NCBI GenBank assembly: GCA_041659265.1 | Contig: JBAZYP010000003.1 | Span: 101,221 to 165,220 of the forward strand | Reading direction: 5' to 3' | Source: Candidatus Pacearchaeota archaeon | GTDB lineage: Archaea > Nanobdellota > Nanobdellia > Pacearchaeales > GW2011-AR1 | Length of the DNA: 64,000 nucleotides | Shown here: piece by piece, positions 1 through 64,000 of the stretch | Numbering within the stretch: position 1 is the stretch's first letter | Layout: every line of letters starts with the position of its first letter | The notes under the pieces: generated by a model | Databases searched by the model: none | What the model saw: the letters and a program-made list of their open reading frames with translations, nothing else | What the model was told of the DNA's origin: nothing | Position numbers and translations under genes: made by a program

Positions 1-17
1 AGAACCTTTAAATATAA

Positions 18-36
18 GGTTACCTATTAGGTAACC
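18..36. promoter_or_regulatory. 9-bp perfect inverted repeat (GGTTACCTA-t-TAGGTAACC) next to an AT-rich TATA-like stretch, ending 8 nt before the ATG at 44. Candidate operator for the downstream wHTH/NTase pair.
   Basis: Read directly from bases 18-36. Palindromes immediately upstream of toxin-antitoxin or regulator operons are typical autoregulatory sites. Confidence 0.4.
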
Positions 37-43
37 ATATAAA

Positions 44-646
44 ATGACATCAGAAATACCTCAATACGGCTTGAAAGCATATGCGTTATTTTTTGCAAAA
101 CATAAAGATAAAGAAGAATTTAAACAATCAGAATTAGACTGGATAGTTGGGCAAAGCATGAAAAAGAAAATATTTTCTTTATTGTTAAGGGCGGGGTGGA
201 TTAAAAAACAATCTGATAATACCTACATTTGTATTACCCCTGAAAATGTCATGAAAGGTTTATTGGAATTTAAAGTTCCTAAAATTATAAAAGAGGCAGA
301 AAAAGATTATTCTTTCACAAATTTATCTGCAGTAGAAATTTGGAGCGATTATTCGTATGTTCAAAGAGGAATAGAAAAGTCTCCATACTTTATCAAAGTA
401 TTAAAGAAAGATTTAAAATATTGGAAAAGTTTTTTTAATAAATGTAATATTCCAAATTATGTTAATAGCGGAACAACAATAGGAGAATATATTATTTTAA
501 TTCCTGTAGAAAAGTTAAGTTTTGTAGAAAAAGAAGGTTACAAAGTTGAAAGTTTATATGAAACAATAAAGTTAGCTAAATTAAATGAAATGTATTTGTA
601 TGCTTACAATTACATGAAAAAGAAATATAAAAATGTTACAGCTTAG
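44..646 (+). CDS. Hypothetical 200-aa protein. Possible winged-HTH partner of the downstream NTase-fold protein (AbiEi-like antitoxin/regulator).
   Basis: ORF track. It overlaps the next gene by 14 nt, so the two are probably an operon. No catalytic motifs seen, so the wHTH assignment is a guess from the K-rich region LLLRAGWIKKQ. Confidence 0.3.
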   Translation: MTSEIPQYGLKAYALFFAKHKDKEEFKQSELDWIVGQSMKKKIFSLLLRAGWIKKQSDNTYICITPENVMKGLLEFKVPKIIKEAEKDYSFTNLSAVEIWSDYSYVQRGIEKSPYFIKVLKKDLKYWKSFFNKCNIPNYVNSGTTIGEYIILIPVEKLSFVEKEGYKVESLYETIKLAKLNEMYLYAYNYMKKKYKNVTA

Positions 647-1316
647 AGAAAGAGAAATATTTGAAACTTTAAATAGAATGGAAAAATTTAAGTTTGTAAT
701 TATTGGAGGATATGCAGTAAATGCTTACACACTTCCAAGATTTTCAGTTGATTGTGATATTGTAGTTAAAGATACAAAAGAGTTAAAGGAAATTGAAAAT
801 GTCCTATTAAATTTTGGTTATTCAAGAGAGGAAAATAATAAAGATAAAACTTCTTATTATGGAGATTTCTTAAGAATGGAAAAAAATATTGGGAATGGAA
901 TGAATGTAAGTATCGATATCTTAATTAAAGAGATTTTAGATAGGCAAACAAATTCAATTTTTTCTGCAGAATGGATATTTGAAAATTCTGAAATAAAAAC
1001 ATTAAAGGGAAAAACCATAACTGAAGAATTAAAATTAAGGATCATAAACCTCGATGCACTATTTGTTTTAAAATTTGTAAGCCATAGATTAACTGATATT
1101 AGAGATATCTTTATGTTAGCTCCAAATATTAAAAATAAGAAATTAGTCAAGGAAGAAATCTCAAAAAAATATGATTTTAATAAATTGTTTGAAATAATTA
1201 AAGAAAAAATAACCTCAAAACAGTTTAAGGATAGTTTGCAAGGAGTTTATGGAATTTTAGATGATAAGGTTTTTGAGAAACATAAAAAGGCCATTCTAAA
1301 TTTGGATAAAATTTAG
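633..1316 (+). CDS. Nucleotidyltransferase-fold protein (minimal NTase / AbiEii-like toxin family candidate)
   Basis: N-terminal IIGGYAVNAYTLPRFSVDCDIVV fits the Pol-beta superfamily G[GS]...(R/T)xS(x)DxD motif. Overlaps the upstream gene. Confidence 0.45.
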   Translation: MLQLREREIFETLNRMEKFKFVIIGGYAVNAYTLPRFSVDCDIVVKDTKELKEIENVLLNFGYSREENNKDKTSYYGDFLRMEKNIGNGMNVSIDILIKEILDRQTNSIFSAEWIFENSEIKTLKGKTITEELKLRIINLDALFVLKFVSHRLTDIRDIFMLAPNIKNKKLVKEEISKKYDFNKLFEIIKEKITSKQFKDSLQGVYGILDDKVFEKHKKAILNLDKI

Positions 1317-1442
1317 AAAGTATATCTTTTTTGATATACTTTGTGTAAAAGAGTTTATCCTAAAGGATATACTTTCTTTTAGATAGGTTAATATATTTTA
1401 TTTATTAAATAGAAGAATAAGTAACAGAAAATAATAAAAAAG

Positions 1443-2057
1443 ATGGATTCAAACAGAAAAACAGCGATAATTGTAGGAATATTGTTTCTATTTTCTACAA
1501 TTACATTTATGATAGGAAGTAACCTTATACAATCGTTTTTTACTGATAAAAATCCAAATACTCCTTTATTGATTATTGGAGTGCTCCTTGAGATTTCTTG
1601 CGGTGTAGCAGTTGTTGGTATTGGGCTTTTAATGTTTCCAATCTTAAAAAATCTTAATAAAAATTTAGCTCTTGGATATGTTATTTTCAGGATTATTGAG
1701 TGTTTAATGATTATTATTAGCGGAGTTTATCTATTATCCCTGTTAAAATTAATGTGGAATTACGATATGATAATTTTTATCTTTACTGGCCTTGGTGGTT
1801 TGATATTTTCTTATTTATTATATCAATCAAAACTCATTCCAAGATATTTGTCTGTCCTTGGCATCATTGGATATGCAATATTGTTACTGGGAGTCTTGTT
1901 AACTATGTTGGGCTATGTTGATATAAACACTGGTACAGGAATGCTTTTATTACTTCCAGGGGGTTTATTTGAATTATTTCTGCCAATCTGGCTTTTTGTC
2001 AAGGGATTTAATAAATATGCACTTGCTTCTTCAGAATCAGCAAGTAAATCAAAATAG
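1443..2057 (+). CDS. Integral membrane protein (about 6 TM helices), function unknown
   Basis: Hydrophobic stretches throughout the 204-aa translation. Confidence 0.45.
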   Translation: MDSNRKTAIIVGILFLFSTITFMIGSNLIQSFFTDKNPNTPLLIIGVLLEISCGVAVVGIGLLMFPILKNLNKNLALGYVIFRIIECLMIIISGVYLLSLLKLMWNYDMIIFIFTGLGGLIFSYLLYQSKLIPRYLSVLGIIGYAILLLGVLLTMLGYVDINTGTGMLLLLPGGLFELFLPIWLFVKGFNKYALASSESASKSK

Positions 2058-2315
2058 ATAATCTTAAATTTAATTAATGAAAGATTACAAATGAGAGTGT
2101 ATTGAAAAAATAAAAAATTTGTTTAAGGAAGAAGCAATCGAAATTAATGTTCTTCAAATAGGGGAAGATGAAGAAAAAATAAGACCTTTGCCTTTTTTAT
2201 AAAATCAATATTTATGAAGTAGATTATTTTTGCAAGAAAAAACTTTTATGGTTTTTTCTGCACAGAAAATCCATTGGATTTTATTGTGTTCCATAAAATG
2301 GATAATCCATTTACA

Positions 2316-2693
2316 CTAACTCATTTGTCTTGCTAAAAATTTATGAAAGTCATCAAAATATGAGTTTGGAGAAAGAAATTTTTCTTGATGAATATCAAAA
2401 TAATCCGAAGTCAAATATCCTCCGTCTAAAACAACAGAAAGTTCTGGTCTTTGATCTAATCTTTCAATATAACATAATCTTATATCATCGCTACCTATTT
2501 CATCTAAACTGTCTCCAGGAATTTCTATTGGGCCCCTAACCTTTGGAGTACCAATTTTTCCTTTTGTATAATCTTGATACACACGAGAAACTATCTCTGC
2601 TGCTTCTTGAACCGAAACTTCTGAATCTAAACCTAATAAAAAAGAAGCATTTCTTTTACTTCTCATTATGGATCGTACTTCTTGTATTTTCAT
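2316..2693 (-). CDS. Hypothetical protein, 125 aa
   Basis: ORF track. No motif recognised. Forms a tandem pair with 2706..3077. Confidence 0.35.
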   Translation of the reverse strand: MKIQEVRSIMRSKRNASFLLGLDSEVSVQEAAEIVSRVYQDYTKGKIGTPKVRGPIEIPGDSLDEIGSDDIRLCYIERLDQRPELSVVLDGGYLTSDYFDIHQEKFLSPNSYFDDFHKFLARQMS

Positions 2694-2705
2694 ATTATCT
2701 TTAAA

Positions 2706-3077
2706 TCAGAACTCTTTTTCTTGCCATCTGTATGTAGCATGAAAGAGTTGTTTTTTCTTTTTGTAATCGGGATGTGATGGGTTATAAAAAACAATATCTT
2801 CATCTTTTATTAGAGAAACTGTTACTTCTGCACATCCAATATATTTTCTTCCTGAAAATATCATATTATGCTTATTGATTCTAATACTTAGAATTCTATC
2901 TAAATCTTGTCCATCTTGAATCATAACAGCAAGTTTTCCTTCACATTCCCCTTCATAAGTTACAAAATTTCCTACTCTGTCTCCAAGAAAAGATATTTGA
3001 AAACAATCACCCGGGATAAGTTTCTCTAGATCAGATTCTTTTGTTACTGCAATTGAATTGGGTATCCTTGTTTCCAT
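2706..3077 (-). CDS. Hypothetical protein, 123 aa
   Basis: ORF track. No motif recognised. Confidence 0.35.
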   Translation of the reverse strand: METRIPNSIAVTKESDLEKLIPGDCFQISFLGDRVGNFVTYEGECEGKLAVMIQDGQDLDRILSIRINKHNMIFSGRKYIGCAEVTVSLIKDEDIVFYNPSHPDYKKKKQLFHATYRWQEKEF

Positions 3078-3245
3078 ATTAATATTTTATCTCAGAATCA
3101 GTCTGAGGCAGTTCACCTCAGTTTATATTCAAATTATAAGATTTAAATAACTTTCGAATGGGTCCCCTAAGGATCTCCCCAGAAAAAGAGCTAGGGGTAA
3201 ATAATCTAGACCAAAAAGGTAGCCTTTTGTGAACGAACTACCACT

Positions 3246-3818
3246 TTATGCCTCAAAATATTCTTTTTTTATTAATATTCTTTTATTACATGCTTTCCAA
3301 AGATGATTTGATAATGAAAATGCCGATTTTCTTTTTTTATCTGTAAAATAAGCCAAAATCACTTGCATATTATGCTCTTCCTTTATATCTTTTATAATTG
3401 GAACAAAATCTGTGTCAGAAGTTATAATCATAATCGTACTTACTTTTTTCTGTGCAGCAATTTTTAGCATATCCATTGTCATTAATGTATCAACCCCTTT
3501 TTGTTGAAATAAATTATCTATTTTTTGGCATCTTCCCTCTCTAATAATTATTTTAGGAGTTACTAATTCTAATCTAGAGATAAATTTATCATAATTCCCT
3601 TGTTTTTGTTTTTCACTATCTGTAGGAATAGGACTTTTATATGGTGGTGCGGTGTAGAAATAAATCTCTTCACAAAAAAGATTAAGTTCATTGCAAAGAT
3701 TAACTACTAATTTTTCTATCTTGTATTTTATAGGTTTACCCTCTCCAAAATATTTAGATATGTATGAAAGGTAAGCACTATCAATAAGAACAATTGTTTT
3801 ATTCATATAAAAAAGCAT
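3246..3818 (-). CDS. NYN-domain (LabA/DUF88-like) putative RNase
   Basis: IVLIDSAYL ... GVDTLMTMDML ... IMIITSDTDFVPII matches the NYN/LabA acidic-residue pattern (D...D..D, S/TDxDF). Confidence 0.65.
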   Translation of the reverse strand: MLFYMNKTIVLIDSAYLSYISKYFGEGKPIKYKIEKLVVNLCNELNLFCEEIYFYTAPPYKSPIPTDSEKQKQGNYDKFISRLELVTPKIIIREGRCQKIDNLFQQKGVDTLMTMDMLKIAAQKKVSTIMIITSDTDFVPIIKDIKEEHNMQVILAYFTDKKRKSAFSLSNHLWKACNKRILIKKEYFEA

Positions 3819-3904
3819 CAGGCAACCCTTTCGGATTACCTGGGATTATGTTAATATTATTAATAGTTTATAGTATATAAGATTTTCTATGTTATAAATA
3901 AAAT

Positions 3905-3928
3905 GGACTTAAGAGAGGATCGAACTTA
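3905..3928 (-). other. tRNA 3'-end-like fragment (T-loop TTCGATC + CTCTC + TTAAGTCC). No complementary 5' acceptor strand is found upstream, so it is not a complete tRNA.
   Basis: The reverse complement reads ...AAGTTCGATCCTCTCTTAAGTCC, sharing the T-loop and acceptor 3' strand pattern with the adjacent tRNA-Val. The T-stem 5' strand (ATAAG) cannot pair. Confidence 0.3.
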
Positions 3929-3956
3929 TTCGATCACATTCCTATGAATCCTAGAT

Positions 3957-3977
3957 AGTATTTGCTTTGCAAATACT
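3957..3977. terminator. Perfect 9-bp stem / 3-nt loop hairpin (AGTATTTGC-ttt-GCAAATACT) preceded by oligo-T (minus-strand sense) just 3' of tRNA-Val. Candidate terminator or processing signal.
   Basis: Read directly. On the minus strand the tRNA 3' end is followed by TATATTTT and then the hairpin. Confidence 0.35.
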
Positions 3978-3985
3978 AAAATATA

Positions 3986-4056
3986 TGGACCTAGAGAGGA
4001 TCGAACTCCCGAATTATCGGTGTAAACGATATGGTTTGCCACTAGCCTATAGGTCC
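3986..4056 (-). tRNA. tRNA-Val (anticodon UAC), 71 nt without encoded CCA
   Basis: The reverse complement GGACCTA-TA-GGCT..AACC-TATCG-TTTACAC-CGATA-ATTC-GGGAG-TTCGATC-CTCTC-TAGGTCC-A folds as a cloverleaf. The 7-bp acceptor is perfect and the canonical T-loop is TTCGATC. The anticodon loop TT-TAC-AC gives anticodon TAC. Confidence 0.8.
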
Positions 4057-4148
4057 TTTATTAAGTCTAAAAAAATAGACTTATAAATTATATAAAAGTC
4101 ATGCGTTTTTAAAGCTTTTTAGACCCAAAATTAGCTTAAAAATCAATA

Positions 4149-5666
4149 TTATTCAATTATTTTCTTAGCTAAACCTATTATTTCATCAAAATCTTCTTTA
4201 TTTGCCTTATATTTTGCAAATTCAACCATGCTGCATAAATTTAAGCAGGATTGTATTTTATCATATTGTATTTTTTGAGATTTTAATTCTCTTATTAATT
4301 CAGTATTGGTTATCTCTTTTTTAAGTCCATATCTATGGCTTAGATAGACTCTTATTGCTTCACTTGATTTTCCATAAGCATCTTTAAATCTTTCTTCTTT
4401 AAACAATCTTTTTGATTCTTCTAATAATTTTCTAGCTTCAGCTAGATAATCAAAATGAACCTCTGCCCTTTTTAATGGAACTGCTAATTCTGATTTTTTA
4501 TTTTTAGGATAGATTTTATATATCATTAAAAAACCTAGACTAGCAATTATTGCTAAAATAAATAAATAATATGTAAATGGAAATTGTTTATTTTTATCTA
4601 GTCTTACTTTTATTAATTGACTATTATTAAATTCAGCAATAATTCTTGCACTTTCATTATTTTTATTCATGTAATCAACATTAATATTAGTTAAACTTTC
4701 ATTTATCTTATCCATTGTTATTTCTTTTCTATTATATCCTTCTTTTTTTAATGCCCCTTCATAATTTTTGAATCTTTCATCATTTTCCATTATTTTTTGC
4801 ATTTCTTTTTCCTGAACTGAACTTTCCTTTTTTAAATTTTTAACTTTATTATCCTCTATTTTTCCACTTAAACTAGCTGTTTCAGAATCCTCTCTTTTAT
4901 AATTAATTTTAAAATCTCCATTTGTAGAATTTTCAGGATTTATTTCAACAGATTCTGGTTTATATCCTTGTTCTTGTAATTCTTGATTTTGTTTTTGAAA
5001 TTCAGAATTTTCTTGAATCTTTTTAGCAAGTTCTTTTTTTAATTCCTCATTTTGTTGCATCTCTTTTTGCATCTGTTGTTTTAATGCAGATGTATCTTGG
5101 TTTGCTTGATTATTTTGCATCCTATTCTGTAATTTATTTTGCTCTTGTTGTTGTTTTGCTTGTTCTTCCATTGCTTTTCTTTGCTCTTGTTGTTCTTTTT
5201 GTTGTTGTTTTTCCTTTTCATCTTGGGTTTGAGCTGAACTAGATTGCTGATTTTCTTTGTTTTGTTTTTGATCTTCTTTTTCAACAAAGATTATATTGAT
5301 TTTTGGTAATGTTATATAGATTTCTTTACCATTTTCCTTATATGTAAATTGCATTTCAATTGCCATATTCACAGGTTTATCTGAAGTACCAAAGTTCATT
5401 AAAAAGGGATTTTCTTTTATTGAAAGTTCTTGTGTTTGAGAATTTGAATTACTATAATAAAAGCCTTGTTGTTGGATTTTTTGTAGAACAGTATATGAAA
5501 TATATCCATCAACTTCCTTGAAATTTTCAATATCAGAAGGGATGACAGCATTTTCTCCAATTAAAAAATAATAATCACTCTGATTAGTTATAAATTTTAA
5601 TGGTTCAGCATTTATTGTTGGAACAAAAAGCAATATAAGAAAAAAAATATAATTTATTTTTATCAT
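4149..5666 (-). CDS. Membrane protein with signal peptide, a long Q/E/K-rich low-complexity coiled-coil region, one TM helix and a C-terminal DUF4129-like helical region. Fourth gene of the MoxR operon.
   Basis: N-terminal hydrophobic leader, the QQQEQNKLQNRMQNNQ low-complexity run, TM LFILAIIASLGFLMIY, and a C-terminus AEVHFDYLAEARKLLEESKRLFKEERFKDAYGKSSEAIRVYLSHRYG resembling the DUF4129 pattern seen with MoxR/DUF58 operons. 4-nt overlap with the upstream gene. Confidence 0.45.
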   Translation of the reverse strand: MIKINYIFFLILLFVPTINAEPLKFITNQSDYYFLIGENAVIPSDIENFKEVDGYISYTVLQKIQQQGFYYSNSNSQTQELSIKENPFLMNFGTSDKPVNMAIEMQFTYKENGKEIYITLPKINIIFVEKEDQKQNKENQQSSSAQTQDEKEKQQQKEQQEQRKAMEEQAKQQQEQNKLQNRMQNNQANQDTSALKQQMQKEMQQNEELKKELAKKIQENSEFQKQNQELQEQGYKPESVEINPENSTNGDFKINYKREDSETASLSGKIEDNKVKNLKKESSVQEKEMQKIMENDERFKNYEGALKKEGYNRKEITMDKINESLTNINVDYMNKNNESARIIAEFNNSQLIKVRLDKNKQFPFTYYLFILAIIASLGFLMIYKIYPKNKKSELAVPLKRAEVHFDYLAEARKLLEESKRLFKEERFKDAYGKSSEAIRVYLSHRYGLKKEITNTELIRELKSQKIQYDKIQSCLNLCSMVEFAKYKANKEDFDEIIGLAKKIIE

Positions 5667-6616
5667 GATATTATTCTATATCTCCCATAATTTAGATAAA
5701 TTTGCACTAAAATAATAATAAAAGCGAGTAAGAAAATATAATCCTTAATACTTGTAGGTTCTTTTTCTCTTTTAATATTTTCACTAATTCTTTTATAAAT
5801 CTCTTCTAAAGTATTATCATCAACACTCTTATAATATTCTCCACCTGTATTTTTAGCAATTTTTTGCAAGGTTGCTTCATCAAGTTCAGCATATTGGGCA
5901 TTTCCAAACCAATCATATCCTAGAACAACTTTTCCATTTGAACCCATTCCTATTGTATTAACTTGAATATTATTCAGTTTTGCATAGGCTATAGCTTCAT
6001 CAGGAGAAATAACTCCAGCATTACTAACTCCATCACTCAATAATATAACAACTTTTTTCTTATTTGGAATACTTGAAGCCATATCAATTGCAAGCGCTAA
6101 ACCATCTCCAATTGCAGTCTGCCCTTGTTTAACTTGTATTCCTCTTAATTTTTCAAGAACTCTATCTTTAAATGGAGATAAATATGCAGAGGTTGTAGCT
6201 CCAGATTCAAATAAAACTATTCCAATCTGATCATTAGCTTTAAGACTTTTTATCAAAACTTCTGCAGATTTTTTAGATGCTTCAACTCTTGTTGGAGTAT
6301 AATCAGTTGCTTGCATACTTCCTGAAACATCTAATGCTAAAACAACATTTACCCCCTCTTTAGTTTGCTTTAAAGGGATATTAGGATCAGCAAAACCAAT
6401 TATCATTAAAGATAGAACTATCATGAATAAGTAAAAATTAAGATGTTCCCTTAAATTAAATCTTTTTTTTGTAGCTTGTTTAATTAAACCGATATTACTA
6501 AATCTAATTGCAGCATCTTTTTTATTTTTATTTGATTTAATATAAAAATAATATAATACAGGTATTATTAATAAAAGATAAAGGTAATATGGTTTAAGAA
6601 ATGTAATATAACTCAT
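5663..6616 (-). CDS. von Willebrand factor A domain membrane protein (BatA-like)
   Basis: MIDAS motif VVLALDVSGSMQATDY plus downstream LSDGVSN. Two N-terminal TM helices and a C-terminal TM. Overlapping stop/start with its neighbours. Confidence 0.8.
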   Translation of the reverse strand: MSYITFLKPYYLYLLLIIPVLYYFYIKSNKNKKDAAIRFSNIGLIKQATKKRFNLREHLNFYLFMIVLSLMIIGFADPNIPLKQTKEGVNVVLALDVSGSMQATDYTPTRVEASKKSAEVLIKSLKANDQIGIVLFESGATTSAYLSPFKDRVLEKLRGIQVKQGQTAIGDGLALAIDMASSIPNKKKVVILLSDGVSNAGVISPDEAIAYAKLNNIQVNTIGMGSNGKVVLGYDWFGNAQYAELDEATLQKIAKNTGGEYYKSVDDNTLEEIYKRISENIKREKEPTSIKDYIFLLAFIIILVQIYLNYGRYRIIS

Positions 6617-7491
6617 CTTATCCTCCTACATCTTAATCTAAAGAATTTTTTTAAAGGGATTTCATAAGGTTCATCTGATAATAAGTTAATAATATCAATA
6701 TTTAGTTTTTTTAAAGTTTTTTCTAAATTCTTATTTTTTTCTTTTAAAATATTTGAATAATTAGCTCTAAATACAGGATCATTTGTATTAACTAGGATTC
6801 TTTCACCGGTTTCTTCATCTTCTAATCTAATATAACCAATTCTAGGAATTTCTTGTTCTCTGATATCATTTAAATTAATGCAAATAATATCATTTCTTGA
6901 TTTTAACATCTTTAATGATTTGCTAAAATCATTAGTCATAAAATCTGAAACAATAAAAACAACACTTCTTTTTTTTATAATTCTTGAAATGAACTTTAAT
7001 GAATTATCAAGATCAGTTGTTTTTTCTTTTGGTTTATATAATAAAATTTCTCTTAATATTTTAAAAGCATGTCTTTTTCCTTTTCTAGCTGGAATATATC
7101 TTTCGATTTTATTTGTAAATAAGAATAAACCAGTATTATCATTATTTTTCATTGCAGAAAATAATAATGAAGCAATAAGTTCAATTGCCGCTTCTTTTTT
7201 TCTTTTTGTACTTCCAAATTCATTGCTTGATGAAATATCAAAAACAAAATATACTGTTAAATCTCTTTCTTCAATATATTCTTTTACATATGGAAAACCC
7301 ATTCTAGCTGTAACATTCCAATCAATAGACCTAATATCATCACCTGGATTATATTCCCTTACTTCAGAAAATTCAATTCCCCTTCCCTTAAAAGTTGAAT
7401 GATATGCTCCTTGTAATAATCCATCTACTAATATTTTTGTTTTAATCTCTAATTTCCTTACTTGTTTTATAATTTCATTTGGATTTTCCAT
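6613..7491 (-). CDS. DUF58-family protein (MoxR-associated)
   Basis: Conserved DUF58 core VYFVFDISSSNEFGS and a position immediately downstream of the MoxR ATPase. Confidence 0.7.
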   Translation of the reverse strand: MENPNEIIKQVRKLEIKTKILVDGLLQGAYHSTFKGRGIEFSEVREYNPGDDIRSIDWNVTARMGFPYVKEYIEERDLTVYFVFDISSSNEFGSTKRKKEAAIELIASLLFSAMKNNDNTGLFLFTNKIERYIPARKGKRHAFKILREILLYKPKEKTTDLDNSLKFISRIIKKRSVVFIVSDFMTNDFSKSLKMLKSRNDIICINLNDIREQEIPRIGYIRLEDEETGERILVNTNDPVFRANYSNILKEKNKNLEKTLKKLNIDIINLLSDEPYEIPLKKFFRLRCRRIR

Positions 7492-7493
7492 TT

Positions 7494-8480
7494 TTATGGA
7501 ACTCTTATCTTAGAAAGTATTTTATCAATTATTGATTCTGTTGATATTCCTTCTGCTTCAGCTTCATAGGTTAACATTATTCTATGTCTTAATACATCAT
7601 GAGCTATTTCTTGAATATCTTCAGGAATAACATATCCTCTTCCATTTAGTAGTGCATTAGCTTTACCAGCCATTATAAGCCATATTAAAGCTCTTGGTGA
7701 AGCACCATATTCAATCATAGAATCCAAATCTAACTTATATTCATGAGGTTTTCTAGTTGCTTCAACTATTTCACTAACATAATTCTCAATTTTTTCATCA
7801 CAATAAATATTTTTAAGAAAATTTTGTATTTTTATTATCTCTTTAGGAGATAATTTTTCTTTAACATCAAATTTCATTCCAGTGGTCATTCTATTGATTA
7901 TCTCAATTGAATCTTTTTTATTAGGATAATCAATAATTAATTTAAACATGAATCTATCAACTTGAGCTTCAGGTAATCTATAAGTTCCTTCTGTTTCTAT
8001 TGGATTTTGAGTAGCAAGAACCAAGAAGGGAAGTTCAAGTTTATAACTTTCTTCACCAATAGTTATTTGTTTTTCTTGCATTGCTTCAAGTAATGCAGAC
8101 TGTACCTTTGGCGGAGCCCTATTAATTTCATCAGCTAAAATAAAATTTGCAAATAGAGGCCCTTTTTTTGTTGTAAATTCACCGGTTTTATTATTATAGA
8201 TTTTAGTTCCAATAATATCTGCGGGTAATAAATCAGGAGTAAATTGAATCCTTTGAAATTTAGCACTTAATGTTTCTGATAATGTTTTTATCATCATGGT
8301 TTTAGCTAGTCCAGGTACTCCTTCTAATAATACATTGCCATCAGCAATTAAGGCCATAATTAATCTATCAATTATTTTCTCTTGACCAACAATAACTTTA
8401 CTAATTTCTTTTTTAACTAAATCTAATGTTTTTGATAATTCTTCAGCTTCTTTATTTAATTTTTTTATATCCGCATCCAT
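7494..8480 (-). CDS. MoxR-family AAA+ ATPase
   Basis: Walker A GNVLLEGVPGLAKT, Walker B LLADEINRAPPKVQSALLEAM, and typical MoxR length and C-terminal region. Confidence 0.9.
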   Translation of the reverse strand: MDADIKKLNKEAEELSKTLDLVKKEISKVIVGQEKIIDRLIMALIADGNVLLEGVPGLAKTMMIKTLSETLSAKFQRIQFTPDLLPADIIGTKIYNNKTGEFTTKKGPLFANFILADEINRAPPKVQSALLEAMQEKQITIGEESYKLELPFLVLATQNPIETEGTYRLPEAQVDRFMFKLIIDYPNKKDSIEIINRMTTGMKFDVKEKLSPKEIIKIQNFLKNIYCDEKIENYVSEIVEATRKPHEYKLDLDSMIEYGASPRALIWLIMAGKANALLNGRGYVIPEDIQEIAHDVLRHRIMLTYEAEAEGISTESIIDKILSKIRVP

Positions 8481-8653
8481 CTTTTAATTTTAACCCATAA
8501 AGATAGATTTGGTTATCTAATTTATAAAAGTTGCGAATTCTAATTCCATAAATGATCTTTTATAAGTTTAGATAATAATTTCATTCTTAATTTTTACTTT
8601 TTATCCCACTCAAGAGAGGAGAAACAAGTAAATAAGTTAAGATGAATTATCAC

Positions 8654-9163
8654 CTATATATCTTCAACATGAGTTACTAGTTTGTATAAAGCCTCTTCAA
8701 TATATTTTTGGCGTTCTTTTCCACTAATAGATTTATGAGGATCTTTTGCATCTTTGATATATCCATTTTCAGCCATAACTTTACCAACAGTTATTCTTCC
8801 AAAACCAATTTGTCTTGCTATTTCAACATATTTTTGAGGAAAAATAACTCCATCACTAAATACTATATATTCTCTTTCTCCATGTGGATCTTGTAACATT
8901 ATTACCGCTATATCCGTCCAGCCATCATCTTCATCAAAAATTCCATTTTCTATTGAGATAATTCTATCAAGTCCATTAATTCTTTTTTTAAGATCAGTTA
9001 TTCTATTTCTAGCTCCTTCCATAGTTGATTCATTTACAGGTTGTGCACCAACTCCAGAATCCGTTGAATAACCCGTGACTTCAGCATGAATGCCTAAAGA
9101 AGCATAAACATTTTTTACAGCATCAACTTTAAAACCATTGTTAGAAGTAACACCAATTTTCAT
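8654..9163 (-). CDS. Non-canonical purine NTP phosphatase (YjjX/DUF84, inosine/xanthosine triphosphatase family)
   Basis: MKIGVTSNN ... TDSGVGAQPVNESTMEGARNRI ... ISIENG ... FSDGVIFPQ aligns by eye with E. coli YjjX ([22 protein letters not shown]). Confidence 0.5.
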   Translation of the reverse strand: MKIGVTSNNGFKVDAVKNVYASLGIHAEVTGYSTDSGVGAQPVNESTMEGARNRITDLKKRINGLDRIISIENGIFDEDDGWTDIAVIMLQDPHGEREYIVFSDGVIFPQKYVEIARQIGFGRITVGKVMAENGYIKDAKDPHKSISGKERQKYIEEALYKLVTHVEDI

Positions 9164-9235
9164 AAATTAAAAAATCAAATTTTATTTAAAAATCTTTATA
9201 TAGTCAAGAACTACTATTTTCTTCCATTTTCTAGA

Positions 9236-9433
9236 TTATACTCCGCAACTTGGACAATAAGATGTTCTTGGTGTACCTATTACATAATCTTTATATAAAT
9301 GAGCATGTTCTTTAGAACAAAATGGTTTTTCTCTTAATCCAGTAAATTCTGGAACTTTAACTAGTTCAATAATCTCTTTTCCTCTTTCAATCTTATTAGA
9401 ACAGTACTGACATTTTTGTTTAAATAATTTCAT
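9236..9433 (-). CDS. Small zinc-ribbon protein (CxxC ... CxxC)
   Basis: CQYCSNK ... CSKEHAH ... CPSCGV. Confidence 0.4.
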   Translation of the reverse strand: MKLFKQKCQYCSNKIERGKEIIELVKVPEFTGLREKPFCSKEHAHLYKDYVIGTPRTSYCPSCGV

Positions 9434-9611
9434 TATATCAAGAACTGATATTTATATATAAACATTTTTTAGTATTGATAGAAATTAATTCAATTTAGCA
9501 GTACTTAAAAGAAAAACAGTTTTGCTAATTTTTTTCATTCTCTTAAAAAATATTTAATTTGCTTTTTGTTTAATAAGTTAGCTGCTGTAATAATTACCGA
9601 GACTTTATTCA

Positions 9612-10427
9612 CTATTCCAATTTTCCTTCTAAAGTTTGTTTAAACCAATTAAGAAATTTTTCATAATTCGTTCCTCTCTTATGCCAATCATGCATCTTAG
9701 CTACAATAAAAGAGAGATATAAAAATTGTTTGTATTCATCTGTAAAAAAACTTGGATCTGCAACTTCTTTATATCCTTCTAAAAATTCTTTTCTTGAATC
9801 AGGGCAAGTGAACCATTTTAAATATGCCTTAGCAAATCCCCTCCCTTTGGTTAAATGCCATATTGCATCAATATCAACAAGATAAGTATCACAATTATTA
9901 TCCATTCTAAAGTTTCTTGGAATAGAATCAGTTAATTCACTAACAATCTCAATTTTTTCAGGCCGGTAATTTGCATACCTATGACAAGCAGTTTTAAACT
10001 CTTCTTCACTTATAACTTTATTTTCTACTAAATAAATTGCTCCATTAAAAAAACTACCATCTACATCTTTTACAATATCATTTGGAATCTGGTTGACTAT
10101 AGCTTGCATTCTACCTATCTTTCTAGCTTGATTTTTATCTTCATAAGATAAATCTCTTCCTTCAATAAATTCATACAATATATCTCTTCCATCAATTTCA
10201 TACATAGTTGGAATAATGCCTGAATTTGATAAAGCTAAAGAATATTTTTTATATCTTTCAAGATTTTCAGAACTATTACATCTTCTTAAGATATATTTTT
10301 GATTATCAAGTATAGCTAAATGCACTTCTTTTGTCATTCCTCCACCTCCTTTAGGACATTCAAGTAATTTAACTTCCCCAAATTCAAGAATCTCTTTTAT
10401 TGTAGGAATGGTTCGGATTTGACTCAT
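9612..10427 (-). CDS. Protein-kinase-like fold protein (APH/choline-kinase/RIO-like small-molecule or protein kinase candidate)
   Basis: Gly-rich loop ECPKGGGGMTKEVHL, hinge-like YEFIEG, and YLVDIDAIWH resembling the kinase DFG-region IDxD/LVDID. Confidence 0.35.
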   Translation of the reverse strand: MSQIRTIPTIKEILEFGEVKLLECPKGGGGMTKEVHLAILDNQKYILRRCNSSENLERYKKYSLALSNSGIIPTMYEIDGRDILYEFIEGRDLSYEDKNQARKIGRMQAIVNQIPNDIVKDVDGSFFNGAIYLVENKVISEEEFKTACHRYANYRPEKIEIVSELTDSIPRNFRMDNNCDTYLVDIDAIWHLTKGRGFAKAYLKWFTCPDSRKEFLEGYKEVADPSFFTDEYKQFLYLSFIVAKMHDWHKRGTNYEKFLNWFKQTLEGKLE

Positions 10428-10715
10428 TTTTAATATATAATTTTATTATACAATACATTATAAATGTTACTATTATATAGTTACACCTATAGAAAGATTT
10501 ATATACTTGATTGAATTATATATAATATTAGTTGTCAAGGTATGGATATATTTCTAAATTATTATAATGAATTTTTTTATTAAATTTTACTTTCTCCCCC
10601 TCAATAATAGGGGCGAGTAAAGATAAAATATTAATTAAATAAGTAAGATTATGTCTTTTTCAAAGGCTATATTTTTCACCAAAAGTATTAAAAATAGATT
10701 TAGACAAATAATATT

Positions 10716-11651
10716 ATGGGTTTATTAAAAAAAATAGGTTTATTATTAATTTCAATTTTATTGATATTTACTCTTAGTTTTGCAGTAATACTTTATGGAT
10801 TTGGAGAAGTTTTCAATAAAGAGGTTTATTTTGATTCATGTGAAAAAAATAATGTATATTCTTCAATTGAATTTCAATTAAAAAATGAGTCTATGTCTGA
10901 ATTTTTTATTTTAGAAGGCGGAGTTAAACCTTTTGTTCAGGATAAAATTGTTAATTTCTTGGATTATATGAAAAATGAAAGAGATGATCTTGATTTAAAA
11001 ATTAAAGTTAATAAAACACTTCTCTATAAACAATTTGGCGAACAAATAAAAGATATTCCTTTATGTCCTGAAGAAGTTAAAGTTTTCAATAAAGAAAATA
11101 TCTGTAAACCGATTAATATGGGTAATGAGGAATTTATAGATAAAATTCTAGATTCTCAAAACATGTCCGGACTTATTACTGATAGTATTGATTTAAAAGA
11201 AACCTTTAATCAAGATGGTAATCTGGATAAAAATTTAAAAAATCTTAGACAAATTTATCCAATGTATCAAAAGATATTACTTGCTTTATTCATATTATCA
11301 ATTTTTTTTATTCTAATGATAATATTCATGGATTTAAACACAATTAAACCATTATTAAGGACCTTAGGAATTGTTTTAATTATTGTTTCAATAAATCTTT
11401 ACACATTTAGTTCAATACTTATTTCAACTTATGATAAAGAATCTGCTAAAATGATTTCTGAATTTAGTTCAGAAATTGATTTAACTATGTTTATAGGTCT
11501 TGTTAGGGATTTATTCGTTGCAATAACTTTAAAGATTAAACCTCTTGGTATTGGATTTTTAATTATAGGTTTAATATTTGTAATATTATCAATATTGATT
11601 AAAACAGATAGACCTATTATAAAAAGAAAAAAAGATATTCATAAAAAATAA
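10716..11651 (+). CDS. Membrane protein (N-terminal TM, several C-terminal TM helices), function unknown
   Basis: Hydrophobic segments in the ORF translation. Confidence 0.4.
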   Translation: MGLLKKIGLLLISILLIFTLSFAVILYGFGEVFNKEVYFDSCEKNNVYSSIEFQLKNESMSEFFILEGGVKPFVQDKIVNFLDYMKNERDDLDLKIKVNKTLLYKQFGEQIKDIPLCPEEVKVFNKENICKPINMGNEEFIDKILDSQNMSGLITDSIDLKETFNQDGNLDKNLKNLRQIYPMYQKILLALFILSIFFILMIIFMDLNTIKPLLRTLGIVLIIVSINLYTFSSILISTYDKESAKMISEFSSEIDLTMFIGLVRDLFVAITLKIKPLGIGFLIIGLIFVILSILIKTDRPIIKRKKDIHKK

Positions 11652-11714
11652 AATAATTCTTTTATTTTTTATTCAAGTTCTCTTAATAAATATTCATAAA
11701 TATCAAGTAGGCCA

Positions 11715-13565
11715 TTAATTTGGTTTAACTTTAAAATCCTTGACATAATTAATGGTTCTTGTAAATTCTTTTTTAAATTCATGAAATTCAGGTATATTTC
11801 GAGTTGATGTAACCAAATAATCATATAAATCTCCTATATCCTTTAAATGGACCAATGAATATCCTAAATATTGTGAATTATCAATATCTCTTTTTCTCTT
11901 ATCATAATAATTCATAGCTAAGACACAACTAAAATCATTTTGAAACTCTTTTCTTTCAGTTTCATCTAGAGAATGACATATTTTAAAATAACTTGGACAA
12001 TCAGAAATTGGAATATCTCCTCTTTTTTTATCATTACCAGAAAGAATAATTGGATGCCACTCTAAAAATTGTTCATTAACTAAAAAGTCTATTCCTCCAT
12101 TATTAAGATTTTTATCATTTACTTGAAAATTAACTTTTTCAATGATTCTATAACTTGGAATATATTTTTCAAGTAGTAAAGCTACAGCTCCTTCTTGTTG
12201 TGAGGAACAATAAAACCTTCCTTCTACATGATATGAATTTTTTCTATGTAATTCTACTGTCCTTTTTCCATTTATCCTGCCCATTCTTTTTCCGTTATCT
12301 TTTTGAATTTCTTTTAGTTCTTCTTCAGTTACTCCGGGAAAATAAGTTCCAAATCTTTCATATTTTGTTTTAGCAGATTTTTTACATATATCTGATATTT
12401 CTTCAGGAGTTTTATCCTTCCAAGGAAGTCCTTGATCTCTTATCCTATTTCTACCAATTTCTTTCTTTCTTTCTTTCGTGATATTTTTAGCTGGATTTCC
12501 ATTTACCTCGATATTTCTTTTTCCAGCTTTACTTCTTATTTGATAAGCTAATTCAGGATCAAGAGCTTGCTGTCTTTGTAGAGATTTACGACTTGTGATA
12601 ATTCTTTTTCTTTCAAATTTTTCCTCCGAGGTTAAAAATCTTGAAATATATTTTGTAATCATTTCTTTTGTTACTCCAAGAATTATAGCCAACTCAATAT
12701 TTTCAGTCATATTATAATCTTCTTGTTTTCTTGCGATTTCTAATTCCTCTTTAATAAGTTCAATCATAGCCACTCTATCTTCTATACTTGTTTTGCCATT
12801 TTTTGTTGCTGAACAAGCCGTTGATCTTTGTTTAGATTTTGTTTGATCATGTTCTTTTAAATACTTTCTAATAGAATTAACCGACCATCCTGTAAGGATT
12901 TTTAGTTCATCATGTGTTGGAAGTGAATATATTTTACCTTTTTCATAAAGTTCATATTGTTCATTTAAAAGTCCATTAAATGCTTTTATATCTTCAGGAT
13001 CAATCTGGCGTTCTTGAGAATGTAACACTCTGCTTCTAAAAGTTCTATCTATTTCATTTAATGAGGGTATAATATTATGTGAAATATATGTCCCTGAAGA
13101 ATCTATTATCTCTGCAAGTTCGTAATTAGGTGTTAATCTTTTAATTTTTCCTTGCCTATACATCTCAATTTCATCAGAGATTAATTCAACAAACGCTTCT
13201 TTATCTACATCATTTAGTAAAGTATTTTTTTTAATAATTTTTTCTATAGTTTCTTTAGAAAGTGGCTTTCCTTTTTTTAATTGAGATAATGTTTTTATTG
13301 GAAAACCCATTTTTTTTAAAATCTTTAAAGAAGTATCTTTCCTTATGTTAAGTTCTTTATCAAGATCATTTGCTGAAGCATCGCTTTGATGATATCTAAA
13401 TAAATAAAATTCATCAAGACTTGTTGCAAGTCCTCTTTCAATAACTTGTTTTTCAATATCAAGCCAATTTCTATAATTTGGTCTGGATCGAGGATCAGCA
13501 TCATTAATAATATCTTGAAGAGACCTTATTTCAAGTCCAGAAATATGATCAATAACCGTTGTCAT
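11715..13565 (-). CDS. Large 616-aa protein with repeated helix-turn-helix-like modules and a C-terminal possible nuclease-like domain. Last gene of an 11-gene operon.
   Basis: Three similar segments (ELAEIIDSSGTYISHNI, LKILTGWSVNSIRKYL, ELAIILGVTKEMITKYI). C-terminal GGIDFLVNEQFLEWH. No confident family assignment. Confidence 0.4.
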   Translation of the reverse strand: MTTVIDHISGLEIRSLQDIINDADPRSRPNYRNWLDIEKQVIERGLATSLDEFYLFRYHQSDASANDLDKELNIRKDTSLKILKKMGFPIKTLSQLKKGKPLSKETIEKIIKKNTLLNDVDKEAFVELISDEIEMYRQGKIKRLTPNYELAEIIDSSGTYISHNIIPSLNEIDRTFRSRVLHSQERQIDPEDIKAFNGLLNEQYELYEKGKIYSLPTHDELKILTGWSVNSIRKYLKEHDQTKSKQRSTACSATKNGKTSIEDRVAMIELIKEELEIARKQEDYNMTENIELAIILGVTKEMITKYISRFLTSEEKFERKRIITSRKSLQRQQALDPELAYQIRSKAGKRNIEVNGNPAKNITKERKKEIGRNRIRDQGLPWKDKTPEEISDICKKSAKTKYERFGTYFPGVTEEELKEIQKDNGKRMGRINGKRTVELHRKNSYHVEGRFYCSSQQEGAVALLLEKYIPSYRIIEKVNFQVNDKNLNNGGIDFLVNEQFLEWHPIILSGNDKKRGDIPISDCPSYFKICHSLDETERKEFQNDFSCVLAMNYYDKRKRDIDNSQYLGYSLVHLKDIGDLYDYLVTSTRNIPEFHEFKKEFTRTINYVKDFKVKPN

Positions 13566-13570
13566 TTTCC

Positions 13571-15667
13571 TTAATCTCCATTTTTAATATCAGCATTATA
13601 AAGATCACTTAGTTCTTTTCCAGTAGGAATCTTTCTATGAATCAGATATTTTAGTTTTATATCTTGGCTAAATGTTTCAAGATCACTCATTTGGGGTCTT
13701 GAATCTCTGTTCCTAAATCTATTTGGAAATCTTGCTTCACTTAGAGATTTTGAAAAAAGTTCAATCTCTTGACAGTCATAACCCGTACTAGTTATATCTT
13801 CAACTAAATAATTAATCCAAGGTTCATAACCAGAAAAATGATGGGAATGACAGTTAACTATGGAATCTCTTAAGAGAGTTTCAGGAATATTAATAATTTG
13901 AGTATTATCAGTTTTTTCAGGAGCGACTATACTAGAATTATTAACTTTTGGTTTAGTCTCATTTGGGAATTTTTCTTCATAATTAACAACTAAATTATCA
14001 AAAATACTTTTATAAAAATCATGATCATGCAGAAAATAAGAGACAATTATATCATAAGATAATTCAATGTTTCCTTCACTATTAGGTTCAAACATTCCTA
14101 AAGGTTCAAACAAAAATCCAGGACTATGACAAAAATAAGCCATTGATAGATTAGGATCAATATTATCAAGCACTTCAAGTCTTTTTAATTTTAATCTATT
14201 AAAATCATTTATAGCTCTATTCATAAAATGTTTATGATCAAAATATAATCCTTTTGATATTTTAGCAACTAGATTATTTTCAATATCATTTTCTTCAGCT
14301 TTTTTTATACAATCTAATAGGACACCCCTATATTTCTTTATATCCTTATCTATATATGACACTTCATTTAATAGTTCTGTTAAGTTTTCAACTGTTTCCT
14401 TGAACAATTTTCTTAGAACACCGTATCTTTCTTTAACATTTTGATTTGCATGTGCCTGAAGAGATATTTCTCTTGAAATCAGTTTTGTTATATCAACATT
14501 CAATCTAAATGACTTATCATATCCTTTATCAAATTCTCTTCTTTTTTTAGGATCTTTAACTGACATAATTGATTTTGTCATTATCTCTTCCATTGTTTTT
14601 GCTGGAATAAACCAATATTTATATTTGTTAAGTTCTTCATAAGATTCTTGTGTTTCAGGGCTCGAGACTAATCCTTCAAGCATTGACAATTGTTTTCTTG
14701 AAACTTGGATAGGTCTTTTATATTTCTCTCTTTCTTCTTGATTTTCAAAAATATCATAATATTCCATTAATTGATAGAATAATGGTGCTCCTTGTGTAAA
14801 TTTTCTTTCTACATTCTCATTTATACTTCCAGTAGAAATTCTTTCACAATCTTCAAAGGAAAATTCATTATTATCTTCAGATATCGTATTGAAAATAAGT
14901 CCTGTTTTTTGTTTTTCATCTGAATCATTTTTTTCAACATTTTTCTTTTCTCTTCTTCCAGAATTTCCAGAATCTACAATTCCAGTATCGACTTTTCTTT
15001 TTTTTCTTTCTCTAGGTCTTTCTGCTTCCTTTCTATCTTGATCATTAAAGATAATTGGATCAAACTGGTTTATTTGATAGTCTTGTCCTCTTGAGATTTC
15101 ATTTACAGTATATAAACTAAGGCGATTATTTTCAATATCCCTTTCAAAAGTATAATAAATTCTTGGTTTAATCTCAGGAGAGACAAAAATTATTCTTGAT
15201 TCTTTGTCACCATTAAGATGCCTATGAATTTCCCTTATTTGACTTTCAACATCTTCTTCATTAATCTTTAATTCAATATAAACTCTATTTCCGTTTTTAT
15301 CTATCGCTTTAATATCCGGTCTTCCTGATTTTAATCTAGACTGCCTTTCAATAAAAACTAATCCAGGTTCAATTTGTTCTATATTATAGTCTCTTGCAAT
15401 ATAAGTTTCAAAATCATCTTCTCTTCTATCTTTCTCAACCTTTTCTCTTTTAGAATGTGCATTTGCTTTTCCAATCCTTTGATATATTTTTCCTATTCTT
15501 TCAACTAGGTCTCTAAAACCAAACTTTTCACTAAACTCTTCAAAGACTTCAAGTTCTCTATGATATTTGCCTCCTGAAAGTTCTTCATTTTCTCTAACAA
15601 GTTCTTCAAGATCCGGCCTCAATAGAAATTTTATATCTTGATCAGGATCTATCATTGCTTGACTCAT
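13571..15667 (-). CDS. 698-aa protein with an N-terminal PD-(D/E)xK (restriction-endonuclease-like) motif and a large uncharacterised C-terminal region
   Basis: FIERQ ... GRPDIKAIDKNGNRVYIELK is the classic E ... PD ... (E)xK arrangement. K/R/E-rich linker. Confidence 0.45.
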   Translation of the reverse strand: MSQAMIDPDQDIKFLLRPDLEELVRENEELSGGKYHRELEVFEEFSEKFGFRDLVERIGKIYQRIGKANAHSKREKVEKDRREDDFETYIARDYNIEQIEPGLVFIERQSRLKSGRPDIKAIDKNGNRVYIELKINEEDVESQIREIHRHLNGDKESRIIFVSPEIKPRIYYTFERDIENNRLSLYTVNEISRGQDYQINQFDPIIFNDQDRKEAERPRERKKRKVDTGIVDSGNSGRREKKNVEKNDSDEKQKTGLIFNTISEDNNEFSFEDCERISTGSINENVERKFTQGAPLFYQLMEYYDIFENQEEREKYKRPIQVSRKQLSMLEGLVSSPETQESYEELNKYKYWFIPAKTMEEIMTKSIMSVKDPKKRREFDKGYDKSFRLNVDITKLISREISLQAHANQNVKERYGVLRKLFKETVENLTELLNEVSYIDKDIKKYRGVLLDCIKKAEENDIENNLVAKISKGLYFDHKHFMNRAINDFNRLKLKRLEVLDNIDPNLSMAYFCHSPGFLFEPLGMFEPNSEGNIELSYDIIVSYFLHDHDFYKSIFDNLVVNYEEKFPNETKPKVNNSSIVAPEKTDNTQIINIPETLLRDSIVNCHSHHFSGYEPWINYLVEDITSTGYDCQEIELFSKSLSEARFPNRFRNRDSRPQMSDLETFSQDIKLKYLIHRKIPTGKELSDLYNADIKNGD

Positions 15668-16302
15668 TTTCTTTCCTCCTCATCTTTTCTTTCCTGAATT
15701 TGCTTTTTCTCCCATTCTTCATTTCTTTTTTTAAGAGACTGATTTATTTCATCAATCTTAGTTTTTATTAGATTAGGTAGATTTGTTGGTTCTTGATAAA
15801 TCTCTGATATCTTTACTAAAGGTATATCTCCAGCATATTTTAAAAAAAGTTTTTTCCCAGGTTTATGAGAGGGCCCATAACCAAAGGTTATAACAGATAA
15901 ATCTTGAGGAACAATTTCTTCATCTGGTTTTGAGGTATATAGAATAAGTCCATCACTATTTTGATCAAGTTCAATTATTTTAGCTTGTTCAAGTTCCATT
16001 CTAAGAATTTCCACTTGTTTTTCAAGATTATAATAACAAGTGCTTGCTGTTTCTTCTAATGCAAGTTTTTTTACTGTTTCATATTGATATGGCTTTAATT
16101 CTCCATTATAATTAAATTGAACAAAGTTTTTATCATCTGTTCGCAATTCTAGACCTAATAAAAATAATCCGGGTTTTGATATATCAGGTATTTTTGCATA
16201 ACTTACAGGAGTTACTACAATAGGATCTTGTTGAAGTTTTAAAGTTAAATGATATATTCTTCTATCAAAATTTCTTGATCCATTTTCAATTGAGGGTTTC
16301 AT
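15664..16302 (-). CDS. Hypothetical protein with K/E-rich C-terminus
   Basis: ORF track. 4-nt overlaps with both neighbours. Confidence 0.4.
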   Translation of the reverse strand: MKPSIENGSRNFDRRIYHLTLKLQQDPIVVTPVSYAKIPDISKPGLFLLGLELRTDDKNFVQFNYNGELKPYQYETVKKLALEETASTCYYNLEKQVEILRMELEQAKIIELDQNSDGLILYTSKPDEEIVPQDLSVITFGYGPSHKPGKKLFLKYAGDIPLVKISEIYQEPTNLPNLIKTKIDEINQSLKKRNEEWEKKQIQERKDEEERK

Positions 16303-17657
16303 TTTAATCCTCCAAAGTCACTTGTTTTTGAACCAAAAATAATTCCATTAGATTCTAAAAAATCATTAACTCCCCTTGTAGGAAGTTTTGGATCTCCTTC
16401 TCTATATCTTTTATCAAATAGTTTTAGAGAATCATTGAATATTTTGGCATTAATTGGATCTTCAAAATCTTTTTCATAAATATCAATAATGGCAGATAAA
16501 GCACTTCTATAATTACTATAATCTTTGAAAGAAGAATCTAAAACTAATTTATATTCAGCTAATACTGGTTCTAATTTTTTATTTACTAATCCATCATAAG
16601 TTCCATTAATTCCATTTTTTTCATTAATAACACTTTCTTCAATTGCATCTGTTAAAGCCTTTGATTTTAAACACCATGCCCTTGGAAATCTTATATCACA
16701 TTCATATAATGTTTTAGGATATTTATTCAAGAATTCTTCGCTTTTTTTAAGATATTCTTCAGGACTAATTGTTTTAGTTCTGTTACTTCCATGTTCAAAT
16801 AAAATAGTTTTTACTTCACTTTCAGCTTTTTTAAGGGAAATATATTCTTCAAATTCTTTTGGTATTAAACCTGCTTCTTGTGCTAATCTTATTTTTCCTA
16901 TAATTTTTTGATTTGGCTTAATTTGATTTCCATTTAAATCTTTACTACCATAAAAAAAATCGACAAATAAATTTGGATTTATTTCTGCTTCAGAACATGT
17001 TTCTGCAATATCTTCACCAATATTAGATCTAGCATAATCCGAGATAAAACCCTGTCTTTGAAATTCTTCCCTTCCAATAATATCTTCTAAATAATGACCA
17101 ACAAATTTTAATCGGGATAGTTCGCTTTTTATCTTTCCTATATATAGGCTATCTCCATTTTCATCTTTAGCTAATTCATTCCATTTTTTATAAAAATCAT
17201 TATCACAATATTCTGAAGCCTTATTATGTTTGATTTCATGTATTAAAGTATCATTTCCAGATGATTTGTTTACTTCAATTTTTCCTTTTCCAAAAGGTAT
17301 AAAAACTCCTTCGTTTCTTTTTAAAAAACAAAATTCAAATTGATTAATAACATCCTTTTTAAGATAATTATTTGATCTTATGGTTATATTAGACAAATCA
17401 AAATAATTTTCTTGTTGTTCTCTTTCAAAAATATATGATAATTGAGAAACTAAACCTTCATTATCCTCAACATCATCCCTAAATCCTCTTAAGGAGAGAT
17501 CATATTCTTCTTCAAACTCTCTTCTTACTTGGCTAGGATTATTTGAATTATTTATATTATTTATTGTGTAATTTGCTTGAGTTCCAAGGTGCAATAATAT
17601 TGTTGGAACAATCAAGAGTTTTGCTAATCCTTTTAATAATGTTTTAAATTTTTTCAT
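16299..17657 (-). CDS. Secreted protein with an HExxH motif (putative zinc metallopeptidase)
   Basis: Signal-peptide-like N-terminus MKKFKTLLKGLAKLLIVPTILL. HEIKH at about residue 150. Downstream GEDIAE supplies a possible third ligand. Confidence 0.4.
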   Translation of the reverse strand: MKKFKTLLKGLAKLLIVPTILLHLGTQANYTINNINNSNNPSQVRREFEEEYDLSLRGFRDDVEDNEGLVSQLSYIFEREQQENYFDLSNITIRSNNYLKKDVINQFEFCFLKRNEGVFIPFGKGKIEVNKSSGNDTLIHEIKHNKASEYCDNDFYKKWNELAKDENGDSLYIGKIKSELSRLKFVGHYLEDIIGREEFQRQGFISDYARSNIGEDIAETCSEAEINPNLFVDFFYGSKDLNGNQIKPNQKIIGKIRLAQEAGLIPKEFEEYISLKKAESEVKTILFEHGSNRTKTISPEEYLKKSEEFLNKYPKTLYECDIRFPRAWCLKSKALTDAIEESVINEKNGINGTYDGLVNKKLEPVLAEYKLVLDSSFKDYSNYRSALSAIIDIYEKDFEDPINAKIFNDSLKLFDKRYREGDPKLPTRGVNDFLESNGIIFGSKTSDFGGLK

Positions 17658-18532
17658 TTTCTTTCCTCCTGTGTTTTAGTGCATGCAACATAACTGAATT
17701 TACCTATATCAAAACCCATATCAAGTTTTGATTCATCAGGTTGAAAATAAGCTAAACCGCATTTGTATAATGAATTAGGTTTATATCGCTTGAATTTAAA
17801 ATTAGGAGCTAAAAAATTTATTAGTTCAACTGATCTCTTAACTAAAACTCTTTCTCTTGAAGTTTTTTTCTTTTTATTGAAATAATATTCATTAGCATAT
17901 TTTCTCGCTTCTTCTCTATCTATATCAATTGGTGGAGTTGATTTTTCTTGAAAAAATAATATAGGATAACTTCCTTTTCTTTTTTGTTTATCGCATGTTC
18001 CAATTATTACCATAATAGGTTTAACATATAGTCCGCTTTTATGATATTGGCTTCTTAAACTAGTCATAACTTCAGTATCTGCAATTGAAGGAGTCGGTTC
18101 TCCTGAAGGATGAGTATGAAAATGAAATAAAGTATAATATTTATCAAGTTCATCAGGAACTTCTGAAAATTCAGGTTCTATCTTTGGATAAGATTCTAAT
18201 AATAATCTGTTTTCAGAACAAAAATCAGTAAATTCAAAATCATCTTCTGGATTTATTTGTCCAAATTTTTTATAAAGTTGATTAGCAAAGTCATAACTAG
18301 TAGGTAAACTTACACTTTTTTCGTCTCCTATGATTATTGTGTCTGGATAATATAATCTTGAACCAAATACTTCTTTTTTAATTTCATATAATATCTCTAA
18401 ATCTCCAACCCCTAGATTACTCCTATCATAAGTTGATATTTCTATAGCTCTTTCTAAACCTGAAATAAATCTCTTGCTAGTTATTTCTCTTTCTAAAAGT
18501 TCTCTATCTACAATTTCAAATTGCTCAGTCAT
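17654..18532 (-). CDS. JAB/MPN (JAMM) metalloprotease-domain protein
   Basis: FHFHTHPSGEPTPSIAD fits the JAMM motif HxHx7Sx2D. Confidence 0.55.
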   Translation of the reverse strand: MTEQFEIVDRELLEREITSKRFISGLERAIEISTYDRSNLGVGDLEILYEIKKEVFGSRLYYPDTIIIGDEKSVSLPTSYDFANQLYKKFGQINPEDDFEFTDFCSENRLLLESYPKIEPEFSEVPDELDKYYTLFHFHTHPSGEPTPSIADTEVMTSLRSQYHKSGLYVKPIMVIIGTCDKQKRKGSYPILFFQEKSTPPIDIDREEARKYANEYYFNKKKKTSRERVLVKRSVELINFLAPNFKFKRYKPNSLYKCGLAYFQPDESKLDMGFDIGKFSYVACTKTQEERK

Positions 18533-19229
18533 TATTAATCTCCATATTTTTTGTTATAAAATTTTTATAATCATTTGGCTTCAACCAGTTAATTCTTGGA
18601 ATTTTTCCAGATAATAAATAAGATATTCTCAATAATTTTGATCTTTTTTTTAATTCTTCTTGAGTTAAATTTTTATATTCAATTAATTTTACTTCACTAT
18701 CTTCAATATCAAAACCAGTTTGATTTTTTTTCAAAACTATACTTTGACTGGCACATGATATAGATAAATAACCTTTAGATTTAACAAGCCGGGTTATTCC
18801 TTGAAGTATACTTCTATAATCTTTATCACTAATATTATCTCCAACATTATCAAAAGTTAAATTATTCATTAAAACAACCATATCAAAGGATTCATCCATG
18901 AATGGAGGTTGATTTGGAAGCCTATATCCATGTTCTCGATAAAATTTAGGGGATCTATTTAATATTTCTGCAAATTGAATTACCTCAGGATTTATATCAA
19001 TTCCAACGACTTCTGAATCCGGATAAAGTTTTTGAATTTCTTGAGTAGTTAATCCATATGAGCATCCCCAATCTAAAATTCTTGAATCTTTTGGTAATAG
19101 TGGTAATTTTCCAAAGGTTTCTTTAACTCTTCCATTCCATGTTGAATTAGATATCCAATATGATCTTTCTTCAAGACAATCTTGAGGAATATATTCAGCT
19201 GTTAATTTTGTTTCTAATTTTTCAGTCAT
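18525..19229 (-). CDS. Class I SAM-dependent methyltransferase
   Basis: Motif I ILDWGCSYGLTT plus acidic motif II VVGIDINPEV. Confidence 0.65.
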   Translation of the reverse strand: MTEKLETKLTAEYIPQDCLEERSYWISNSTWNGRVKETFGKLPLLPKDSRILDWGCSYGLTTQEIQKLYPDSEVVGIDINPEVIQFAEILNRSPKFYREHGYRLPNQPPFMDESFDMVVLMNNLTFDNVGDNISDKDYRSILQGITRLVKSKGYLSISCASQSIVLKKNQTGFDIEDSEVKLIEYKNLTQEELKKRSKLLRISYLLSGKIPRINWLKPNDYKNFITKNMEINND

Positions 19230-19837
19230 TTTATTCTACCTCCACATACTTTTTTTATTCTTCTTTTCATCTTTATTTTAGTAAATGGACTCCAAAAATC
19301 ACTAGCTTTTTCAATTCTACCCATAATCCCATATCCAATTGAAGAATCATTTGCTCCAAATAAATGGCTTAATTCATGTAAAATTGATCTGTATCTTAAA
19401 TCCTCATTTGTTGCTATATTTACAACAGCAAGTTTTTCATCTTCATCGCTTGATCCTAAACAAATATTTCCAAAATGATTATTTCCATTTCTATTAATTA
19501 AAATTAATTTGTATCTATCTATTAAATCTCCAGAAAAAATTTGTTTGTAATCCATTAATATTTTTCCACACCTTGTAGCATCAACATAATCGTCCAATAA
19601 TTTTTTATCTGATTTATTTGAAGTGGATAATTTTCCTAATACAAATAACTCAGGAATTGATTGAGCATAAGGTGCTTTAATTATTCTCATATTAAAACTT
19701 GTATCAAATTCATCATTAAATTTATCATTAACTCTTCCTAATAAATTAAATAATCTAACTCTACTTTCGGAATTATCATAAATATCATGCATCTCAGGAG
19801 TCAAATATACTCCAAGTTCTAAATTAAATTTACTCAT
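19226..19837 (-). CDS. Putative zincin-like metallopeptidase (HExxHxxG; archaemetzincin-like signature without the Cys motif)
   Basis: RSILHELSHLFGANDSS. Confidence 0.4.
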   Translation of the reverse strand: MSKFNLELGVYLTPEMHDIYDNSESRVRLFNLLGRVNDKFNDEFDTSFNMRIIKAPYAQSIPELFVLGKLSTSNKSDKKLLDDYVDATRCGKILMDYKQIFSGDLIDRYKLILINRNGNNHFGNICLGSSDEDEKLAVVNIATNEDLRYRSILHELSHLFGANDSSIGYGIMGRIEKASDFWSPFTKIKMKRRIKKVCGGRIK

Positions 19838-20094
19838 TCTCTTTCCTCCAAAACTTCAATTGTTAGTTTAGTTAAAGTCCCAGGTTTTAATTGCAATTCA
19901 AGAATTTTTGGTATAACTATAATTGCTTGTTTTCCATGTTTAGCTACTCGTTTAGTTATTGTAAATTCTTTGTTTTGATTATTTGAATTTACTAGACTAG
20001 AAAAATTTTTATTGGATTTTTCTTGGATAGTAAATTCTTTGTTGTTTTTTTTAGAATTTTCAAGATTTGAAGTTTGAGAGATAGATTCTTCCAT
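19834..20094 (-). CDS. Small protein, possible AbrB/SpoVT-like swapped-hairpin DNA-binding fold
   Basis: KHGKQAIIVIPKILELQLKPGTLTKLTIEV resembles the AbrB/MazE beta-hairpin region. Weak. Confidence 0.25.
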   Translation of the reverse strand: MEESISQTSNLENSKKNNKEFTIQEKSNKNFSSLVNSNNQNKEFTITKRVAKHGKQAIIVIPKILELQLKPGTLTKLTIEVLEERE

Positions 20095-20096
20095 TT

Positions 20097-20411
20097 TTAT
20101 CTCCTAAATCTTGAGTATAAGATTATTATAGAAATATCAATAAAAAAAATACTAATTAGTGCAATAATTGGATAATAAATGGTTTTTATCATACTTACTC
20201 CATTTCCAATACTAAAATTATAAACAATAAAAAATCCTAGAATCATTAACCCAATTAAAGAAAATGCAACTAGTGCTGGAAAAGTTCTAGCGAGAGTATT
20301 ATAAAACGAATATTTATCTTGTTTTTTCCTACTATAATTTAATTCTACAACTATATCTCCTTGTTTCTTGTAACTTTTAATTAATTGTTGATTCATTTTG
20401 CTTCCTTCCAT
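20097..20411 (-). CDS. Small membrane protein (2 TM helices)
   Basis: Hydrophobic segments. Confidence 0.35.
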   Translation of the reverse strand: MEGSKMNQQLIKSYKKQGDIVVELNYSRKKQDKYSFYNTLARTFPALVAFSLIGLMILGFFIVYNFSIGNGVSMIKTIYYPIIALISIFFIDISIIILYSRFRR

Positions 20412-20752
20412 TCCTTTGCTCTTAATTCATCAAGAACAATTCTTACTAGTTCTCTATCATCAGATCTTAAATCAGAGGGTTCAACTTTTTCAAGTTCAAC
20501 TTTTCCATCAATTGATTTTTCTCTAACAAAAACTTTTGGACAGATTAATCCCCCAGGAATTTTTATTGAACTTTCTTTTGAATATGATCCTTCATTAGAT
20601 TTTTGATAAAATGAAATTCCTAGATTTTGATATTTACTAGCAACTTCTGAAAAATCTTCTTGAGTTTCATCTATTCTTCCTGAATAGAACCTAATGTCAT
20701 ATTGTTTTCCATTAGGTACAACTTTAACTTCTTTTAAATTTGGATTTAACAT
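20393..20752 (-). CDS. Hypothetical protein, 119 aa
   Basis: ORF track. Overlaps both neighbours. Confidence 0.35.
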   Translation of the reverse strand: MLNPNLKEVKVVPNGKQYDIRFYSGRIDETQEDFSEVASKYQNLGISFYQKSNEGSYSKESSIKIPGGLICPKVFVREKSIDGKVELEKVEPSDLRSDDRELVRIVLDELRAKEWKEAK

Positions 20753-21300
20753 TTTTCTGTACCTCCTTCTATATGTATAACAGTGTCATCAGGTCTAATA
20801 TCTCCAATATAAGCCCCATCATGAGTATAATATAATGTCTTTTCATCAAATCTTTCAAAACCATTATTTTCTAATAATTCAACTAAAGGATCAAGTCTAG
20901 ATTCCATTCCAGGTATGCATTTTATTTTTTGAACTATTCCTACTTTGCTAACTCTTGCAAAATTTGTTAATCTATCAACTAAAACTTTTTCAAAACCTTT
21001 TCCTCTAAATTCAGGTTCAATATAAAAATCGGAGATTATATACCATTTATGTTCCATATCAAGATTATCATCACTTCCTAATTTTATTTCTCTGAGTTCA
21101 GAATTACCAACCATTCTATTTCCTTTTTGAAGATAACCGCAATACTTTCTTTTACTTTTTACAATATTATTATATTCATCAATTTCAAATTTTGGAAACT
21201 CTCCAGTATATTCTAAATCTGGTACTATATTCTTTTCTTTTACTTCTTCTTTTCTTACTAATTTATATTGTTGAACTTCCATTTTGTATGTTTTATACAT
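20746..21300 (-). CDS. GNAT-family N-acetyltransferase. First gene of the operon.
   Basis: GNAT motif A, RGKGFEKVLVDRL. Confidence 0.5.
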   Translation of the reverse strand: MYKTYKMEVQQYKLVRKEEVKEKNIVPDLEYTGEFPKFEIDEYNNIVKSKRKYCGYLQKGNRMVGNSELREIKLGSDDNLDMEHKWYIISDFYIEPEFRGKGFEKVLVDRLTNFARVSKVGIVQKIKCIPGMESRLDPLVELLENNGFERFDEKTLYYTHDGAYIGDIRPDDTVIHIEGGTEKC

Positions 21301-21506
21301 ATAATATGTATATACTATACAGTAACAACATATATTTAAAGCTTTCGATTTTGTTACCCTTATAAAGTGATACTAATAAAACCTTTATAAATTGGTTTAA
21401 ATTAAGAAAAAAGGCATTTTTAAGCCTTATTAAGGCAATTTATTAGATAATTATATAATATTTATATTTACAAGAATTATTTATTATCCTTCTTCATAAA
21501 CTAATT

Positions 21507-21992
21507 ATGGAGAACTCAAGTTATGATTTTTTAAAAAATGGATATAGAAATCCCAATGATCCTGTATATTTCGATATTCTAACTCCCATCAATAAGGGTT
21601 TAACTATTGAACAAAGTGAGGAAATATTCAAGAATTTTGCTTTAGATAATTCTTTTGAACTTATCGTCCCACAAAAAAGATTTTGGAAAAATAATGGTTT
21701 GGATACAAAAGAATTTGATTCAATTCAGGAGATTCATAAAAATGGCAATCTAATTTATGAGATAAATTCTATAAGAAAGATAGAGGAATTAATTAAATAT
21801 GATCTTGAAGAGAGTTTTGGAATTAATATCTATAAGTTAGAAGAAGATAAAAGAAAAAAAGTATTTACAAGTTTTATATGCTTATATTCAACATTGATAA
21901 ATCCAGATAGCGAATATTATGGGTCTGGTATTAGTTTAGCTGATAAAAATGATGAACTAGGAGAATTTCTTTATAGAAATATTATAAGATAA
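21507..21992 (+). CDS. Hypothetical protein, 161 aa
   Basis: ORF track. Its stop overlaps the start of the next gene. Confidence 0.4.
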   Translation: MENSSYDFLKNGYRNPNDPVYFDILTPINKGLTIEQSEEIFKNFALDNSFELIVPQKRFWKNNGLDTKEFDSIQEIHKNGNLIYEINSIRKIEELIKYDLEESFGINIYKLEEDKRKKVFTSFICLYSTLINPDSEYYGSGISLADKNDELGEFLYRNIIR

Positions 21993-22465
21993 TGTATAAT
22001 CTCCCTCATTTTAATAAATCTAAATTAATTAGTTTTCTTGATAATGTAAATTCAAATAAAGAAATAATAAAAGATCTTAATTGTTTGGAGTTCTCATGTG
22101 CATTTATTTATCATTGTTGTAATGAACCAATTCTTGATTCTTATGAAAAAGTTAAACAATCAAATAAGGTTTTAGACAAGATGTATAATTATTTTATTAG
22201 TCAATTAATGTATGAAGATGAAATCACTTTTGAAAAAATCAAATCATTAGCTAATCTTACCTTAATTCAACAAGCAAAGCATAAAAGGGCAATTCCCATG
22301 CATGCAACTACTTTAATTATAGACGAAAATAAGGATAAATATATTATTGAAAAAGATGGAGATTCCTTAGTTTCTTTAATTGCTTTAGAAGATTGGAATA
22401 CATATAAGGAAGATTTTCCAGTTTATTCTGCATATGGTTCAAGAGTTTATGAGATGTTTTTTTAA
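21992..22465 (+). CDS. Hypothetical protein, 157 aa
   Basis: ORF track. Confidence 0.4.
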   Translation: MYNLPHFNKSKLISFLDNVNSNKEIIKDLNCLEFSCAFIYHCCNEPILDSYEKVKQSNKVLDKMYNYFISQLMYEDEITFEKIKSLANLTLIQQAKHKRAIPMHATTLIIDENKDKYIIEKDGDSLVSLIALEDWNTYKEDFPVYSAYGSRVYEMFF

Positions 22466-22483
22466 TATTATTTAATAAAGTTT

Positions 22484-22507
22484 ATAAGTAAGAAAATTCT
22501 TACTTAT
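22484..22507. promoter_or_regulatory. Perfect 11-bp inverted repeat (ATAAGTAAGAA-aa-TTCTTACTTAT) 13 nt upstream of the mazE-like start. Candidate operator.
   Basis: Read directly. Confidence 0.45.
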
Positions 22508-22519
22508 TATATTAATAAT

Positions 22520-22753
22520 ATGGAAACAAAAATAATTAGGGTTACTGATAAAGGTCAAATATCTATTCCAGTTGAGATAAGAAATGCTATGGGAATCTTA
22601 GCTGGTGATGAACTTATTGCTGTTAGGGAAGGAGAATCAATATTTTTAAGAAAAATTAAAAAAGACGATTTTAAAGATCTACTAAAACATTCAGAAGCGG
22701 TTGCAAATAAACTTTGGAATAATAAAGAAGATGATATCTGGGATAAAGTTTAA
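22520..22753 (+). CDS. mazE: AbrB/MazE/SpoVT-family antitoxin
   Basis: IIRVTDKGQISIPVEIRNAMGILAGDELIAVREGESIFL is the swapped-hairpin signature. Confidence 0.65.
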   Translation: METKIIRVTDKGQISIPVEIRNAMGILAGDELIAVREGESIFLRKIKKDDFKDLLKHSEAVANKLWNNKEDDIWDKV

Positions 22754-23078
22754 TCAAGGAGATATTTTATTAGTACCCTTTCCATTTTCTAATTTAAAAG
22801 GTATAAAAAAAAGACCTGTATTAGTTATATCTAAAATAAATTATCAAAAACAATGTGATGATATTGTTACTTGTGGCATTACTGCTAATCTTAAAGATTC
22901 AAGATATTCAATATTAATTGATAATTCTAATTTAATTGAAGGAAACATTCCTGTGAAAAGTAGAATTAAAGTGGATAAGATATTTACCTTAGATAAGAAT
23001 ATTGTTATTAAAAAGATTGGAAGAATTAATGAAGTTACTTTTAATCTGGTTAAAACTGAATTTTTTAATCTTATATAA
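22731..23078 (+). CDS. mazF: MazF/PemK-family toxin (endoribonuclease)
   Basis: GDILLVPFPFSNLKGIKKRPVLVIS. The start is probably the ATG at 22731, which overlaps the antitoxin end; the ORF-track start at 22701 is a TTG. Confidence 0.7.
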   Translation: MISGIKFNQGDILLVPFPFSNLKGIKKRPVLVISKINYQKQCDDIVTCGITANLKDSRYSILIDNSNLIEGNIPVKSRIKVDKIFTLDKNIVIKKIGRINEVTFNLVKTEFFNLI

Positions 23079-23211
23079 TTATTATTAAATTAGTTCTAAC
23101 AACATTCTTCATTTTCAGCCCTAATATTAATATTAAACTTCCATATTTTTTTTCTTTAATAATTAGTGACATTAGAAAACCTTTAAATAGAATGTTTTTT
23201 TAATTTAAATT

Positions 23212-25017
23212 ATGGAAAAGAAATCTCATGATAAAAAACCCGAAGAAACTTTAGATTCTAAAAATTATCAAAATTCTGAGATTAAAGGTCAACCTACTAA
23301 TCAACTTACTCCAGAACAAACAAAAGAAATGGAAAAAGTTAGGGAAAAGTTAGATGAATTGAAAAAATTGATTATTGATAAATACGGAAAATCTGTTGAA
23401 GCAATAGGTATTATTCCTCCTCAAGCTGCTGATGCATTTGATGATGAAAACGAACTTAATGAAGAAGAGCGAAAGAAAAAACCTATGCACTTAGTTGTTG
23501 TTATGGACGATGATAAAGAAAAAGAATATAATGAGATTAGGTCTCATATTGTTAAACAAATAGCAGAATCAAAACAAAATATCTGGTTAAATTTATTATT
23601 GACAAAGGACTTATGGGATTTATGCCAAGATTCAAAATATGCAATTATTGAAGCAATTGGAATGTCTTATCCCTTGCATGATAAAGGAAAATTAGCAGCC
23701 TTAAGAGTTGCTCAGATCCATAAATCTCTTGTATTAAAAAAATTCGAGAAATATGTTTATTCTTATGTTATTGGCGGAAGTCTTGTTAGAGGAGATGCAA
23801 TAAAAACTAGCGATGTAGATACTTATGTTATAATTGATGATACAGATGTAAAAAGAATGCCAAGATTAGAATTAAAGGAAAAATTAAGAAATATTATCTA
23901 TTCATATATAATGCAGGCAGGTGAACTTGCTGGAGTAAAAAATACTCTTAATGTTCAGGTTTATTTACTTACAGAATTCTGGGAAGGGGTTAAAGATGCT
24001 AATCCTATTTTCTATACTTTCTTAAGAGATGGAGTCCCATTATATGATAGAGGCGGATTCTTGCCATGGAAATTATTATTAAAAATGGGTAAGATTAAAC
24101 CATCTCCAGAATCTATTGATATGTTTATGTCAATGGGAGATAAGACTTCTGAAATTGTAAAAAGAAGATTACTTGATATTGTTATTGGTGATATTTATTG
24201 GGGAGTTATTACTCCAAGTCAGGCTATTCTTATGTTATATGGTCTTCCACCAACAACCGTTAAAGAAACAGTTCCAGAAATGAAAAGAATTTTTGTTGAT
24301 AAGGAAAAACTTTTAGAACAAAAATATGTTGATATTTTAGAAGAAATTTTAATAAAATATTACAAAGGATATGAACACCAGAAAATTAAAGAAGTTTCAG
24401 GTAAAGATGTTGATAGACTTCTTAAGAATGCTGAAGATTATTTGAAAAGATTAAAAGAATTAAGGGAAGATTTAGAAAAACAAATGCAGAAGAAAACTTT
24501 TGAAGAAATATACACAAATGTATTTAAGATAATGGGTTCTATTTACGGTGAAAAATCTGAAAGCGAATTAATAAAAACATTTGAAAAAGAAATGGTTAAT
24601 ACCGGAAAAATCCATCCAAAATTCTTGCATACAGTTAATGAACTTCTTTCAATAAAAAAAGATTACAAAAACAAAAAACTTCCAACTAAATATGCTTTTG
24701 AAACATTAAGAAAAGATTCAGTTTATCTAATTGAAAGTTTGGTTGAATATTCTCAAAGAAAAGAATTAGGTCTTTTGGAAAAAACAAAAATAACTTTGAC
24801 ATTTAAAGATAAACATGCTGAATTATTCTTAACTAAACCCTCATTCTTAGTTCATGATAATAAAGTTAAGAAGATAACTGATAAAATTGAAAATTCTGAC
24901 ATGAATGAATTCAATAAAGTTTTAACTGAACATAAAGGTTCCAAAACCAAATTAGATAATCACATGATGAATCTTCTTAGAGCAGAGTTAGGCGAATTCG
25001 ATATTGTAATGGGTTAA
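23212..25017 (+). CDS. 601-aa nucleotidyltransferase-superfamily protein (Pol-beta-like NTase domain plus long helical C-terminal region)
   Basis: YVIGGSLVRGDAIKTSDVDTYVIID matches the GS...S.DxD NTase motif. The remainder is unassigned. Confidence 0.5.
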   Translation: MEKKSHDKKPEETLDSKNYQNSEIKGQPTNQLTPEQTKEMEKVREKLDELKKLIIDKYGKSVEAIGIIPPQAADAFDDENELNEEERKKKPMHLVVVMDDDKEKEYNEIRSHIVKQIAESKQNIWLNLLLTKDLWDLCQDSKYAIIEAIGMSYPLHDKGKLAALRVAQIHKSLVLKKFEKYVYSYVIGGSLVRGDAIKTSDVDTYVIIDDTDVKRMPRLELKEKLRNIIYSYIMQAGELAGVKNTLNVQVYLLTEFWEGVKDANPIFYTFLRDGVPLYDRGGFLPWKLLLKMGKIKPSPESIDMFMSMGDKTSEIVKRRLLDIVIGDIYWGVITPSQAILMLYGLPPTTVKETVPEMKRIFVDKEKLLEQKYVDILEEILIKYYKGYEHQKIKEVSGKDVDRLLKNAEDYLKRLKELREDLEKQMQKKTFEEIYTNVFKIMGSIYGEKSESELIKTFEKEMVNTGKIHPKFLHTVNELLSIKKDYKNKKLPTKYAFETLRKDSVYLIESLVEYSQRKELGLLEKTKITLTFKDKHAELFLTKPSFLVHDNKVKKITDKIENSDMNEFNKVLTEHKGSKTKLDNHMMNLLRAELGEFDIVMG

Positions 25018-25214
25018 TTAAACTAGTCGATTTTATCGACTAAGATTTCATTTGATGAATCTTCTTAAGATGTAGAGTTAGGCGAATTCTAAATTTTAAT
25101 TAAGTTAAACCTAGTAGATTTTATCGACTAAGATTTCATTTGATGAATCTTCTTAAGAGAGAGTTAGGCGAATTCGATATTGTAATTAAGTTAATTAAAC
25201 TAGTCGAATTTTTC
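24964..25214. repeat. Three tandem copies of about 87 bp, the first of which contains the last 18 codons and the stop of the 601-aa gene. Each copy carries the hairpin TAGTCGAT-ttt-ATCGACTA (degenerate in copies 2 and 3).
   Basis: Read directly: GATGAATCTTCTTA(A)GAGNAGAGTTAGGCGAATTC ... TTAATTAAACTAGTCGATTTTATCGACTAAGATTTCATTT repeated at about 24964, 25050 and 25138. Confidence 0.7.
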
Positions 25215-25278
25215 TTTTAAAATATTCATTATTCTCATCAATCTAAATATTTATAATATATTTAATATCAGCTTTTTC

Positions 25279-25815
25279 ATGAATCCCCGATTTTTTTATG
25301 AATTTTTTAAACATCCTTTAGAACTTGGTGCTATTTTTGAATCAGGTCCAATTCTTATTAAAGCAGTCTGCGATGAGATTCATGGAAAAAGGATTTTAGA
25401 ATTAGGTGCAGGTAGAGGCCCTATAACAAAGGGCATATTGAAAAACCTCCCAGAAGATGGAAAACTTATTTCTCTTGAAATAAATCCCTATTTATATTCC
25501 CATTTAGAAGAAATAAAAGATAACAGATTTACTCCATTATTAGCTGATGCTACTGATCTTGAAGAATTAGCTATTGAAAATCATTTTGATTGCATTATTT
25601 CTGGCTTGCCTTTAAGCAACATGGATTATTCATCGATAGATAAGATTTTAGGATTTTCATCATTAAGAGATCGTTTTATTCAATATAAATATAAATCAAG
25701 CGATCATATCTTAAATCATTATTTTAATTCAGTTAAATCCAAAAATATCTGGTTAAATTTGCCTCCAGCAGTGGTATATACTTGTTCAAATATAGACATG
25801 GATATTTTATCATAA
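25279..25815 (+). CDS. Small class I SAM-dependent methyltransferase-like protein
   Basis: ILELGAGRGPITKGIL (motif I) and LISLEINPYL (motif II). Confidence 0.45.
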   Translation: MNPRFFYEFFKHPLELGAIFESGPILIKAVCDEIHGKRILELGAGRGPITKGILKNLPEDGKLISLEINPYLYSHLEEIKDNRFTPLLADATDLEELAIENHFDCIISGLPLSNMDYSSIDKILGFSSLRDRFIQYKYKSSDHILNHYFNSVKSKNIWLNLPPAVVYTCSNIDMDILS

Positions 25816-25864
25816 TTTGTAACTACTATTTAATAAGAACAATAAAAAGATTTATAAACCCTTT

Positions 25865-26347
25865 TTGTTATGGACTTTTATGATAAAATGTATAACTAGT
25901 AAACCTCTAGATGAAATAGATTATGATGATCTAGTTAGAGAAGCAATTAAATCTGGAAAAAATAAAGCTTCTTTATTCAGTATAGAGGATTATTCAAATA
26001 TTGCTCAAGCTAACTTTAAAAGAGCTTCAGAATACGAGTCTGTTGCTAATGATTTTAATAATAATCCTATAAGAAATACCTTTTTAATCGATAGTTATAC
26101 TGCAGCTGCTATTTATTTTGATAAAGCAGGATATCTTGCTCTTTCTCAAGATATGCCTGAAAAAGCCGAGGAATATTTTTCTTTAGCATCTTTATCTTAT
26201 AAAAGACTTGCTAATCAAGTTAGAGATGATAAATTTTTAAGCAAATCTCTTGATAAAGATATGGTAGATGCAACTAAAAAATCATTAGAATGTTTAATTG
26301 AAAGAGTAAAAAGAGATAAAAGGCCTGAATTATTAAGTCTTGTTTAA
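25865..26347 (+). CDS. Hypothetical protein, 160 aa
   Basis: ORF track. Confidence 0.35.
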   Translation: MLWTFMIKCITSKPLDEIDYDDLVREAIKSGKNKASLFSIEDYSNIAQANFKRASEYESVANDFNNNPIRNTFLIDSYTAAAIYFDKAGYLALSQDMPEKAEEYFSLASLSYKRLANQVRDDKFLSKSLDKDMVDATKKSLECLIERVKRDKRPELLSLV

Positions 26348-26349
26348 AA

Positions 26350-26580
26350 ATGAAAAAAAATTATAGTTTAAGCAATATGGTTTCTGATGCAGTTATTGGT
26401 GCAGCAACAACTTCAGTAATTTATTTTGGAATGGATTATCTATTATCTTCAACTAATTTCCCACTTTATGAACGTAATCCATCAGATCCCTTCATAAGTA
26501 CTATAGCGGGTGCAGGTTTATTCATTTTTCTAAATAGGCAGAATAAAAAACTGGAAAATTCATTTAATCAATCTAGATAG
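26350..26580 (+). CDS. Small membrane protein, 76 aa
   Basis: Two hydrophobic segments. Confidence 0.3.
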   Translation: MKKNYSLSNMVSDAVIGAATTSVIYFGMDYLLSSTNFPLYERNPSDPFISTIAGAGLFIFLNRQNKKLENSFNQSR

Positions 26581-26642
26581 TAAAATTAAATCACTTGTTA
26601 TATATAAAAAGCTTTAAAAACCCAGTATTCTCAATACTAACT

Positions 26643-26653
26643 ATATATAAAAT
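26643..26653 (+). promoter_or_regulatory. TATA box (TATATATAAAA) about 20 nt upstream of the L35Ae start codon; archaeal leaderless-type promoter
   Basis: Read directly. The spacing is consistent with archaeal TATA-to-start distance for leaderless mRNAs. Confidence 0.35.
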
Positions 26654-26668
26654 TATTGATTAATTAAA

Positions 26669-27004
26669 ATGTCACAAAAAGGAACAGTCCAACAATTCAG
26701 ACGTGGAAGAAGAAGAATACATGAAAAACATTTTATCTTAGATGTTCATGCTAAATCTATTGCTGATGCTTCTAAATATGTCGGTAAAACAGTTATTTGG
26801 ACTAGTCCATCTGGTAAAAAAATTCAGGGTAAAATTTCTTCACCTCATGGATCAAAAGGTATGGTTAGAGCAATTTTTGAAAAAGGACTTCCAGGTCAAG
26901 CAAGAAATACAGATATTGAAATAACAGAAACAAGCTCTTCAACAAAAGAAAAAGTAAAAACAGAACCAAAAGTAAAAAAAGTAAAGGTTCAAGAGGATAA
27001 ATAA
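26669..27004 (+). CDS. rpl35ae: Ribosomal protein L35Ae (eL33)
   Basis: GTVQQFRRGRRRIHEKHFILDV ... GKTVIWTSPSGKKIQGKISSPHGSKGMVRAIF is the archaeal/eukaryal L35Ae pattern. Confidence 0.75.
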   Translation: MSQKGTVQQFRRGRRRIHEKHFILDVHAKSIADASKYVGKTVIWTSPSGKKIQGKISSPHGSKGMVRAIFEKGLPGQARNTDIEITETSSSTKEKVKTEPKVKKVKVQEDK

Positions 27005-27005
27005 A

Positions 27006-27572
27006 ATGGCAGTAAAAAGAAGAGCAAAAGCATATTCTAAAAGAAAACCTATTACAAATTGTAGAAAATCAAAAAAGACTCAATTCAGTTATGTTAAGCA
27101 AGTTCCAACCCAAAAAATTGTAAAATTCAATATGGGTGATGTTAATGGTTATAGATTAGGTAAATATACTATAAAAATGGGTATTTATACAGAAGAACCA
27201 ATTCAGATAAGAGATTTATCTTTAGAAGCAGTTAGACAATCTTTAATAAAAGATATGGCTGTAATATTCCAAAAATCTTTCTTCCTAAGATGTAATGTTT
27301 ATCCTCATAATATTTTAAGAAATAATAGAGTTTACTCAGGTGGAAGTAAAGGAGAAAGAATCCAAACAGGAATGTCAAAATCATTCGGAAGTCCTGAAGG
27401 TAGAGCAGCAACATTAAGAAAACATGATGCTATTTTTACAGCATATTTTAATGGCGAAGAAAGTATCCCTAAAGTTAGAGCTTCTTTTTCAAAATGCAAT
27501 TCAAAACTTCCTTGTAAAACAAGAACTGTTACAGAAATTTTGAATAGACCAGCTAATACTCATACTTCTTAA
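27006..27572 (+). CDS. rpl10e: Ribosomal protein L10e (uL16)
   Basis: MAVKRRAKAYSKRKP ... RLGKYTIKMGIYTEEPIQIRDLSLEAVRQ. Confidence 0.8.
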   Translation: MAVKRRAKAYSKRKPITNCRKSKKTQFSYVKQVPTQKIVKFNMGDVNGYRLGKYTIKMGIYTEEPIQIRDLSLEAVRQSLIKDMAVIFQKSFFLRCNVYPHNILRNNRVYSGGSKGERIQTGMSKSFGSPEGRAATLRKHDAIFTAYFNGEESIPKVRASFSKCNSKLPCKTRTVTEILNRPANTHTS

Positions 27573-27617
27573 ATCTGTATATAAATATTTTTAAACAATC
27601 CTTTTTAGCATTTATTC

Positions 27618-27947
27618 ATGAGTTTGCATGATTTATTAATTAAGACAATCATTAATTCACCAGTTGTTCTCGAATCTAATCTAGGAATGCAAGTTAGTAA
27701 AATTACTCATAAAATATCCTTAGGAAAAAATGGAGATATTGATATTAAAGTTGATGGAATTAATTCATTAACTCATGAACCATGTTTAGCTATAGTTGAA
27801 GTCAAAACTCATGATGGATTAATTCCTCATTATCTAAGAAAACAACTTCCAAAATATCAAGAAAGATACCCTGACGCTATGCAGTATGTAGCTTATTCAT
27901 TATCAGGAAAATCAACACAAGATATTGCTTTTAAAAGAATTCGATAA
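27618..27947 (+). CDS. Hypothetical 109-aa protein with a possible minimal PD-(D/E)xK-like motif
   Basis: GDIDIKVDG ... LAIVEVKT. Weak. Confidence 0.3.
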   Translation: MSLHDLLIKTIINSPVVLESNLGMQVSKITHKISLGKNGDIDIKVDGINSLTHEPCLAIVEVKTHDGLIPHYLRKQLPKYQERYPDAMQYVAYSLSGKSTQDIAFKRIR

Positions 27948-27948
27948 A

Positions 27949-28389
27949 TTATTTTTCTAAAGAAATTTTTCCATCAGAAATAAGATATTCTGATAACATT
28001 ATCGGATATTTTTTATAGAATCTATTAATAAACTCATTTGATGTTCTAGCTCCATCATTTATTCGTTCTTCAAGAGTGCTTTTAATATCTGGATCAATCA
28101 TATCATTTGAGACTCCGAGTTCATATAATACTTTAGCCCTTTCAATCAATTTCATTGATTCTATTAAATTTTTTAAGAATTCTGTTTGATCATTTATATA
28201 ACTAGTAGCTTCGCTTGTAGTTATAGGGGCCCTATTATCAGGTTCTTTTCTTTTATTTAACTCAGATTTCATATCATGCCAATCTGAATATAATATCATT
28301 TTTTGCAAAACAAGATTATATTTATTAAATTCAGAGATAATTTTTTTACTTAATTCTAGAGCAGTAATCACTCCATTATATTCTTGCAT
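27949..28389 (-). CDS. Hypothetical protein, 146 aa
   Basis: ORF track. Confidence 0.35.
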   Translation of the reverse strand: MQEYNGVITALELSKKIISEFNKYNLVLQKMILYSDWHDMKSELNKRKEPDNRAPITTSEATSYINDQTEFLKNLIESMKLIERAKVLYELGVSNDMIDPDIKSTLEERINDGARTSNEFINRFYKKYPIMLSEYLISDGKISLEK

Positions 28390-28547
28390 TTTTTTTAATA
28401 TTCAAGGTCATTTAAAATATTAGCTATCTATCAAAATAGTATTTTCAAATATATAATAAAATATATGAAAAATAATTATTAAATTTTTAGAAAAATACAC
28501 TTTTCTTTTTTCATAACCTTTAAATACTTATTTTGTATTAATATTTT

Positions 28548-29123
28548 ATGGCTATTGAAACATTAACAATAATTATTCTTGCAATTGCTGCTTTGTTAGG
28601 TGTATTAGTAATCATGTTCATATTCTATTATAATCGATTTACAGTTCTTGAGAATAGAATCGATAACAGTTTAGCGCAGATTGATGTACAATTAAAGAAA
28701 AGAGCAGATTTGATTCCAGCTTTGATTAAGACTGTATCAGGTTATGCAAAGCATGAGAAAAAAATAATGGAAGCAGTTACTCATGCTAGAGCATCAATGT
28801 TAAAGGGCGGAAATCTTGATAAGAGATTAAAAGCAGGCGATGAATTACAATCAGCATTAGGAAGATTATTTGCTATAGCTGAGAACTATCCTAATTTAAA
28901 AGCTAATGAAAATTTCTTGCATATGCAAACAGAATTATCTGCTATTGAAGATAAAGTAGCTTATTCAAGACAATTCTATAATGACTCAGTAATGTCATAT
29001 GAAAACGCAACTGAATTATTCCCTGGTGTATTCTTCTTTAAAATGATGGGCAAATCAAAGAAAGAATACTTGAAGATTTCAGAAGCAGATAAGAATATGC
29101 CTAAGATAGAGTTCGAAGAATAA
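28548..29123 (+). CDS. lemA: LemA-family membrane protein
   Basis: N-terminal TM, then NRFTVLENRIDNSLAQIDVQLKKRADLIPALI ... YPNLKANENFLHMQTEL ... YNDSV, which is typical of LemA. Confidence 0.75.
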   Translation: MAIETLTIIILAIAALLGVLVIMFIFYYNRFTVLENRIDNSLAQIDVQLKKRADLIPALIKTVSGYAKHEKKIMEAVTHARASMLKGGNLDKRLKAGDELQSALGRLFAIAENYPNLKANENFLHMQTELSAIEDKVAYSRQFYNDSVMSYENATELFPGVFFFKMMGKSKKEYLKISEADKNMPKIEFEE

Positions 29124-29266
29124 ATAGTTAGATTTATTTTTATTTTTTTTAGTCCTCAAATTCCCTAAGAATTTGAATGTCCAATATGCCTAAGATAGAG
29201 TTCGAAGAATAAATAGTTAGATTTATTTTTATTTTTTTTAACCCTCAAATTCCCTAAGAATTTGAT
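29097..29266. repeat. Two tandem copies of about 89 bp spanning the lemA stop codon (last 9 codons + stop + 3' flank duplicated)
   Basis: ATGCCTAAGATAGAGTTCGAAGAATAAATAGTTAGATTTATTTTTATTTTTTTTA(G/A)(T/C)CCTCAAATTCCCTAAGAATTTGA occurs at 29097 and again at 29186. Confidence 0.75.
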
Positions 29267-29314
29267 TTTATCAACTATAATAAATATTTTATAATAATTA
29301 TCTAATTTAAATAA

Positions 29315-29614
29315 TTGGAAAAAGCATTTAATAATATTCTAATTCCTAATATTATGGAAGATAAAACTTTGGAAATATTGGTCGATAGGATAAAGGGAGC
29401 AAAAATTGTACCAATATCTGCTGGTGGACAAGTTGATTGCAGATATTGTAAACATTATTCATATGAACAAGATGTTGAATTAGAATCTTGTAAATGTGAA
29501 AAAGGCTATTTTAACAGTCCATTTGGAGATATGAATCCTAATATTAATTTTGGAGCCTGTAAGGGTAAGGATTTTGAATTTAATAATTATTTCATTGTAT
29601 CTAAAAAAGAATAA
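29315..29614 (+). CDS. Small Cys-rich protein, 99 aa
   Basis: CRYCKHY ... CKCEKG ... CKGK. Confidence 0.3.
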   Translation: MEKAFNNILIPNIMEDKTLEILVDRIKGAKIVPISAGGQVDCRYCKHYSYEQDVELESCKCEKGYFNSPFGDMNPNINFGACKGKDFEFNNYFIVSKKE

Positions 29615-29619
29615 TTTTC

Positions 29620-30222
29620 CTATTTTTTTCTATATAAAATATTACCAATACTTTTCTTGTTCCTAATCTTTTGACCATTATGTAAAATTTTATTAATTTC
29701 TTCAGATATTAATTCAAGATTAGGTTTCCTTATCTTTCCATTAGTGTGCTGATAATTAGGGTCTTTAGAACATTTGAATACAAGTTCAATTTCGTCTTTT
29801 GTTATCGGTTTAACTCCTCGTTTTTCTAAAGCCATTTTACATATTACCTTTCTAGTTTCTGTATCTTGAGAATATAATCCAGCAGATCTTAAATAAATCT
29901 CTTCATTTCTTCTTGCAACATGATCTTTTTCAAGTTTTTCAAGTATAGATTCTTCAAATAATCCATCAAAAGCTTCATATAATCCTCCATAATATCCCCT
30001 TATTGCAAAACCAACTGCAGTTACAGCGACTCTATCCGATACATCAAATCTTCTTGCAATATCTAGATTTTGAGCAATTTCTTTTTGATATAACAATTGT
30101 GAATATTGGGTCTTTATTTTTTCACAATCCTGCACATTTCCAAGTATAGAACAAGCTAGTTCTAAGCCCTTTCTAATGGCTGCATATCTTCTTTGTTGAT
30201 TATCGCAACTTTTATCTAGCAT
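29620..30222 (-). CDS. Hypothetical protein, 200 aa
   Basis: ORF track. No family recognised. Confidence 0.4.
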   Translation of the reverse strand: MLDKSCDNQQRRYAAIRKGLELACSILGNVQDCEKIKTQYSQLLYQKEIAQNLDIARRFDVSDRVAVTAVGFAIRGYYGGLYEAFDGLFEESILEKLEKDHVARRNEEIYLRSAGLYSQDTETRKVICKMALEKRGVKPITKDEIELVFKCSKDPNYQHTNGKIRKPNLELISEEINKILHNGQKIRNKKSIGNILYRKK

Positions 30223-30443
30223 AGTATAATCCTTTCTAATACTTTATAGAAATCCTTTAAAAACTTATTGATTCTAATACTCTTCTCCTAATTGAACCTC
30301 ATTTTCATTTTATTAACCTTAATTAAGTCTTAAATCGTGGCGTTCTTGTTCAAAGTAATAGAACTTTGGACATAGCTCTAATCTAAAGCTTTTTATACCC
30401 TACTAATCCTATAAGAATCTCTTAAATTACTTAAAATATTATC

Positions 30444-31670
30444 ATGGAAACTTCATTAGCATTTGTTTTAGCAGGTGGAAAGGGAGATAGGCTCTCACCA
30501 CTAACAGATTTTAGGGCAAAACCAGCTGTGCCTTTTTCAAGATATAGGATAATTGACCATAATGTAAGTTCATTAATTAATGCAGGTGTAGCTAAGATTT
30601 TCCTTCTTCCACAATATCAACCACTATCTCTTGATGTTCATTCTGATAAAGCTTATCCTCATACAGATATGCGCCTTGAAAAAATAGTTAGATTAGCTTA
30701 TCCAAGGGAAATAAGAAAAGAAAGAGGAGAGACTGAATTTGCATGGTATTTAGGTACTGCTCATGCAGTTAAACAAAATATTGAATTAATAGAAAAATAT
30801 ACTCCAGATCATGTATTAGTTTTTGCTGGAGACCATGTCTGTTCAGTGAATGTAGCAGATATGCTTGATAAACATCATAAGGAAAAAAGAGATTTAACAA
30901 TAGCTGTTGAAGTAAGACAATTAAAAGAATCTGATTTTGAAATAGGAAAAGATAAGCAATTAAGATATAAATATGGAATAATTGACAGCGATAAAAATAA
31001 TAGAATTTTAGGGTTTAGGGAAAAACCATTAAGAAATGAAATGGGTAAACCTGGTGATGAAGTCCTTGTATCAATGGGAAATTATGTTTTTCATACAGAT
31101 CCATTAATGGACGCATTAAATGAAGTTAATGAAAAATTTAATGATTTTGGAAAAAATGTAATTCCAAGCATGTTAAATAAGAAAATGGATTTATTTATTT
31201 ACAGATTTAATGGTTATTGGAGAGATGTCGGAGATGTGGTTTCTTATTTTAATGCATGTATGGATTTAAATCAAATTCATCCACCATTAGACTATAAACA
31301 ATTAAGAAAAGAAAAAAGACCCATTATAACTGAAGGTGGAGAAATTCCTCCAACAAGGTTTGAAAGTCAAGGTAAAATTTCAACTGTTTCAGAAGGTAGT
31401 GAGATTTACGGAACAATTGAAAATTGTGTATTAGGTCAAAATGTCTATATTGGAAAAGGAAGTATTGTTAGAGATTCTATAATCTTTCCAGGAGTTATTA
31501 TTGAAGAAGGTGTTAATATAAGAAATGCAATAATTGATAAAAATAATACAATTCCTAGGGGTATAACTATTGGATGTTATGATCAACCGGGAGATAGATT
31601 AAAGCAATTCTATACTATTCCAAAAGATAATGATTACATAGCTGTTGTTCCTAAGGGTTTATTAAAATAA
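30444..31670 (+). CDS. glgC: NDP-sugar pyrophosphorylase, glucose-1-phosphate adenylyltransferase (GlgC)-like, with C-terminal left-handed beta-helix
   Basis: FVLAGGKGDRLSPLTDFRAKPAVPF ... YRIIDHNVSSLINAGV matches the GlgC N-terminal signature. The C-terminal hexapeptide-like repeats run GQNVYIGKGSIVRDSIIFPGVIIEEGVNIRNAII. Confidence 0.65.
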   Translation: METSLAFVLAGGKGDRLSPLTDFRAKPAVPFSRYRIIDHNVSSLINAGVAKIFLLPQYQPLSLDVHSDKAYPHTDMRLEKIVRLAYPREIRKERGETEFAWYLGTAHAVKQNIELIEKYTPDHVLVFAGDHVCSVNVADMLDKHHKEKRDLTIAVEVRQLKESDFEIGKDKQLRYKYGIIDSDKNNRILGFREKPLRNEMGKPGDEVLVSMGNYVFHTDPLMDALNEVNEKFNDFGKNVIPSMLNKKMDLFIYRFNGYWRDVGDVVSYFNACMDLNQIHPPLDYKQLRKEKRPIITEGGEIPPTRFESQGKISTVSEGSEIYGTIENCVLGQNVYIGKGSIVRDSIIFPGVIIEEGVNIRNAIIDKNNTIPRGITIGCYDQPGDRLKQFYTIPKDNDYIAVVPKGLLK

Positions 31671-31766
31671 AATAATGGGATTCTAATATTATTCTATGTT
31701 GGTTTATTATTCTTTTTTAAAATAATTATAATTTCATAATTTACTTTTGAAATTATAACAAAATGA

Positions 31767-32504
31767 TTATTGTTCTCTTCTATAAAATCTAATGATAGCT
31801 ATAATCATTAATATCTCTCCAAGAATAAATATTAACCAATTATAACTAACCGGAATAAAACTAGATACTAATTGATTAAATTCTATATTAGTTAGAAGAT
31901 TAAAATAATCTCCTAAAAATCCATTTTTATAAATTAAATTAAAATAATCTTTCATCCAAGTATAAAGCATCAAAATTCCTCCACTAAAAAGCAATATCCA
32001 TTCAGACTTCATAATTTTTATTTTTTTACCCTTATCTTCAAAATTAATTATTAAAAAAGAAAAAACAATCATGGTTATTGAACATATGATAGGTGCAGCA
32101 ACAGGGCCTAACCAGGGTATAGGTATTAAAAATAATATATCCCATGTAAATAATGAACTTGGCCAATCTAATATCACCTTTAGCCATATATAATAGAATA
32201 TATCCCAAATAGCAAAGCTAAACATAAAGTATGCAAATCTTTCATGAAACTTTTTAGCAGCTAGTATTGCAATAGTTACTAACATAACTATTGTAAAAAA
32301 TTCTCTAATAACTTCAAGACTATAAATATTAGAATCCATATTTGGATTTAATGGAAAATTAAATCCCTTTGGATAATACATCATTCGTAGATAAACTACA
32401 ATTATGGTTTCTAAAAAAGCCATTGCAATAGCAAATATACCAATTGTCAAAAATTTCTTAACACTATCTTTTTTCATGATTAAATTCTTGTATTTACTAT
32501 GCAC
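31767..32504 (-). CDS. Polytopic membrane protein, function unknown
   Basis: Multiple hydrophobic helices. Confidence 0.4.
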   Translation of the reverse strand: MHSKYKNLIMKKDSVKKFLTIGIFAIAMAFLETIIVVYLRMMYYPKGFNFPLNPNMDSNIYSLEVIREFFTIVMLVTIAILAAKKFHERFAYFMFSFAIWDIFYYIWLKVILDWPSSLFTWDILFLIPIPWLGPVAAPIICSITMIVFSFLIINFEDKGKKIKIMKSEWILLFSGGILMLYTWMKDYFNLIYKNGFLGDYFNLLTNIEFNQLVSSFIPVSYNWLIFILGEILMIIAIIRFYRREQ

Positions 32505-32652
32505 TTATTACTGGTTTATGAGGTCTCTTCAGATGAAATTCGCAATTAGGTTTCTTGCAAGCTCTTCCAAGCCATTCTTCGCACTTATCACAATAATAGG
32601 AATCAAATTCCTTATTGTAAGTGTCTTCGTTTCCACAATATTTGCATTTCAT
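32497..32652 (-). CDS. Small zinc-ribbon protein, about 51 aa, not in the ORF track
   Basis: Manual minus-strand translation gives MKCKYCGNEDTYNKEFDSYYCDKCEEWLGRACKKPNCEFHLKRPHKPVISA, with two CxxC pairs. Confidence 0.35.
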   Translation of the reverse strand: MKCKYCGNEDTYNKEFDSYYCDKCEEWLGRACKKPNCEFHLKRPHKPVISA

Positions 32653-32829
32653 TTATTTATCAAGTTTATCTAGTTATTATATCTTACTTATTTTTGTTAC
32701 TATTTTAAAGGCTAAAAAAGAATTTTATAGGGTTTTTAAGGCTTAAAAAACCATAATTTAAAATAATGATTTTCACTATGAAGTAGTAATATTTATATAA
32801 TCTTATATAATATATTTCCTAGATTAAAA

Positions 32830-33480
32830 ATGAATAGACAAATATTGACTGAATTTACTCTTGAAAACTTAGATTTAATCGCAAATCTATATGGGGCTAT
32901 TAGAAGGTTATCATCTAAAGATGGTGCTGAGGGTTTAATCTATGAACCAATTATTGATAAAGAAAATAATCTCCAGAGTATAAATTATAATATTGAAAGA
33001 TTGACTGAATATCTCTCTTTTTTTGCAGAAGACTCAAAAAGATTATCAGAAAAACTTAAGTTAGAAATGATTAAAAAAAAATCCTTATTTTTTGATTTTC
33101 ATCCATCAAAAACCTATAAAGAAGGTCAATTATCCGGCCGCCCATTGATATATCTTGGGCATATTACTGATAAAAGAACTGTTAATATTTATGGAAAAGA
33201 TCATGAATTTTTTGAATGCAGATCTAATGAAGACTCGTACCCTGGTTTTCAGTATCCTAAAGAAATGTATAATGCGAGTGGAGTATATACAAATGGAGAA
33301 TATACCTGGTTTGATAATCCTAATGTATTTGAGCATAATAGTATTGAAGAAGAAACGTTCTATCTTGATAATGGCATTGAACTGCCCCTAAGATCTCATA
33401 TGAAAGTTTTGGATAGGTTTAGTCTTGAAGAACTTATTGTATTCAAAAGATTAGGTGAAAAAAACTATAAAATTTCTTAG
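32830..33480 (+). CDS. Hypothetical protein, 216 aa
   Basis: ORF track. Confidence 0.4.
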   Translation: MNRQILTEFTLENLDLIANLYGAIRRLSSKDGAEGLIYEPIIDKENNLQSINYNIERLTEYLSFFAEDSKRLSEKLKLEMIKKKSLFFDFHPSKTYKEGQLSGRPLIYLGHITDKRTVNIYGKDHEFFECRSNEDSYPGFQYPKEMYNASGVYTNGEYTWFDNPNVFEHNSIEEETFYLDNGIELPLRSHMKVLDRFSLEELIVFKRLGEKNYKIS

Positions 33481-33530
33481 ACCCCTTAAATTCTTTGATT
33501 AGTATTTTTTCTTATAAAAATTTACTTGTT

Positions 33531-36500
33531 TTATTCAGTAAAAATTCTTGTCTTGATAAATTGCCGCATTGCATCAGGATTTCTATATTCTGTGAATGCA
33601 GCAGGAGTGAAGGTATCTTCTACAAATGTTTCAGGGTTTCTTATGACTAAAGAAACTGTACCATCAGATTCTAATCTATAAAGTTCATGATAAATTGGTC
33701 CAGATGGGGTATTTTGTATAGTATAAAACGCAGGATTTCGTTCACTAATTGGTTTTGCAAGTTCTGCAATTACTCTGTCAGTTACATCAAATGCACCAGC
33801 ATTATCAATATTAGTATACTTCTTTACTAATGCCGGATCAAGCATACCAATATATGCTCTCTGGTGCTCAGGTAATGTAACTGAAATCATTTTGGAATAT
33901 TCCTTGCCTGAAACAGGATTTAAAACTGATTCAGACAATATTTCATCAAACATTCCATACATTTCATTTCTTCTTATAATTAAACTTGCATCTTTTGATG
34001 TACCCCATCTTCCAATTTCTCTAAGGTTACCAAAAAAGTCTCCTGTTGGAGAATCAAAAGTGCTCATTGAACCTGCAACTTTTCCATCAATCTGGATATT
34101 ATAAGTTTCAGCACGGCCAACTTTATTCAAAATCTTTTGTTTTGTATAAACTGCATAGGGTCTTAGTTTTTCATTTGCAGCATTAGCATAATCAATAAAA
34201 ACAACTTCTGCATTCTCAACAAGATCTGCTGAAGCAACAACTCGTGATTGTGATATTGGATGTATTGCAGATTGAGAAAATCTTGCAGCAGGTTCTGAGT
34301 TATAATATTTCATCAAGGCACGTCTTGCATCCGGATGTTCTCTTATGAATGCATTTGTCATTTCTTCAGGATTAAATATATCTACAATATCTGCACTATC
34401 AATATCAGATAAAATTTTTGATAATTCCTCACCTTGATAATTATTTAAGACATAATCTTTAAAATCCTCGGTAAGTGCGCTAACATCTGTCAACTTTTTT
34501 GAACCAAACTGCATTCTTCTAGCTCTATCAGTTAAAGTCTTAAGTTCTTTGAAATATACCTTTTCTAATTCACGTTCAACTCCAGTGTCATCAATTAGGT
34601 TACGTAGAGCTGTTGTTCCATCAGGATTCTTTACTCTTACTTTAATATCAGGAAAAGTTATTGTTCCACCATTTGCAGCTGGTTCGAATTTAAGATTAGA
34701 GAAATCAGCATGATTCCTTAAAATATTCTCAGCTCTTGTTGGATATTTTCTTTTTAATCCAGAATTAATCTTTACAATATCTGCTTCTTCAATAATTATT
34801 GTTCCTGATTTTCTTACTTGGAGTGATGGATTATTAAAAAAACCAGTACCTGTTGGTGTTTCTAATAAGTTCTTTAATTGATTTGTTGCTGCAAACGGAT
34901 CTTCCATGTTCCTTATAACTTTCATAGCATCATATTGTTTATAGAAAATATCTGCCTCAGCCTTTGTAAGCTTGGATAGACTTCTGTACATTTTTTCAGC
35001 ATGAGTCCTTTCAACAAGATCAATTATTTCCTCTGCAACATCAACAGCTGAACTTTCAATTTCTGCAGCTGTAGCTGTAGATTTGCCTCTAAAAATCCTC
35101 CATCTTGATGTTCCGTCAGGAGCAGGAGTTGTTTTTAAAACAAGAATAACTTCATCTGCAACCTTGCTTTCTAATACTCCAACCCTGGTAAGGATATTTG
35201 TTCCTACTCTTTTTATAATCCTCAATGTAAAAGGAAGAGCTTTAGAAAGTACAGCTCCTGTAGCAATATTAAAAAGACCTTCTCCAACATCTGTAAGGAC
35301 AGCATCAGTCATACTATCATATTCTTCAGGGTTTAATTTGTATCTTATTGCATTTACTCCACCTGTAAAATAAAATGGCAGTTCCAACATTGTTTGCATC
35401 AATGCAGCATTTCCATTATAACCATTTGCCATTTCAATATAATCAGAACCAACAGTTTCATCAGATACTGAAACAATTTGACTGTCATGAACATACCAAC
35501 CAACTATCACGAGATGATATGCACCATGACCACCTTCATAGACTTTATCTTTTTTTGCTTTAAAAGAAGTCTTAACCTTAAGATTCTCATGGATATAAAC
35601 ATCTTCTGGTGTTGTTCTTTTTCCTGCTGCAACCTGAAGGTCTTTAAAAAAACTAAAGCACATAGAGAAAATAGTCTTAGGGTCAGCTACCCCATAATCA
35701 TTTACAATAGGATAACTTATCTGTACTTTTCTTACAATTTTTAATTTCTCTAATGCTTTCATCTCTGCATCTGAGATAAGATTGTAGTTCCTGATATATT
35801 CAAATTTCTGTTCCTTGGTAATATCAGTTCTTAATGCAGTTTTCGATGAAAGATCAATCGCTTTCATTAATTTTGCCCATGCATCTTTTGGATGAATATT
35901 ATAATCCACAAATCTTCCTTGCATATTTTGTGCATTTACTTTTATTATAGGTAACCTAGAAAAATAATAATCTGCAATTTCTTGATATGTTGCACCATCA
36001 GGACCATAATTAAAACTTCTCGGTTTATCATCAAACTCTTTATAGACCGAGTAATAGTTTATCGGGCAAACCTCCGGATCAGTTATAACTTTTCCTGTAA
36101 ATCCAACATCGTATAAATAACCAGTGCCACATGAAAATTCCAGACTAGGATTTAGTTTAAGATCTGTTATGCATAAAGCTTTTTCACTATTGCAAGTCGG
36201 ACATTTGAGTGTTAACATTTTTTTTGAAAAATAACCATTAAATATCTCACGAAAGTAACCATTAGGATTATTTGATAGGGATTTTGTTGTAATAGTATTA
36301 TCAGAATTAGTTAATAATAGAGAACAAGAGCCAGCTGACTTTGTTGCTCCACGCAAGACAAAAATATTATATTCATTATAAGGTAGGAAGAAGACATCTT
36401 TTTCACTTGTAGTGGGACTAACTAAAAACTCAATATTTGTCCATGTTAGTTCAGGTGTAATATTGCATGTACCAGTTTGGCAAGAATTTATACGAGGACT

Positions 36501-39500
36501 TTTAAGGAGCTTTATTTCTGTTGACTTGCTTGTAAAAGTTGTGCATAATTGGTTTGTTTTTAGATAATCATTGATAAGAGTAAAGATTTCAGCTCCAGCA
36601 GATGTTTGAGTACCGTTAATAGCTGTATATGTTAAGCTGTTGCAATCATTATAAAAATCCAATCTTGGCTGATAACTTGAATTTGTCTCATTAGTAGTAT
36701 ATTTAATTATGACTGAAATAGAACTTGAATACAATGATAAATTATTCAATAAAGGAATTATTCTGTTGCAAAGTGTACAATCACTTGGATTGTCTGTTGT
36801 GAAGATAATATTTCCACAAGACTGTGGAACTGAATAAATATAATTAACATTAAATGTACTTGTTGTTTCTATAGAGGGCATTACTGATGTAAAATTCATG
36901 TACCTAGTTTCATTAGGTTTTAGAGTAACATTATAGTCTCCAATAATGAATGAACCCGTAGGAGGATGGATATGATATGTTAAGTTTATATCAAGATAAT
37001 TGAACAATTCAATTGACCCATTGAATAATTTACCTACTTCAAAATTTCTTGCATAAATCCATTGAACACTAGTCCCATTAGAGCCATTTTTCCACATGTT
37101 TCTGACATAACTTTCTCCTTTGTTGCAATATTGATTGCATCCACATTGAGAGTTCGAAGTGCACGAATCATTGATTATCTTGCATGAGGATCTTGTTGAT
37201 TCACTTCCATTACAACATCCGATTTTTCCAGATATTGAGCAATTATTAAAAATTGGTACTTTTAAACAAGTTCCATTGAAACTTTCTTTTGGTTCAGCTT
37301 TAAAGACAAAATTATATGTATCAGATATATCTGAACTAATACTACATTCAAGAGGATTATTATTTATATAATTATTTACACATGATTCAAATCCAACAGT
37401 ACCAGAGCAGACTTTTCTATTATCTCTATTTAATGCAACCGGATAGTTTGATAAGCCATATCTTGTTTCAAATCTTGTTTTACAATATTTCTGTATATAT
37501 CCATTATAACTAGAGGTTGCAAAGTCAAAAATATTAAAAGATCTAAAAGGTAGGGGATATATGTTCTGCATTATTTTTATGATATGATTAATTGTTTTTT
37601 GTCTTGTTAAACAAACACTTTCAGCTTTTGAATCATATAATATTTTTATGCAATTCATTCCACCAGGTACTGAGAGATCTAATTTATTTATACCTTTTTG
37701 AGGTATTGATTTTTTAATCTCAAAAACAAAACTATAATCTAAAAAATTAGTAGCATAATTAAAATTAATTATTTTATTCTGTTTAGCTAAAATTGTTCCT
37801 TTAATGGGTTCATTAATAAAATTTGAAGCTTCTACTCCAATTAAAATCTGACTAGTATCATAATAAACACTTTTTAAGATTACTTCATACTTTATTGGCA
37901 CATCAAAAGGATTTGATATGACTATAGGTTCTGTAATAAGTTTTCCAGGTTTAATGTTCAAATATACAAAATCATTACCTTTTTTTATGATTTTTTCACT
38001 ATTATAATACTTGCAATATTCACAACTTGAACAGGCTTGATTATTTTGAGAACAAGTTTTTCCAATGACTTTTGTACAAATTCCAGATGAACATTTTCCA
38101 GATTTTATTACTCCTTTTCCATTATAAGGATCTTTTTCATAAAATGTACATGACTTTCCATTTTTAGTCGAGTCAGCAATACAACCTGCATTTGGATTAT
38201 TAATATCGCATGTTTCACATTCAGAACAAACTTTAGAAATTCTATCAGCTCTTAAATATGCCCAATCAAAAATACCTGAATATGAATCTCTTAGGACAAG
38301 ATCAGGAAGAAAGGAGTATTCAACAATTATATCTCTGTTGGAAATAACTCCAAGACTATCCTGTTTATAACATTTTTTTGGGGGATTAGCGGGTGGAGAA
38401 CATTTATTTCCTGATTGAGAACAAACATAGGATGTTGTATATTGATCTGTTCTAGAATGTACAGTAACTTTATACCATCCAGAAGTATTGAAAATTTTGC
38501 ATGTATTGCTTGCAGTGCAAGGTATTTCAGTTCTTTCATAATTATATATTGGAGGGTAAGAGATATCACATCTATAGGTTTTTGTTTCAGTCTGAGTACA
38601 TTTTTTTGGTACAGGGCAGATTGGATTAGGAGTATTACAAGTACTAATATTAGAACAATAAGCCATACCCCAACATTGATGAATGCACGCCCCATTAGAG
38701 CATTGCTGACAATTATTTTTTTGTTTACATTGATCTATTATAGAACTAGTTAATGATGTTTGATTATAATAACATGATTCGCAAAGGTTTGGATTAGGAC
38801 TTTCACTTAAAGATTGACCATTAAAACAAAATGAACAGCTGCCATTAATAGCAGGCATAGTTGATGAACAATTTCCATTAGAACATGTTTGACAAGCTGT
38901 ATAATTGCATTTTGATTTGCATGCACCACCATTGCATGTCTGACATCCAGTGCAGGTTGAAGTGCAATTCTTTTTTGAAGAATCATATTGTAAACAATTA
39001 CTTTCACTGCAAGTAGAACACTGAGTGCCATTCCAAGGAAGTCCTTTCTTGCAATCAAATGAACAATTTCCAGGATCATCAACAATAGCAAAACCAGTTA
39101 TTGCATCAGCGGTTATAGTTGGTTTTTCTTTTCCAAGAAATAATCCTTTAATGAATTTATTAAAGCCTACTAACCTTTCTCCAAAAGATTTTTCATTAGG
39201 TTCTTTTTGTGTTATTATTACTTCTGGTTTAATTTCTTCATTTTCTTCTACGGGTTTTAATGAACTTAATGTACCTAAATTATCTATTTCATATTCACAT
39301 TGACATTCATCTTTTATTGAACTTACAAGAGTCCAGGTTCCACATCTTCCTCCGCATCCATCTTCACTGCATGAATATATATTATTTGAACAATGAGGGA
39401 CACAGGTTCCATCGCATACTCCATTAGTACATGTTTGACCTACTTGACAAGTTCCACATGTTCCAGAACATCCATCTGATCCACAAGTCTTTCCAGCACA

Positions 39501-40937
39501 ATTTGGAATGCAACTTCCAACACATTGTCCATTAGTGCATGTTTGACCTACTTGACAAGTTCCACATGTTCCTCCACATCCATTATCTCCACAAGTCTTT
39601 CCAGCACAATTTGGAATGCAACTTCCAACACATTGTCCATTAGTACATGTTTGACCTACTTGACAAGTTCCACATGTTCCTCCGCATTCATTATCTCCGC
39701 AAGTCTTTCCAAAACAATTAGGTAAACATGATGGCCCACAAACTCCATTATTGCAAAAATTACCAATCATACAAGTCCCACAGCTTCCTGAACATCCATC
39801 AGATCCACAATTTTTTCCAGCACAATTAGGTAGACAACTTTGATAACATAAACCTGATTTACATTCATAATTAGTTGGACATGTTCCGCATGTTCCTCCA
39901 CATCCATTATCTCCACAATATTTTCCAGAACAACTAGGAATACATGATGGATTAGAACATTGATAATTAGAATTACAAACTAATGGAGAAGTGCATGTTC
40001 CACAAAATCCAGAACAACCATCTGGACCACATTGTTTATTGGTGCACGATGGAGTGCAGGTAGTTATACAGTTGCCATTTGAACAGGTTTGACCAATTGG
40101 ACATATTCCACAAGTTAGATAAGATCCACATCCATCAGACCATGAGCCACAAGATTTTCCAAGTATAGGACATGTTGTTGGAGTGCATGGATTAATTGGA
40201 GGAAGAATTGGATTAGTGATTGGTGTTGTAGGGTTTGTTGGATATGAAGGAGGAGTTAATATTGGAAGAGTAAAAATATAATTATAATCAGAAGTTATAT
40301 CACTTGCAGATATTGCAGAATTATATACTCTAACTTCATCTATAGCACCTTTAAATGGATACCATAAACTACTTCTTCCATCACCAAAAGAAAATTTATA
40401 TGTTGAATAATAAGTTACAGTTCCAGGAGCATTTAATGTATTATCTAAAACTCCATCAATATAAATCTTCATAGATGTTCCATCATAAGTAAAGACTAGA
40501 TTATACCAAGTGTTATCAAGAAGTTTTTTTATTGAATAGACTGATTTTTGGGTTCCAGCAATATTCATTGAAAATATTATCCTTCCATCAGACATGAAAC
40601 CAAAATAAGGTAAATGCTGACCCATAAACATATTATATGTATTCAGTGAAGAATATCTTTTAACCCATAAAGAATAAGTCATCTGATTACCTTTTCCTGT
40701 AAGTAAATCTTTTGTTTCTAATCTGGATAAACCATCAAATGACAAGGCTTTTCCATTCTTGCCTTCAATAAAAGTTGTTGTACCAACAACTGTAGCAGGA
40801 TTTGTTGGATTATAAAAATCAATTATGCTATCATCAAATTTATAATGAATTATAGGACTAACAGCGCTAATATTTAAAATATTAGCTAATATTATCCCTA
40901 ATAAGATTACGAATATCCACACTCTTTTACTTGTCAT
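33531..40937 (-). CDS. Giant 2468-aa secreted/surface protein: signal peptide, LamG/concanavalin-A-like jelly-roll domain, Pro/Thr linker, about 8 tandem 36-aa Cys-rich repeats, a long Cys- and N-x-S/T-rich region, and a roughly 1100-aa Cys-poor C-terminal region
   Basis: N-terminal MTSKRVWIFVILLGIILANILNISA. LamG-like WYNLVFTYDGTSMKIYIDGVL. Repeats CxPNCAGKTCGxDGCxGTCGTCQVGQTCTNGQCVGS. Single uninterrupted ORF. Confidence 0.8.
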   Translation of the reverse strand: MTSKRVWIFVILLGIILANILNISAVSPIIHYKFDDSIIDFYNPTNPATVVGTTTFIEGKNGKALSFDGLSRLETKDLLTGKGNQMTYSLWVKRYSSLNTYNMFMGQHLPYFGFMSDGRIIFSMNIAGTQKSVYSIKKLLDNTWYNLVFTYDGTSMKIYIDGVLDNTLNAPGTVTYYSTYKFSFGDGRSSLWYPFKGAIDEVRVYNSAISASDITSDYNYIFTLPILTPPSYPTNPTTPITNPILPPINPCTPTTCPILGKSCGSWSDGCGSYLTCGICPIGQTCSNGNCITTCTPSCTNKQCGPDGCSGFCGTCTSPLVCNSNYQCSNPSCIPSCSGKYCGDNGCGGTCGTCPTNYECKSGLCYQSCLPNCAGKNCGSDGCSGSCGTCMIGNFCNNGVCGPSCLPNCFGKTCGDNECGGTCGTCQVGQTCTNGQCVGSCIPNCAGKTCGDNGCGGTCGTCQVGQTCTNGQCVGSCIPNCAGKTCGSDGCSGTCGTCQVGQTCTNGVCDGTCVPHCSNNIYSCSEDGCGGRCGTWTLVSSIKDECQCEYEIDNLGTLSSLKPVEENEEIKPEVIITQKEPNEKSFGERLVGFNKFIKGLFLGKEKPTITADAITGFAIVDDPGNCSFDCKKGLPWNGTQCSTCSESNCLQYDSSKKNCTSTCTGCQTCNGGACKSKCNYTACQTCSNGNCSSTMPAINGSCSFCFNGQSLSESPNPNLCESCYYNQTSLTSSIIDQCKQKNNCQQCSNGACIHQCWGMAYCSNISTCNTPNPICPVPKKCTQTETKTYRCDISYPPIYNYERTEIPCTASNTCKIFNTSGWYKVTVHSRTDQYTTSYVCSQSGNKCSPPANPPKKCYKQDSLGVISNRDIIVEYSFLPDLVLRDSYSGIFDWAYLRADRISKVCSECETCDINNPNAGCIADSTKNGKSCTFYEKDPYNGKGVIKSGKCSSGICTKVIGKTCSQNNQACSSCEYCKYYNSEKIIKKGNDFVYLNIKPGKLITEPIVISNPFDVPIKYEVILKSVYYDTSQILIGVEASNFINEPIKGTILAKQNKIINFNYATNFLDYSFVFEIKKSIPQKGINKLDLSVPGGMNCIKILYDSKAESVCLTRQKTINHIIKIMQNIYPLPFRSFNIFDFATSSYNGYIQKYCKTRFETRYGLSNYPVALNRDNRKVCSGTVGFESCVNNYINNNPLECSISSDISDTYNFVFKAEPKESFNGTCLKVPIFNNCSISGKIGCCNGSESTRSSCKIINDSCTSNSQCGCNQYCNKGESYVRNMWKNGSNGTSVQWIYARNFEVGKLFNGSIELFNYLDINLTYHIHPPTGSFIIGDYNVTLKPNETRYMNFTSVMPSIETTSTFNVNYIYSVPQSCGNIIFTTDNPSDCTLCNRIIPLLNNLSLYSSSISVIIKYTTNETNSSYQPRLDFYNDCNSLTYTAINGTQTSAGAEIFTLINDYLKTNQLCTTFTSKSTEIKLLKSPRINSCQTGTCNITPELTWTNIEFLVSPTTSEKDVFFLPYNEYNIFVLRGATKSAGSCSLLLTNSDNTITTKSLSNNPNGYFREIFNGYFSKKMLTLKCPTCNSEKALCITDLKLNPSLEFSCGTGYLYDVGFTGKVITDPEVCPINYYSVYKEFDDKPRSFNYGPDGATYQEIADYYFSRLPIIKVNAQNMQGRFVDYNIHPKDAWAKLMKAIDLSSKTALRTDITKEQKFEYIRNYNLISDAEMKALEKLKIVRKVQISYPIVNDYGVADPKTIFSMCFSFFKDLQVAAGKRTTPEDVYIHENLKVKTSFKAKKDKVYEGGHGAYHLVIVGWYVHDSQIVSVSDETVGSDYIEMANGYNGNAALMQTMLELPFYFTGGVNAIRYKLNPEEYDSMTDAVLTDVGEGLFNIATGAVLSKALPFTLRIIKRVGTNILTRVGVLESKVADEVILVLKTTPAPDGTSRWRIFRGKSTATAAEIESSAVDVAEEIIDLVERTHAEKMYRSLSKLTKAEADIFYKQYDAMKVIRNMEDPFAATNQLKNLLETPTGTGFFNNPSLQVRKSGTIIIEEADIVKINSGLKRKYPTRAENILRNHADFSNLKFEPAANGGTITFPDIKVRVKNPDGTTALRNLIDDTGVERELEKVYFKELKTLTDRARRMQFGSKKLTDVSALTEDFKDYVLNNYQGEELSKILSDIDSADIVDIFNPEEMTNAFIREHPDARRALMKYYNSEPAARFSQSAIHPISQSRVVASADLVENAEVVFIDYANAANEKLRPYAVYTKQKILNKVGRAETYNIQIDGKVAGSMSTFDSPTGDFFGNLREIGRWGTSKDASLIIRRNEMYGMFDEILSESVLNPVSGKEYSKMISVTLPEHQRAYIGMLDPALVKKYTNIDNAGAFDVTDRVIAELAKPISERNPAFYTIQNTPSGPIYHELYRLESDGTVSLVIRNPETFVEDTFTPAAFTEYRNPDAMRQFIKTRIFTE
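39422..39745. repeat. Three near-identical 108-bp tandem DNA repeats inside the giant gene, each encoding one 36-aa Cys-rich module
   Basis: Read directly: CATTAGT(R)CATGTTTGACCTACTTGACAAGTTCCACATGTTCC ... CACAAGTCTTTCCAGCACAATTTGGAATGCAACTTCCAACACATTGTC repeated at 39422, 39530 and 39638. Confidence 0.8.
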
Positions 40938-41034
40938 CCATTATTTTAAAAGATAGACTAATATTTAAATTCTATTATAATAAAATAAAAAAAGATTCAC
41001 AACACTTAAAAATATCAATTACCTTAAATAGATT

Positions 41035-41937
41035 ATGGAACAAATGAATCGAACCTCTTTTTATGATCAAATTTCTTCGAATAAATGGAAATCTGTTGTT
41101 TTAATGTCATTAGTATTTATTGTTTTAATTGCAATTGGAGCTATTATTGGTTTAGTTTTAGGTCCAGATTATTTTTTCTTTATAATGATTATTTCAATAA
41201 TAATTTCTATTGTCTATATCTGGATGGGTTATTTTCATTCAGCAGATTTAGCAATAGCTTCTGTTGGAGCAAAGATTGCAGATAGGGTTCATTACAAACA
41301 ATATTATCATTCAGTTGAAGGTTTAACTATGGCTTCAGGTTTACCAATGCCAAAATTATATGTTATGGAAGATAATAATATTAATGCATTTGCTTCAGGA
41401 AGAGACCCAGAACATGCTGTTATTTGTATAACTACTGGTGCTTATAATAAACTTTCAAAACAAGAATTAGAAGGAGTTTTAAGTCATGAACTTTCTCACA
41501 TAGCTAATTATGATATAAGGTTCATGACTCTAACTGCAATATTAGTTGGAATGATTGCAATAATTTCTGAAATATTTTTAAGAAGTTTATGGTTTAAAGA
41601 TTCAGGTTCAGATGATAATGGTTGGAATTTAGCATTAATAATAATTGGTATTGCTATGGCAATAATTGCCCCTATCATTGTTAAATTAGTTCAATTAGCA
41701 ATCTCTAGAAAAAGGGAATACATGGCAGATGCTTCCGCAGTTAAATTCACAAGATTCCCAACTGGTTTAGTTGGTGCATTAAAAAAAATAAAGACTGAAA
41801 CATCCGCTCCTGCTGAAAAAGTATCTTCAGCTATTGCTCCATTATTTATGGCAGACCCATTCAAGAGAAATTTCGATGGCCTTTTTTCAACTCATCCACC
41901 TCTTGAAAAAAGAATAGCAATGTTGGAACGTATGTAG
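41035..41937 (+). CDS. htpX: HtpX-like M48 zinc metalloprotease (membrane)
   Basis: LEGVLSHELSHIANYD contains the HExxH site within the typical HtpX membrane topology. Confidence 0.8.
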   Translation: MEQMNRTSFYDQISSNKWKSVVLMSLVFIVLIAIGAIIGLVLGPDYFFFIMIISIIISIVYIWMGYFHSADLAIASVGAKIADRVHYKQYYHSVEGLTMASGLPMPKLYVMEDNNINAFASGRDPEHAVICITTGAYNKLSKQELEGVLSHELSHIANYDIRFMTLTAILVGMIAIISEIFLRSLWFKDSGSDDNGWNLALIIIGIAMAIIAPIIVKLVQLAISRKREYMADASAVKFTRFPTGLVGALKKIKTETSAPAEKVSSAIAPLFMADPFKRNFDGLFSTHPPLEKRIAMLERM

Positions 41938-41979
41938 TTATATAACATCAAAACCATTCTGGTTTTGAATTTTATAGAT

Positions 41980-42168
41980 TCAGAAGAACATAATAAAACA
42001 TCCACCAAAAAATATTAAAAATATCAAAACCGCAATTATTTGAAACCCAATTTTAATATACCTTCTTCTAATAATAAATATACCATAATGTCTATAAATA
42101 AAGAAATATGTTACAGGAATAAGTAACGTTAATACAATTGTATATTCGCCAATTCTTAAAGAATCCAT
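41980..42168 (-). CDS. Small membrane protein, 62 aa
   Basis: Hydrophobic. Confidence 0.25.
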   Translation of the reverse strand: MDSLRIGEYTIVLTLLIPVTYFFIYRHYGIFIIRRRYIKIGFQIIAVLIFLIFFGGCFIMFF

Positions 42169-42289
42169 AATAACTATTAATAAAAATTAGAATATCACTA
42201 ATAAGAAAAATATCCCAATACCAATAAATATATCTAATATCCTTTTCTTATTAGAATCATAATAATCTAAACCTTGTTCTTCAAACATT

Positions 42290-42706
42290 TCAAATCTTTC
42301 CTTTCATTATTCTATTGACATAATAAGCCCAAACAATAGTAATTAAAAGTATTAAATAAGCAATTGAAAAATACATATGAGGTTTAGTATAGGCCATTGC
42401 CTTGAATACAACAATCAATAGTAATAATAATGGTGATATGAATGCAAGACTAAAACTACCTAGTAAAATAAATTCACTTTTCTTATATAAAAATAAACCT
42501 ATTAATAATACGATAGTTAAACCAATTGAAGAAGGAATTCCTGTAATATTCATATTCATTCTTTTTTCTAAAATCATTCCACCAAACATAAATAATGATT
42601 GGATTATAACTACAATAACAATACCAATAAAGAAATATTTTAAGACATTATTTTCTTCAGATTTATTTTTTGAAACTGGTTTCTTATTTACAACCTTCTT
42701 TTTCAT
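42290..42706 (-). CDS. Membrane protein, 138 aa
   Basis: K-rich N-terminus followed by 3-4 TM helices. Confidence 0.35.
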   Translation of the reverse strand: MKKKVVNKKPVSKNKSEENNVLKYFFIGIVIVVIIQSLFMFGGMILEKRMNMNITGIPSSIGLTIVLLIGLFLYKKSEFILLGSFSLAFISPLLLLLIVVFKAMAYTKPHMYFSIAYLILLITIVWAYYVNRIMKGKI

Positions 42707-42751
42707 TTAATAATAAGGAGAATTTTATTTAAATACCTTTCTAAAAGATTT

Positions 42752-43543
42752 CTAATATTTTTTTATTAACTTTAAACAATTTCTAAAAATTTCTTTTTCT
42801 CTATTGAAAAATATAACAAAATATATCACACATATTAATGAAAATATCTGGAAAAAGGTTAGTCCGAATAATATTACTTTTTCAATTCTAATAAATTCAA
42901 TAAAAAATCTAAAAGTAAAATAACTTATCATTAATTGTCTGAATAATTCACCAGGTTTAGGATTTTGTCTTTTTGCATATAATAAATAAAAAAACATTAT
43001 TAACATAAAAATAGATTCATATATTTGAGTAGGATGTCTTAAGATCTTATCACCAAAATCAACCCCCCAAGGTAATGTTGTTGGTTTCCCATAACAACAT
43101 CCTCTCAAAAAACAACCAATTCTTCCAATTGCTACACCTAATGCAATTGCAGGAGCAAATAAATTTCCTTTTCTTTCTTTTAATTTTAAATGTTTTTTAG
43201 CTATAAAAACTCCAATCATTCCACCGATTAATCCTCCGGTTATTGTCCTTCCAGAAAGAATCACCATGGGGTTTGTTATATTCGCAAGTATAAACTTATA
43301 ATTTAATATCCATATTGGTAATTTAGCACCAATTGCTCCACCAACTATTGCCGCAAGAGCAATATAAAATGTATTTTCATTTGCACTTTTATTTTTTCTA
43401 GCTTCAAGATAATAAATATAAGAACCAACAACAATTGCTAAAAGCATAAATGTCCCATAAGAAGGAATTTTTATTCCAAAAAAATTAAATAAATAAGGAT
43501 AAACTCCCCAATCATCTCCAGGAATTAAATGTTCATCAATCAT
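42752..43543 (-). CDS. lgt: Prolipoprotein diacylglyceryl transferase (Lgt) homolog
   Basis: AIGRIGCFLRGCCYGK vs the E. coli Lgt signature GLGRLGNFINGELWGR. ILRHPTQIYESIFML vs LPRHPSQLYELLLEG. SYFTFRFFIEFIRIE vs GYGAFRIIVEFFRQP. Confidence 0.85.
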   Translation of the reverse strand: MIDEHLIPGDDWGVYPYLFNFFGIKIPSYGTFMLLAIVVGSYIYYLEARKNKSANENTFYIALAAIVGGAIGAKLPIWILNYKFILANITNPMVILSGRTITGGLIGGMIGVFIAKKHLKLKERKGNLFAPAIALGVAIGRIGCFLRGCCYGKPTTLPWGVDFGDKILRHPTQIYESIFMLIMFFYLLYAKRQNPKPGELFRQLMISYFTFRFFIEFIRIEKVILFGLTFFQIFSLICVIYFVIFFNREKEIFRNCLKLIKKY

Positions 43544-44085
43544 TTTTTATGTTTAAAGACACAACATCCAGTTGTCATGCAATTATATATTTTTATTCCA
43601 CCACAAAAACCAAAACTTGATGCTGTCTTTAACAAAGCTAAAAAGAATAATATAACAAATCCAATTCTTTCATTAATATAATACAAAAATATTAATGCAA
43701 TAAAACTAAATATTGCCCCTAATAGATTAGCAAAAATAACAGCCTTTCTATCATAAGTATCTTTTTTAGATTTCATTAATTTTTCTACTGTATTTTCAAA
43801 TAATAATACAAATGGATTATATTCAGTTTTTAATGTAACTGCAATAAGAATTAAAACAAATCCTAATAAAGCAATTTCTTTAATTTGAAAAATTATTGCA
43901 AGGAAGTATAAAATAGCTATTATAATTTTTGAAAATCCTAGCGAATATCTTGATATTGAAAAAAATCTTTCATTAGTAAATCCGCCAGCTTTAATAATAG
44001 TATCAACAATTCTTTTTTTATCATCGCAAAGATCTTTATAAGACTCTTGATATACTCTTTTTGCTATTTTTTCTCTATCACTCAT
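43540..44085 (-). CDS. Membrane protein (4 TM) with a Cys-rich C-terminal tail
   Basis: C-terminus FGFCGGIKIYNCMTTGCCVFKHKK. Start overlaps the lgt stop. Confidence 0.4.
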   Translation of the reverse strand: MSDREKIAKRVYQESYKDLCDDKKRIVDTIIKAGGFTNERFFSISRYSLGFSKIIIAILYFLAIIFQIKEIALLGFVLILIAVTLKTEYNPFVLLFENTVEKLMKSKKDTYDRKAVIFANLLGAIFSFIALIFLYYINERIGFVILFFLALLKTASSFGFCGGIKIYNCMTTGCCVFKHKK

Positions 44086-44090
44086 TTTTA

Positions 44091-44738
44091 TTATCTTTTA
44101 TAAAATATCTTATTTAAATTAGGAAAAAACATTCCTACATTATTCTGATATTCTTTATAATTTTTAAACTCTTCTTTCAATAATTTCTCTTCTTGTTTAG
44201 CCCTATAATACATGAATGGAACAAATACAAATGTATTTATTAAAAAACACATGTAATTAGAATAAGCTAGACTTCCTCCATAAAACATCCAGATTAATGA
44301 AGCATATAATGGATGCCTTACAATAGAATATAATCCACTTGTTACAAGGGTATGATCTTTATAGATTTTAATTTGATTGGACCAGTTTTTTCCTAGATTA
44401 AATCTACCTTTAACATTAAAATAAGCACCAAAGACAATCAAGAAAGTTCCAAATATAAGCATAATTAATCTTAGATTAACATTCTTTATTTCAAAATTAC
44501 CTATTCCAAACCTAATAAGGTTTGAATATATAAAAAAGAATAAGAACATGCTTCCTGTTTCAACAATAGATTTCTTTTTCTTTTTTTCATTCTTTCTTGG
44601 ATGAAATTCAATAAAATCAATTATTATAGCAACAATAACAACTAACATTGATAACATAATTAATAATGACATGGATAATGTAAATATTCCAATAGGAGTT
44701 TTTACAAGTTCTTTAACAATCTCAATATTTTTTATCAT
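44091..44738 (-). CDS. Isoprenylcysteine carboxyl methyltransferase (ICMT)/phospholipid methyltransferase-family membrane methyltransferase
   Basis: LVTSGLYSIVRHPLYASLIWMFYGG ... EEKLLKEEF is the C-terminal ICMT-family signature (RHPxY ... E). Confidence 0.65.
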   Translation of the reverse strand: MIKNIEIVKELVKTPIGIFTLSMSLLIMLSMLVVIVAIIIDFIEFHPRKNEKKKKKSIVETGSMFLFFFIYSNLIRFGIGNFEIKNVNLRLIMLIFGTFLIVFGAYFNVKGRFNLGKNWSNQIKIYKDHTLVTSGLYSIVRHPLYASLIWMFYGGSLAYSNYMCFLINTFVFVPFMYYRAKQEEKLLKEEFKNYKEYQNNVGMFFPNLNKIFYKR

Positions 44739-44739
44739 A

Positions 44740-45021
44740 TTAATTATATTTTTTATTGATCTGCTCTATTCTCTTTTTAATTATATAATAAGTTATTAAG
44801 AATATTATAAGAAAAATTGAAAAAACAAAAATCATTGATAGGGATTGATTATCAAACATATTTTTTAAATAGGGATTTGTTTCAGCAAAATCTACTAATA
44901 TTACTCCAACAAAACCAACAGGAATGCACGAACCAACAAAAACTAATGGTCCTACAATAAATATTGTCAATAAAATTAATATCATTCTTGTTACAGGCCT
45001 CTTAATTTTTTCTTCATCCAT
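44740..45021 (-). CDS. Small two-TM protein, paralog 1 of a six-member tandem family (lipobox-like VGSC motif, C-terminal KKYN)
   Basis: MDEEKIKRPVTRMILILLTIFIVGPLVFVGSCIPVG ... KKYN. Confidence 0.5.
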   Translation of the reverse strand: MDEEKIKRPVTRMILILLTIFIVGPLVFVGSCIPVGFVGVILVDFAETNPYLKNMFDNQSLSMIFVFSIFLIIFLITYYIIKKRIEQINKKYN

Positions 45022-45490
45022 ATTTTTCTTTGATAAATTTAATTGTTTTTATTACAACAAAAAATGCTAAAATAGTCCCTATTACTAATCCTGCTAGAAG
45101 ATATACCTCTGCTTTTGTGCTATAAATGTTCTGAGTAGTTACACCATAAAATCCAATAGGAAAACATGATCCAACAAAAACTAATGGTCCCAATATAAAA
45201 ATAGTTATTAAAATTCTTATTTTAATTTCAATTCCACTTTTTGTTTCTCTATTTTTGCTATTAGCATAAATATTATCAAAATGGAAATATAATCCACTTA
45301 ATACAAGAATAATCGATATAATAAAAATTAGAATCTGAATTAATTTTAAAATAAAATAAAAATCACGGAATTGACTAGTTCTAATAAACTCAATAATTAA
45401 AAATAAAATTAAATTTATAAATAAAATTAAAAAAAAATAATTTAATAATTTGCCTTTTTGTCCTTGATTATTAATATTTTTTTCATCCAT
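45014..45490 (-). CDS. Paralog 2, with an extra N-terminal TM region and an internal GPLVFVGSCFP motif
   Basis: ILGPLVFVGSCFPIGFYG ... IKEKYG. Confidence 0.45.
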   Translation of the reverse strand: MDEKNINNQGQKGKLLNYFFLILFINLILFLIIEFIRTSQFRDFYFILKLIQILIFIISIILVLSGLYFHFDNIYANSKNRETKSGIEIKIRILITIFILGPLVFVGSCFPIGFYGVTTQNIYSTKAEVYLLAGLVIGTILAFFVVIKTIKFIKEKYG

Positions 45491-45923
45491 TTTTTAAATC
45501 TTTAATAAATTTATATATAAAAAATAATGCTAGAAAACAAAATAGGAAAAATGACAGATATCCAGTTATCTCTTCTCTTGATTCTTTTGGAAATATTGAA
45601 GAATAGGTAAAAAAAGGAATTAATACTAATAACATATATCCTATAAAAAAATAAATAATATAATTATTAAAGAACTTTTTAATTATATATTTGGATTTTG
45701 TTGGATCCTGTTTATAGAATTTTAATATTTTTAAAATCAAAAATGCAGATATTAAGCCACAAAATAATGAAAGAAAAGGTAAAATTAAATCATAATTATT
45801 AAAATACGTGCTAGAGATTCCTAGGGGTAAGCAAGAACCTAAAAATATTAAAGGACCAATTAAAAATAAAATTAAGATAACAAATAAAACTTTTGATATT
45901 TTAGATTTTTTTCCTTCATCCAT
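45483..45923 (-). CDS. Paralog 3, with a C-terminal extension
   Basis: MDEGKKSKISKVLFVILILFLIGPLIFLGSCLPLG. Confidence 0.45.
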   Translation of the reverse strand: MDEGKKSKISKVLFVILILFLIGPLIFLGSCLPLGISSTYFNNYDLILPFLSLFCGLISAFLILKILKFYKQDPTKSKYIIKKFFNNYIIYFFIGYMLLVLIPFFTYSSIFPKESREEITGYLSFFLFCFLALFFIYKFIKDLKNG

Positions 45924-46164
45924 ATTTTTTATTAATTAACTTAATCAAATAAAAAACAACTAATATTCCTAAACCTAATCCAACTATCCATGACCCATAA
46001 AAGATTATCATTCCAAAGAATTCAGAACTTCCGCCTTCAGATAAAGTAAAACCAAATAAACCTAAAGGAAAACATGCCCCAACAAAAACTAATGGTCCTA
46101 CAATAAATATTGTCATTAATATTAAAATTATCTTCAATCCCGAACTTTTTTTATTCTTAACCAT
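45916..46164 (-). CDS. Paralog 4
   Basis: MVKNKKSSGLKIILILMTIFIVGPLVFVGACFPLG ... INKKYG. Confidence 0.5.
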   Translation of the reverse strand: MVKNKKSSGLKIILILMTIFIVGPLVFVGACFPLGLFGFTLSEGGSSEFFGMIIFYGSWIVGLGLGILVVFYLIKLINKKYG

Positions 46165-46624
46165 ATTTTCTAATAATTTTATTTATTATAATATAAGCTA
46201 TAGATAATATAACTATAACTCCAAAAGATCCGATAATTAGGGTTGGTGAGGAAATAATCCTAAAAATATCTTGAAAAGATATAACTTCTCTAAGTAAATA
46301 AAAAAAGATTATTAATAAAACCAATAATAATAAACCAAAAATTATTTTTATATGAAGATCAATTTTACCAACTTCATAATATTTTTTTATAGCTTTAATT
46401 GTTTTTATTACAACGTATATAGCTAAACCTAATCCAATTATCCATGATGCAAAAAATAATCCAATCCATAAATTTGCTATAGTTCCTCCTCTTTCATAAG
46501 AATTCATAAAACCAAGCATACCTACAGGAAAACATGCTCCAAAAAAAACAAGTGGCCCTACAATAAAAATTGCAAGGAATATGAGAACAATTCTACTGGT
46601 TGGAATTTTTTCACTTTTACCCAT
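46157..46624 (-). CDS. Paralog 5, with a C-terminal extension
   Basis: MGKSEKIPTSRIVLIFLAIFIVGPLVFFGACFPVG ... IIRKYG. Confidence 0.5.
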   Translation of the reverse strand: MGKSEKIPTSRIVLIFLAIFIVGPLVFFGACFPVGMLGFMNSYERGGTIANLWIGLFFASWIIGLGLAIYVVIKTIKAIKKYYEVGKIDLHIKIIFGLLLLVLLIIFFYLLREVISFQDIFRIISSPTLIIGSFGVIVILSIAYIIINKIIRKYG

Positions 46625-46697
46625 AAATACTAATATGCATTTGAGCTTATAAATATTGTTTATTTTATAATCTTAATAATTTTCTTTTTATTTTCTA

Positions 46698-46937
46698 TTA
46701 ACTAGTTTCATTAGAATTTTTATTAATTAAATAGAATAAACCAATAATGATTAAAGCAGTTATTAATATGGCTATCAGGACAGCTATTGAGAGATTTTCC
46801 GGGAATTGAACTCCTCCGTCCGAATATAAACTTAATCCAAATAAAACCGGAATACAAGATCCAACAAATACAATAGGTGCAATTATGAATAATACTAAAA
46901 TCATCAAAATTAGTTCTTTTAATTTTTTATTCATCAT
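46698..46937 (-). CDS. Paralog 6
   Basis: MMNKKLKELILMILVLFIIAPIVFVGSCIPV. Confidence 0.45.
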   Translation of the reverse strand: MMNKKLKELILMILVLFIIAPIVFVGSCIPVLFGLSLYSDGGVQFPENLSIAVLIAILITALIIIGLFYLINKNSNETS

Positions 46938-46962
46938 TTTTATGATATTTAAATAATTTAAT

Positions 46963-48330
46963 CTATCTCTCCATTTTCCTATAAATCATATTATACGTTG
47001 AAAATGGAATTTTTTTCAAATCTGGTGTTAAGATATGCACACATTCTTTTTGTATGGATTTCATATCAAAATTATATCTATCAACAAAAGAAGTTATACT
47101 TATCCTAAATGTATTATTATTATAATATTCTTTTCTTTCAGATTCTGATTTTTTATCTAATCCTTTAGGAATAAGAAACTTTAATTCACTTAAAAAATTA
47201 AAATAATTACAGCAAGAACCAGAACAACTCTTTAATTTTTCTTTTAATTCATCTGCATTAAAATTAAATGTATTATTTATTATCCCTAAATATTTTTTAG
47301 GATCAAATTTCCTTGTTAAAGGAACAACTCTATTTTTATCCCTGTACATATAATTTACACTGACTCTATCAACATCACAAGGTAGTGGAAAAAAATCACT
47401 TTTTTTTAATAATCCATTAGTTTGTTTTTCTATTTCTGAAATTATTCCAGTTATAGTTATTCTATTTTTTGTATTAATTTCATTTATTCTACCAAAATAA
47501 GCTACGGGTTGAAAATTTATTCCTCTTATTCCAGGCTTATTTAAAGAAAATTCAACTATTTTTCCTATTTCCTTATCATTAACCCCCCTTTCTATTGTAG
47601 AAACAATTGTTATTGGTATCTTATGTTCAATTAAATTAGTCATTGCTTTTAATTTCATTTCAATAATATTTTTCCCTCTTAATTTTTTTGTTGCAATATC
47701 ATCAAAACCATCAAATTGCAAATATATTTCAAAACCTGATTTAAATTTAGCTAGTTCATTAACAAATTCCTTATCCTGTGAAATTCTTAACCCATTTGTA
47801 TTAAGCATTACATACTTGAATTTTTTTTCAAGAGCCATTTTAATTATTTTTAATATATCTTTATGCATGGTTGGTTCTCCACCAGATATCTGTAAGACTT
47901 CTGCAGAATTATTTTCACTTGTTTGATAAAAATCCATCATTTTTTCTAATATCTTTAAATCTAAATAATTCTTTTTTCCAGAATTAGCATAACATACTGG
48001 ACAATTTAAGTCACAATCATTAGTTACTTCAATTAAACCAATGCAAGTGTGCTGATCATGACTATTGCATAAACCGCAATCATAAGGACAACCCCTAACT
48101 ATTTTTGTCTGGATTAGGCTTTTTGTTCCAGGTTTAGTATATTCATTTCTCGTTTTGTAATAATTACTATCCTCTTCCAATAGTTCTTCATGTTCACCAT
48201 GTGTAAAACAATGTTTTAAAACAAATATTTTACCTTCTTTTTCAATAATCTTTCCAGGGATTCTTTTTTCACATATTGAACAAAGAGTTGTAGTTGATTC
48301 TAAAAACAAATATCCTCTTTCTCTATCCAT
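46963..48330 (-). CDS. Radical SAM enzyme with an N-terminal Cys/His zinc-ribbon-like region and a C-terminal Cys cluster
   Basis: CxxxCxxC at TNDCDLNCPVCYA, followed by QISGGEPT (SAM glycine-rich motif). N-terminal CSICEK ... HCFTH. C-terminal CSGSCC. Confidence 0.75.
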   Translation of the reverse strand: MDRERGYLFLESTTTLCSICEKRIPGKIIEKEGKIFVLKHCFTHGEHEELLEEDSNYYKTRNEYTKPGTKSLIQTKIVRGCPYDCGLCNSHDQHTCIGLIEVTNDCDLNCPVCYANSGKKNYLDLKILEKMMDFYQTSENNSAEVLQISGGEPTMHKDILKIIKMALEKKFKYVMLNTNGLRISQDKEFVNELAKFKSGFEIYLQFDGFDDIATKKLRGKNIIEMKLKAMTNLIEHKIPITIVSTIERGVNDKEIGKIVEFSLNKPGIRGINFQPVAYFGRINEINTKNRITITGIISEIEKQTNGLLKKSDFFPLPCDVDRVSVNYMYRDKNRVVPLTRKFDPKKYLGIINNTFNFNADELKEKLKSCSGSCCNYFNFLSELKFLIPKGLDKKSESERKEYYNNNTFRISITSFVDRYNFDMKSIQKECVHILTPDLKKIPFSTYNMIYRKMER

Positions 48331-48389
48331 TATTTTTTATAATAACTGATATTTATAAATTAGATTATAATTTATGTATAATTTTTTCC

Positions 48390-49040
48390 CTAAAATATCC
48401 CTTGATTATATAGCTGATTTATCAAATATTCTTGATCTGGATTATGTTTTAATATAGCTTCTTTAATTTTATCTTTATCAGGAGTTTCAATAACTCCACT
48501 TACAAACTTATCATTTTTTCGAGTTGTTGCAGCATCATAAAAATCAATTACAGATAAGATTCTTGCAGATATCATAATCATGGCTTCAGAACCTTTTGAC
48601 CAGTCTACATCAGGATGAGGAATATGCTCTGGATAACCATGTTCCTGGAACCAGTGATGATATAATAAGACTCTAGCAGAAAAATCATGCACTCCCCTTA
48701 AGATTCTATATCCATCTATTGGATGTTTTTTTAATTCTTTCTTGTCCTTATCATCAAATCCTATTTTTTTCTTTAATGATTTAGGATTTGTTAATGCTTT
48801 ACCTACATCATGCAATAAACCTGGATAAAATAATCCCTTTGGTTCAATAATATGAGTAAATTCAGCAACTTCTTCGCCCTTTAAACCTACTCTAATGGAA
48901 TGTTCATAGGTTTCAATATCTCTATATTTTATCAAGTTTAGATATGTATTTATCGATTCTCTTTGTTCATTAGAAATTTCCAAATATTCATAACTTTTCA
49001 ATAATCTAGCTTCTAAACTATCATTTTCCATATTTTTCAT
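48390..49040 (-). CDS. HD-domain phosphohydrolase (HD-GYP-like)
   Basis: H ... GLLHDVGK (HD motif) and LLYHHWFQEHGYPEH (HH ... GYP). Confidence 0.55.
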   Translation of the reverse strand: MKNMENDSLEARLLKSYEYLEISNEQRESINTYLNLIKYRDIETYEHSIRVGLKGEEVAEFTHIIEPKGLFYPGLLHDVGKALTNPKSLKKKIGFDDKDKKELKKHPIDGYRILRGVHDFSARVLLYHHWFQEHGYPEHIPHPDVDWSKGSEAMIMISARILSVIDFYDAATTRKNDKFVSGVIETPDKDKIKEAILKHNPDQEYLINQLYNQGIF

Positions 49041-49150
49041 AAATATAAACCGCTTTTAAATTTTTCTAAAAATAACCCTTTAAAATCTATTTTTCATTAA
49101 ATATATCTTTATAAATAAAATCTTGTATTTTAGATTATAAAAAAGAGAAA

Positions 49151-50131
49151 ATGTCAGATCACAAAGTTAGTATATTAGCAAATCCTGAAGGAAATGCATG
49201 GGAATATGCAGAAGAGATTTTTAATTACTTAAATAAAAAAGATGATTGCTATGAATTAAATAGGGTGATAATTGAGTCTTTTAGAAATGGAGAAATTAAG
49301 CCCAAGATTGAAGATAATATTAGGGATAGAAAATGTTTCTTTATTCACGATTCAACACTTGATCCTAACAAATGGTTAGCTCAATTATCTCTAATTAACG
49401 AGACAATGCATAATTCTTCATCTTATAATATCACAGATATATTACCTATGTATTTATTTGCAAGACAAGATAGGAAAGATGATTCAAGGGTTCCAAAAAG
49501 TGCAAAAGTTGTTGCAGATATTGCACAAAAATATGGAAATAGATTAATGACATTAGATATTCACTGTCCACAGATAGAACTGGCATTTGATACACCTTTT
49601 GAAAACTTGCCTTCTTATCCAGTGGTATCTTCTTATTTAAAAAAGAATCACCCAAAAATACTCGATGATCTTGTAATTATGAGTCCAGATGAAGGCGGTG
49701 TGAAAAGAGCAGTTGCATTTGGAAAATATTTGCAAAATAATGAACTTGTTGTTGCATATAAAATTAAAGATAAAAATGGAAAAATTATAGATTTAAGGAT
49801 TTTAGGGGATGTTAAAGATAGAAAAGTAATGATGATTGATGATATCGTAGATTCAGGTAATACTTTAATTACAGCTGCAAGAAGAGCAAGAGATCTAGGA
49901 GCAAGTGAAGTTTATGCCTATGCAACTCACGGGTTATTTACTGAAGGTTCAGATAAAGTTACAAGAGAATTTGATAAATTTTTTGTAGGAGACACATTTA
50001 AACAAAAACAAGGAATTAACGCAGAAATTATCAAATTACCCTTATTCATTGGTGAGGCTATATACAGAAATATTACTGGTTTAAGTTTAAGCGAGATGTT
50101 CAGATACGATTTTGTTTTTGATGCAGTTTAA
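49151..50131 (+). CDS. prs: Ribose-phosphate pyrophosphokinase (PRPP synthetase)
   Basis: PRPP-binding loop KVMMIDDIVDSGNTLITAA. Overall Prs length and layout. Confidence 0.8.
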   Translation: MSDHKVSILANPEGNAWEYAEEIFNYLNKKDDCYELNRVIIESFRNGEIKPKIEDNIRDRKCFFIHDSTLDPNKWLAQLSLINETMHNSSSYNITDILPMYLFARQDRKDDSRVPKSAKVVADIAQKYGNRLMTLDIHCPQIELAFDTPFENLPSYPVVSSYLKKNHPKILDDLVIMSPDEGGVKRAVAFGKYLQNNELVVAYKIKDKNGKIIDLRILGDVKDRKVMMIDDIVDSGNTLITAARRARDLGASEVYAYATHGLFTEGSDKVTREFDKFFVGDTFKQKQGINAEIIKLPLFIGEAIYRNITGLSLSEMFRYDFVFDAV

Positions 50132-50217
50132 TCAATGCAGAATTGATAGATTCTGCAGGTCTGTTACTGGTTTAAGTTTAAGCGAGATGTTCAGATACGA
50201 TTTTGTTTTTGATGCAG
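50074..50217. repeat. Two identical 53-bp copies (last 19 codons of prs) separated by a 38-bp spacer containing an 8-bp inverted repeat; period 91 bp
   Basis: TACTGGTTTAAGTTTAAGCGAGATGTTCAGATACGATTTTGTTTTTGATGCAG at 50074 and 50165. The spacer holds TGCAGAAT-tgatag-ATTCTGCA. Confidence 0.75.
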
Positions 50218-50259
50218 ATTAAGAATAAATCAAAAAGGACATTATTTCAAAAATCAATT

Positions 50260-50592
50260 CTATCCTTTGATAATATTACAAATTTTATCTTCTACTTCTT
50301 TAATTTTATTTTTATTAATTTTTCCAGCCTTGTATAGGATTATTGATTCTCTAAGTGTAAATAAGATTGAAGGTTTTATATGACTATTAATTTTTAATCC
50401 GCCATTTGAAAAGTCATTATCTGTTAAATCTATCTGATAAGGATCAGGATGATATTTTGAAGTAATTTGACAAAGAATAATATCTTCTCCTTTTAAATTT
50501 GCAACAACAAGAGCAGGTCTTTTTATTGAAGATTTTAAGTCTGAAAAAGGGAATGGTGTTACAACGACATCACCTTTTACAAATTTTTCCAT
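50260..50592 (-). CDS. mazF: MazF/PemK-family toxin, second copy
   Basis: GDVVVTPFPFSDLKSSIKRPALVVA. Confidence 0.7.
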   Translation of the reverse strand: MEKFVKGDVVVTPFPFSDLKSSIKRPALVVANLKGEDIILCQITSKYHPDPYQIDLTDNDFSNGGLKINSHIKPSILFTLRESIILYKAGKINKNKIKEVEDKICNIIKG

Positions 50593-50786
50593 GCGATTTC
50601 ATCCTCTTTACTTAACCAATTTTTGGAAAGAAGATCTTCATCAGCATAAATATTGGATTTTATGCTTTCAAGTTCTTCAATTCTTTTTTGCACACATCTT
50701 CGGACAAACTCACTCCATTTAATTTCAGAATATTTTCGCATTTTTTTATAAACTTCATCATCAATTGATAATGTAATATTAGTCAT
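50577..50786 (-). CDS. Antitoxin, ribbon-helix-helix-like
   Basis: MTNITLSIDDEVYKKMRKY. Overlaps the toxin start by 16 nt. Confidence 0.45.
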   Translation of the reverse strand: MTNITLSIDDEVYKKMRKYSEIKWSEFVRRCVQKRIEELESIKSNIYADEDLLSKNWLSKEDEIAWKNL

Positions 50787-50793
50787 TCTTTAT

Positions 50794-50809
50794 TAAGTGA
50801 GCTCACTTA
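50794..50809. promoter_or_regulatory. Perfect 16-bp palindrome TAAGTGAGCTCACTTA 8 nt upstream of the antitoxin start. Candidate operator.
   Basis: Read directly. Confidence 0.45.
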
Positions 50810-50921
50810 TTTAAATCTTACGAATAAAAATATTAAGTTAATTTAAAAGATCAATATTTTTTTTATCATTATAAATAATATTATCCCAAACCTTTTTTAA
50901 TACTGCAAAATATATATTATA

Positions 50922-51851
50922 ATGATAAAAAGAGGAAATATTTGCTTAATTATAATTTCAATCATATTACTTATAGCTCTAGTTTCTTCCCAGGACAATT
51001 CAACTGAACTTGAAACTCCTTCAAATATAACTAATTATACAAATGATACTTCAAATATCACCATTGTAAATAACATTACTTCAATTAATATATCAATAAT
51101 TAATTTCTTTCCAACAGAATTTAAAATAGGAGATGCTCAAATTAATATCAGATTATATAACTCTGGAACTATTGAAGCATTAAATTTAATACCAATAGTT
51201 ACTGGAAAGGGATTTTCAACTTACGATGTTAAACCAATAGAATCTCTTGCTCCAAATGGAAAAGATTATTTAATTGTTTTTGGAAATTTTAAGGATTCAG
51301 GAATATTTAATTTAACAATTAAATTAGATGATAAAATATTTTATCAAGAGGTTATTGTTATTGATCCGAATTTAGATACTAAAAAAATTGAAGAAGAAAA
51401 AAAAGAATTATTAAATAATCTTTCAATTAAATTAAAAGATTTAAAAGAAAAATATTCGCTATTAGAAACTGATTATCTAAATAAAAAAGAAAATGAATTC
51501 GATTTAACAAATGTTAATCTAGACCCTTTAAAAAATTACATTAATACAATTGAATACGATATTTATATAGAAAATATTATTGATGGAGAAGCAAAATCAA
51601 GACTCGCTTATAATGAATATGAAAGTCAAAAATCAAAATTATTATCTTCAAAAAAGAAATCATTAATTACAAGAATGAAGGAAAATGCTTTAATTTTTTC
51701 AGCAATTGCAGGTTCATTATTAACATTCTTTGCTCTTTCAGAATTATTAAAAAAGAAAGGTTCTAGTATTCTAGGTTCAGTTAAAGGTAAAGTTGAAAAA
51801 GAAGAAGTAAAAAAGAATTCTAAAAAGAAAATTTCTAAAAAGAAAAAATAA
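50922..51851 (+). CDS. Type I membrane/surface protein (signal peptide, N-x-S/T-rich ectodomain, C-terminal TM + K-rich tail)
   Basis: N-terminal hydrophobic leader and many NxT/NxS sequons. TM ALIFSAIAGSLLTFFAL is followed by KKKGS ... KKKK. Confidence 0.4.
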   Translation: MIKRGNICLIIISIILLIALVSSQDNSTELETPSNITNYTNDTSNITIVNNITSINISIINFFPTEFKIGDAQINIRLYNSGTIEALNLIPIVTGKGFSTYDVKPIESLAPNGKDYLIVFGNFKDSGIFNLTIKLDDKIFYQEVIVIDPNLDTKKIEEEKKELLNNLSIKLKDLKEKYSLLETDYLNKKENEFDLTNVNLDPLKNYINTIEYDIYIENIIDGEAKSRLAYNEYESQKSKLLSSKKKSLITRMKENALIFSAIAGSLLTFFALSELLKKKGSSILGSVKGKVEKEEVKKNSKKKISKKKK

Positions 51852-52062
51852 AATAATTTTTAAAAATAAGTATATACTCGATAAACGTTAAATATATAAA
51901 CTAGTGTTAACTCTAATTAGTATGAAAACAAATAGATCCGGGTCCGATTGGCAAATGAATTCTATTAATTATAGACCGGTCAAATTTATTTGTTTTAAAC
52001 ATACGCTGATTTAAGGTTTCATCATTGTTTCTTAGGCCTTTGAATTTTAGCGGATTTTTACG

Positions 52063-52446
52063 ATGTTACAAAAAAACTACACTGCTTCTGAAACGCATTA
52101 TTTATGCGATGAATGTAGTGAGGCAATTACTAATCCATTATGTCCTTATTGTCTTACTGAAGAAGTTGAAGCTTGGTTAACTCTTTATCCTAATCTAAAG
52201 CATGAGATAAAGCCGCATATAGATAGGTATCTTCACCGTGGATTCATGAATTTCTCGACAATATGTATCAAATGTAGAAATCCTTCTGCATTCCTGTGTC
52301 CATATTGTTTCACAAATCATGTATTAATATCATTAAAGAAAATTAATGCAAGTAAGTTAATATTAAAAGAATTCTTTGATTTCTTTAATTTTGATTTTGA
52401 TCATACCGGTTATACTCATGAAGCAGAGAGGTTAGGAGTAATTTGA
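52063..52446 (+). CDS. Cys-rich zinc-finger protein, 127 aa
   Basis: CDECSE ... CPYCLTEE ... CIKCRN ... CPYCFTNH. Confidence 0.4.
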   Translation: MLQKNYTASETHYLCDECSEAITNPLCPYCLTEEVEAWLTLYPNLKHEIKPHIDRYLHRGFMNFSTICIKCRNPSAFLCPYCFTNHVLISLKKINASKLILKEFFDFFNFDFDHTGYTHEAERLGVI

Positions 52447-52598
52447 TGACAATCAGTTTAAAGTTAAATCCACTAACTCAAATATCTTCGATATTTGATC
52501 TAGTTAAGAGGTTAGGAGTAATATGATAATGTTAAATAAAATTTCAAATTCATCTTCTCAAAAATCAAAAAGATTTTTGATATGTAAGGAGGGAAATC

Positions 52599-52808
52599 AT
52601 GATAGGTAAATGTCCTAGTTGTGGAATTAGTTTAATTACACCACCATTTAATGGAAGAAATACTAATGAAGTTCTTCTGACTTTAGCATATCGTAGAATA
52701 GTTGAAACAAATACTATTCTTAGATCTATTGATGAACTTGGTTATTGTGAATTATGTGATGCTAAATTGAAAGATTTAGAAGAACAAGGTTTAACACTTC
52801 ATATTTAA
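52599..52808 (+). CDS. Small zinc-ribbon protein, 69 aa
   Basis: CPSCG ... CELCD. Confidence 0.35.
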   Translation: MIGKCPSCGISLITPPFNGRNTNEVLLTLAYRRIVETNTILRSIDELGYCELCDAKLKDLEEQGLTLHI

Positions 52809-52829
52809 CATTTTAGTGCTGTAAAACAC

Positions 52830-52879
52830 GTCCAGCTTAGCTATAGCTTTACATCCCAGTTAGTTTAGCTAAGCTGGAC
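52830..52879. repeat. 13-bp perfect inverted repeat (GTCCAGCTTAGCT ... AGCTAAGCTGGAC) with a 24-nt loop, directly after the 52599..52808 gene
   Basis: Read directly. The GCTGGAC core recurs at 52935. Confidence 0.5.
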
Positions 52880-52911
52880 AATTATATTTAACAGTTGTTA
52901 AGTATGTACTT

Positions 52912-53027
52912 CCTAATCAGAATGATTAATCTTCTTAGCTGGACTAGTATATTCATTTAGGTATTTGGAATTAGAGGTCCTAATCACTTTAGTGATTAAT
53001 TTCAAGCGGGTCTAGTATATTCATTTT
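52912..53027. repeat. Two direct repeats of about 47 bp (period 67 bp), each with an internal 6-7 bp palindrome (TAATCA..TGATTA) and ending CTAGTATATTCATTT, in the intergenic region upstream of the GH77 gene
   Basis: Read directly: CCTAATCAGAATGATTAATCTTCTTAGCTGGACTAGTATATTCATTT and CCTAATCACTTTAGTGATTAATTTCAAGCGGGTCTAGTATATTCATTT. Confidence 0.5.
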
Positions 53028-53141
53028 TTATTTAGAATTAACTCTAATCCAGGATGTATTAAGTTCAATTCTAGACCAGGTGATTTTTTATAATCAAAAT
53101 ATATACTAAATATTTATAAGTAGTTTCTAGATATTGAAATT

Positions 53142-54713
53142 ATGACAAAACGAACAAGTGGAATAATCATGCCAATTTTTTCCTTTCCTAGTTCTGATGC
53201 TATTGGAACTTTAACAGATGCTCAAAGATATTTGGGATATATTAAAGAAGCAGGGTTATCAAGAATTCATATTCTTCCAACAAATCCAACTATTGAACAT
53301 GATTCTCCGTTTCAAGGCCCAAGTTTATTGTATGGTAATCCAAATTTAATTAATATAGAAAAATTATTTACTATAGGAGATTTATCACAAAAAGATTTTT
53401 TTTCATATTTAAGCAAATCTTATGAAATAAGCTATAAAGAAAAATCTATAAATTATGGTTTTTTATGGAATGAAAAAATTGGATTTGGTGAAGATACATC
53501 AGGTTTTGAAAATGGTCCCTTAAGAAAGGCCTATCAGGGTTTAATTAAAAATGGTGGAAAGAGATTAGATGAATTTAATGAATTTAAAGCTAAAGAAGGT
53601 AGGGATTTAGAAGATTATTCTGATTTTATGACTTTAAAACAAAAATTAGGATTTTCTTTACAATGGTCAAGTTGGCCTGAAAAATTTAGATTAAGAAAAA
53701 ATGGGTATAGCGAAGAGTTACCTAAAGAAGAAAAAGAATTTTACAAATATGTTCAATTTGTTTTTAATGATCAATTAAAATCTTTATCAAATTCTGCTAA
53801 AGAAAACGAATTAACTTTATCAGGTATAATGCCCTTATATCCTTGTTTTGATTGTGCTGATGTTTGGGCAAATAAAGATTTATTTTTATTAGATGCTTCT
53901 GGTTTTCCTGTAAAAGTAGCATGCGTTCCTCCTGATTTTTTTGAACCAGTTAAAGGTCAATTATGGGGAAATCCCTTATGGAAATATGGAAAACTTAGTT
54001 CCAATAACAAGGAAAAAGTTTATGAGGCCTTTGCTAATCGTTTAGAAAGATTATTAGAAAACTTAGATATAATTGAAATTGATCATTACAGGGGATTAAC
54101 TGCATTTGGTGCAGTTGATTTTGGAGCTTCAGATGCAAGAGATGGTAAATGGATTCAAGGTCCTGGAAATGAATTATTCCATTATTTGGAAGAGAGATTA
54201 GGAAAATCTAGATTACCCTTCGAAGCAGAAGATTTAGGTTTAATTACTCCAAAAGTGCATAGAGATAGAATTAAAATGGGTTATCCAGGTATGAAAGTAT
54301 TTCAAATTGCTAATATAAATGATAAAACTGATATTCATCATCCAGAGCATAATGAACCTAATTCTGTTTATTATCTTGGAACCCATAATAACACCACATT
54401 AAAAGATTTTTTATTTGGAAAAAAAGATAATCTGGAAAGTGGATCTCAGCAAGATTATATAAATTATTTAGAAGCAAATTCATCTGAAGAAGGATATAAT
54501 TGGAAAGCAATTGACGTTGCTTTGTCAACAAAATCCAATACTACTTTATTAACAATATCTGATATAAGAAATTATGGAAATGAAAAAAGATTTAATAGGC
54601 CTGGTTCAGTTGGTTGGTGGAAAGTTAATTTATCTGAAAATGAAATGGAAAAATTCAAGTATGAAGATGCACCTATTTTAAAAGAATTGATTGAACAACA
54701 TAAAAGGATTTAA
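53142..54713 (+). CDS. malQ: 4-alpha-glucanotransferase (amylomaltase, GH77)
   Basis: N-terminal SGIIMPIFSFPSSDAIGTL (equivalent to the GH77 GILLHPTSLPG..GIGD start), the acidic catalytic-region segments of the TIM barrel, and a length of about 520 aa. Confidence 0.7.
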   Translation: MTKRTSGIIMPIFSFPSSDAIGTLTDAQRYLGYIKEAGLSRIHILPTNPTIEHDSPFQGPSLLYGNPNLINIEKLFTIGDLSQKDFFSYLSKSYEISYKEKSINYGFLWNEKIGFGEDTSGFENGPLRKAYQGLIKNGGKRLDEFNEFKAKEGRDLEDYSDFMTLKQKLGFSLQWSSWPEKFRLRKNGYSEELPKEEKEFYKYVQFVFNDQLKSLSNSAKENELTLSGIMPLYPCFDCADVWANKDLFLLDASGFPVKVACVPPDFFEPVKGQLWGNPLWKYGKLSSNNKEKVYEAFANRLERLLENLDIIEIDHYRGLTAFGAVDFGASDARDGKWIQGPGNELFHYLEERLGKSRLPFEAEDLGLITPKVHRDRIKMGYPGMKVFQIANINDKTDIHHPEHNEPNSVYYLGTHNNTTLKDFLFGKKDNLESGSQQDYINYLEANSSEEGYNWKAIDVALSTKSNTTLLTISDIRNYGNEKRFNRPGSVGWWKVNLSENEMEKFKYEDAPILKELIEQHKRI

Positions 54714-55423
54714 TTTATATTTTTTATAAAACTATATTCTTCAGGTAGATCCTTAGATCCGGATTTTCTATCATAACCTTCTAATATTCTTGGAATTCCC
54801 TTGCATTCGCTTATAAAAGAACTGATTATTTCCCTGTTATGGGATTTATAGGTTGGAAAATGTGCATTAGTTGGACTATTGCCACTTATATGTAATTCAG
54901 CTAATCTATCTCCCATAGCATCTTTTAGTTCTCTTGCAAGATTCATAGATGGATCATCATCATAAGCATGCTGGATATCTAAAACAAAATTAAATCCAAA
55001 TTTTCTTTTTATATCATTAAAAAATTTAGGTTCAGACTTATAGCAGATCTTCAAACTCATGTTTTCTATTAATATGGGTAATCCTGATTTTTCAAGAACT
55101 GAATAATCTTTTATTTTATGTGGATGTATTACAATTCCATCGAGTTTAGTCCTTGAATTAATCTCTTTTAATATTCCTATTACTTTTTCACTTTCGGAAT
55201 TATTTCCATAATTTAGATCCCATGGCGCATGAATAGAAACATAATTAAAACTCTTAAGATCTTCTTTTATAACAAAATCAAATACTATACCTTCAAGTTC
55301 TTCAGTTCTTCCAAATCCAAGTTCAATAGCAGTGCAATTTAGTTTTTTAAATAACTTGATCTTCTCTTTTTCTTTTAATGATGAAGAATGCAAAATTCCT
55401 GTAGAGAAACCTATTTTATTCAT
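54710..55423 (-). CDS. Sugar-phosphate isomerase/epimerase-like TIM-barrel protein (xylose isomerase-like fold)
   Basis: MNKIGFSTGIL ... LNCTAIELGFGR ... VSIHAPWD ... IHPH pattern. Confidence 0.45.
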   Translation of the reverse strand: MNKIGFSTGILHSSSLKEKEKIKLFKKLNCTAIELGFGRTEELEGIVFDFVIKEDLKSFNYVSIHAPWDLNYGNNSESEKVIGILKEINSRTKLDGIVIHPHKIKDYSVLEKSGLPILIENMSLKICYKSEPKFFNDIKRKFGFNFVLDIQHAYDDDPSMNLARELKDAMGDRLAELHISGNSPTNAHFPTYKSHNREIISSFISECKGIPRILEGYDRKSGSKDLPEEYSFIKNIN

Positions 55424-55573
55424 GAGAATGAATAAAAATTAGGATTTATAATTATTTATATTCTTTATGCTCTTCTCTGGAAAGAACATTTTTGAATATT
55501 TAATTTAGTTATTAATTCTTAACAATGGAGTTCTTGTTCGAAATTTTAGAACTTCGCTAGCAAAGCTAATTCA

Positions 55574-58500
55574 TTAAACTAGTTTATCAGCAGCATGTTT
55601 TTCTATACTTCCAACCTCTATAACCGTTGGAATAAGGTCTGGATTAATGATTATTATTTTATTATCAATGATTTCAATTTGTTTATTAGGATCATTAGAA
55701 CTTCCAAGAGTTATTATTCCATCATTAGATGGAACAAATACAGCCCCATCTTGACTGCCAAAATAATATTTTTCAGATTTATAGACAGTTCCAATTGTTA
55801 AAGGCTTTCCTGATTCTTTTGCATTATTTAATCCATAAACATATTGACTATAAATTCCAGATTTTTGGGCTTCAAGAGTTTCGGGTGCAAAACTATATCC
55901 ACTTTTTCCTCTATTCGTTTCAGTAGTAATAATTGGGTAATCTTTAACACTCTCCCTTCCATTTTCTTTCAGATAAGAATATAAATTTTTTGTAAAATCG
56001 TATGAATAGCATGAATCTATCATTATATTTAAATTAGATAAACTTTCCCCATTTTTTGATCTTTCAATTAATGAATCTCCCAGCTCTTGGAAACTGATTG
56101 CTAAAGGATTATTAAAATCATCTGATGTCTCACTGCCAATTTGTCCTTCCCCCAACCATTGATGTTCAGGCCCCCCATGATTATTGAAATATATTGTTGT
56201 AGACCCTTTGCTTTGTTCAATAGTTTCAAGAATTTTGGTTTTAGCTGCCGGGCCTTTTAATCCGCTTTTTATTGCTTCAGGTTTAACCCCTGAATCAGTA
56301 GCTAATTTAGTAAGTACATCTTCCTGGAATCTATAAACTCCCTCATCTCCGTTTGTTGTTGACCATCTCTCATCATTAGTTATAGGAATAAATGTATCTG
56401 TTTCAGGACCTAAAAGAACTCTGTCTTCATAATTTTTTCTATAATTCATTATTTCATTAGCAGTATTTTGAATATTTGTCTCTCCACTCTCTAAGCTTTT
56501 TTGTTCCAATCTTCGAGATATTGATAAAGCTATAGACCATTTTTCTTCACCTTCTAAACCTTCTGTTAAACTATTAAACTCCTTATTGGAATAGATTTCA
56601 GATAATGAATTTGAATCAAACCAGGGTTTATCGCTTTTTCTTACCATTAATTTTGCATATTCATTATAAACTTTTAAAAGATCTCTTGCAACAGTTGGTT
56701 CAAGATTAGTTACTGCTTGAGCAATATCAGTTGGAACTATTCCCCCTCCTTTTAAAAATGAAGCTGAATAATAATCAAAAAGCATATTTTGAAGATCTTC
56801 ATTTCCTTTTGATTGTTTAATTAGATTTATGAAATCTTCAGAATTTGTGATATCTCCTTTCATATTGTTTAATATTAGTGTCTTAATCTCATCATTTTTT
56901 GCATTTTCATAAGCATTTTTCAAAGAATCGCTTGTATAAAATCTGCTTGTTTCTAAAATTTTCATCTGGCTATCTGCATCCATTTTTCCAAATTCATCTA
57001 AATTCTCAATTCCATTAGCTTTTTGTTTAATCATTTTTTCAATTTCATCAAGATTTGGACTATTTTTTAAATGATCTCTAATAAGATCTATATCTTGATA
57101 TTCCAGATATCCTTCATATTTTTCTAATAATTTTTTCTGGACATCAAAACTATCTGCAGCAGTTATAAGATCAGCTACCATCCAGGAACTATATTTTTTT
57201 ATATCAACATTATCAATGATTCTTTTTTGTAAATCCGGATTATTTTTAGCCATAATAAAAATAAGATTATTGTATTTGGGTTCATAAAAAGTATTTAGGA
57301 CCTGATCAGCTAAAAAATTCTGTAAATCTGGTTTATCTATAAGATTCATAAAAGCAGAATCAAATAACATATTCATATTTATATTATTGAAATCTAATGT
57401 TTTTATATAAAGTTTTTTTAAATCTTCACTTTTTAGATTCTCAAGATTATTTAAAATTGCATTATTATCAATCTGTCCTATGGCTTTTCCATCAATGACC
57501 TCTCCTTTATAAAGCATCCAAGCTTCACTTTTTTCATCCTTTATTCCATACATATTTGCTATATTTGATTTTAAATTTGCTAGATTACCCTTAGCTATTG
57601 GAGCTTTATCTTTTGAAAATTCAAAACTAACTTTTTTTATTTTATTATTCTCTTTTGTTAAAAGTTCAAGATTTATTTTTGCAGCTTCATCAGCAACTTC
57701 TGGAATAATAATATTATCATAACTTCCATCTTTAGCAGATATTCCAATTTCATTAGTTTTAGATCTTACAACATTTGCTAAATTATTTTTTTTAGAAGTA
57801 GTGATTTTTAGATCTCCATTATATTCTATCCTATTCATTTCTATATTTTCTTGATCAGGGCATTTTCCATTAGGGCATATTTCTGTCGGTTCTTTAAGTG
57901 TGAATTTTGTTTCTTTATTATTGATAAAAACCCCTGTTTTTCCTTCATTTGGAGAGAATATCATCCTTTTTCCATTTTCTTCAATATCTATCCAACCCTC
58001 GCTAAATCTTCCAACTATCTTTCCATCAGGTCCGGTTATAACACTTTCTTTATCAGAACGGACCCCTTCATATACAATAGCGAAAGATCCATCTTTTGAT
58101 GTTGAATATTTAAAACCATCATAGAATACATCTTTACCCTTTGCGGTGAATATATCTCCAGTGTCTCTATTATAATTTTTTATATTGCCACTAAAACTAT
58201 GGCTATTGATAAAACTCCCTTTTTTTAATTCAACATTATCTAAAATAACTTCGCCATCAAATATTGTCACCTTTGCACCTTTGTTGAATACATATGTATC
58301 TGGATTTTCTTTTTTTCCTTTATTTATCAAATCTTTAATAATCCCTCCTTCAGGAAATTCAATTATCATCTTTCCTTTAACTTTTGATACATCAATTGGT
58401 TTGGTTGATCCTGTTTTTTTAACAATTAGCTTATGATCAGATAAAATATCTATATCCGGATCTTCAAAATTATTCTGATCAAGTAATAATCCTAGTTTTG

Positions 58501-58594
58501 TCAATTGATTGAATTTCTCACTATTATTGCCTTCTTGAGCAGCAATAATATTAATGGAGATTATTATAAAAATAAAAATGAATATTTTCTTCAT
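55574..58594 (-). CDS. 1006-aa secreted protein with a C-terminal clan-CD cysteine-peptidase-like region (C11/C13-like His-Gly ... Cys dyad)
   Basis: Signal peptide MKKIFIFIFIIISINIIAAQ. C-terminal NNHGGPEHQW ...(about 50 aa)... IMIDSCYSYD resembles the HG ... D(A/S)C dyad of clostripain and legumain. Confidence 0.45.
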   Translation of the reverse strand: MKKIFIFIFIIISINIIAAQEGNNSEKFNQLTKLGLLLDQNNFEDPDIDILSDHKLIVKKTGSTKPIDVSKVKGKMIIEFPEGGIIKDLINKGKKENPDTYVFNKGAKVTIFDGEVILDNVELKKGSFINSHSFSGNIKNYNRDTGDIFTAKGKDVFYDGFKYSTSKDGSFAIVYEGVRSDKESVITGPDGKIVGRFSEGWIDIEENGKRMIFSPNEGKTGVFINNKETKFTLKEPTEICPNGKCPDQENIEMNRIEYNGDLKITTSKKNNLANVVRSKTNEIGISAKDGSYDNIIIPEVADEAAKINLELLTKENNKIKKVSFEFSKDKAPIAKGNLANLKSNIANMYGIKDEKSEAWMLYKGEVIDGKAIGQIDNNAILNNLENLKSEDLKKLYIKTLDFNNINMNMLFDSAFMNLIDKPDLQNFLADQVLNTFYEPKYNNLIFIMAKNNPDLQKRIIDNVDIKKYSSWMVADLITAADSFDVQKKLLEKYEGYLEYQDIDLIRDHLKNSPNLDEIEKMIKQKANGIENLDEFGKMDADSQMKILETSRFYTSDSLKNAYENAKNDEIKTLILNNMKGDITNSEDFINLIKQSKGNEDLQNMLFDYYSASFLKGGGIVPTDIAQAVTNLEPTVARDLLKVYNEYAKLMVRKSDKPWFDSNSLSEIYSNKEFNSLTEGLEGEEKWSIALSISRRLEQKSLESGETNIQNTANEIMNYRKNYEDRVLLGPETDTFIPITNDERWSTTNGDEGVYRFQEDVLTKLATDSGVKPEAIKSGLKGPAAKTKILETIEQSKGSTTIYFNNHGGPEHQWLGEGQIGSETSDDFNNPLAISFQELGDSLIERSKNGESLSNLNIMIDSCYSYDFTKNLYSYLKENGRESVKDYPIITTETNRGKSGYSFAPETLEAQKSGIYSQYVYGLNNAKESGKPLTIGTVYKSEKYYFGSQDGAVFVPSNDGIITLGSSNDPNKQIEIIDNKIIIINPDLIPTVIEVGSIEKHAADKLV

Positions 58595-59640
58595 GTTGAT
58601 GTTAAATTAAACCCCGTTTCAATAGTTTTTTCAATATTAATATACAAAATAAAAATTTCTTCATTACCTTTATTATCAATTGCTTTAATCAATATCTCAT
58701 GTTCTCCACTATCTTCTGGACCAGGAGTGAATTCAATTTTTCCAGAATTTTCATCTATATCAAATAAACCAGTATAATCTTCAAATCTTATATTACTTCC
58801 ATTAGCTTTAACTTGATAACTAAATTTTTTATTTGTATAAGCATTTAATAAGGGAGCATTTTCAAATGAAATTAAACTACTTTCATTATATGTAGGTATT
58901 ATATCAATCCATTTATATTTAGCTCCAAAATTATATATTATTGTATTATTTTTTCCTAGTATTTCTGGAAAAATAAATGAATACACTAGTTCATTTTCAG
59001 TTATATAATTAATATTATATAAAAATTCTTTTTCATTAGCAATTAAAGACAAATATCCAATTGGAATATGATCTGGATTTTTTTGATGCTCCAAAGCAAA
59101 TTGATTTATTATATTATCTATTTTTTCAAAATCTAATGGATTTGAATATGAAAAATCTTTAATCAGGATATTTTTATTGTCTTTACTAACCGTTATTGGG
59201 TAATTAATTTTTAAAATTGATTCTTTACCTAAAGTGGTTTTTAATATTATTTCTTTTTTTTCAAATTTATAACCTTGATTTTCATAATGTGAGAAATTTA
59301 AGCATTTTGGAAGTTCTTTTATTATATATTTTGATAATTCATTTTCAATAGTCTTTTTATCAGGAACTTTTGTTTCCCCCTCCTTAAAATAATAAGGTAT
59401 GCTAAACATCATAAAATTAACAGATTCTTTTGGAGCTTCATAATATCCTCCTTGAAAAAGAATATATCTTATCCCTTCTTTAAAAGTTATATCAATACAC
59501 TCATTTATCCTTTGATTTATGGGATTAGTTATTTCATTATTTTTATTGCTATTATTTTTTAAAACTAAAAATATTATTAGAGAAATAAAAACTATAATTC
59601 CAATTATAATAAATACACTCAACTGCCCCCTTTTATCCAT
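58591..59640 (-). CDS. Membrane-anchored extracellular protein with a C-terminal cadherin-like/He_PIG-type Ig domain
   Basis: N-terminal TM LSVFIIIGIIVFISLIIFLVL. C-terminal FSYQVKANGSNIRFEDYTGLFDIDENSGKIEFTPGPEDSGEHEILIKAIDNKGN. 4-nt overlap with the downstream gene. Confidence 0.4.
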   Translation of the reverse strand: MDKRGQLSVFIIIGIIVFISLIIFLVLKNNSNKNNEITNPINQRINECIDITFKEGIRYILFQGGYYEAPKESVNFMMFSIPYYFKEGETKVPDKKTIENELSKYIIKELPKCLNFSHYENQGYKFEKKEIILKTTLGKESILKINYPITVSKDNKNILIKDFSYSNPLDFEKIDNIINQFALEHQKNPDHIPIGYLSLIANEKEFLYNINYITENELVYSFIFPEILGKNNTIIYNFGAKYKWIDIIPTYNESSLISFENAPLLNAYTNKKFSYQVKANGSNIRFEDYTGLFDIDENSGKIEFTPGPEDSGEHEILIKAIDNKGNEEIFILYINIEKTIETGFNLTST

Positions 59641-59701
59641 TATTATACGAGATATTTATTATATATAAAGATTTTTAAATATCATTTTTTATTTTATTAT
59701 T

Positions 59702-59989
59702 ATGGATGATATTTTGGCTTTAATTGAAGCACAAAAAAATGAATTGAAAAAGAGATTTAATGATCATGCTTTAGCTAATAATATTAGTTTAAATAATGAT
59801 TCTCTAGTTGTAGATGAACTTATAGATAAATTAATGGTTAGAAAAAGGAAATTTGGTGATTTATACTGCCCTTGCAGGTTTGTTACAGGCGATGAAACAA
59901 AAAATAAGGAGATTATTTGTCCATGCATATTCCATTTAGAGGATATTAATGCTAAGGGTTCTTGTTTATGCGGATTATTTATTAACTAG
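59702..59989 (+). CDS. Ferredoxin-thioredoxin reductase catalytic-subunit-like protein (CPC ... CPC ... CxC)
   Basis: CPCRFVTGDETKNKEIICPCIFHLEDINAKGSCLCGLF. Confidence 0.5.
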   Translation: MDDILALIEAQKNELKKRFNDHALANNISLNNDSLVVDELIDKLMVRKRKFGDLYCPCRFVTGDETKNKEIICPCIFHLEDINAKGSCLCGLFIN

Positions 59990-60006
59990 GAAATTATCAT
60001 AATAAT

Positions 60007-61182
60007 ATGGCATTTTTTGATTTTTTAAAGAAAAAAGTTGAGATAGTAAAAGAAACCATTCATTTTGCTGATATTCCTAATTGGATTGATAAATCCAATA
60101 AAGAATTTAAAATAAAGGATAATGTTATTTCTCAAGAAATAACTTTAAGGTTAAAAACTCTCATTATAAATTTAGAAGAAAATATTCCTGTAATAAAAAA
60201 TATAGATTTATCTAAAAAAAAGATTGAAGATAGGGTTAGATTTATAGTAAAAGAAAATCTTGATAAATATATTGAAAATCTTGAAAGATTCATATCTAAT
60301 CTTAGGGATATTTCAGAATATAATACAGATTCTTTGATAAAAAAAATTAATTTTACTGTTTTTTCTTTTGAAGATAGAACTAAACTTCAATATGAAAAAG
60401 CCACTTATTTAATTGGTGAAGATTTGGAAAAAATTAAAAAGGAAATTTCCAATTTTTTTAAGGATACAAAAGTGATTCTAGAAGTTAATAAATCAACTCT
60501 TGAAATGTTTAAGGCAATTGGAGATATAGAAATAATTTTAATTAAAATTAAACAGCAAGAATCTTTGGAAAAACATTCCGAAGAAATTATTGAAGAAGCT
60601 AATAAAGAGATAGCAAAAATAAATAAATCAATAGAAGATATTGTTAAGAAAATTTCTGAAGTTAAATCTTCTGAGTTATATTCAAATGAAAAGAAAATTA
60701 GGCAAGATATTGATTTAAAAAATTATGAACTTGAAAAAGATATAATATCCTTAAGAGAATTTATAGATTTTAAGTCTCTTATTAAGTCCTATCATACTGA
60801 TTCAAAAAAAATGGAGATAATTAAGGATTATAAGGATGATTTCAAGGAAAATTTTAAAAAAGACAAATTAGAAAAAATCCTTTATTTATTGATAGGAATA
60901 AATATAGAAACAAAAAATATTAATGATAAGATTAAAGCAATAAATGAAAAAAAAGATAATATTCTAGAGTTTGAGAAAAATATCTCTAAAGAATCTCAAT
61001 TTGAAAAAGTCATTATTTATGAAAAAGATACAAAAAGCCTTTTAGTTCAAATTGAAGATATAAAAGAAGAAATTGATAGGGAAAAAAACAAATTATCAAA
61101 ATTTAAAATAGATAAGCTTGAAGCAATGCATTCTTTAGAAAATGAGTTCTCTAAGATAAATTATCAAGTTATTTATACTTAG
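60007..61182 (+). CDS. K/E-rich coiled-coil protein, 391 aa
   Basis: Heptad-like K/E/I-rich composition throughout. Confidence 0.4.
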   Translation: MAFFDFLKKKVEIVKETIHFADIPNWIDKSNKEFKIKDNVISQEITLRLKTLIINLEENIPVIKNIDLSKKKIEDRVRFIVKENLDKYIENLERFISNLRDISEYNTDSLIKKINFTVFSFEDRTKLQYEKATYLIGEDLEKIKKEISNFFKDTKVILEVNKSTLEMFKAIGDIEIILIKIKQQESLEKHSEEIIEEANKEIAKINKSIEDIVKKISEVKSSELYSNEKKIRQDIDLKNYELEKDIISLREFIDFKSLIKSYHTDSKKMEIIKDYKDDFKENFKKDKLEKILYLLIGINIETKNINDKIKAINEKKDNILEFEKNISKESQFEKVIIYEKDTKSLLVQIEDIKEEIDREKNKLSKFKIDKLEAMHSLENEFSKINYQVIYT

Positions 61183-61270
61183 GATTTTTTTTTATAATCT
61201 CTTATTTTTAACTTTATAGAAAAATTTTTTTAAGAAAGTTTTAAAACATCTTACTTCTTGATAGATTATT

Positions 61271-62077
61271 ATGACAAATAAAAAAGGAGTAGCCTTAGTT
61301 CTAGGCGGAGGTACAGCTAGAGGCCTAGCTCATATTGGCGTTCTAGAGGTTTTAGAAGAGAATCACGTGAAAATTGATGCTATTGTTGGAACAAGTATGG
61401 GTGCACTTATTGGAGGGTTATATGCTTCAGGAGATCTTAATAAATTCAAGGAAAAAATGATAAAATTATCTAAAAACAAGATTTCTTTGTTCTTTATGAC
61501 TAAAAAACTTAAATCCATGAAAAATATTTCAGATTCAGCTATGGATGATTTCTTAAAAGATATTATGAAAGATAAAAAAATAGAAAAATTGCCAATAGAT
61601 TATACTGCTATTGCTACAGATATTGATTCAGGTGAAGAAGTTTATCTTAAGGAAGGTAGTTTATTAAAAGCAATTTCCGCAAGCACTTGCATTCCAGGAG
61701 TTTTTAAGCCTGTTTTTTTAAATAATCGGTATTTAGTTGATGGAGGTGTTGTTGACCCCCTGCCTCAAAAATATGCTTCAGAAATCGCAACTAAAATTAT
61801 AATTGTAAACGCAATGCCAAAAGAATACAAATATGCTAGAGAATCTAATGATGTTTTTGAAGTATTATCAAAAGCAACTTCAATAATGGCTAATACTTTA
61901 TTAAATCTAAAAAATATTATAAATATTCAAGCTAATAAGGATGATTATGTATTTATTCAATTAGAAACTGATAAGATAGGTCCTTTTGATTTTTCAGATG
62001 TTCAAGGTTTAATTGATTTAGGCAGAAAAGAAGCTAAAAAAATGCTTCCAAAAATTTTAGAACTTGTTAAAGAATAA
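61271..62077 (+). CDS. Patatin-like phospholipase
   Basis: Oxyanion GGGTARG, nucleophile elbow GTSMG, catalytic Asp in VDGGVVD. Confidence 0.85.
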   Translation: MTNKKGVALVLGGGTARGLAHIGVLEVLEENHVKIDAIVGTSMGALIGGLYASGDLNKFKEKMIKLSKNKISLFFMTKKLKSMKNISDSAMDDFLKDIMKDKKIEKLPIDYTAIATDIDSGEEVYLKEGSLLKAISASTCIPGVFKPVFLNNRYLVDGGVVDPLPQKYASEIATKIIIVNAMPKEYKYARESNDVFEVLSKATSIMANTLLNLKNIINIQANKDDYVFIQLETDKIGPFDFSDVQGLIDLGRKEAKKMLPKILELVKE

Positions 62078-62079
62078 AC

Positions 62080-64000
62080 TTATCTTTTCTTTTTCTTAGT
62101 TTTAACTTGTTCTTGTTGATGCATTTTATTTTTGTAAACCTGAGCTAAAATAAACATTATTACTATAAGTGCAAGGGAAACAATATTAAGCACAATAAAT
62201 AATGGAATATTGCTTTTTTTAGGTTTAGGTGCAGATGTAGTTGATTTTTTTGTTTCTAGTTTTATAGCTTCATTTGCAGTTACTTCCTTAATCTCAGTTT
62301 TTTCATTCTTACATTCACCAATATTAACCTTATATTCATTGGTTGTAACAATTCCTTCGTAAATTATGCTTGTTTTAAAAGTATAACTATTTGCTTTTGT
62401 TTTTTCAGGAATTTTAAAACTAAATGTTTTTTTGAAATTATCATCTTCATCATAACTTTCTAGTTTGAAAAATTCTGTTTTTTCATTAATATTTAAATTA
62501 GTATTTTCAATTTTTAATTGAGTCATAGCTGTTGATTTTCCATAATTTTTTACTATAACATTAACATCCAAATAATCTCCGCAAACAGCTCCTTCTAATG
62601 GAGTTATATCAAATGTTTCTATCCTAACATCATTGCTTTTTCTTGTTACATCGATAGTAACAAAAGCACTATTGTAATATTTTCTTTTTCCATCTTCTTT
62701 AGCAATTGCTCTAAAAAAGACAACATAATTCCTATCTTCATTTGCATCTTCATCTACTTTTAGATTCATATTAATGGTTTTAATTCTATTATCAGATATT
62801 CTTACATCTAATTCTTCTTTAACCATTACTTTTTCCTTATCAATATCATAAATATAACCTTCTATTACAAAGGACTTTTCATCATCAAATTGATTTTCAA
62901 TTTCAACTTCTGCTTCTATTGTTTCACCAGTATCAACTGATTCCCATGAAACAGGCTGTTTTATATTTACTTTAATTAAATCTGATTTTTCTATTGAATA
63001 ATTCTTTATTGCGCTAAATCTAGGTGGTGCTTTTGTGCATGTTGAAGCACAGCATCTTGCTGAATCATAAACGCCTAGGAAATCTTCAGAACATGTTTGA
63101 TTTTCAAAGCAAATATTTCCATTAACTTCACTGCAAGAGAATTCATTTATATTTCCAGAAACAATATTCCATGTATGACTAGCATTAAATTCTCCATCAC
63201 TATTATATGCTTTTAAGGTATATGATCCTTTTGTTAGATTAATAGTTTGGCTGCTTCCTTCACCGAATCTTTCATCATCAAGATACCAAATTACATTAAT
63301 TGGACTATCAGAATCAGCAATAAATATAGTAAATCTTGTGGGTACATTAGCAATTATTTTAGAACTATCTGATTTTGGAAAATAATCTTTAATTACAGGA
63401 GCATCATTAATATTATATATTTGTGTAACAAATAATTTTTCAGTATATCCGCCTAATGAATCACTAGCTCTAATCAAGCATGATGCAGGACCATAATAGT
63501 CTTTTGTTGAAACATAGGTTAGAATATTATCTTCAAAAGAACAATTTAGATTATCTTGTCTTTCAATTGAAAATATTATTTCTTGATTTTCAGGATCAAT
63601 TGCTTCTAATTCACAACTATATTGATTATCTTCAAAAATATCATCCTGACAAGTCATGTTTCCAATTACAGGAGGTTTATCTTTATATGCAACGTTTAGT
63701 ATCACATCATTAGATTCTTTAATATATTCATTATCACTTGCACTAAATCTTACAGTTTCACTTCCAGACCAAGTAGGATCATTAGTAAAACTTACTATTC
63801 CATTATTGATTTCTATAATTATTTCATTATTTCCACTAACATTGAATTTAATAGGACTATCAACATCTTTGAAAAAATCATTTAGATCAAATGCTTCAAG
63901 TAGATTTTCACCCTCATTCCAGGTGAAATCTGGAATATCTTCTTCAAAACTAGGTTCATCATTAACAGGTTTAACTAAAACATTTATATCATTACTAACT
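62080..64000 (-). CDS. Surface/adhesin-like protein with C-terminal TM and K-rich tail. The reading frame remains open upstream to the window edge, so it is 5'-partial here and longer than the 541 aa in the ORF track.
   Basis: C-terminus PLFIVLNIVSLALIVIMFILA + KKKKR. Manual minus-strand translation of 63706-64000 shows no stop (...DEPSFEEDIPDFTWNEGENLLEAFDLNDFFKDVDSPIKFNVSGNNEIIIEINNG...). The ORF-track start at 63705 is a GTG. Confidence 0.45.
   Translation of the reverse strand, partial: VSNDINVLVKPVNDEPSFEEDIPDFTWNEGENLLEAFDLNDFFKDVDSPIKFNVSGNNEIIIEINNGIVSFTNDPTWSGSETVRFSASDNEYIKESNDVILNVAYKDKPPVIGNMTCQDDIFEDNQYSCELEAIDPENQEIIFSIERQDNLNCSFEDNILTYVSTKDYYGPASCLIRASDSLGGYTEKLFVTQIYNINDAPVIKDYFPKSDSSKIIANVPTRFTIFIADSDSPINVIWYLDDERFGEGSSQTINLTKGSYTLKAYNSDGEFNASHTWNIVSGNINEFSCSEVNGNICFENQTCSEDFLGVYDSARCCASTCTKAPPRFSAIKNYSIEKSDLIKVNIKQPVSWESVDTGETIEAEVEIENQFDDEKSFVIEGYIYDIDKEKVMVKEELDVRISDNRIKTINMNLKVDEDANEDRNYVVFFRAIAKEDGKRKYYNSAFVTIDVTRKSNDVRIETFDITPLEGAVCGDYLDVNVIVKNYGKSTAMTQLKIENTNLNINEKTEFFKLESYDEDDNFKKTFSFKIPEKTKANSYTFKTSIIYEGIVTTNEYKVNIGECKNEKTEIKEVTANEAIKLETKKSTTSAPKPKKSNIPLFIVLNIVSLALIVIMFILAQVYKNKMHQQEQVKTKKKKR

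Follow-up and report, generated by a model that had tools for sequence, protein, structure and literature searches.

What brings eleven poorly characterized genes together, start upon stop, on one strand of an archaeal chromosome? Few cells are as poorly understood as DPANN archaea, in which about one gene in two counts as dark matter. The genes considered here lie in a chromosomal contig of a Candidatus Pacearchaeota (DPANN) MAG (assembly GCA_041659265.1, contig JBAZYP010000003.1), at positions 11715–21300 of the whole stretch of 64,000 nt that was analysed, hereafter the window; all are on the minus strand. A sequence-only reading had described them as an operon-like array of poorly characterized proteins whose domains are such as occur in conflict systems, and that description holds. 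With confidence evenly balanced, we regard the array as a composite, probably co-transcribed, of at least four separately inherited modules within a variable dark-matter island, having an accessory role of conflict or stress type.

Organization and packing of the array

All eleven of the ORFs first listed were present, with the same coordinates and in the same order, and every junction proved to be overlapping or no more than 5 nt apart. Numbered from the upstream end, genes 1 and 2 overlap by 7 nt and genes 2 and 3 by 19 nt (4 nt with the 99-aa start of public gene calls), whilst a 2-nt gap separates genes 3 and 4. Overlaps of 4 nt are found at junctions 4/5, 5/6, 7/8, 8/9 and 9/10, with one of 8 nt at 6/7 and a 5-nt gap at 10/11. 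These are real genes: homologues outside the window were found for ten of the eleven, and support for the other, the methyltransferase, is confined to Pfam. For genes 1, 2 and 3, dN/dS against a 78.6 %-identical relative was 0.57, 0.35 and 0.16, respectively, and is relaxed for two of them (0.35–0.57).

In the divergent intergenic region upstream (21301..21506), a BRE/TATA-like match, AAAGC-TTTAAATA, stands ∼35 nt before the first ATG of the array; as this region is AT-rich, the match has low specificity. Past the last stop, oligo-T runs in the convergent intergenic region (11652..11714) form a candidate archaeal terminator. We infer both promoter and terminator as candidates from the letters only. 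The array is flanked by a MazE/PemK toxin-antitoxin pair and adjoins a conserved block encoding a 601-aa Pol-beta-type NTase, L35Ae and L10e/L16; a tRNA-Val gene lies at a distance of 7.6 kb, beyond a MoxR operon.

The overlapping starts and stops first noted for the array are normal here (21 of 53 co-directional junctions in the window). The array is the longest tight run in the window, the next having eight and four genes, and its packing is only partly special, since overlap is usual in this genome. Such figures suit an explanation by streamlining, in which unrelated lineage-specific housekeeping or regulatory genes lie head to tail solely because the genome is 92 % coding, the share found in the window, and have neither a joint nor a conflict function. 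In its favour, 28 of the 53 co-directional junctions are of ≤ 10 nt, GC is uniform, defence-system matches are absent, and relatives of the 452- and 616-aa proteins (genes 8 and 11) are common in DPANN, often beside genes for tRNA synthetase, ligase, TBP or ribosomal proteins. The roles named under this explanation are surface-protein processing, RNA/protein methylation and DNA repair.

Proteins encoded by the array

Gene 1 (20746..21300) encodes a GNAT-type acetyltransferase-like protein of 184 aa with an N-terminal extension. Its match to Pfam Acetyltransf_1 is borderline (20.9 bits versus a cutoff of 20.7, E 4.6e-4) and is accompanied by a PHROG acetyltransferase match (1.3e-3); two short homologues (P0089 and P0104) are GNAT by JGI naming. 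The soluble 119-aa product of gene 2 (20393..20752) has no family match among Pfam, PADLOC, PHROGs and NCBIfam profiles, and only two homologue clusters (P0062, at 63 % identity, and P0162). Gene 3 (20097..20411) specifies a small membrane protein with two hydrophobic segments, 104 aa in length or, if translation begins at the second ATG, 99 aa. The order of these three genes is kept at one related locus, L023, where the orthologue of gene 1 occupies the same position at 73 % identity and that of gene 3 shows 66 % identity.

The 86-aa product of gene 4 (19834..20094) had been called AbrB-like. This was a resemblance by eye only, to the AbrB/SpoVT pattern, and the call gained no support: for gene 4 and its two homologues, a search for AbrB/SpoVT (MazE-like) proteins gave no Pfam, NCBIfam or PDB profile match. 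Its N-terminal extension stems from an internal duplication with 69-nt spacing at 19958–20071. The homologues (53 and 68 aa) are found inside operons headed by zincins resembling the 452-aa protein (L028 and L024), and we retain the label AbrB-like for this family. Gene 5 (19226..19837) encodes a putative peptidase of 203 aa, mini-metzincin-like, with the sequence HELSHLFGAND. The underlying motif, HExxHxxGxx[D/H] with a conserved Met ∼10 residues downstream, is shared by all three family members, without variation in either homologue (P0091 or P0135). Pfam Reprolysin_5 matched below threshold (17.6 bits versus a cutoff of 27, E 0.0048), and a PDB sequence search gave no match. At the level of the motif, which is metzincin-like, the original HExxHxxG call holds. 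For the 234-aa product of gene 6 (18525..19229), assignment as a class I SAM-dependent methyltransferase is solid (Pfam Methyltransf_31, 51.3 bits versus a cutoff of 27; Methyltransf_25, 45.3; Methyltransf_11, 45.2; E from 1e-13 to 1e-11). NCBIfam, PADLOC and PHROGs returned generic methyltransferase-domain matches only, and no DNA-methyltransferase family matched.

Gene 7 (17654..18532) encodes a 292-aa putative JAB/MPN metalloenzyme. Its JAMM motif, HxHx7Sx2D (H137/H139, S149 and D152, with a conserved E71), is intact as first noted, is invariant in a homologue (P0019) and is present in the protein from locus L012, which places gene 7 among JAB/MPN proteins by motif. The top HMM matches were PADLOC JAB (1.1e-7) and Pfam RadC, the latter just under threshold (21.5 bits versus 22.1, E 2.3e-4); NCBIfam RadC scored 19.5 bits against a cutoff of 180 (E 6e-4), and the sole PDB sequence match, to the RadC homologue 2qlc (E 0.1), covers the motif region only. 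Like RadC-type and Cap3-type JAB proteins, gene 7 has an intact JAMM and a RadC-like 'H-T-H-P-S-G-x-P-x-P-S'; unlike them it carries unique N- and C-terminal extensions, and unlike classical RadC it has no HhH domain. As profile searches of the eleven proteins and the flanks found no CD-NTase, ThiF/E1 or E2 domain, the locus is not CBASS.

Gene 8 (16299..17657) specifies a 452-aa protein with an N-terminal hydrophobic helix, a gluzincin domain of Peptidase_Mx1/ATLF type, C-terminal TPR and a short tail ending in FGG-LK. H140, E141, H144 and E215 are invariant among 57 aligned family representatives; with HExxH plus a downstream Glu ligand, the protein belongs with the Peptidase_Mx1-type gluzincins. 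The HExxH call made from the sequence thus stood, whilst the large DPANN family to which the protein belongs, Mx1-type zincins fused to TPR with at least 135 representative clusters, had been overlooked. The first reading also had the protein as secreted, a label that gained no confirmation: a hydrophobic N-terminus is plausible, but this region carries a family-conserved motif and forms one long helix in an AF2 model. Likeness to BepA (zincin plus TPR) is architectural only. Compared with Peptidase_Mx1/BACCAC_01431 (PDB 4l7a), this family is archaeal (DPANN) and has its own conserved N-terminal helix and TPR extension; unlike the 'substrate import-associated zinc metallohydrolase lipoproteins', gene 8 is no Bacteroidetes lipoprotein and has no SusC/D or TonB link.

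Gene 9 (15664..16302) encodes a 212-aa member of a small DPANN family with three homologue clusters (P0126, P0130 and P0142), linked weakly but reciprocally (E ∼1.5e-3) to proteins of ∼175–181 aa from operons with a 452-like gene (L024 and L012). Gene 10 (13571..15667) encodes 698 aa, comprising an N-terminal helical region, a NucS-C-type PD-(D/E)xK domain, a basic linker and a helical C-terminal region of ∼440 aa. Residues ∼71–204 match the C-terminal domain of NucS in three HMM libraries (NCBIfam, 4.8e-7; phrog_36793, 4.6e-8; Pfam NucS_C, 1.4e-4), whose concurrence points to the PD-(D/E)xK nuclease superfamily. The motif consists of an acidic residue at 107, D118, E132-L-K134 and Q143, all invariant in a homologue except position 107 (E in gene 10, D in the homologue); with D118 and E132-x-K134 thus retained, the earlier nuclease call is upheld, as a NucS-type domain. 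The only homologues are a 994-aa protein (P0002) and a fragment in L014. P0002 is 43 % identical over residues 1–350, is most conserved in the nuclease-domain region and has a duplicated C-terminal region. Assignment to NucS/EndoMS itself was rejected, as only the C-terminal catalytic domain matches, at 29.1 bits versus 216 for NCBIfam and 22.2 versus 24 for Pfam NucS_C. Gene 10 keeps the motif residues of NucS/EndoMS (D, ExK and Q), but has neither the N-terminal DNA-binding/dimerization domain nor the PCNA-binding tail, and its domain sits within a chain of 698 aa that also includes a large C-terminal region; only two or three homologues are known.

The last gene, gene 11 (11715..13565), encodes 616 aa: an N-terminal domain, three HTH repeats of ∼70 aa, a basic NUMOD3-like region and a C-terminal domain. 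The repeats were as first described; what had been overlooked is that the conserved C-terminal domain is a candidate restriction-endonuclease fold, defined here by an alpha-beta-beta-beta-alpha-beta core plus conserved acidic residues, with E458, D493, E502 and H504 conserved. The family is widespread in DPANN, usually among housekeeping genes in the order TrmB, ∼350 aa, RHH, 616-like (L004, L015, L017, L019, L020 and L022).

Taken as a list of enzymes, the array might suggest a RiPP-like maturation cluster, with small proteins tailored by the GNAT, methyltransferase and peptidases and the HTH/nuclease proteins as unrelated neighbours. This is barely plausible: the block holds no cyclodehydratase, radical SAM, lanthionine synthetase or exporter, its small proteins are conserved, unlike hypervariable precursors, and GNAT, methyltransferase and peptidases do not co-occur in relatives.

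Known systems, mobile elements and related loci

The claim that the array corresponds to no named system agreed with PADLOC-DB v2, in which the ten proteins other than the 104-aa membrane protein gave no known anti-phage defence system; there were isolated JAB matches (best 1.1e-7) and a generic methyltransferase match to mad2 (4.5e-9), and nothing else. The stated absence of ATPase, cyclase and E1/E2 was likewise confirmed, and any defence role is putative.

Zincin peptidases, GNAT, RadC-type JAB, methyltransferase, ParB and nucleases are recurrent domains of conflict proteins (PMC5512222). The array shares zincin, GNAT, RadC-type JAB, SAM methyltransferase, nuclease and HTH with the polyvalent proteins of phages and conjugative elements (Iyer, Burroughs, Anand, de Souza & Aravind, 2017; PMC5512222), but consists of separate archaeal chromosomal genes rather than one giant mobile-element protein. 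It could be imagined as what is left of a mobile element or virus that integrated here with its anti-defence genes, the domains of polyvalent proteins now being split into separate genes. The domain set (RadC-type JAB, zincins, GNAT, methyltransferase and nuclease; PMC5512222), the ParB-like motif protein and HTH protein of L012 and the match of phrog_36793 to the 698-aa nuclease domain are in line with such an origin, which is nevertheless very improbable. Profile searches in and near the block found no integrase, replication or capsid genes, no att-like repeats flank it, and its GC equals that of the flanks. Furthermore, the JAB, 452 and 616 families have no IMG/VR relatives, the 698-aa protein no phage match and the JAB protein no plasmid match, and the tRNA-Val gene is 7.6 kb off with the MoxR operon intervening.

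About a dozen gene contexts, all from related Pace-/Woesearchaeota, were compared. At L012 a JAB gene is followed by a 452-like and then a 181-aa gene, together with the ParB-like motif and HTH proteins. L024 and L028 are 452-like operons with an AbrB-like homologue, and in L024 the operon additionally contains a DUF1284-like gene and one for a 212-like relative. L002/L025, where 212-like and 698-like genes are neighbours, have the order RHH, 698-like, 115 aa, 212-like, Pkinase, and lack JAB, 452-like and 616-like genes. In L014 a 698-like C-terminal fragment is followed by F2 and then a 616-like gene. Apart from the 452 and 616 families, those of the array are very rare, with one to four homologue clusters among billions of proteins.

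No related locus has the full set, and at most three of the eleven families occur together. The first reading, a single dedicated eleven-component defence or protein-modification system, is for this reason improbable: the related loci carry separate small modules that occur independently, a sensor NTPase or other hallmark component is lacking, and PADLOC finds no system. What favours it is one tight array with one obvious upstream candidate promoter region, a conflict-like domain mix (PMC5512222) and a variable locus beside a toxin-antitoxin pair.

The suggestion that the block might be a variable island was substantiated by comparison with the syntenic relative L009, which retains the adjoining 601-aa gene, at 74 % identity, and a 178-aa gene (46 %). 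Its divergent operon encodes 283 aa, 672 aa (HTH plus NucS/RecB-like nuclease), JAB and a DUF1284-like protein, and shares only the JAB gene with the eleven. Specificity to the island does not extend to all members, the 452-aa (at least 135 clusters) and 616-aa (housekeeping contexts) proteins being found broadly. Like the archaeal 'dark-matter islands' or defence-type variable islands (Makarova, Wolf & Koonin; PMC6393860), the array consists of contiguous uncharacterized, fast-evolving genes whose content varies between relatives, and combines PD-(D/E)xK domains and small putative DNA-binding proteins beside a toxin-antitoxin pair. Unlike them, it has no defence, integrase or viral signature gene as an anchor, and its 452-like and 616-like members are broadly conserved in DPANN, often in housekeeping contexts.

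These comparisons also bear on streamlining, which we consider unlikely, although it deserves serious weight. The pairings JAB/452-like, AbrB-like/452-like, 212/698 and 698/616 recur at 30–40 % protein identity in varied arrangements, and thus exceed what packing explains; moreover, the distribution of most families is extremely sparse and patchy, and L009 has had nearly all content replaced. Against a composite with a conflict role, shared neighbourhoods among related Pace-/Woesearchaeota could be residual synteny rather than functional coupling, and as the 452 and 616 families are broad and often in housekeeping surroundings, ordinary lineage-specific cell biology fits as well as conflict.

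Proposed modules and possible roles

Read as a composite, the array would consist of at least four modules: (a) GNAT, 119-aa and 2-TM proteins; (b) AbrB-like protein, Mx1-type zincin-TPR and 212-like protein, with JAB ahead here and in one relative; (c) the 698-aa NucS-type nuclease-domain protein, which travels with 212-like genes; and (d) the 616-aa multi-HTH protein with its candidate restriction-endonuclease-fold domain, a widespread DPANN gene paired elsewhere with a small RHH protein. In the window, the mini-metzincin and methyltransferase genes separate the AbrB-like gene from the JAB gene. The modules may have accumulated in a fast-turnover island beside the conserved 601-aa NTase/L35Ae/L10e/L16 block. 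They look like three metal-dependent peptidase-type and two nuclease-bearing DNA-binding proteins in a lineage-specific patchwork that is possibly conflict-related.

The most likely working logic, by analogy, would be one of proteases regulating nucleases: the metallopeptidases (zincin-TPR, metzincin and JAB) would target small proteins that bind DNA or serve as partners, and thereby regulate or process the two DNA-targeting nuclease proteins. Such a logic would make the array an accessory module of conflict or stress type, not a housekeeping pathway. A metallopeptidase gene beside one for a small putative DNA-binding protein recalls ImmA/IrrE-ImmR and BlaR1-BlaI, as a works-like analogy only, and the 452-like/AbrB-like pair occurs at three loci; in sequence, however, 452-like proteins are unrelated to COG2856/ImmA or M56. 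DNA-binding partners in the cytoplasm would be out of reach for the 452-aa protein, should it be extracytoplasmic.

At present the value of the locus is that of a useful map, and no new system has been discovered. It gives a handle on a large DPANN-wide Mx1-type zincin-TPR family whose catalytic residues are identified and whose structure is modelled with confidence, on a conserved multi-HTH candidate restriction-endonuclease-fold protein pairing with RHH and on a rare NucS-domain giant protein. These families have been brought together time and again, in changing combinations, at a variable site of the chromosome. Should the modules be conflict systems, the defence and counter-defence repertoire would come to include ultra-small episymbiotic archaea; otherwise they would indicate lineage-specific proteolytic and DNA-handling machinery.

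A more specific and quite improbable scheme is a DPANN-specific proteolytic switch, in which JAB would trim the GG tail of the zincin-TPR protein, the protease would cleave AbrB-like or RHH proteins and the two nuclease proteins would be released. Trimming of the conserved C-terminal tail, 'HESR.L..I.GG-x(2-4)', would activate or conjugate the protease, amounting to ubiquitin-like GG-tail processing that differs from ubiquitin systems in having no ubiquitin fold or E1/E2 enzyme. This tail is found only in the zincin-TPR clade closest to gene 8, including both JAB-adjacent members; GG-x(2-3) ends are also present on two other neighbouring proteins.

Organization of the array and its flanks

All eleven minus-strand ORFs that the sequence-only reading had placed at 11715-21300 were found exactly where listed, encoding, from upstream to downstream, proteins of 184 (GNAT), 119, 104 (TM), 86 (AbrB-like), 203, 234 (methyltransferase), 292 (JAB), 452, 212, 698 and 616 aa. 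Their tight overlap was likewise borne out, with eight junctions overlapping and the remaining two being gaps of 2 and 5 nt: the first three are overlaps of 7 and 19 nt (the latter shrinking to 4 nt with the 99-aa start taken in public gene calls) and a 2-nt gap, followed by overlaps of 4, 4, 8, 4, 4 and 4 nt and the 5-nt gap. The 698-, 616- and 292-aa proteins are identical to WC867_03180, WC867_03175 and WC867_03195 on a 223,898-bp contig of a Candidatus Pacearchaeota archaeon MAG. Coding sequence fills 92 % of the window, and since junctions of ≤ 10 nt make up 28 of its 53 co-directional ones, 21 being overlaps, such overlap is a habit of this genome; the array is the longest such run, ahead of runs of eight and four genes. 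GC content is ∼27 % across the whole window and does not change at the block. The first ATG is preceded, ∼35 nt away, by a BRE/TATA-like AAAGC-TTTAAATA, and oligo-T runs occur 3′ of the last stop codon, both signals being of low specificity in AT-rich DNA; together, this candidate promoter and the oligo-T runs would be compatible with a single archaeal transcription unit. A sigma-70 promoter scan performed no better than chance, in line with an archaeal source.

The flanking gene at 10716-11651, previously read as kinase-like, proved to encode a multi-TM membrane protein with no Pfam match, and the kinase identity was rejected. The block is also flanked by a MazE/PemK pair, in which a MazE gene (22520-22753) accompanies a PemK/MazF-like toxin gene (22701-23078); a paralogous toxin, 34.5 % identical, is encoded at 50260-50592. 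In several Pacearchaeota a ∼600-aa Pol-beta/MNT-type nucleotidyltransferase (NTase) protein of 54-74 % identity adjoins L35Ae/L16 (window 23212-25017; related loci L009, 1293-3113, L004, 13888-15699, and L015, 19119-20912), and this may be the DPANN-conserved cluster described as an MNT fused to HEPN in a housekeeping context (PMC6393860). Directly after this gene in the window (601 aa), three tandem intergenic units of ∼88 nt (24960-25223; 74-96 % identical) each hold the palindrome CTAGTCGATTTTATCGACTAAG and the sequence AGAGTTAGGCGAATTC.

Domain content and the two widely conserved families

Homologues elsewhere were found for ten of the eleven array proteins, the methyltransferase being backed by Pfam alone, which upholds its assignment as a class I SAM methyltransferase (1e-13). 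The JAMM motif reported for the 292-aa protein is present as HxHx7Sx2D and is invariant among homologues (PADLOC JAB, 1.1e-7; Pfam RadC, 2.3e-4; RadC-like stretch HTHPSGEPTPS). The nuclease motif of the 698-aa protein also held, three libraries each matching residues ∼71-204 to the C-terminal nuclease domain of NucS (4.8e-7, 4.6e-8 and 1.4e-4), with D118, E132-x-K134 and Q143 invariant in the sole full-length homologue. By eye, a 702-aa protein of L004 and a 672-aa protein of L009 carry a similar motif; they were rejected as orthologues, as similarity was undetectable, and BLAST and jackhmmer find links for them solely with one another or with L017. The 203-aa protein has HExxHxxGxx[D/H] and a downstream conserved Met in all three family members, with no HMM above threshold, whilst the 184-aa protein matches GNAT at the Pfam threshold and its homologues are named GNAT by JGI. 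The AbrB-like label of the 86-aa protein found support in no HMM and no PDB profile. Within the 5′ part of its ORF, a 45-nt direct repeat with 69-nt spacing (19958-20071) duplicates an 'NKEFTI' segment, and its N-terminal extension is missing from the homologues in L024 and L028. PDB sequence-profile searches returned nothing informative for the 698, 616, 203, JAB and AbrB-like families.

The sequence-only reading missed that the 452-aa 'HEIKH' protein is a member of a large family. In an exhaustive phmmer search, for which five window proteins were concatenated and matches assigned by query coordinates, it was matched by at least 135 of the 150 listed 50 %-identity representatives, and HExxH was present in all 107 full-length family representatives among the matches listed. 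H140, E141, H144 and E215 are invariant in a 57-sequence alignment, Pfam Peptidase_Mx1 matches 43 of 58 members (best 9.9e-9), and the AlphaFold2 model built from that alignment is very confident (pLDDT 93.8, pTM 0.91), with Foldseek and the sequence profile in agreement. On these grounds the protein is a fusion of an Mx1-type gluzincin and a TPR domain. The N-terminus is sufficiently hydrophobic to serve as a signal peptide or anchor, which makes the earlier description as secreted plausible, but only plausible, because this region has an H..TQ..Y motif conserved in the family and forms a single long helix in the model.

Most members of the 452 family stop soon after a conserved GVNDFL motif. 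A further C-terminal tail of 15-20 aa, 'HESR.L..I.GG-x(2-4)', characterises the clade nearest to the window protein and is seen in the window protein itself (FGGLK; 16299-16330), in L012 (VGGKDEK; 1940-1984) and in the homologue representatives P0025 (IGGNK), P0088 and P0036. GG falls within the last 12 residues in 6 of 108 family representatives. Both JAB-adjacent members have the tail; L024 has it (11390-11434) with no JAB gene within 10 kb. Similar endings occur in the window's 203-aa protein (CGGRIK; 19226-19250) and in a protein neighbouring the L024 gene (YGGNK). JAB enzymes typically cut after GG, and the tail as a JAB processing site is a speculative, post hoc lead that would not work if the zincin were extracytoplasmic.

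For the 616-aa protein, the three HTH-like repeats proved real (∼70 aa each), and the most conserved part, overlooked earlier, is a C-terminal domain of ∼180 aa with invariant E458, D493, E502 and H504. Its 14 homologues are all from DPANN (Pace-, Woese- and Nanoarchaeota), some of them annotated NUMOD3. The NUMOD3 matches raised the possibility of a mobile homing endonuclease, which was rejected, as the homologues keep a conserved chromosomal context; a Cbp1-like CRISPR-repeat binder was also dismissed (NCBIfam 17 bits against a cutoff of 140). The recurring setting elsewhere is TrmB(-)/F2/RHH/616-like/Metallophos-like, with neighbours including tRNA synthetase, DNA ligase, TBP, endonuclease V and ribosomal protein genes, and the 616-like gene of L004 and of L015 is on the opposite side of the L35Ae/L16 block. 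F2, a ∼350-aa family with no Pfam match, is nearly always encoded just upstream of 616-like genes (L020, 6719-7801; L014, 270-1349; L017, 8944-10011; L019, 7956-9038; L015, 7972-9120; L004, 10020-11063) and is absent from the window. A ∼49-aa RHH/ParD-like protein, 73-85 % identical between some loci, adjoins 616-like, 698-like or NucS-motif genes at ten loci (genes at L002, 74-223; L004, 1757-1945; L006, 6506-6694; L012, 3233-3379; L013, 1923-2072; L015, 11507-11644; L019, 9103-9255 and 10566-10715; L020, 7849-8004; L022, 9479-9661); no copy was found in the window. It resembles a regulator or antitoxin-like partner dedicated to the nuclease proteins. In L013, a SLOG cluster-4 protein (1216-1917; Pfam 1.3e-10) is encoded upstream of RHH, DUF1284-like and 616-like genes.

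Mosaic distribution and turnover at the site

We compared all ORFs of about fifteen independent related loci by BLAST and jackhmmer, and found the array families distributed as a mosaic of separate small modules, no locus examined having more than three of the eleven. The GNAT-119-TM module is found in L023 (78.6 % DNA identity to the window), where genes 1-3 are kept in the same order; their dN/dS values of 0.57, 0.35 and 0.16 indicate purifying but relaxed selection. In L012, from a Woesearchaeota MAG, JAB and 452-like genes are followed by genes for a ∼181-aa protein and then GT2, RHH, a ParB-motif protein, another GNAT and an HTH protein; the ParB/Srx-like 'DGNHR' motif (214-aa protein, 3376-4020) was seen by eye only, with no Pfam match. 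L024 and L028 have 452-like operons that lack JAB but contain homologues of the 86-aa protein, L024 also encoding a DUF1284-like protein and a 175-aa protein with a weak two-way link (E about 1.5e-3) to the 212 family. A third module, in L002/L025, runs RHH, 698-like (994 aa), 115 aa, 212-like and Pkinase, with no JAB, 452-like or 616-like genes, and a fourth, in L014, comprises a 698-like C-terminal fragment, F2 and a 616-like gene. Apart from 452 and 616, the array families are extremely rare: word-indexed searches gave one to three relatives of the 698-aa and JAB proteins, and the exhaustive search two to four clusters, among the matches listed, for the 212-, 203-, 119- and 184-aa proteins. 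A first metagenome scan for the 698 family had no match and missed known members too, so coverage of that collection was limited.

The main rival explanation, that unrelated lineage-specific genes were packed together by genome streamlining, accords with the wide conservation of the 452 and 616 families in housekeeping neighbourhoods, but the recurrence of pairings (JAB with 452-like, AbrB-like with 452-like, 212 with 698, 698 with 616, and 616-like with RHH) at 30-40 % identity argues against it. The site itself has turned over. L009 is syntenic with the window, with orthologues of the 601-aa NTase (74 % identical) and of the window's 178-aa methyltransferase-like protein (46 %); of the array it retains only JAB (39 % identical), within a divergent operon encoding a 283-aa surface-type protein, the 672-aa protein (HTH plus a NucS/RecB-like 'D..EVK..Q...Y' motif), JAB, DUF1284-like, TM and DUF1284-like proteins. 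Comparison with a relative therefore supports the variable island proposed earlier. L009 and L006 were considered as joining contigs and rejected, as they do not overlap.

Of the readings considered, a composite operon lying in a variable 'dark-matter island' has the best support. The locus belongs to an already known kind: such islands, enriched for conflict genes, are known from archaeal genomes and are particularly common in DPANN (PMC6393860). Its domain repertoire (zincins, GNAT, RadC-type JAB, MTase, nuclease and HTH) is partly shared with the conflict proteins that mobile elements carry (PMC5512222), a likeness that is thematic only. A virus, plasmid or mobile-element origin was unsupported by gene content, repeats, GC, IMG/VR or tblastn: no integrase, replication or capsid genes and no att-like flanking repeats were found around the block, four IMG/VR scans (JAB, 452-aa, 616-family and 452-family queries) gave no relatives, and tblastn gave no matches for the 698-aa protein in phages or for JAB in plasmids. 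PADLOC returned domain matches only, so that a known defence system was rejected and the earlier statement that no named system matched stands. What survives of the proposed conflict or defence island is a variable, uncharacterised locus whose domains are conflict-like, neither a single system nor a defence role being demonstrable. In the composite operon, we infer, small DNA-binding or partner proteins would be processed or controlled by the peptidases, which would thereby act on the two nuclease proteins, in what would be a conflict- or stress-related role.

Other genes of the window

An eight-gene overlapping minus-strand array at 42752-46937 includes a bacterial-type prolipoprotein diacylglyceryl transferase (LGT, 1e-41), which is unusual in an archaeon, as well as an ICMT-family methyltransferase, DUF4395 and, at 44740-46937, at least five small paralogous proteins in a row. 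Finally, the N-terminus of a 2468-aa protein encoded at 33531-40937 carries a LamG/concanavalin-like domain (Pfam 1.8e-24); this protein is probably one of the giant surface proteins typical of DPANN.

Follow-up and report, generated by a model that had tools for sequence, protein, structure and literature searches.

Short tandem duplications are known to arise through flap misprocessing and template switching, as in yeast rad27/FEN1 mutants, in switching at hairpins and quasi-palindromes, and in events of the FoSTeS/MMBIR type. The duplications that we describe here resemble the products of such processes in several respects: they are head-to-tail repeats of tens of base pairs, they lie in hairpin-forming DNA, they occasionally carry filler at the junction, and their upper size is near that of a short (eukaryote/archaeon-type) Okazaki fragment, a length reportedly determined in archaea by Matsunaga et al. 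(2003). Unlike those cases, however, the period is held tightly at 80-91 bp, the junction lies 5-8 nt from the foot of a hairpin, the clean sites have no microhomology, and all events are found at gene 3' ends. Furthermore, we see five of them per 64 kb, and this in a wild genome, not in a mutator strain.

Several other systems share a part of this layout. In the attL/attR pairs of tyrosine integrases, the 3' end of a gene (which may be a tRNA gene) is likewise repeated downstream and the target gene stays intact. The template and variable repeats (VR/TR) of DGRs also combine a downstream copy of a gene 3' end with a nearby hairpin, and their copies are kept similar over time. Bacterial tandem intrinsic terminators and REP/BIME sequences place repeated hairpins directly downstream of genes; unlike REP/BIME (or MITE-like) sequences, the hairpins described here differ from site to site and do not form a dispersed family, and the repeats include coding sequence and the stop codon. 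For the AT-rich genome of Plasmodium falciparum, one report proposes that DNA structures near the hairpin-associated breakpoints trigger copy-number change (PMC6393310). The P. falciparum events are amplifications on the kilobase scale and lie between A/T tracks, whereas here we find units of ~90 bp at gene ends. Our literature search gave no precedent for tandem duplications that straddle a stop codon, or for tandem duplications in DPANN.

The window (that is, the whole 64 kb stretch of DNA that was analysed) belongs to a MAG of an uncultivated Candidatus Pacearchaeota archaeon (DPANN) with ~27% GC. It contains five gene ends with a local tandem duplication, each with two or three head-to-tail copies. 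The unit takes in the last 20-60 nt of the gene with its stop codon (or the 3' end of the tRNA) and a hairpin further downstream, and the periods at the five sites are 80, ~82, 88, 89 and 91 bp. The copies themselves differ in length between sites (~21 to 88 nt), as does the DNA between them (0 to 60 nt), but the two add up to a constant value. In a direct-repeat search of the window we found no inter-site repeat family and no sequence common to the sites, and an inspection by eye gave no convincing conserved motif at the unit starts or in the fillers. Sites 1-4, which had been reported earlier, cover the stop codons of ORFs on the + strand (23212-25017, 28548-29123, 49151-50131 and 52063-52446, respectively); to these we add site 5, at a tRNA. 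The duplications are genuine and heritable.

At site 1, the end of a 601-aa gene that is NTase/DUF2680 by Pfam, TRF reports a repeat at 24965-25194 with a period of 88, 2.6 copies and 87% matches, and we distinguish three units. Unit 1 (24960..25047, + strand) holds the gene's final 18 codons with the stop, followed by a perfect hairpin (TAGTCGAT-ttt-ATCGACTA, 25024-25042) and then by 5 nt of tail. In unit 2 (25048..25135, +) we see indels and a premature in-frame stop, and its hairpin stem contains a single mismatch (TAGTAGAT...ATCGACTA). Unit 3 (25136..25223, +; 88% in the repeat search) is a mosaic that looks like unit 1 in its middle and like unit 2 at its 5' end; the 3' arm of its hairpin has decayed and the 5' arm alone is left. 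The original prediction had described three copies, each with a hairpin: the number of copies holds, while a perfect hairpin is found in the first copy only.

For lemA (site 2), TRF confirms the two-copy duplication with a period of 89 that had been proposed (29094-29265, 1.9 copies, 97% matches). Copy 1 (29094..29176, +) contains the nine final codons of lemA with its stop, then a T-rich tract and, at its right edge, a hairpin (TCAAATTC-cctaa-GAATTTGA, 29156-29176). It is followed by a 6-nt filler, read from the sequence as ATGTCC (29177..29182, +), which is unlike either flank (GATAAG upstream, TTTTAT downstream). Copy 2 (29183..29265, +; hairpin at 29245-29265) is identical to copy 1 at 81 of 83 positions, and the mismatches, where the downstream copy has A and C, are in non-coding sequence. 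Site 4, at the end of a 127-aa gene, had been called weak, with a period of 80. The period is correct, but we see a complete old duplication of an 80-nt unit: the repeat search aligns 52427-52486 with 52507-52566 (60 nt, 70%, spacing 80), unit 1 (52427..52506, +) consists of the last 17 nt and the TGA stop of the gene, a hairpin (TCAAATATC-ttc-GATATTTGA, 52478-52498) and an 8-nt tail, and unit 2 (52507..52586, +) is ~70% identical to it. The hairpin of unit 2 (TCAAAAATC-aaaaa-GATTTTTGA, 52558-52580) differs from that of unit 1 by compensatory T>A / A>T changes, through which the hairpin is kept in both units.

At the end of prs (site 3), the repeat search aligns 50073-50131 with 50164-50222 (59 nt, 98%, spacing 91). 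Copy 1 (50073..50131, +) is the final 59 nt of prs including the TAA stop. It is followed by a unique spacer of 32 nt (50132..50163, +) with a hairpin (TGCAGAAT-tgatag-ATTCTGCA, 50136-50157) and a 6-nt tail, GGTCTG. Copy 2 (50164..50222, +) is identical to copy 1 at 58 of 59 positions, the single mismatch being a T in the gene copy and an A in the downstream copy, and it ends exactly at its own TAA. The duplication with a period of 91 that had been predicted here is real, but it is not a contiguous tandem one, since the 59-nt copies are separated by the hairpin spacer.

The prs duplication is also present, with identical borders, in the relative L085, whose prs is 97% identical at the amino acid and 87% at the nucleotide level. 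In both the window and L085 the hairpin is absent after copy 2. Between the two, the hairpin spacer is conserved at 26 of 29 positions and copy 2 at 46 of 59. Within L085, copy 2 differs from copy 1 at 10 of 59 positions, with the downstream bases T, C, C, G, A, T, T, A, A and A. When the prs copies of the window and of L085 are compared, five sequence sites have a concerted pattern and none has an orthologous one, which means that the duplication is old and was re-homogenised later. This concerted evolution shows that gene conversion over ~60 bp (or renewed duplication and deletion) operates in the lineage. In L098, a prs relative at 56% identity, a convergent gene abuts the stop and there is no duplication.

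Site 5 is on the - strand and has a period of ~82. Copy 1 is the 3' end of a tRNA-Val (GTTCGATCCTCTCTAGGTCCA, 3986..4006, -), the hairpin (TAGTATTTGC-aaa-GCAAATACTA, 3956..3978, -) lies 7 nt downstream of the tRNA, and a second copy of the tRNA 3' end (GTTCGATCCTCTCTTAAGTCCA, 3904..3925, -) is found ~82 nt downstream of the first. The hairpin is thus placed mid-unit, 7 nt past copy 1 and 30 nt ahead of copy 2, so that the anchoring on hairpins is not uniform. We also considered a structured RNA gene, and rejected it because the Rfam search gave tRNA-Val as the sole match and the folds of whole units (z +0.1 to -2.5) are not significant beyond the hairpin.

Each site has one perfect hairpin of 8-10 bp in its duplicated unit, with a different sequence at every site (TAGTCGAT, TCAAATTC, TGCAGAAT, TCAAATATC and TAGTATTTGC). 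At sites 1-3 and in L085, 62-64 nt lie between the start of copy 1 and the hairpin, and another 5-6 nt between the hairpin and the restart in copy 2; these are the distances of the youngest events. At site 4 they are 51 and 8 nt. The probability that junctions fall into so narrow a slot by chance is ~1e-4 to 4e-6. At sites 2 and 3 the borders are sharp and there is no junction microhomology. Distant Pacearchaeota have the same architecture: L061 (8545-8734) carries a 90-nt copy that stops at the foot of a hairpin and is followed by a 10-nt filler, and L050 (4179-4310) is similar. A consensus terminator scan, which does not cover archaeal termination signals, flags the hairpin of site 1 only.

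We hold, with moderate confidence, that the duplications originate from replication errors nucleated by the hairpins (template switch or flap misprocessing), the products of which are filtered by selection. The hairpin would fold where the DNA is single-stranded, either on the template of the lagging strand or in a 5' flap that has been displaced; the polymerase would stall a few nucleotides from the hairpin foot, and the nascent strand or the flap would be re-joined ~90 nt out of register. Such an event would be a template switch or Okazaki-flap misprocessing, not a simple slippage between short repeats. Selection may then act as a filter: a duplication that runs from within the gene 3' end to past the terminator would leave the gene intact, while an intragenic one would shift the reading frame, since no period that we measured is divisible by 3. 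Later, the extra copies would decay, as at sites 1, 4 and 5, or be re-homogenised with the gene copy, as site 3 suggests, by gene conversion or by renewed duplication and deletion.

The hairpin-stall model places a hairpin at or next to the junction, and this is what we find in L085 and at sites 1-4, where 5-8 nt separate the foot from the junction; the tRNA site, with 30 nt, is an exception. The classical slipped-strand model agrees with the data in that the copies are adjacent and head-to-tail, but not in the border microhomology free of foreign bases that it implies, as there are fillers at site 2 and in L061 and a spacer at site 3. With a 6-nt filler, a 32-nt spacer and no microhomology at sites 2 and 3, the simplest slippage model fails. 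Of the three options in the original prediction, slippage or repair at terminator hairpins is the best fit, although not in the form of classical slipped-strand mispairing. The hairpin-less copy 2 of site 3, seen in both lineages, needs an extra step, such as the bypass of an extruded hairpin, and the unit length of 80-91 bp is left unexplained by the present data.

One might tentatively go further and suppose, though we find this doubtful, that hairpin-dependent duplication of a fixed length takes place at a high rate in this lineage, with its unit of 80-91 bp being a physical ruler of the cell. In one speculative version, a whole Okazaki fragment would be re-ligated when its hairpin-bearing 5' flap escapes FEN1; in another, no less a speculation, the template switch would occur across one superhelical turn (~90 bp) of histone-wrapped DNA, corresponding to three histone dimers. 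If such a ruler existed, the duplications would be a natural record, readable from sequence, of how large the replication or chromatin unit of an uncultivated DPANN archaeon is, and a new mutational signature that is possibly tied to the loss of a flap-processing or repair gene.

We consider it unlikely that the extra copies are functional 3' modules (tandem terminators, or decoy or regulatory 3'-UTRs) which are under selection and whose identity with the gene end is actively preserved. The structure of prs has the same borders in L085, with the spacer better conserved than copy 2; the prs copies of the window are nearly identical even though the duplication is old; and perfect hairpins are retained in both units of sites 2 and 4, in the latter case through a compensatory change. 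The persistence of the prs structure over ~13% nucleotide divergence and the compensated hairpin of site 4 could reflect selection rather than neutrality. To this extent, the terminator-duplication strategy that had been offered as one option would agree with L085 and with site 4; on the other hand, the hairpins decay in units 2 and 3 of site 1, none is present in copy 2 of site 3, and the two copies in L085 have diverged. Also, the direct repeats are unable to pair with each other in RNA, and the compensatory changes may stem from quasi-palindrome template switching, which can yield changes of this kind. A further point against functional modules is that the orthologous genes of other Pacearchaeota are single copy: this is so for the orthologues of NTase, lemA and prs in relatives at <=80% amino acid identity, among them the nearest homologues of NTase and LemA (79-80% identical), and the duplications are of lineage-specific origin. 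A metagenome scan for closer relatives at sites 1 and 2 returned a same-strain fragment only.

It is slightly more improbable, in our view, that these are random small tandem duplications in which the hairpin has no role. They would survive at 3' ends because they would be lethal anywhere else, and the similarity of the periods would be a coincidence or the result of a survivorship window, long enough for detection and short enough to avoid recombinational deletion. Related genomes do have occasional intergenic duplications of 49-100 bp, including cases across the start of a gene (L009) and across the 5' end of a tRNA (L061 9637-9880). Moreover, hairpins are native to gene ends (10 of 66 genes, vs 3.4% of coding controls), so that a unit which spans a stop codon will often include one. 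However, all five units span only a gene end, where 24% would be expected for a random non-intragenic 88-bp unit, and the difference is significant even among the tolerated positions (p = 8e-4). The five periods fall within 11 nt (p ~ 1e-4 to 3e-4 for the clustering), and four of the sites have their junction 5-8 nt away from the foot of the hairpin. The events are also enriched in the window when compared with 1.1 Mb of related genomes: 5 of 36 hairpins are affected in the window, vs 6 of 459 in the relatives (p = 5e-4). Among 1101 ORFs tested for a 3' end that is found again downstream, those of the window hold ranks 1-3 and 5 (Fisher p = 6e-5). The statistics of position, period and lineage therefore support the earlier suggestion of a systematic mechanism rather than a coincidence.

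That the repeats are footprints of site-specific recombination, in which integrative elements at gene or tRNA 3' ends left attL/attR-like repeats and then lost their body, is in our judgement very improbable. A partial direct repeat of a tRNA 3' end is the classical mark of integrase-mediated insertion, and such a repeat does exist at tRNA-Val. At site 3, a PemK-toxin/antitoxin cassette (50223..50878, -; given for context only), present in the window and absent from L085, has its left border at the exact end of copy 2. Unlike in attL/attR pairs, however, there is no element between the repeats, only 6-60 nt; sites 1, 4 and nearly also 2 are tandem repeats of the whole unit and not repeat-insert-repeat structures; and the period is constant, whereas five independent near-total deletions that all leave a period of 80-91 bp are implausible. 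Furthermore, no Pfam match to integrase, transposase, reverse transcriptase (RVT) or Cas families was found in the 40 window ORFs scanned. Since the sites have no shared sequence either, we rejected the mobile element footprints that had been put forward as another option. The same scan bears on CRISPR and on off-target spacer integration: no Cas family was found in the 40 ORFs, and the constant repeat with variable spacers is not seen in the window, where both the repeat and the "spacer" vary in length.

An assembly artefact, through strain-mixture bubbles or k-mer overlap duplication, is extremely unlikely. Logan k=31 contigs are interrupted at the borders of the repeats (the end of L081 is at 29123 and the beginning of L082 at 25129), a MEGAHIT contig (L089) starts inside copy 1 of prs, and the SPAdes MAG contigs of relatives contain exact duplicates of 55 nt that resemble k-mer artefacts. 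The supporting assemblies are all short-read ones and may come from related samples. Nevertheless, contigs of other assemblers and samples reach across the whole of sites 1, 2 and 4 with 99.97-100% identity: L083 (ENA MEGAHIT k141) across site 1, L087 (JGI) and L088 (ENA) across site 2, and L089 and L090 (Logan, another run) across site 4. L089 also covers site 3 from 50098 on, that is, the last 34 nt of copy 1, the spacer and copy 2. The copies are 70-98% identical, with indels, and their lengths are not k-mer lengths. Because the other short-read assemblies (MEGAHIT, JGI, Logan) agree and a different organism, L085, has the prs duplication as well, we rejected this explanation, and the assembly error that had been named as a possible refutation is not borne out. 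The chance that we are looking at a DGR-like template/variable repeat pair, or at another re-copying of mRNA 3' ends by reverse transcriptase, is practically negligible: although DGRs are common in DPANN, the downstream repeat with its nearby hairpin superficially resembles the VR/TR/IMH layout and the mismatch at site 3 is a T in the gene copy vs an A downstream, we rejected it on the mismatch spectrum, which is not adenine-specific at site 2 or in L085, and on the lack of a reverse transcriptase among the ORFs scanned. Further differences from DGRs are that housekeeping genes and a tRNA are affected and that the copies lie next to each other.

Coming back to hairpin-nucleated replication errors, we can ask what would follow if the pattern were genome-wide. 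By extrapolation, five duplications per 64 kb would amount to tens per genome of ~1 Mb, and the result would be a previously undescribed mutational signature of DPANN, with one fixed-size unit anchored on 3' hairpins. For unculturable organisms it could give indirect access to the size of Okazaki fragments, to flap processing or to the length of the chromatin unit, and it would explain one way in which streamlined genomes gain new 3'-UTR, terminator and C-terminal sequence. For annotators and assemblers it would be a reason for caution, as contig breaks and short pseudo-ORFs at the gene ends of MAGs can be real repeats. In 6.8 kb more of the same genome (L094) there is no further event.

At site 3, an ORF (50112-50222) crosses the spacer into the frame of copy 2, and by manual reading this frame also looks open in L085. 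We dropped read-through or frameshift into copy 2 as an interpretation because, by our own estimate, a frame would be open by chance in ~34% of cases and the frame is closed at the other sites. The right edge of the window was extended by 140 nt. Within the window, GC skew tracks the gene strand.

The tandem duplications form a pattern that is real, reproducible and statistically non-random. At sites 1 to 4, all on the + strand, the first copy includes the stop codon of an ORF on that strand (4 of 4). The host genes are the 601-aa NTase gene (23212-25017), lemA, prs and a gene for a 127-aa protein; in Pfam they match NTP_transf_2/DUF2680 (weak matches), LemA and ribose-phosphate pyrophosphokinase (Prs), and the 127-aa protein is unannotated. 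The GC content of the window is about 27%, and its proteins match those of uncultivated DPANN archaea with the annotations Candidatus Pacearchaeota, Nanoarchaeota or Woesearchaeota; apart from an identical MAG protein, the best relatives of the 601-aa gene are at most 80% identical.

At site 1 (24965-25194) TRF reports a period of 88 with 2.6 copies and 87% matches, and the three units form a mosaic of shared differences. Each copy had been described as carrying a hairpin; this is true of unit 1, where it is perfect, but in unit 2 one stem position is mismatched and of the hairpin in unit 3 only the 5' arm is left. The lemA site (site 2) was recovered by TRF as predicted, with two copies and a period of 89 (29094-29265, 97%); the two 83-nt copies agree at 81 of 83 positions, and the 6-nt filler between them, ATGTCC, has no match in either flank. 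For prs (site 3), the direct-repeat search gave the expected spacing of 91, but the two 59-nt copies (50073-50131 and 50164-50222, 98%) are not in direct tandem, being parted by a unique 32-nt spacer with a hairpin; copy 2 ends exactly with its TAA. Site 4, thought to be weak (a match of 16-25 bp), has the period of 80 but turned out to be an older event in which a whole 80-nt unit was duplicated (52427-52486 and 52507-52566, 70% over 60 nt), with the hairpin kept in both units by a compensatory T>A / A>T change. We also note a +1-frame ORF (50112-50222, +) that links the end of prs, across the hairpin spacer, to copy 2, which it reads in the original frame (MFLMQFNQCRIDRFCRSVTGLSLSEMFRYDFVFDAD, then stop). 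In L085, a contig of a close relative, this ORF is likewise open when the sequence is read manually (about 1660-1764, ..CRIDIFCRFITGLSLSEM..), but as few codons are involved it is probably due to chance.

Perfect hairpins (stem of at least 8 bp) are found within 70 nt past the stop codon in 10 of 66 genes, compared to 3.4% of coding control windows, and concentrate where a real intergenic spacer comes after the gene. This excess indicates that the hairpins are native to gene 3' ends, where they presumably terminate transcription or stabilise RNA. Since their sequences differ at every site, they do not constitute a dispersed repeat family. Rfam returned only tRNA in the window, and RNA folds of unit length showed nothing besides the hairpin. 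In a hairpin-anchored scan of the window and related loci, the 80 nt to the left of every perfect hairpin (same stem threshold) were aligned with the 120 nt to its right; all four sites were found again, together with a fifth at tRNA-Val (3986-4056, - strand). The distance from the start of copy 1 to the hairpin, the hairpin itself and the distance from its foot to the next copy measure 64, 19 and 5 nt at site 1, 62, 21 and 6 nt at site 2, and 63, 22 and 6 nt at site 3, a nearly identical geometry in the three youngest events; at site 4 they are 51, 21 and 8 nt. Site 5 deviates, as its hairpin lies mid-unit: on the - strand, 7 nt separate the tRNA from the hairpin TAGTATTTGC-aaa-GCAAATACTA (3956-3978) downstream, and 30 nt further on the tRNA 3' end recurs (3904-3925), differing by one indel and one mismatch. 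The five periods are 80, ~82, 88, 89 and 91 bp.

The most likely origin, we infer, is a replication stall at the hairpin, followed by joining about 90 nt out of register. The hairpin would fold in single-stranded DNA during replication, and synthesis would stall within a few nucleotides of its foot. Either the nascent strand or a displaced 5' flap that carries the hairpin and withstands flap endonuclease would then be joined out of register, which would duplicate one unit. At site 3, the extruded hairpin may have been skipped on the second pass, leaving a copy without the 32-nt hairpin segment. Selection would retain only the gene-sparing events; intragenic ones would shift the frame, because no measured period is a multiple of three. 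Slippage or repair at terminator hairpins, one of the options in the original prediction, survives in part: the junctions do lie at the hairpin foot (5-8 nt, sites 1-4), but the fillers and the sharpness of the borders speak against simple slippage at microhomologies. Archaeal Okazaki fragments are reportedly about 100 nt long (Matsunaga et al. 2003), and three archaeal histone dimers wrap about 90 bp; the ruler of 80-91 bp is near both lengths, and either might hypothetically set it.

In the first-ranked alternative, the copies would be functional tandem 3' modules. The compensated hairpin of site 4 fits this, as does the conservation of the prs structure in L085 (JGI contig; Prs 97% identical in amino acids, 87% in nucleotides), the sole close relative compared, at the prs site only: borders, hairpin and tail are the same. 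The idea is weakened by the decay of the hairpin at site 1 and by the lack of a hairpin past copy 2 at site 3. The orthologous loci, suggested for comparison at the outset, gave a divided answer: NTase, LemA and Prs orthologues are single copy in relatives with up to 80% amino acid identity, but the closer L085 has the prs duplication. Copies 1 and 2 are identical at 58 of 59 positions in the window and differ at 10 of 59 in L085. In the four-way alignment, 5 positions are common to both copies of a genome yet different between genomes, and none has the orthologous pattern. Together with the presence in L085, this indicates that the duplication is older than the split of the two lineages; in the window lineage the copies were re-homogenised later, by gene conversion or renewed expansion/contraction. 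Between the genomes, the hairpin spacer (26/29) is better conserved than copy 2 (46/59).

Random, hairpin-independent duplications filtered by selection, second among the alternatives, are weakened as an explanation by the position, period and hairpin statistics. A random 88-bp unit outside gene interiors spans a gene end only in 24% of cases, a start only in 28%, both in 20%, and is purely intergenic in 27%; all five units in the window span a gene end only (p = 8e-4). The five periods fall within 11 nt (p ~ 1e-4 for a uniform 40-200 distribution, p ~ 3e-4 for the empirical close-repeat periods of relatives). When 1101 ORFs from the window and 80 related loci (1.1 Mb) were scored by finding their last 60 nt again within 300 nt downstream, prs, NTase and lemA of the window took ranks 1-3 and the 127-aa gene rank 5 (Fisher p = 6e-5). 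Duplication affects 5 of 36 hairpins in the window vs 6 of 459 in relatives (p = 5e-4). The original prediction of a systematic process rather than coincidence is therefore supported for the 64 kb; a further 6.8 kb of the same genome, the rest of what was examined, had no duplication event.

As local tandem duplications, the events belong to a general kind that is known; their stereotyped form is unreported. In a distant Pacearchaeota locus (L061, 8545-8734) a 90-nt copy runs to the hairpin foot and restarts after a 10-nt filler (period 100), and another (L050, 4179-4310) has the same architecture with a period of 71. L061 also carries a period-95 array (9637-9880, 2.6 copies, 98%) over a tRNA 5' end (-), repeating 14 nt of the tRNA and upstream sequence. 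In L009, the ribosome-binding region and the first codons (ATGGTAGCAATGAAAACT) of a gene starting at 6439 recur in a period-62 array (6252-6448, 3.2 copies), the start-spanning counterpart of the stop-spanning events. Small intergenic tandem duplications thus occur generally, at low frequency, across the group; what sets this genome apart is how dense and uniform in size they are, and that they lie at 3' ends.

Integrase footprints, third among the alternatives, are suggested by the tRNA 3' repeat at tRNA-Val and by a toxin-antitoxin indel adjoining prs copy 2: a cassette of about 656 bp (50223-50878) with a PemK-like toxin (50260-50592, -) and its antitoxin (50577-50786, -) has no counterpart in L085 (1765-1771), and its left edge is exactly the last base of copy 2. 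However, no element is present, and Pfam found no integrase, transposase, reverse transcriptase or Cas family among 40 window ORFs. With only 0-60 nt between copies, there is too little DNA for an element remnant, five times with constant total length, and the proposed footprints of a site-specific element find no support. Toxin-antitoxin-type genes occur several times in the window (22701-23078, 50260-50592, 633-1316), as two PemK/MazF-like toxins and a weak AbiEii match.

Assembly error, named initially as a possible refutation and fourth among the alternatives, does not account for the duplications, which recur in other short-read assemblies, possibly from non-independent samples: sites 1, 2 and 4 in full and site 3 in part. 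L083 (ENA ERZ27249449, MEGAHIT k141) contains the entire site-1 array with one mismatch, outside the repeats; both L087 (JGI 3300014208) and L088 (ENA) reach across site 2 with 100% identity; L089 (ENA) has site 4 complete and site 3 from position 50098 (last 34 nt of copy 1, spacer, copy 2); and L090 (Logan, different run) has site 4. Breaks in the Logan k=31 contigs coincide exactly with the repeat borders, as true repeats predict. Some SPAdes/NODE contigs of relatives contain direct repeats of 55-57 nt, exact and spaced 134-184 nt apart (L008 1390-1444, L044 7580-7634, L038 13156-13210, L069 1-57), which resemble k-mer artefacts and, as their length matches the SPAdes k=55 step, probably are; they call for caution in genome-wide surveys. 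Copying by a DGR-like or other reverse transcriptase ranks last, a DGR-like pair being excluded by mismatches that are not adenine-specific.

Contigs of different assemblies share their end points, in lemA at 28962 (L087, L088), tRNA-Val at 4020 (L094) and prs at 49306 (L084), which suggests strain-level variation or further repeats there in the source communities. The only other long-period repeats of the window lie inside coding sequence, as in-frame 108-bp (36-aa) tandem repeats (39334-40031, 71-91% identity) of a 2468-aa ORF (33531-40937, -); the translated repeats look cysteine-rich. Overlapping small genes at 44740-46624 (-, 82-158 aa) share 74-84% nucleotide similarity and thus form a tandem paralogue family, with self-matches in L084 too.

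Follow-up and report, generated by a model that had tools for sequence, protein, structure and literature searches.

The stretch of DNA analysed here (the window, 64 kb with a G+C content of 27% and a coding share of 91%) carries an intact lemA gene whose 3' end is followed, after six nucleotides, by a second copy of that end. The gene encodes a protein of 191 amino acids whose Pfam LemA match reaches the last position of the profile, and the LemA annotated on a 224-kb contig of a 'Candidatus Pacearchaeota' metagenome-assembled genome (MAG; P0001) is 100% identical to it, which makes the host an uncultivated DPANN archaeon. The locus is composed as follows:

28548..29123, + strand: lemA, 191 aa, intact (Pfam LemA, E=1.2e-52, profile positions 2-149 of 149)
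29094..29176, + strand: copy 1, 83 nt, comprising the last 9 codons and stop of lemA, a T-rich tract, the linker AGTCC (5 nt) and a hairpin
29133..29150 (copy 1) and 29222..29239 (copy 2), + strand: T-rich tract TTTATTTTTATTTTTTTT, 18 nt, containing a T8 run; candidate archaeal oligo-T terminator
29156..29176 (copy 1) and 29245..29265 (copy 2), + strand: perfect 8-bp hairpin TCAAATTC-CCTAA-GAATTTGA, -6.5 kcal/mol as RNA
29177..29182, + strand: non-duplicated spacer ATGTCC, 6 nt, between the copies
29183..29265, + strand: copy 2, 83 nt, comprising an orphan frame, a second T-rich tract and a second hairpin
29186..29212, + strand: orphan frame ATG..TAA (MPKIEFEE*), inside copy 2

Two repeat-detection programs recovered the duplication: a repeat finder aligned 29094-29176 with 29183-29265 (83 nt, 98% identical, spacing 89), and TRF reported 29094-29265 with a period of 89, 1.9 copies, 97% matches and a score of 330. 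In a diagonal scan the pair scored 77 against a shuffled-sequence maximum of 15, and a chance origin is thus excluded. A sequence-only reading of the same DNA had proposed that the last 9 codons and stop of lemA recur 89 bp downstream together with a T-rich 3' flank, that just two substitutions separate the copies and that the second copy carries a stand-alone MPKIEFEE frame, and our measurements bear out all of these points. Copy 1 opens at codon 183 and includes codons 183-191 (NMPKIEFEE) and TAA, 30 bases that are identical in copy 2, and the 18-nt tract is present in both copies. The only two differing bases are adjacent, GT at 29152-29153 versus AC at 29241-29242, and sit in non-coding DNA just 5' of the hairpin. 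The copy length had been put at 80 bp and is corrected here to 83 nt. Likewise, the description as a tandem duplication stands insofar as the copies are direct and on the same strand, but it does not extend to a clean head-to-tail array of 2.0 copies, as the 6-nt spacer ATGTCC lies between them. Copy 2 is followed by TTTTATCAAC, which leads to the promoter region of the following gene, 29315..29614.

An artefact of assembly or amplification would be conceivable for such a structure, as the source is a MAG, the window assembly holds unusually many such repeats, and the retrieved contigs all trace back to a single run and a single ENA assembly. Against this, a MEGAHIT k141 contig from ENA (L003) equals window positions 28962-31550 with 0 mismatches and spans the whole lemA structure, the k of 141 used by MEGAHIT exceeding the repeat length. 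Other contigs of this ENA assembly show 3 differences from the window in ~7 kb, and its consensus is therefore distinct from that of the MAG, not copied from it. Among the Logan contigs of run SRR18595301 (k=31), L001 ends at 29123 and L002 starts at 29211, which is exactly where the repeat and its SNP predict the breaks: the last unique 31-mer ahead of the repeat is 29093-29123, and the first 31-mer with a copy-2-specific base starts at 29211. Such contig ends are those that a de Bruijn graph yields when the reads contain both copies and the difference between them. Moreover, the GT/AC difference tells the copies apart, and the graded divergence of the older arrays described below is not expected from an artefact, an explanation that we consider extremely unlikely. 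The lemA duplication is real and not an assembly artefact, in data that possibly all come from one sampling site. Exact-protein look-ups gave no one-copy allele; they returned one Logan run and one ENA assembly, both of them duplicated.

Oligo-T tracts terminate transcription by archaeal RNA polymerase. The usual description of such sites (a sense-strand run of 5 or more T not far past the stop codon) applies to TTTATTTTTATTTTTTTT, which follows 9 nt past the lemA stop, and the copy-1 tract is, by analogy with archaeal termination in general, a candidate terminator of lemA. In the RNA fold of the whole lemA unit (-14.6 kcal/mol, z = -2.5), this tract pairs with the A-rich last codons and the stop. 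A scan for bacterial-type intrinsic terminators, defined as a G+C-rich hairpin with a U-run directly behind it, returned 0 sites; in the lemA hairpin the G-C pairs number at most 2, and the T-tract is on its upstream side. An Rfam scan found no family at the lemA locus, the sole match in the window being a tRNA-Val at 3986-4056.

Because the duplicated block holds both the stop codon and the T-tract, copy 1 would keep full LemA and a normal transcript end, and copy 2 would be effectively neutral because the terminator precedes it and the promoter region of the following gene comes only after it. The orphan MPKIEFEE* frame showed no sign of expression: it stands in no gene-like context and behind an 18-nt T-rich tract at which archaeal transcription should stop. 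We conclude that the duplication probably leaves LemA unaltered and is an ordinary, presumably neutral scar, and that copy 2 is in all likelihood a relic in decay. The back-up terminator raised in the sequence-only reading could plausibly exist as a by-product, though such a role is unneeded to explain the structure.

Three features absent from the sequence-only reading, namely the 6-nt spacer, the hairpin that closes each copy and the membership of a set of four similar events, together point to a mechanism. At the junction itself, the 3' foot of the 8-bp hairpin is the exact end of each lemA copy. The spacer ATGTCC has no homology to GATAAG, which precedes copy 1, or to TTTTAT, which follows copy 2, and we found neither junction microhomology nor a clear template for the 6 nt; its GTCC is the same as the GTCC immediately 5' of the copy-1 hairpin. 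Slipped-strand duplication (ABA to ABABA) resembles the lemA event in that the copies are local, direct and on the same strand, with no element genes. It differs in that lemA has 1.93 copies, a 6-nt untemplated spacer and no flanking repeat, and classical slipped-strand mispairing is unfit for lemA because of this spacer and the missing flanking homology.

Three other genes of the window show duplicated ends:

24965..25230, + strand: 3' end of a nucleotidyltransferase (NTase)-like gene (23212..25017) with the hairpin TAGTCGAT-TTT-ATCGACTA, in three full copies of 88-89 nt, ~87-90% identical
50073..50222, + strand: last 59 nt of a PRPP-synthase gene (49151..50131), repeated past a 32-nt spacer as A-B-A', period 91, 1 mismatch
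52427..52586, + strand: gene end and hairpin of ORF 52063..52446, in two 80-nt units, ~70% identical; old, and the weakest case

In the NTase array, which is carried also by an ENA contig (L170), a single mismatch interrupts hairpin b, hairpin c has been lost to decay, and the junctions show the microhomology TCA..TGATG. Slipped-strand duplication fits this array. In the PRPP-synthase event, whose A-B-A' order sets it apart from slipped-strand duplication, the repeat block ends exactly at the stop codon and the 32-nt spacer holds the hairpin TGCAGAAT-TGATAG-ATTCTGCA; this hairpin spacer has no other occurrence in the window and is unlike the sequence before A or after A'. Both hairpins of the ORF 52063..52446 units are perfect 9-bp stems linked by a compensatory T:A to A:T change, and the exact-match core of this event scores 18 versus a shuffle maximum of 15.

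All four gene-end duplications are on the + strand, with periods of 89 (lemA), 88/89 (NTase), 91 (PRPP synthase) and 80 (ORF 52063..52446), and their divergence, in rising order, is ~2%, ~2%, 10-13% and ~30%. Such graded divergence at near-constant length argues for a continuing mutational process and not for a single accident. According to a local direct-repeat scan, every strong short tandem duplication in the window other than a coding repeat spans a stop codon, and the rest are coding repeats that keep the reading frame, such as the one of 69 nt (23 codons) in ORF 19834..20094. The repeat at 19958/20027 was rejected as a gene-end event, being an in-frame coding duplication. The survivors would be stop-spanning or in-frame because nearly all other ~90-nt placements break genes in DNA that is 91% coding. 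The 6.8 kb added upstream of the window held no further gene-end event.

The hairpins provide a second link among these events. In 4/4 cases a perfect hairpin with 8 or more base pairs in its stem precedes the next copy, whose start is 6, 10, 6 and 8 nt past the hairpin's 3' foot, a placement that holds for 1.6% of the positions within 100 nt downstream of stops. The corresponding probability is P ~6e-8 for four events and ~4e-6 for three, figures to be read knowing that both this rule and the ~89-nt size were noticed post hoc. The junction rule of 6-10 nt ties the duplication process to hairpins. Perfect gene-end hairpins within 90 nt of the stop occur at 12 of 72 genes, including all four duplicated ones, and this share (17%) is ~2.5x that in relatives (5-7%), even when the comparison is with low-GC relatives. 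The four events' hairpins have no sequence in common. One candidate for a shared motif, CYTAAGAKAGAGTT, was confined to the lemA copies and a single NTase unit; 1/100 shuffles gave an equally good result, and the motif was dropped.

Genome and metagenome scans returned no conspecific sequence, the best matches having 75% and 72% LemA amino-acid identity. The partly syntenic locus of a sister species (L004, 79% LemA identity) retains the C-terminus ...EMPKIEFEE*, and its DNA past lemA cannot be aligned and has no hairpin, T-tract or repeat. Across ~1.8 Mb of related DPANN loci we counted four stop-spanning short duplications, versus three or four in the 64 kb of the window, which corresponds to ~2 per Mb in the relatives and ~50 per Mb here, a ~20-fold difference. 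The events in the relatives are:

L040: M48-peptidase gene end; clean tandem, 140 x 2, with 2-nt homology
L010: M48-peptidase gene end; 45-70-45 A-B-A', block ending exactly at the stop codon
L090: 35-nt x3 across the stop of a lemA orthologue; junction 9 nt past a 7-bp hairpin
L110: tRNA-end repeat with the look of an att remnant

The L040 event, with its 2-nt homology, is again of the kind that slipped-strand duplication fits. The events in L090, L010 and L040 indicate that gene-end duplication recurs independently in the DPANN group, and that it is far denser in the window.

These observations bear on the possibility that hairpin and oligo-T form a 3'-UTR or terminator module that was doubled as a tandem terminator and kept by selection. 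The enrichment of gene-end hairpins over relatives would suit such a module, as would the second 18-nt T-rich tract in copy 2 and the hairpins of ORF 52063..52446, which are perfect through a compensatory change in units that are otherwise only ~70% identical; this change suggests that the hairpins have a function and that some selection on extra copies is possible. However, the lemA block carries 30 nt of coding sequence that have no role in a module, its first T-tract is long already (18 nt with a T8 run), and the sister species does without hairpin, T-tract or repeat after lemA. In addition, no terminator-like site scored and no RNA family matched, and the decay of the extra NTase hairpins argues against selection for extra copies. 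We regard a selected module as improbable.

Integrative elements also duplicate gene 3' ends, and we considered the footprint of a mobile or retro-element, be it an attL/attR remnant, a target-site duplication, a diversity-generating TR/VR pair (DGR) or a reverse-transcribed mRNA 3' end. DPANN archaea carry DGRs, the tRNA-end repeat in L110 is a likely att remnant, and the PRPP-synthase and L010 blocks run precisely up to the stop codon, a limit that is common for att identity blocks. The lemA repeat shares with att-site duplications that a direct repeat includes a gene 3' end, but its copies are 6 nt apart, too few for an integrated element, and no integrase occurs among the 47 window ORFs scanned; an element flanked by attL/attR was rejected on these grounds. 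The Pfam inventory of 47 window ORFs consists of ordinary chromosomal genes, and none of these ORFs encodes a reverse transcriptase, integrase or transposase. A DGR TR/VR pair was rejected since no RT domain occurs in the 47 ORFs and the differences between the copies are GT/AC in non-coding DNA, hence not adenine-specific. A MITE or IS with a target-site duplication was rejected for want of dispersed copies in the window: the hairpin with its flank, the spacer and the junction were each found only at the lemA locus, the lemA unit is likewise unique there, and the four hairpins share no sequence. Finally, RNA-mediated copying of an mRNA 3' end was rejected since the 47 ORFs include no reverse transcriptase and the boundary of the unit is the hairpin foot (for PRPP synthase, the stop codon) and not the oligo-T at which transcription in archaea would stop. 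For lemA the mobile or retro-element reading is largely refuted, and we hold it to be very unlikely; judged by the window, the lemA repeat is unrelated to a mobile element, DGR, CRISPR or known RNA.

We infer, with somewhat more confidence than doubt, that the lemA structure is a real and fairly recent duplication (~2% diverged) that arose by a replication or repair error beside a small hairpin and was kept as harmless. The process would be a replication-associated template switch or the mis-processing of a flap at the hairpin. A nascent or displaced DNA end would detach from its template at the foot of the 8-bp hairpin, downstream of lemA, and gain a few bases (ATGTCC); the extended end would then re-pair ~89 nt upstream within lemA and recopy the stretch. 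Copy 2, with its 8-codon orphan frame, redundant T-tract and redundant hairpin, would decay afterwards.

The same scar would be left by end joining, and the replication model has to contend with the lack of microhomology at lemA and with the untemplated 6-nt spacer. In a double-strand-break variant, a break at or near the hairpin, caused for instance by cruciform or structure-specific cleavage, would be repaired by synthesis-dependent or microhomology-mediated end joining, with ~83 nt recopied and the 6 nt left as filler. Filler in a junction without microhomology is typical of end joining, the junction is located at the hairpin foot, and complex A-B-A' products occur in the PRPP-synthase case and in L010. 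Nevertheless, a stem of 8 bp, and an AT-rich one, is on the short side for cruciform extrusion, and break repair gives no reason for the recurring size of 80-91 nt. A break-repair origin appears unlikely, though less so than a terminator module, and with the same sequence outcome as the replication model it is really a sub-variant of replication or repair error.

The blocks of the PRPP-synthase gene and of L010, which end exactly at the stop codon, are not predicted by a pure replication-error model.

Flap mis-processing while Okazaki fragments mature, on the lagging strand when 5'-flap processing fails, is the setting ascribed to 'alternative duplications', for which Sun et al. 2021 (Science) is reportedly the primary source. 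These consist of two units with a short non-duplicated internal sequence and are a signature of 3' flaps and FEN1 loss (PMC12633238, PMC13142317). Loss of Rad27/FEN1 yields duplications to ~100 bp (unique block 1-91 bp) together with the creation and extension of palindromes, and in these events the stalled nascent strand folds back when a hairpin stabilises the flap (PMC5677150, PMC13493898). The window events are alike in their unit-spacer-unit order (83 + 6 + 83 at lemA and 59 + 32 + 59 at the PRPP-synthase gene), in the hairpin-forming sequence at the junction (at lemA the 8-bp hairpin ends 6 nt before copy 2) and in their periods (89, 88/89, 91 and 80), which fall inside the ~100 bp range. 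Palindromes arise alongside duplications in the FEN1-loss signature, and the genome of the window is enriched in perfect short palindromes. By contrast, classical rad27 events are flanked by short direct repeats that the lemA junction does not have, and the FEN1-loss signature is known from stressed eukaryotic mutants whereas the host here is a wild archaeal lineage. The flap and Okazaki comparison draws on yeast and human data, and the host is an archaeon.

More tentatively, this pacearchaeote lineage could have an unusually active process of hairpin-anchored duplication with a ruler of ~80-91 nt, a counterpart of the FEN1-loss or 3'-flap signature; we rate this as a minority possibility. Under such an active process, perfect short palindromes could be created and the adjoining ~90 nt duplicated, with selection leaving the stop-spanning products visible, and the ruler could roughly equal one archaeal Okazaki fragment or the ~90 bp of histone-wrapped DNA; we hold these two elements jointly at no higher a level. 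Perhaps a reduced flap-processing toolkit in a streamlined DPANN genome would underlie the activity.

Tandem repeats in archaea have been described at gene ends before: in the Borgs, extrachromosomal elements of Methanoperedens, some 50% of the repeat regions lie between genes or start with a unit inside the end of a gene, and structure-triggered replication slippage has been discussed for them (PMC9879509). The window events share the archaeal setting and the position at gene ends. They differ in that the Borg units are short, perfect and A-rich, occur in many copies and have partial repeats at their flanks, whereas the window events comprise two or three copies of 80-91 nt, vary in age and belong to an ordinary chromosome.

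The value of the lemA event is that it is one point in a natural series, in which four gene-end duplications of similar length and different age lie within 64 kb. The hairpin-anchored cluster of ~90-nt, stop-spanning duplications possibly gives a natural view of mutagenesis by flaps or template switches. If the pattern holds genome-wide, it would give a mutational signature from which replication or flap processing could be read in an uncultivated DPANN archaeon that is closed to genetics, and it would show how structural mutations are restricted by selection to stop-spanning positions when 91% of a genome is coding. For annotation, an orphan mini-ORF or a 'second terminator' that follows a gene in a genome of this kind is probably a relic of duplication.

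The two copies of the lemA duplication are separated by the 6-nt spacer ATGTCC and each end in an 8-bp hairpin; we compared copy 1 plus spacer with copy 2 plus the downstream sequence. In copy 1 GTCC lies on either side of the hairpin (AGTCC...ATGTCC; 29152-29155 and 29179-29182), while in copy 2 the hairpin is bordered on both sides by TTTTA (TTTTAACCC...TTTTAT; 29236-29240 and 29266-29270). Every difference between these two stretches therefore adjoins the hairpin. This placement hints that they arose in a single complex event, rather than as point mutations acquired later.

Three further duplications in the window span the 3' end of a gene:

24965-25230, + strand gene (NTase-like), period 88/89
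50073-50222, + strand gene (PRPP synthase), period 91
52427-52586, + strand gene, period 80

The first is presumably the array that the sequence-only reading had counted as duplication no. 1. All three host genes are on the + strand, the duplications are of graded age, and in each of the three a perfect hairpin is found 6-10 nt before the junction at which the next copy begins. Perfect hairpins with a stem of at least 8 bp are located no more than 90 nt downstream of 12 of the 72 window genes (17%), compared to 5-7% in approximately 1.6 Mb of related DPANN loci, and several of the gene-end hairpins share the form TCAAA...TTTGA (29156, 41948, 52478 and 52558).

We also observed that two of the duplicated gene ends, those of the NTase-like and PRPP-synthase genes, are flanked by toxin-antitoxin genes (22520-23078 and 50260-50592). 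The former encodes a PemK/MazF-like toxin directly upstream of the NTase-like gene, as annotated on the ENA contig that carries the same array, and the latter a PemK-like toxin (Pfam 1e-10) that is convergent with the PRPP-synthase gene, its stop codon lying 38 nt from the second PRPP copy (A').

Duplications and direct repeats at gene ends were also detected in related DPANN loci:

L090 634-738, lemA orthologue with a 35-nt x3 array spanning its stop codon
L010 12912-13071, 45-70-45 duplication at the end of an HtpX/M48-peptidase gene (...HPPLEKRIA.LERM*)
L040 2044-2325, 140 x 2 duplication at the end of a gene of the same family, with the same ending
L110 2540-2740 (- strand view), 44-nt direct repeat with a spacing of 82 that takes in the 3' end of a tRNA gene

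The stop-spanning duplications in L090, L010 and L040 are independent events, and of the four events seen in relatives, two, which differ from each other, fall in the HtpX/M48-peptidase family. The tRNA-end repeat resembles what an integrative element would leave behind at an att site. In a Parvarchaeota locus (L056 3802-3995), perfect direct repeats of 37-88 nt with spacings of 77, 106 and 183 occupy a non-coding stretch.

Coding repeats and paralogous segments are present in the window as well:

33531-40937, - strand, giant ORF of 2468 aa with tandem coding repeats at 39390-39938
44901-46587, - strand, four paralogous segments of ~80 nt each, 77-81% identical, inside a run of small genes
19958-20071, - strand, old in-frame tandem duplication of 69 nt (23 codons) repeating an NKEFTI motif, within the small ORF 19834..20094

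The repeat unit of the giant ORF (108 nt or 36 codons, 4-5 copies, 71-91% identity) is visibly rich in cysteine codons, with many ACA/GCA triplets on the + strand corresponding to TGT/TGC on the coding strand. The four paralogous segments suggest a tandem family of small proteins, and a perfect 8-bp hairpin (19999-20023) lies between the copies of the in-frame duplication.

Follow-up and report, generated by a model that had tools for sequence, protein, structure and literature searches.

A giant, putatively exported Pacearchaeota protein with a cysteine-free C-terminal module and a co-inherited partner gene

We describe a protein of 2468 amino acids from a Candidatus Pacearchaeota archaeon whose C-terminal domain (CTD), judged from two loci, travels together with a small, predicted cytoplasmic partner protein. 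The giant gene (33531..40937, minus strand; ATG start; NCBI MFA5856362.1) lies in a stretch of 64,000 nucleotides that was analyzed as a whole and is here called the window. The best reading, which we adopt only tentatively, is that the protein may be a delivery stalk bearing an effector domain, with the neighboring gene encoding its cognate, immunity-like partner.

Integrity and setting of the gene

The gene is one continuous frame with no internal stops. At 27% GC a random codon is a stop about 8% of the time, and by simple arithmetic an open frame of 2468 amino acids has a chance probability of roughly 1e-90, so a chance origin is excluded. A separate concern is that an error of assembly or annotation joined several genes into one open reading frame (ORF). 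The gene does contain near-identical 108-bp repeats, which may have been mis-assembled, but we regard this explanation as extremely improbable: the open frame extends over 7.4 kb at low GC, the repeat period is divisible by 3, a homolog (P0002, discussed below) has the same fused architecture, and an independent metagenome contig of 2.9 kb (L082) confirms the 3' 1.8 kb, with 100% identity across aa 1863-2468 and the downstream gene. A preliminary description had treated the ORF as a single 2468-aa protein, and we find no sign of a frameshift or gene fusion.

A divergent intergenic region of 97 nt (40938..41034) is common to the giant gene and an M48 peptidase gene. A candidate archaeal TATA box, TTTAAATA, is placed 25-32 nt upstream of the giant ATG, from which position the transcript is inferred to be near-leaderless. 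The neighboring M48 peptidase has 75% identity to Nanoarchaeota/Pacearchaeota metagenome-assembled genomes (MAGs); together with the NCBI record, which is that of a Ca. Pacearchaeota MAG, this supports assignment to the DPANN archaea. A variable insert of 11.9 kb (29124..41034) holds the giant gene and its partner along with three others; it is recognized because the flanking anchor genes are adjacent or nearly so in relatives (next to each other in L014 and L060, separated by 1.5-2.7 kb in L002 and L004). No att-like repeats flank the insert. Its left edge carries a local 83-nt tandem duplication.

Domain organization of the giant protein

All parts of the protein are given on the minus strand. 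The N terminus (aa 1-25; 40863..40937) has the form of a Sec-type signal peptide or uncleaved signal anchor, with an MTSKR n-region, a 17-aa hydrophobic core and an ISA|V cleavage site placed by the -3/-1 rule. By the Kyte-Doolittle scale, aa 2-25 is the sole segment resembling a transmembrane (TM) helix; beyond aa 25 no segment reaches the threshold (best 1.47). The protein lacks a lipobox Cys (the first Cys is aa 251), a C-terminal TM segment and a PGF-CTERM anchor. These features point to Sec export, with the N-terminal hydrophobic segment as the only possible membrane anchor, in keeping with the earlier proposal of a secreted protein without a TM anchor.

The signal is followed by a LamG/concanavalin-A-like jelly-roll (aa 31-219; 40281..40847). 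It is a member of Laminin_G_3 (PF13385), which matches aa 75-214 over profile positions 9-150 of 151 (E 1.8e-24; 87.1 bits, cutoff 27.6), and it is predicted to adopt a lectin fold. The LamG-like C-terminal domain of an arabinanase (Protein Data Bank [PDB] entry 5hon) matches aa 31-215 (E 3.5e-12), and PHROG virion-protein LamG regions match as well; the LamG-like domain named in the preliminary description, a putative lectin, is thereby confirmed. Outside it, nothing was matched in Pfam, NCBIfam, PHROGs, PADLOC or PDB sequences, which bears out the remark that no family could be recognized there. A Pro/Thr-rich linker, read off the sequence (aa 221-250; 40188..40277), leads to the next region.

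This region, aa 251-547 (39297..40187), holds eight 8-Cys modules in tandem, each about 36 aa long, and one degenerate copy, very nearly as first described (roughly eight modules the size of epidermal growth factor [EGF] domains). Their Cys spacing is C-x3-C-x4-C-x4-C-x3-C-x2-C-x5-C-x4-C, with the core CxPxCxGKxCGxDGCxGxCGxC. The motif quoted previously occurs exactly at aa 440 and, with V for Q before the last Cys, at aa 476. At the DNA level, Tandem Repeats Finder (TRF) reports 4.8 copies of a 108-bp period (39407..39938), the last 2.9 of which are 91% identical, pointing to recent duplication. Such near-identical units make copy number an assembly risk, and it could have been mis-assembled; any such error stays in frame. 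A comparable module is found in a related surface protein of Pacearchaeota (L011), and P0002 has one copy. The modules resemble laminin-type EGF (LE) and EGF-like modules as short tandem units with eight regularly spaced Cys, and they likely form rigid, disulfide-knotted spacers. Their spacing and CGxDGCGGxCGxC core differ from those of EGF/LE modules, and the likeness is only one of general type; in aa 226-560 no Pfam model, EGF and Laminin_EGF included, was matched at E<=10. Literature searches yielded nothing specific on the CGxDGCGG module or on Cys-rich giant DPANN proteins.

A Cys-free, Glu/Lys-rich linker (aa 548-624; 39066..39296) separates the modules from an irregular middle region with 71 Cys (aa 625-1624; 36066..39065) that has neither a family match nor internal repeats; for aa 1270-1624, exhaustive phmmer against 1.84 billion representatives found no relative. 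It is here that the N-x-S/T sequons are concentrated: 25 of 26 fall in aa 624-1492 (16.9 expected; P about 0.016). None occur in aa 26-560, the Cys modules included, and none in aa 1501-2468, where 7.6 would be expected (P 0.0002). Because P0002 is sequon-free over all 1777 aa, this absence says nothing specific about the tail. The dense sequons reported earlier are a feature of the middle region. Taken together, LamG, the 8-Cys modules and the sequon-bearing Cys region give the first ~1600 residues a composition of extracellular type.

The tail is of another kind. All 136 Cys of the protein lie within aa 1-1760, the last being C1760, and 14 of them fall in aa 1341-1760. The strictly Cys-free stretch is therefore aa 1761-2468 (708 aa), shorter than the ~1100 aa first estimated; about 7 Cys would be expected in it at 0.98%, the frequency in other ORFs of the window (P about 1e-3). 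We divide the C-terminal part into a lineage-specific region (aa 1625-1941; 35115..36065), which contains a single Cys, C1760, and cannot be aligned to P0002, and the CTD (aa 1942-2468; 33534..35114), which is free of both Cys and sequons and is conserved in P0002. The former includes Gly/Ala-rich, moderately hydrophobic stretches (aa 1846-1933) and closes with a TTPAPDGTS linker. The latter has a core at about aa 2085-2310 with the motifs FPxIKVR, ALRxL, QFG, EDF, YQGEEL, HPxxRRA, FDSPT and EIGxW. In the tail, D+E rise to 14% and K+R to 13%, and by composition and conservation the last ~530 residues form a separate module, with a charge composition like that of soluble cytoplasmic proteins. 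Boundaries at about residues 250, 548, 625, 1625 and 1942 fit the protein better than the cuts at 230, 520 and 1340 suggested previously.

No function could be read from family membership. The tail has no internal repeats by self-BLAST and matches no structural repeat family, contrary to a possibility raised in the preliminary description. For aa 1625-2468 there is no recognized toxin family in Pfam, NCBIfam, PADLOC or PDB sequences and no catalytic signature; nor did Pfam at E<=10 return HINT, PT-TG, DUF4157 or a similar pre-toxin or releasing peptidase domain. An AlphaFold2 model of aa 1701-2468 from a two-sequence alignment was unusable (pLDDT 31.8). Two marginal candidates were rejected. 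A CTD profile searched against PDB sequences hit a ribonucleotide reductase beta subunit (19 bits; E 0.004); the matched stretch is helical and lacks the ligand residues, and the hit was not reproduced with either CTD sequence alone. MgtE_N, at 20 bits, is below its cutoff and indicates a helical segment only.

One relative and a co-inherited partner

Searching exhaustively with aa 1270-2468 (phmmer, 1.84 billion representatives), we found one relative, P0002, a 1777-aa protein of another DPANN-like archaeon. It has a signal peptide (by rule), a Cys-rich region and a 764-aa Cys-free tail. The overall plan is alike and the N-terminal part differs; homology is confined to the CTD (giant aa 1942-2362; BLASTP 29% identity; E 5e-43), so that the same tail is seen on different stems, the converse of the polymorphic-toxin pattern in which alternative C-terminal domains occur on a conserved stem. 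The family is otherwise sparse: all clusters are singletons, and there is this one distant relative. GTDB genome contigs scanned with the CTD gave no relative, a metagenome scan gave only the identical fragment on L082, and no match came from viral contigs, phage records or plasmids. Word-indexed searches with aa 1625-2468, aa 560-1624 and the CTD alignment also returned nothing, a weak negative because they missed P0002 and the query's own record, both of which are in the collection.

Downstream of the giant gene and convergent with it is a gene for a 216-aa protein (32830..33480, plus strand; MFA5856361.1, WC867_03320), its stop lying 50 nt from the giant's stop codon. The product has no signal peptide, TM segment or family match and is predicted to be cytoplasmic; modeled alone with AlphaFold2, it too was unusable (pLDDT 32.7). 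A homolog (38% identity over 131 aa; E 4e-21) occupies the same position and orientation beside P0002. At both loci the genes form a tail-to-tail pair with a gap of 18-50 nt, and the partner is the only flanking gene that the loci have in common. CTD and partner are both absent from 80 related Pacearchaeota/Woesearchaeota loci. Orphan tail or partner cassettes were found neither in the window nor in L081.

It is unlikely that this association is coincidental or merely historical, with a single transferred DNA segment accounting for both loci and the CTD being a lineage-specific structural domain. There are only two independent loci, and both come from Nanoarchaeota-type DPANN archaea, as indicated by a GH15 gene of L081 that shares 65% identity with a GH15 gene of L074. 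With the CTDs and partners at 29% and 38% protein identity, however, no other flanking gene is shared while orientation and a minimal gap have been kept, from which we infer that the linkage of CTD and partner has outlasted extensive rearrangement.

Possible roles: effector, adhesin or self-processing toxin

In the reading that we tentatively prefer, the N-terminal part would be a binding and spacer stalk, either released or held through an uncleaved signal anchor, that presents the C-terminal module to a neighboring cell (host or competitor). The module would be an effector acting on or inside that cell, and the partner would be its cognate, immunity-protein-like neutralizer, protecting the producer and its siblings. 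The logic would be that of polymorphic-toxin and contact-dependent inhibition (CDI) cassettes, assembled from unrelated parts. Export without an anchor, the LamG domain and the Cys modules support this reading, as do the sharp switch from 136 Cys to none at aa 1760, the lack of sequons after aa 1492 and the rise of charged residues in the tail. Conservation of only the C-terminal ~420-530 aa in P0002, on a different N-terminal part, and the co-inheritance of homologous convergent partners at short gaps lend indirect support to a functional cargo module of its own. Polymorphic toxins are defined by the joint movement of toxin and immunity domains from one delivery stem to another (PMC3482391). 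The pair is absent from the 80 related loci, and its place in a variable insert is as expected of accessory conflict genes. The reading is weakened in several ways. No toxin, peptidase or immunity family (Pfam, NCBIfam, PADLOC) or catalytic motif was found, and there is no releasing peptidase, pre-toxin motif or orphan cassette; the conserved module exceeds the typical size of a toxin domain; the partner is convergent, whereas immunity genes are usually co-transcribed downstream; both structure predictions were unusable; and no more than two loci show the association. Archaea are also reported to have few or almost no polymorphic toxins of the classical kind, or immunity families to go with them (PMC3482391).

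Almost as likely, and also only possible, is that the giant simply serves as an adhesin or as part of the surface matrix and, CTD included, does nothing but bind. The CTD could then be a distal head for a host receptor or a non-covalent anchor to the cell's own S-layer or membrane, and the partner a cytoplasmic accessory factor (an export chaperone or regulator) rather than an immunity protein. DPANN LamG-like proteins are abundant, generally read as host-interaction factors and often located on genomic islands (PMC5498576). The missing enzymatic signature fits a binding role, and the convergent orientation of the partner is easier to reconcile with a separate accessory gene than with one for immunity. 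A protein without TM segment, lipobox or C-terminal anchor would need some other means of cell retention; surface proteins encoded nearby (window positions 62080-63705 and 50922-51851; also L011) carry C-terminal TM anchors. What an adhesin leaves unexplained is why a cytoplasmic protein should be inherited together with a binding domain that works outside the cell, over ~70% sequence divergence, and why the tail of a disulfide-rich, sequon-bearing protein should avoid Cys and sequons totally; the family is also too rare for a general anchoring device. It is quite improbable that the giant is a toxin that processes itself, as in the MARTX or large-clostridial type, with C1760 and a His strand forming a Cys-His peptidase that releases the CTD. 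The last 844 residues contain no Cys other than C1760 (SMCFSFF), and a His-rich strand, GGHGAYHLVIVGWYVHD, follows at aa 1801-1817; the Cys-to-His spacing of 43-56 residues is one that we take, as a lead only, to be papain/NlpC-P60-like. Yet no peptidase family is matched even at E<=10, the region cannot be aligned to P0002 and the AlphaFold model is uninformative. A papain-like, NlpC-P60 or C39 cysteine peptidase at aa 1740-1830 was accordingly rejected, there being no profile match and no conservation in P0002.

Known systems resemble the giant in part. Like the LamG jelly-roll surface proteins of DPANN archaea, such as the expanded set in the ARMAN-related Mia14 (PMC5498576), it is putatively exported, very large and Laminin_G_3/concanavalin-A-like, and is encoded in a variable region as a presumed cell-cell interaction factor. 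It differs from them in the eight 8-Cys modules, the 708-aa Cys-free tail with its single relative and co-inherited partner, and the lack of type IV pilus linkage. With polymorphic toxin/CDI systems (Zhang, Aravind and co-workers 2012, PMC3482391) it shares a signal peptide, a long repetitive stalk, a distinct C-terminal module inherited, at the two known loci, with a small cytoplasmic neighbor on different stems, and an accessory, variable location. In contrast to those systems, neither the module nor its neighbor matches a known toxin or immunity family, the partner is convergent, releasing peptidase, pre-toxin domain and orphan cassettes are lacking, and the module is about 2-4 times the typical toxin size.

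The SPEARE proteins of Nanohaloarchaeota, reportedly described by Hamm et al. in PNAS in 2019, are said to be giant multi-domain proteins proposed to mediate host attachment and action. The protein studied here is likewise a giant multi-domain DPANN protein, whereas the protease and restriction-endonuclease domains reported for SPEARE were not detected in it.

A stronger claim, possible but on balance doubtful, is that CTD and partner are a previously unseen DPANN effector-immunity pair, with a new toxin or manipulation fold and a new family of cytoplasmic immunity proteins. An episymbiont would turn such a pair on its host or on rival cells, in what would be a Sec-dependent archaeal counterpart to contact-dependent inhibition. 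To our knowledge, Pacearchaeota are uncultured, and we know of no established means by which they attach to or exploit other cells. Under either the effector or the adhesin reading, the corrected domain map and the one relative provide a tractable construct, aa 1942-2468 with the 216-aa partner. Should the tail be no more than a head for binding or anchoring, the protein would be one more lineage-specific giant DPANN surface protein, of modest interest. If instead the genes encode an effector and its neutralizer, they would form a defined two-gene system amenable to expression and testing, and possibly a new protein fold in conflict between DPANN archaea and their hosts or among DPANN archaea themselves.

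Architecture of the giant protein

The open reading frame at 33531 to 40937 on the minus strand, which the preliminary description had taken for one giant secreted protein, is indeed a single gene, with an ATG start, 2468 codons, and zero internal stops. The G+C content of the window is 27%, at which about 1 in 12 random codons would be a stop; a frame that stays open for 7.4 kb cannot be due to chance. The gene has its own upstream region of 97 nt, where TTTAAATA, located 25 to 32 nt before the ATG, is by rule a candidate archaeal TATA box for a near-leaderless transcript. The sole segment of the protein above the Kyte-Doolittle transmembrane threshold is residues 2 to 25 (MTSKRVWIFVILLGIILANILNISA/VSP), which is organized like a Sec signal peptide, with a rule-predicted cleavage site; alternatively, it could possibly act as an uncleaved signal anchor.

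The expected LamG-like lectin domain is present as Laminin_G_3 (PF13385) at residues 75 to 214 (E 1.8e-24), the sole real domain found with Pfam, and a search of PDB sequences agrees, pairing residues 31 to 215 with the LamG-like C-terminal domain of arabinanase 5hon (E 3.5e-12). A Pro/Thr linker precedes the tandem Cys modules, which were also correctly recognized: residues 251 to 547 comprise eight units of ~36 amino acids with eight Cys each, plus a degenerate ninth copy. The Cys motif originally quoted occurs at residue 440 and again at residue 476, there with V replacing Q before the last Cys. These modules share no more than their general type with those of EGF or laminin-EGF. Their DNA forms a 108-bp tandem array, the last three units of which are 91% identical, and the copy number of these repeats may be misassembled.

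The protein contains 136 cysteines in total. The tail had been thought to lack Cys for ~1100 residues, but 14 fall within residues 1341 to 1760 (the last is C1760), and the strictly Cys-free stretch is residues 1761 to 2468. Given a Cys content of 0.98% in the remaining ORFs of the window, this 708-residue stretch is improbable by chance. The density of N-x-S/T sequons holds for the middle of the protein only, as 25 of 26 lie in residues 624 to 1492 (a modest excess over the 16.9 expected from composition) and none occur in residues 26 to 560 or 1501 to 2468.

A conserved tail and its partner gene

As previously stated, no family is recognizable in the C-terminal half: outside LamG, the giant protein has zero matches in Pfam, scanned whole and as eight segments at E ≤ 10, and zero in NCBIfam, PHROGs, PADLOC, and PDB sequences. 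An exhaustive phmmer search of 1.84 billion cluster representatives, with residues 1270 to 2468 only as the query, recovered, besides the giant protein, a single relative, P0002 (1777 amino acids; E 1.4e-30). Word-indexed homology searches missed the query's own cluster as well as P0002, though both representatives are in that collection, and missed P0002 even when it was included in the query alignment. Their negatives therefore weigh little and are not readable as absence.

By BLASTP, residues 1245 to 1679 of P0002 align with residues 1942 to 2362 of the giant protein at 29% identity (E 5e-43), and nothing upstream is alignable. Conservation peaks at about residues 2085 to 2230 and 2270 to 2310, a region with the shared motifs FPxIKVR, ALRxL, QFG, EDF, YQGEEL, HPxxRRA, FDSPT, and EIGxW. 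P0002 follows the same plan, with a signal peptide, a Cys-rich region (92 Cys) containing one CxxDCxGKxCGxDGCGGxCG module, and then a 764-residue Cys-free tail. It has zero N-x-S/T sequons over 1777 residues (about 9.5 expected); together with the giant protein's mildly enriched middle and its sequon-free LamG/Cys-module region and tail, this pattern suggests that N-glycosylation sites are under strong selection that differs by region. P0002 comes from a JGI metagenome contig that we assign to another archaeon, based on its ribosomal protein L15e gene, the 36% G+C content of the locus, and a GH15 gene 65% identical to one in a "Woesearchaeota" MAG. A second giant exported protein (2319 amino acids, with DUF2341 and Laminin_G_3) is encoded at 730 to 7689 of this locus, 2.3 kb upstream of P0002; thus, the LamG domain and the protein with the Cys-rich region and C-terminal module are encoded by separate genes there.

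Directly downstream of the giant gene and convergent with it is the gene for a 216-residue partner protein (32830 to 33480, plus strand), with 50 nt between the stop codons. A 272-residue partner is encoded directly downstream of the P0002 gene, also convergent, across an 18-nt gap. The two partners are homologous (38% identity across 131 residues; E 4e-21) and, beyond the giant protein and P0002, are the only gene products common to both loci. Neither has a signal peptide, transmembrane segments, or a family match. When a collection of 15 billion sequences is clustered at 90% identity, each of the four proteins stands as a singleton, and both loci recur solely as identical fragments in sister metagenomes. 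Judged by these comparisons, the conserved tail (residues 1942 to 2468) and the partner are two new, extremely rare families of two members each. AlphaFold2 gave unusable models for residues 1701 to 2468 (two-sequence alignment; mean pLDDT 31.8) and for the partner alone (pLDDT 32.7).

Source organism and genomic setting

The giant protein is NCBI MFA5856362.1, on a 224-kb contig, labeled [quoted passage not shown] For the divergent M48/HtpX-like peptidase gene (41035 to 41937), the best matches come from MAGs of Nanoarchaeota, Pacearchaeota, and Woesearchaeota and reach 75% identity. The DPANN origin assumed at the outset is therefore correct. In a comparison of the window with 80 related loci, the M48 gene and the gene at 28548 to 29123 were adjacent in several relatives (L014 and L060) and separated by 1.5 to 2.7 kb in the closest relatives (L002 and L004), versus 11.9 kb in the window, which places the giant gene in a variable insert. 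This insert holds the giant gene and four smaller genes, and neither the C-terminal region nor the partner gene has a relative in any of the 80 loci. Exactly at its left edge, an 83-nt sequence that takes in the final 30 nt of the conserved gene, with its stop codon, is tandemly duplicated (29094 to 29265; 98% identity, 89-nt spacing, no third copy within the window), which may be a scar left by insertion or recombination.

Compared with the closest relative, the window has a second insert, at 42290 to 48330. In L002, the M48 gene is directly followed by a homolog of the gene at 48390 to 49040; in the window, the two are separated by 6.4 kb with genes for prolipoprotein diacylglyceryl transferase (LGT), DUF4395, an ICMT-family methyltransferase, several small multi-transmembrane proteins, and a radical-SAM/HMPTM-zinc-ribbon protein. 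LGT is unusual in archaea. Seven same-strand genes at 11715 to 19837 (minus strand), with no Pfam identities above threshold, may be a defense or conflict island; among their products are a JAB-domain protein (17654 to 18532; PADLOC JAB, E 1e-7), a protein containing a mad2-like stretch (18525 to 19229; E 4.5e-9), a weakly NucS_C-like 698-residue protein, and a secreted metallopeptidase-like 452-residue protein. A Bat-like (aerotolerance-type) operon (4149 to 8480, minus strand) adjoins tRNA-Val (3986 to 4056) and comprises a MoxR AAA+ ATPase (7494 to 8480), a 292-residue protein, BatA/VWA (5663 to 6616), and a 505-residue secreted protein. An uncharacterized exported pair is encoded on the minus strand by 55574 to 58594 (1006 residues with a signal peptide and only 3 Cys, lacking a Pfam match and a C-terminal anchor) and 58591 to 59640 (349 residues, N-terminally anchored).

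Possible roles of the tail and partner

The giant protein is exported and modular. Its N-terminal two-thirds look extracellular, given the lectin fold, disulfide-type modules, and sequons, and its C-terminal ~530 residues stand apart as a module that is free of both Cys and sequons, resembles soluble cytoplasmic proteins in charge composition, and is coinherited with a cytoplasmic partner. We tentatively read these features jointly: the N-terminal part would serve as a stalk for binding and spacing, the C-terminal module would be functional cargo working on or inside another cell, and the partner would neutralize that module. So read, the pair would behave like the cassettes of polymorphic toxin systems, in which toxin and immunity domains move jointly between different delivery stems (PMC3482391). 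The giant protein would work like such a stem, yet it cannot be classed as a polymorphic toxin, because the tail has no recognizable toxin family and no processing domain was found in the giant protein. Also against an effector role are the lack of a recognizable immunity family for the partner, its convergent orientation, the large size of the module, the restriction of the pair to two known loci, and the rarity of polymorphic toxin systems in archaea (PMC3482391).

The main rival, almost as likely as the effector reading, is that the giant protein is an adhesin or matrix protein only, with the tail as a receptor-binding head or noncovalent envelope anchor and the partner as an accessory factor. 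This agrees with how DPANN LamG proteins are generally viewed (PMC5498576) and fits a protein without the C-terminal transmembrane anchor that neighboring surface proteins carry, but it leaves the coinherited cytoplasmic partner unaccounted for. Among lesser rivals, a merely coincidental linkage of tail and partner is unlikely. That the region upstream of the tail is a self-cleaving Cys-His peptidase, an idea suggested by motif resemblance only, is highly improbable, as that region has no family match and is not alignable to P0002, and it is scarcely credible that the giant ORF is an assembly artifact.

As a whole, the 2468-residue protein belongs to the known kind of giant DPANN surface proteins with LamG, and another orphan of this sort would not surprise a specialist; the pairing of its tail with a partner is a specific, testable lead.
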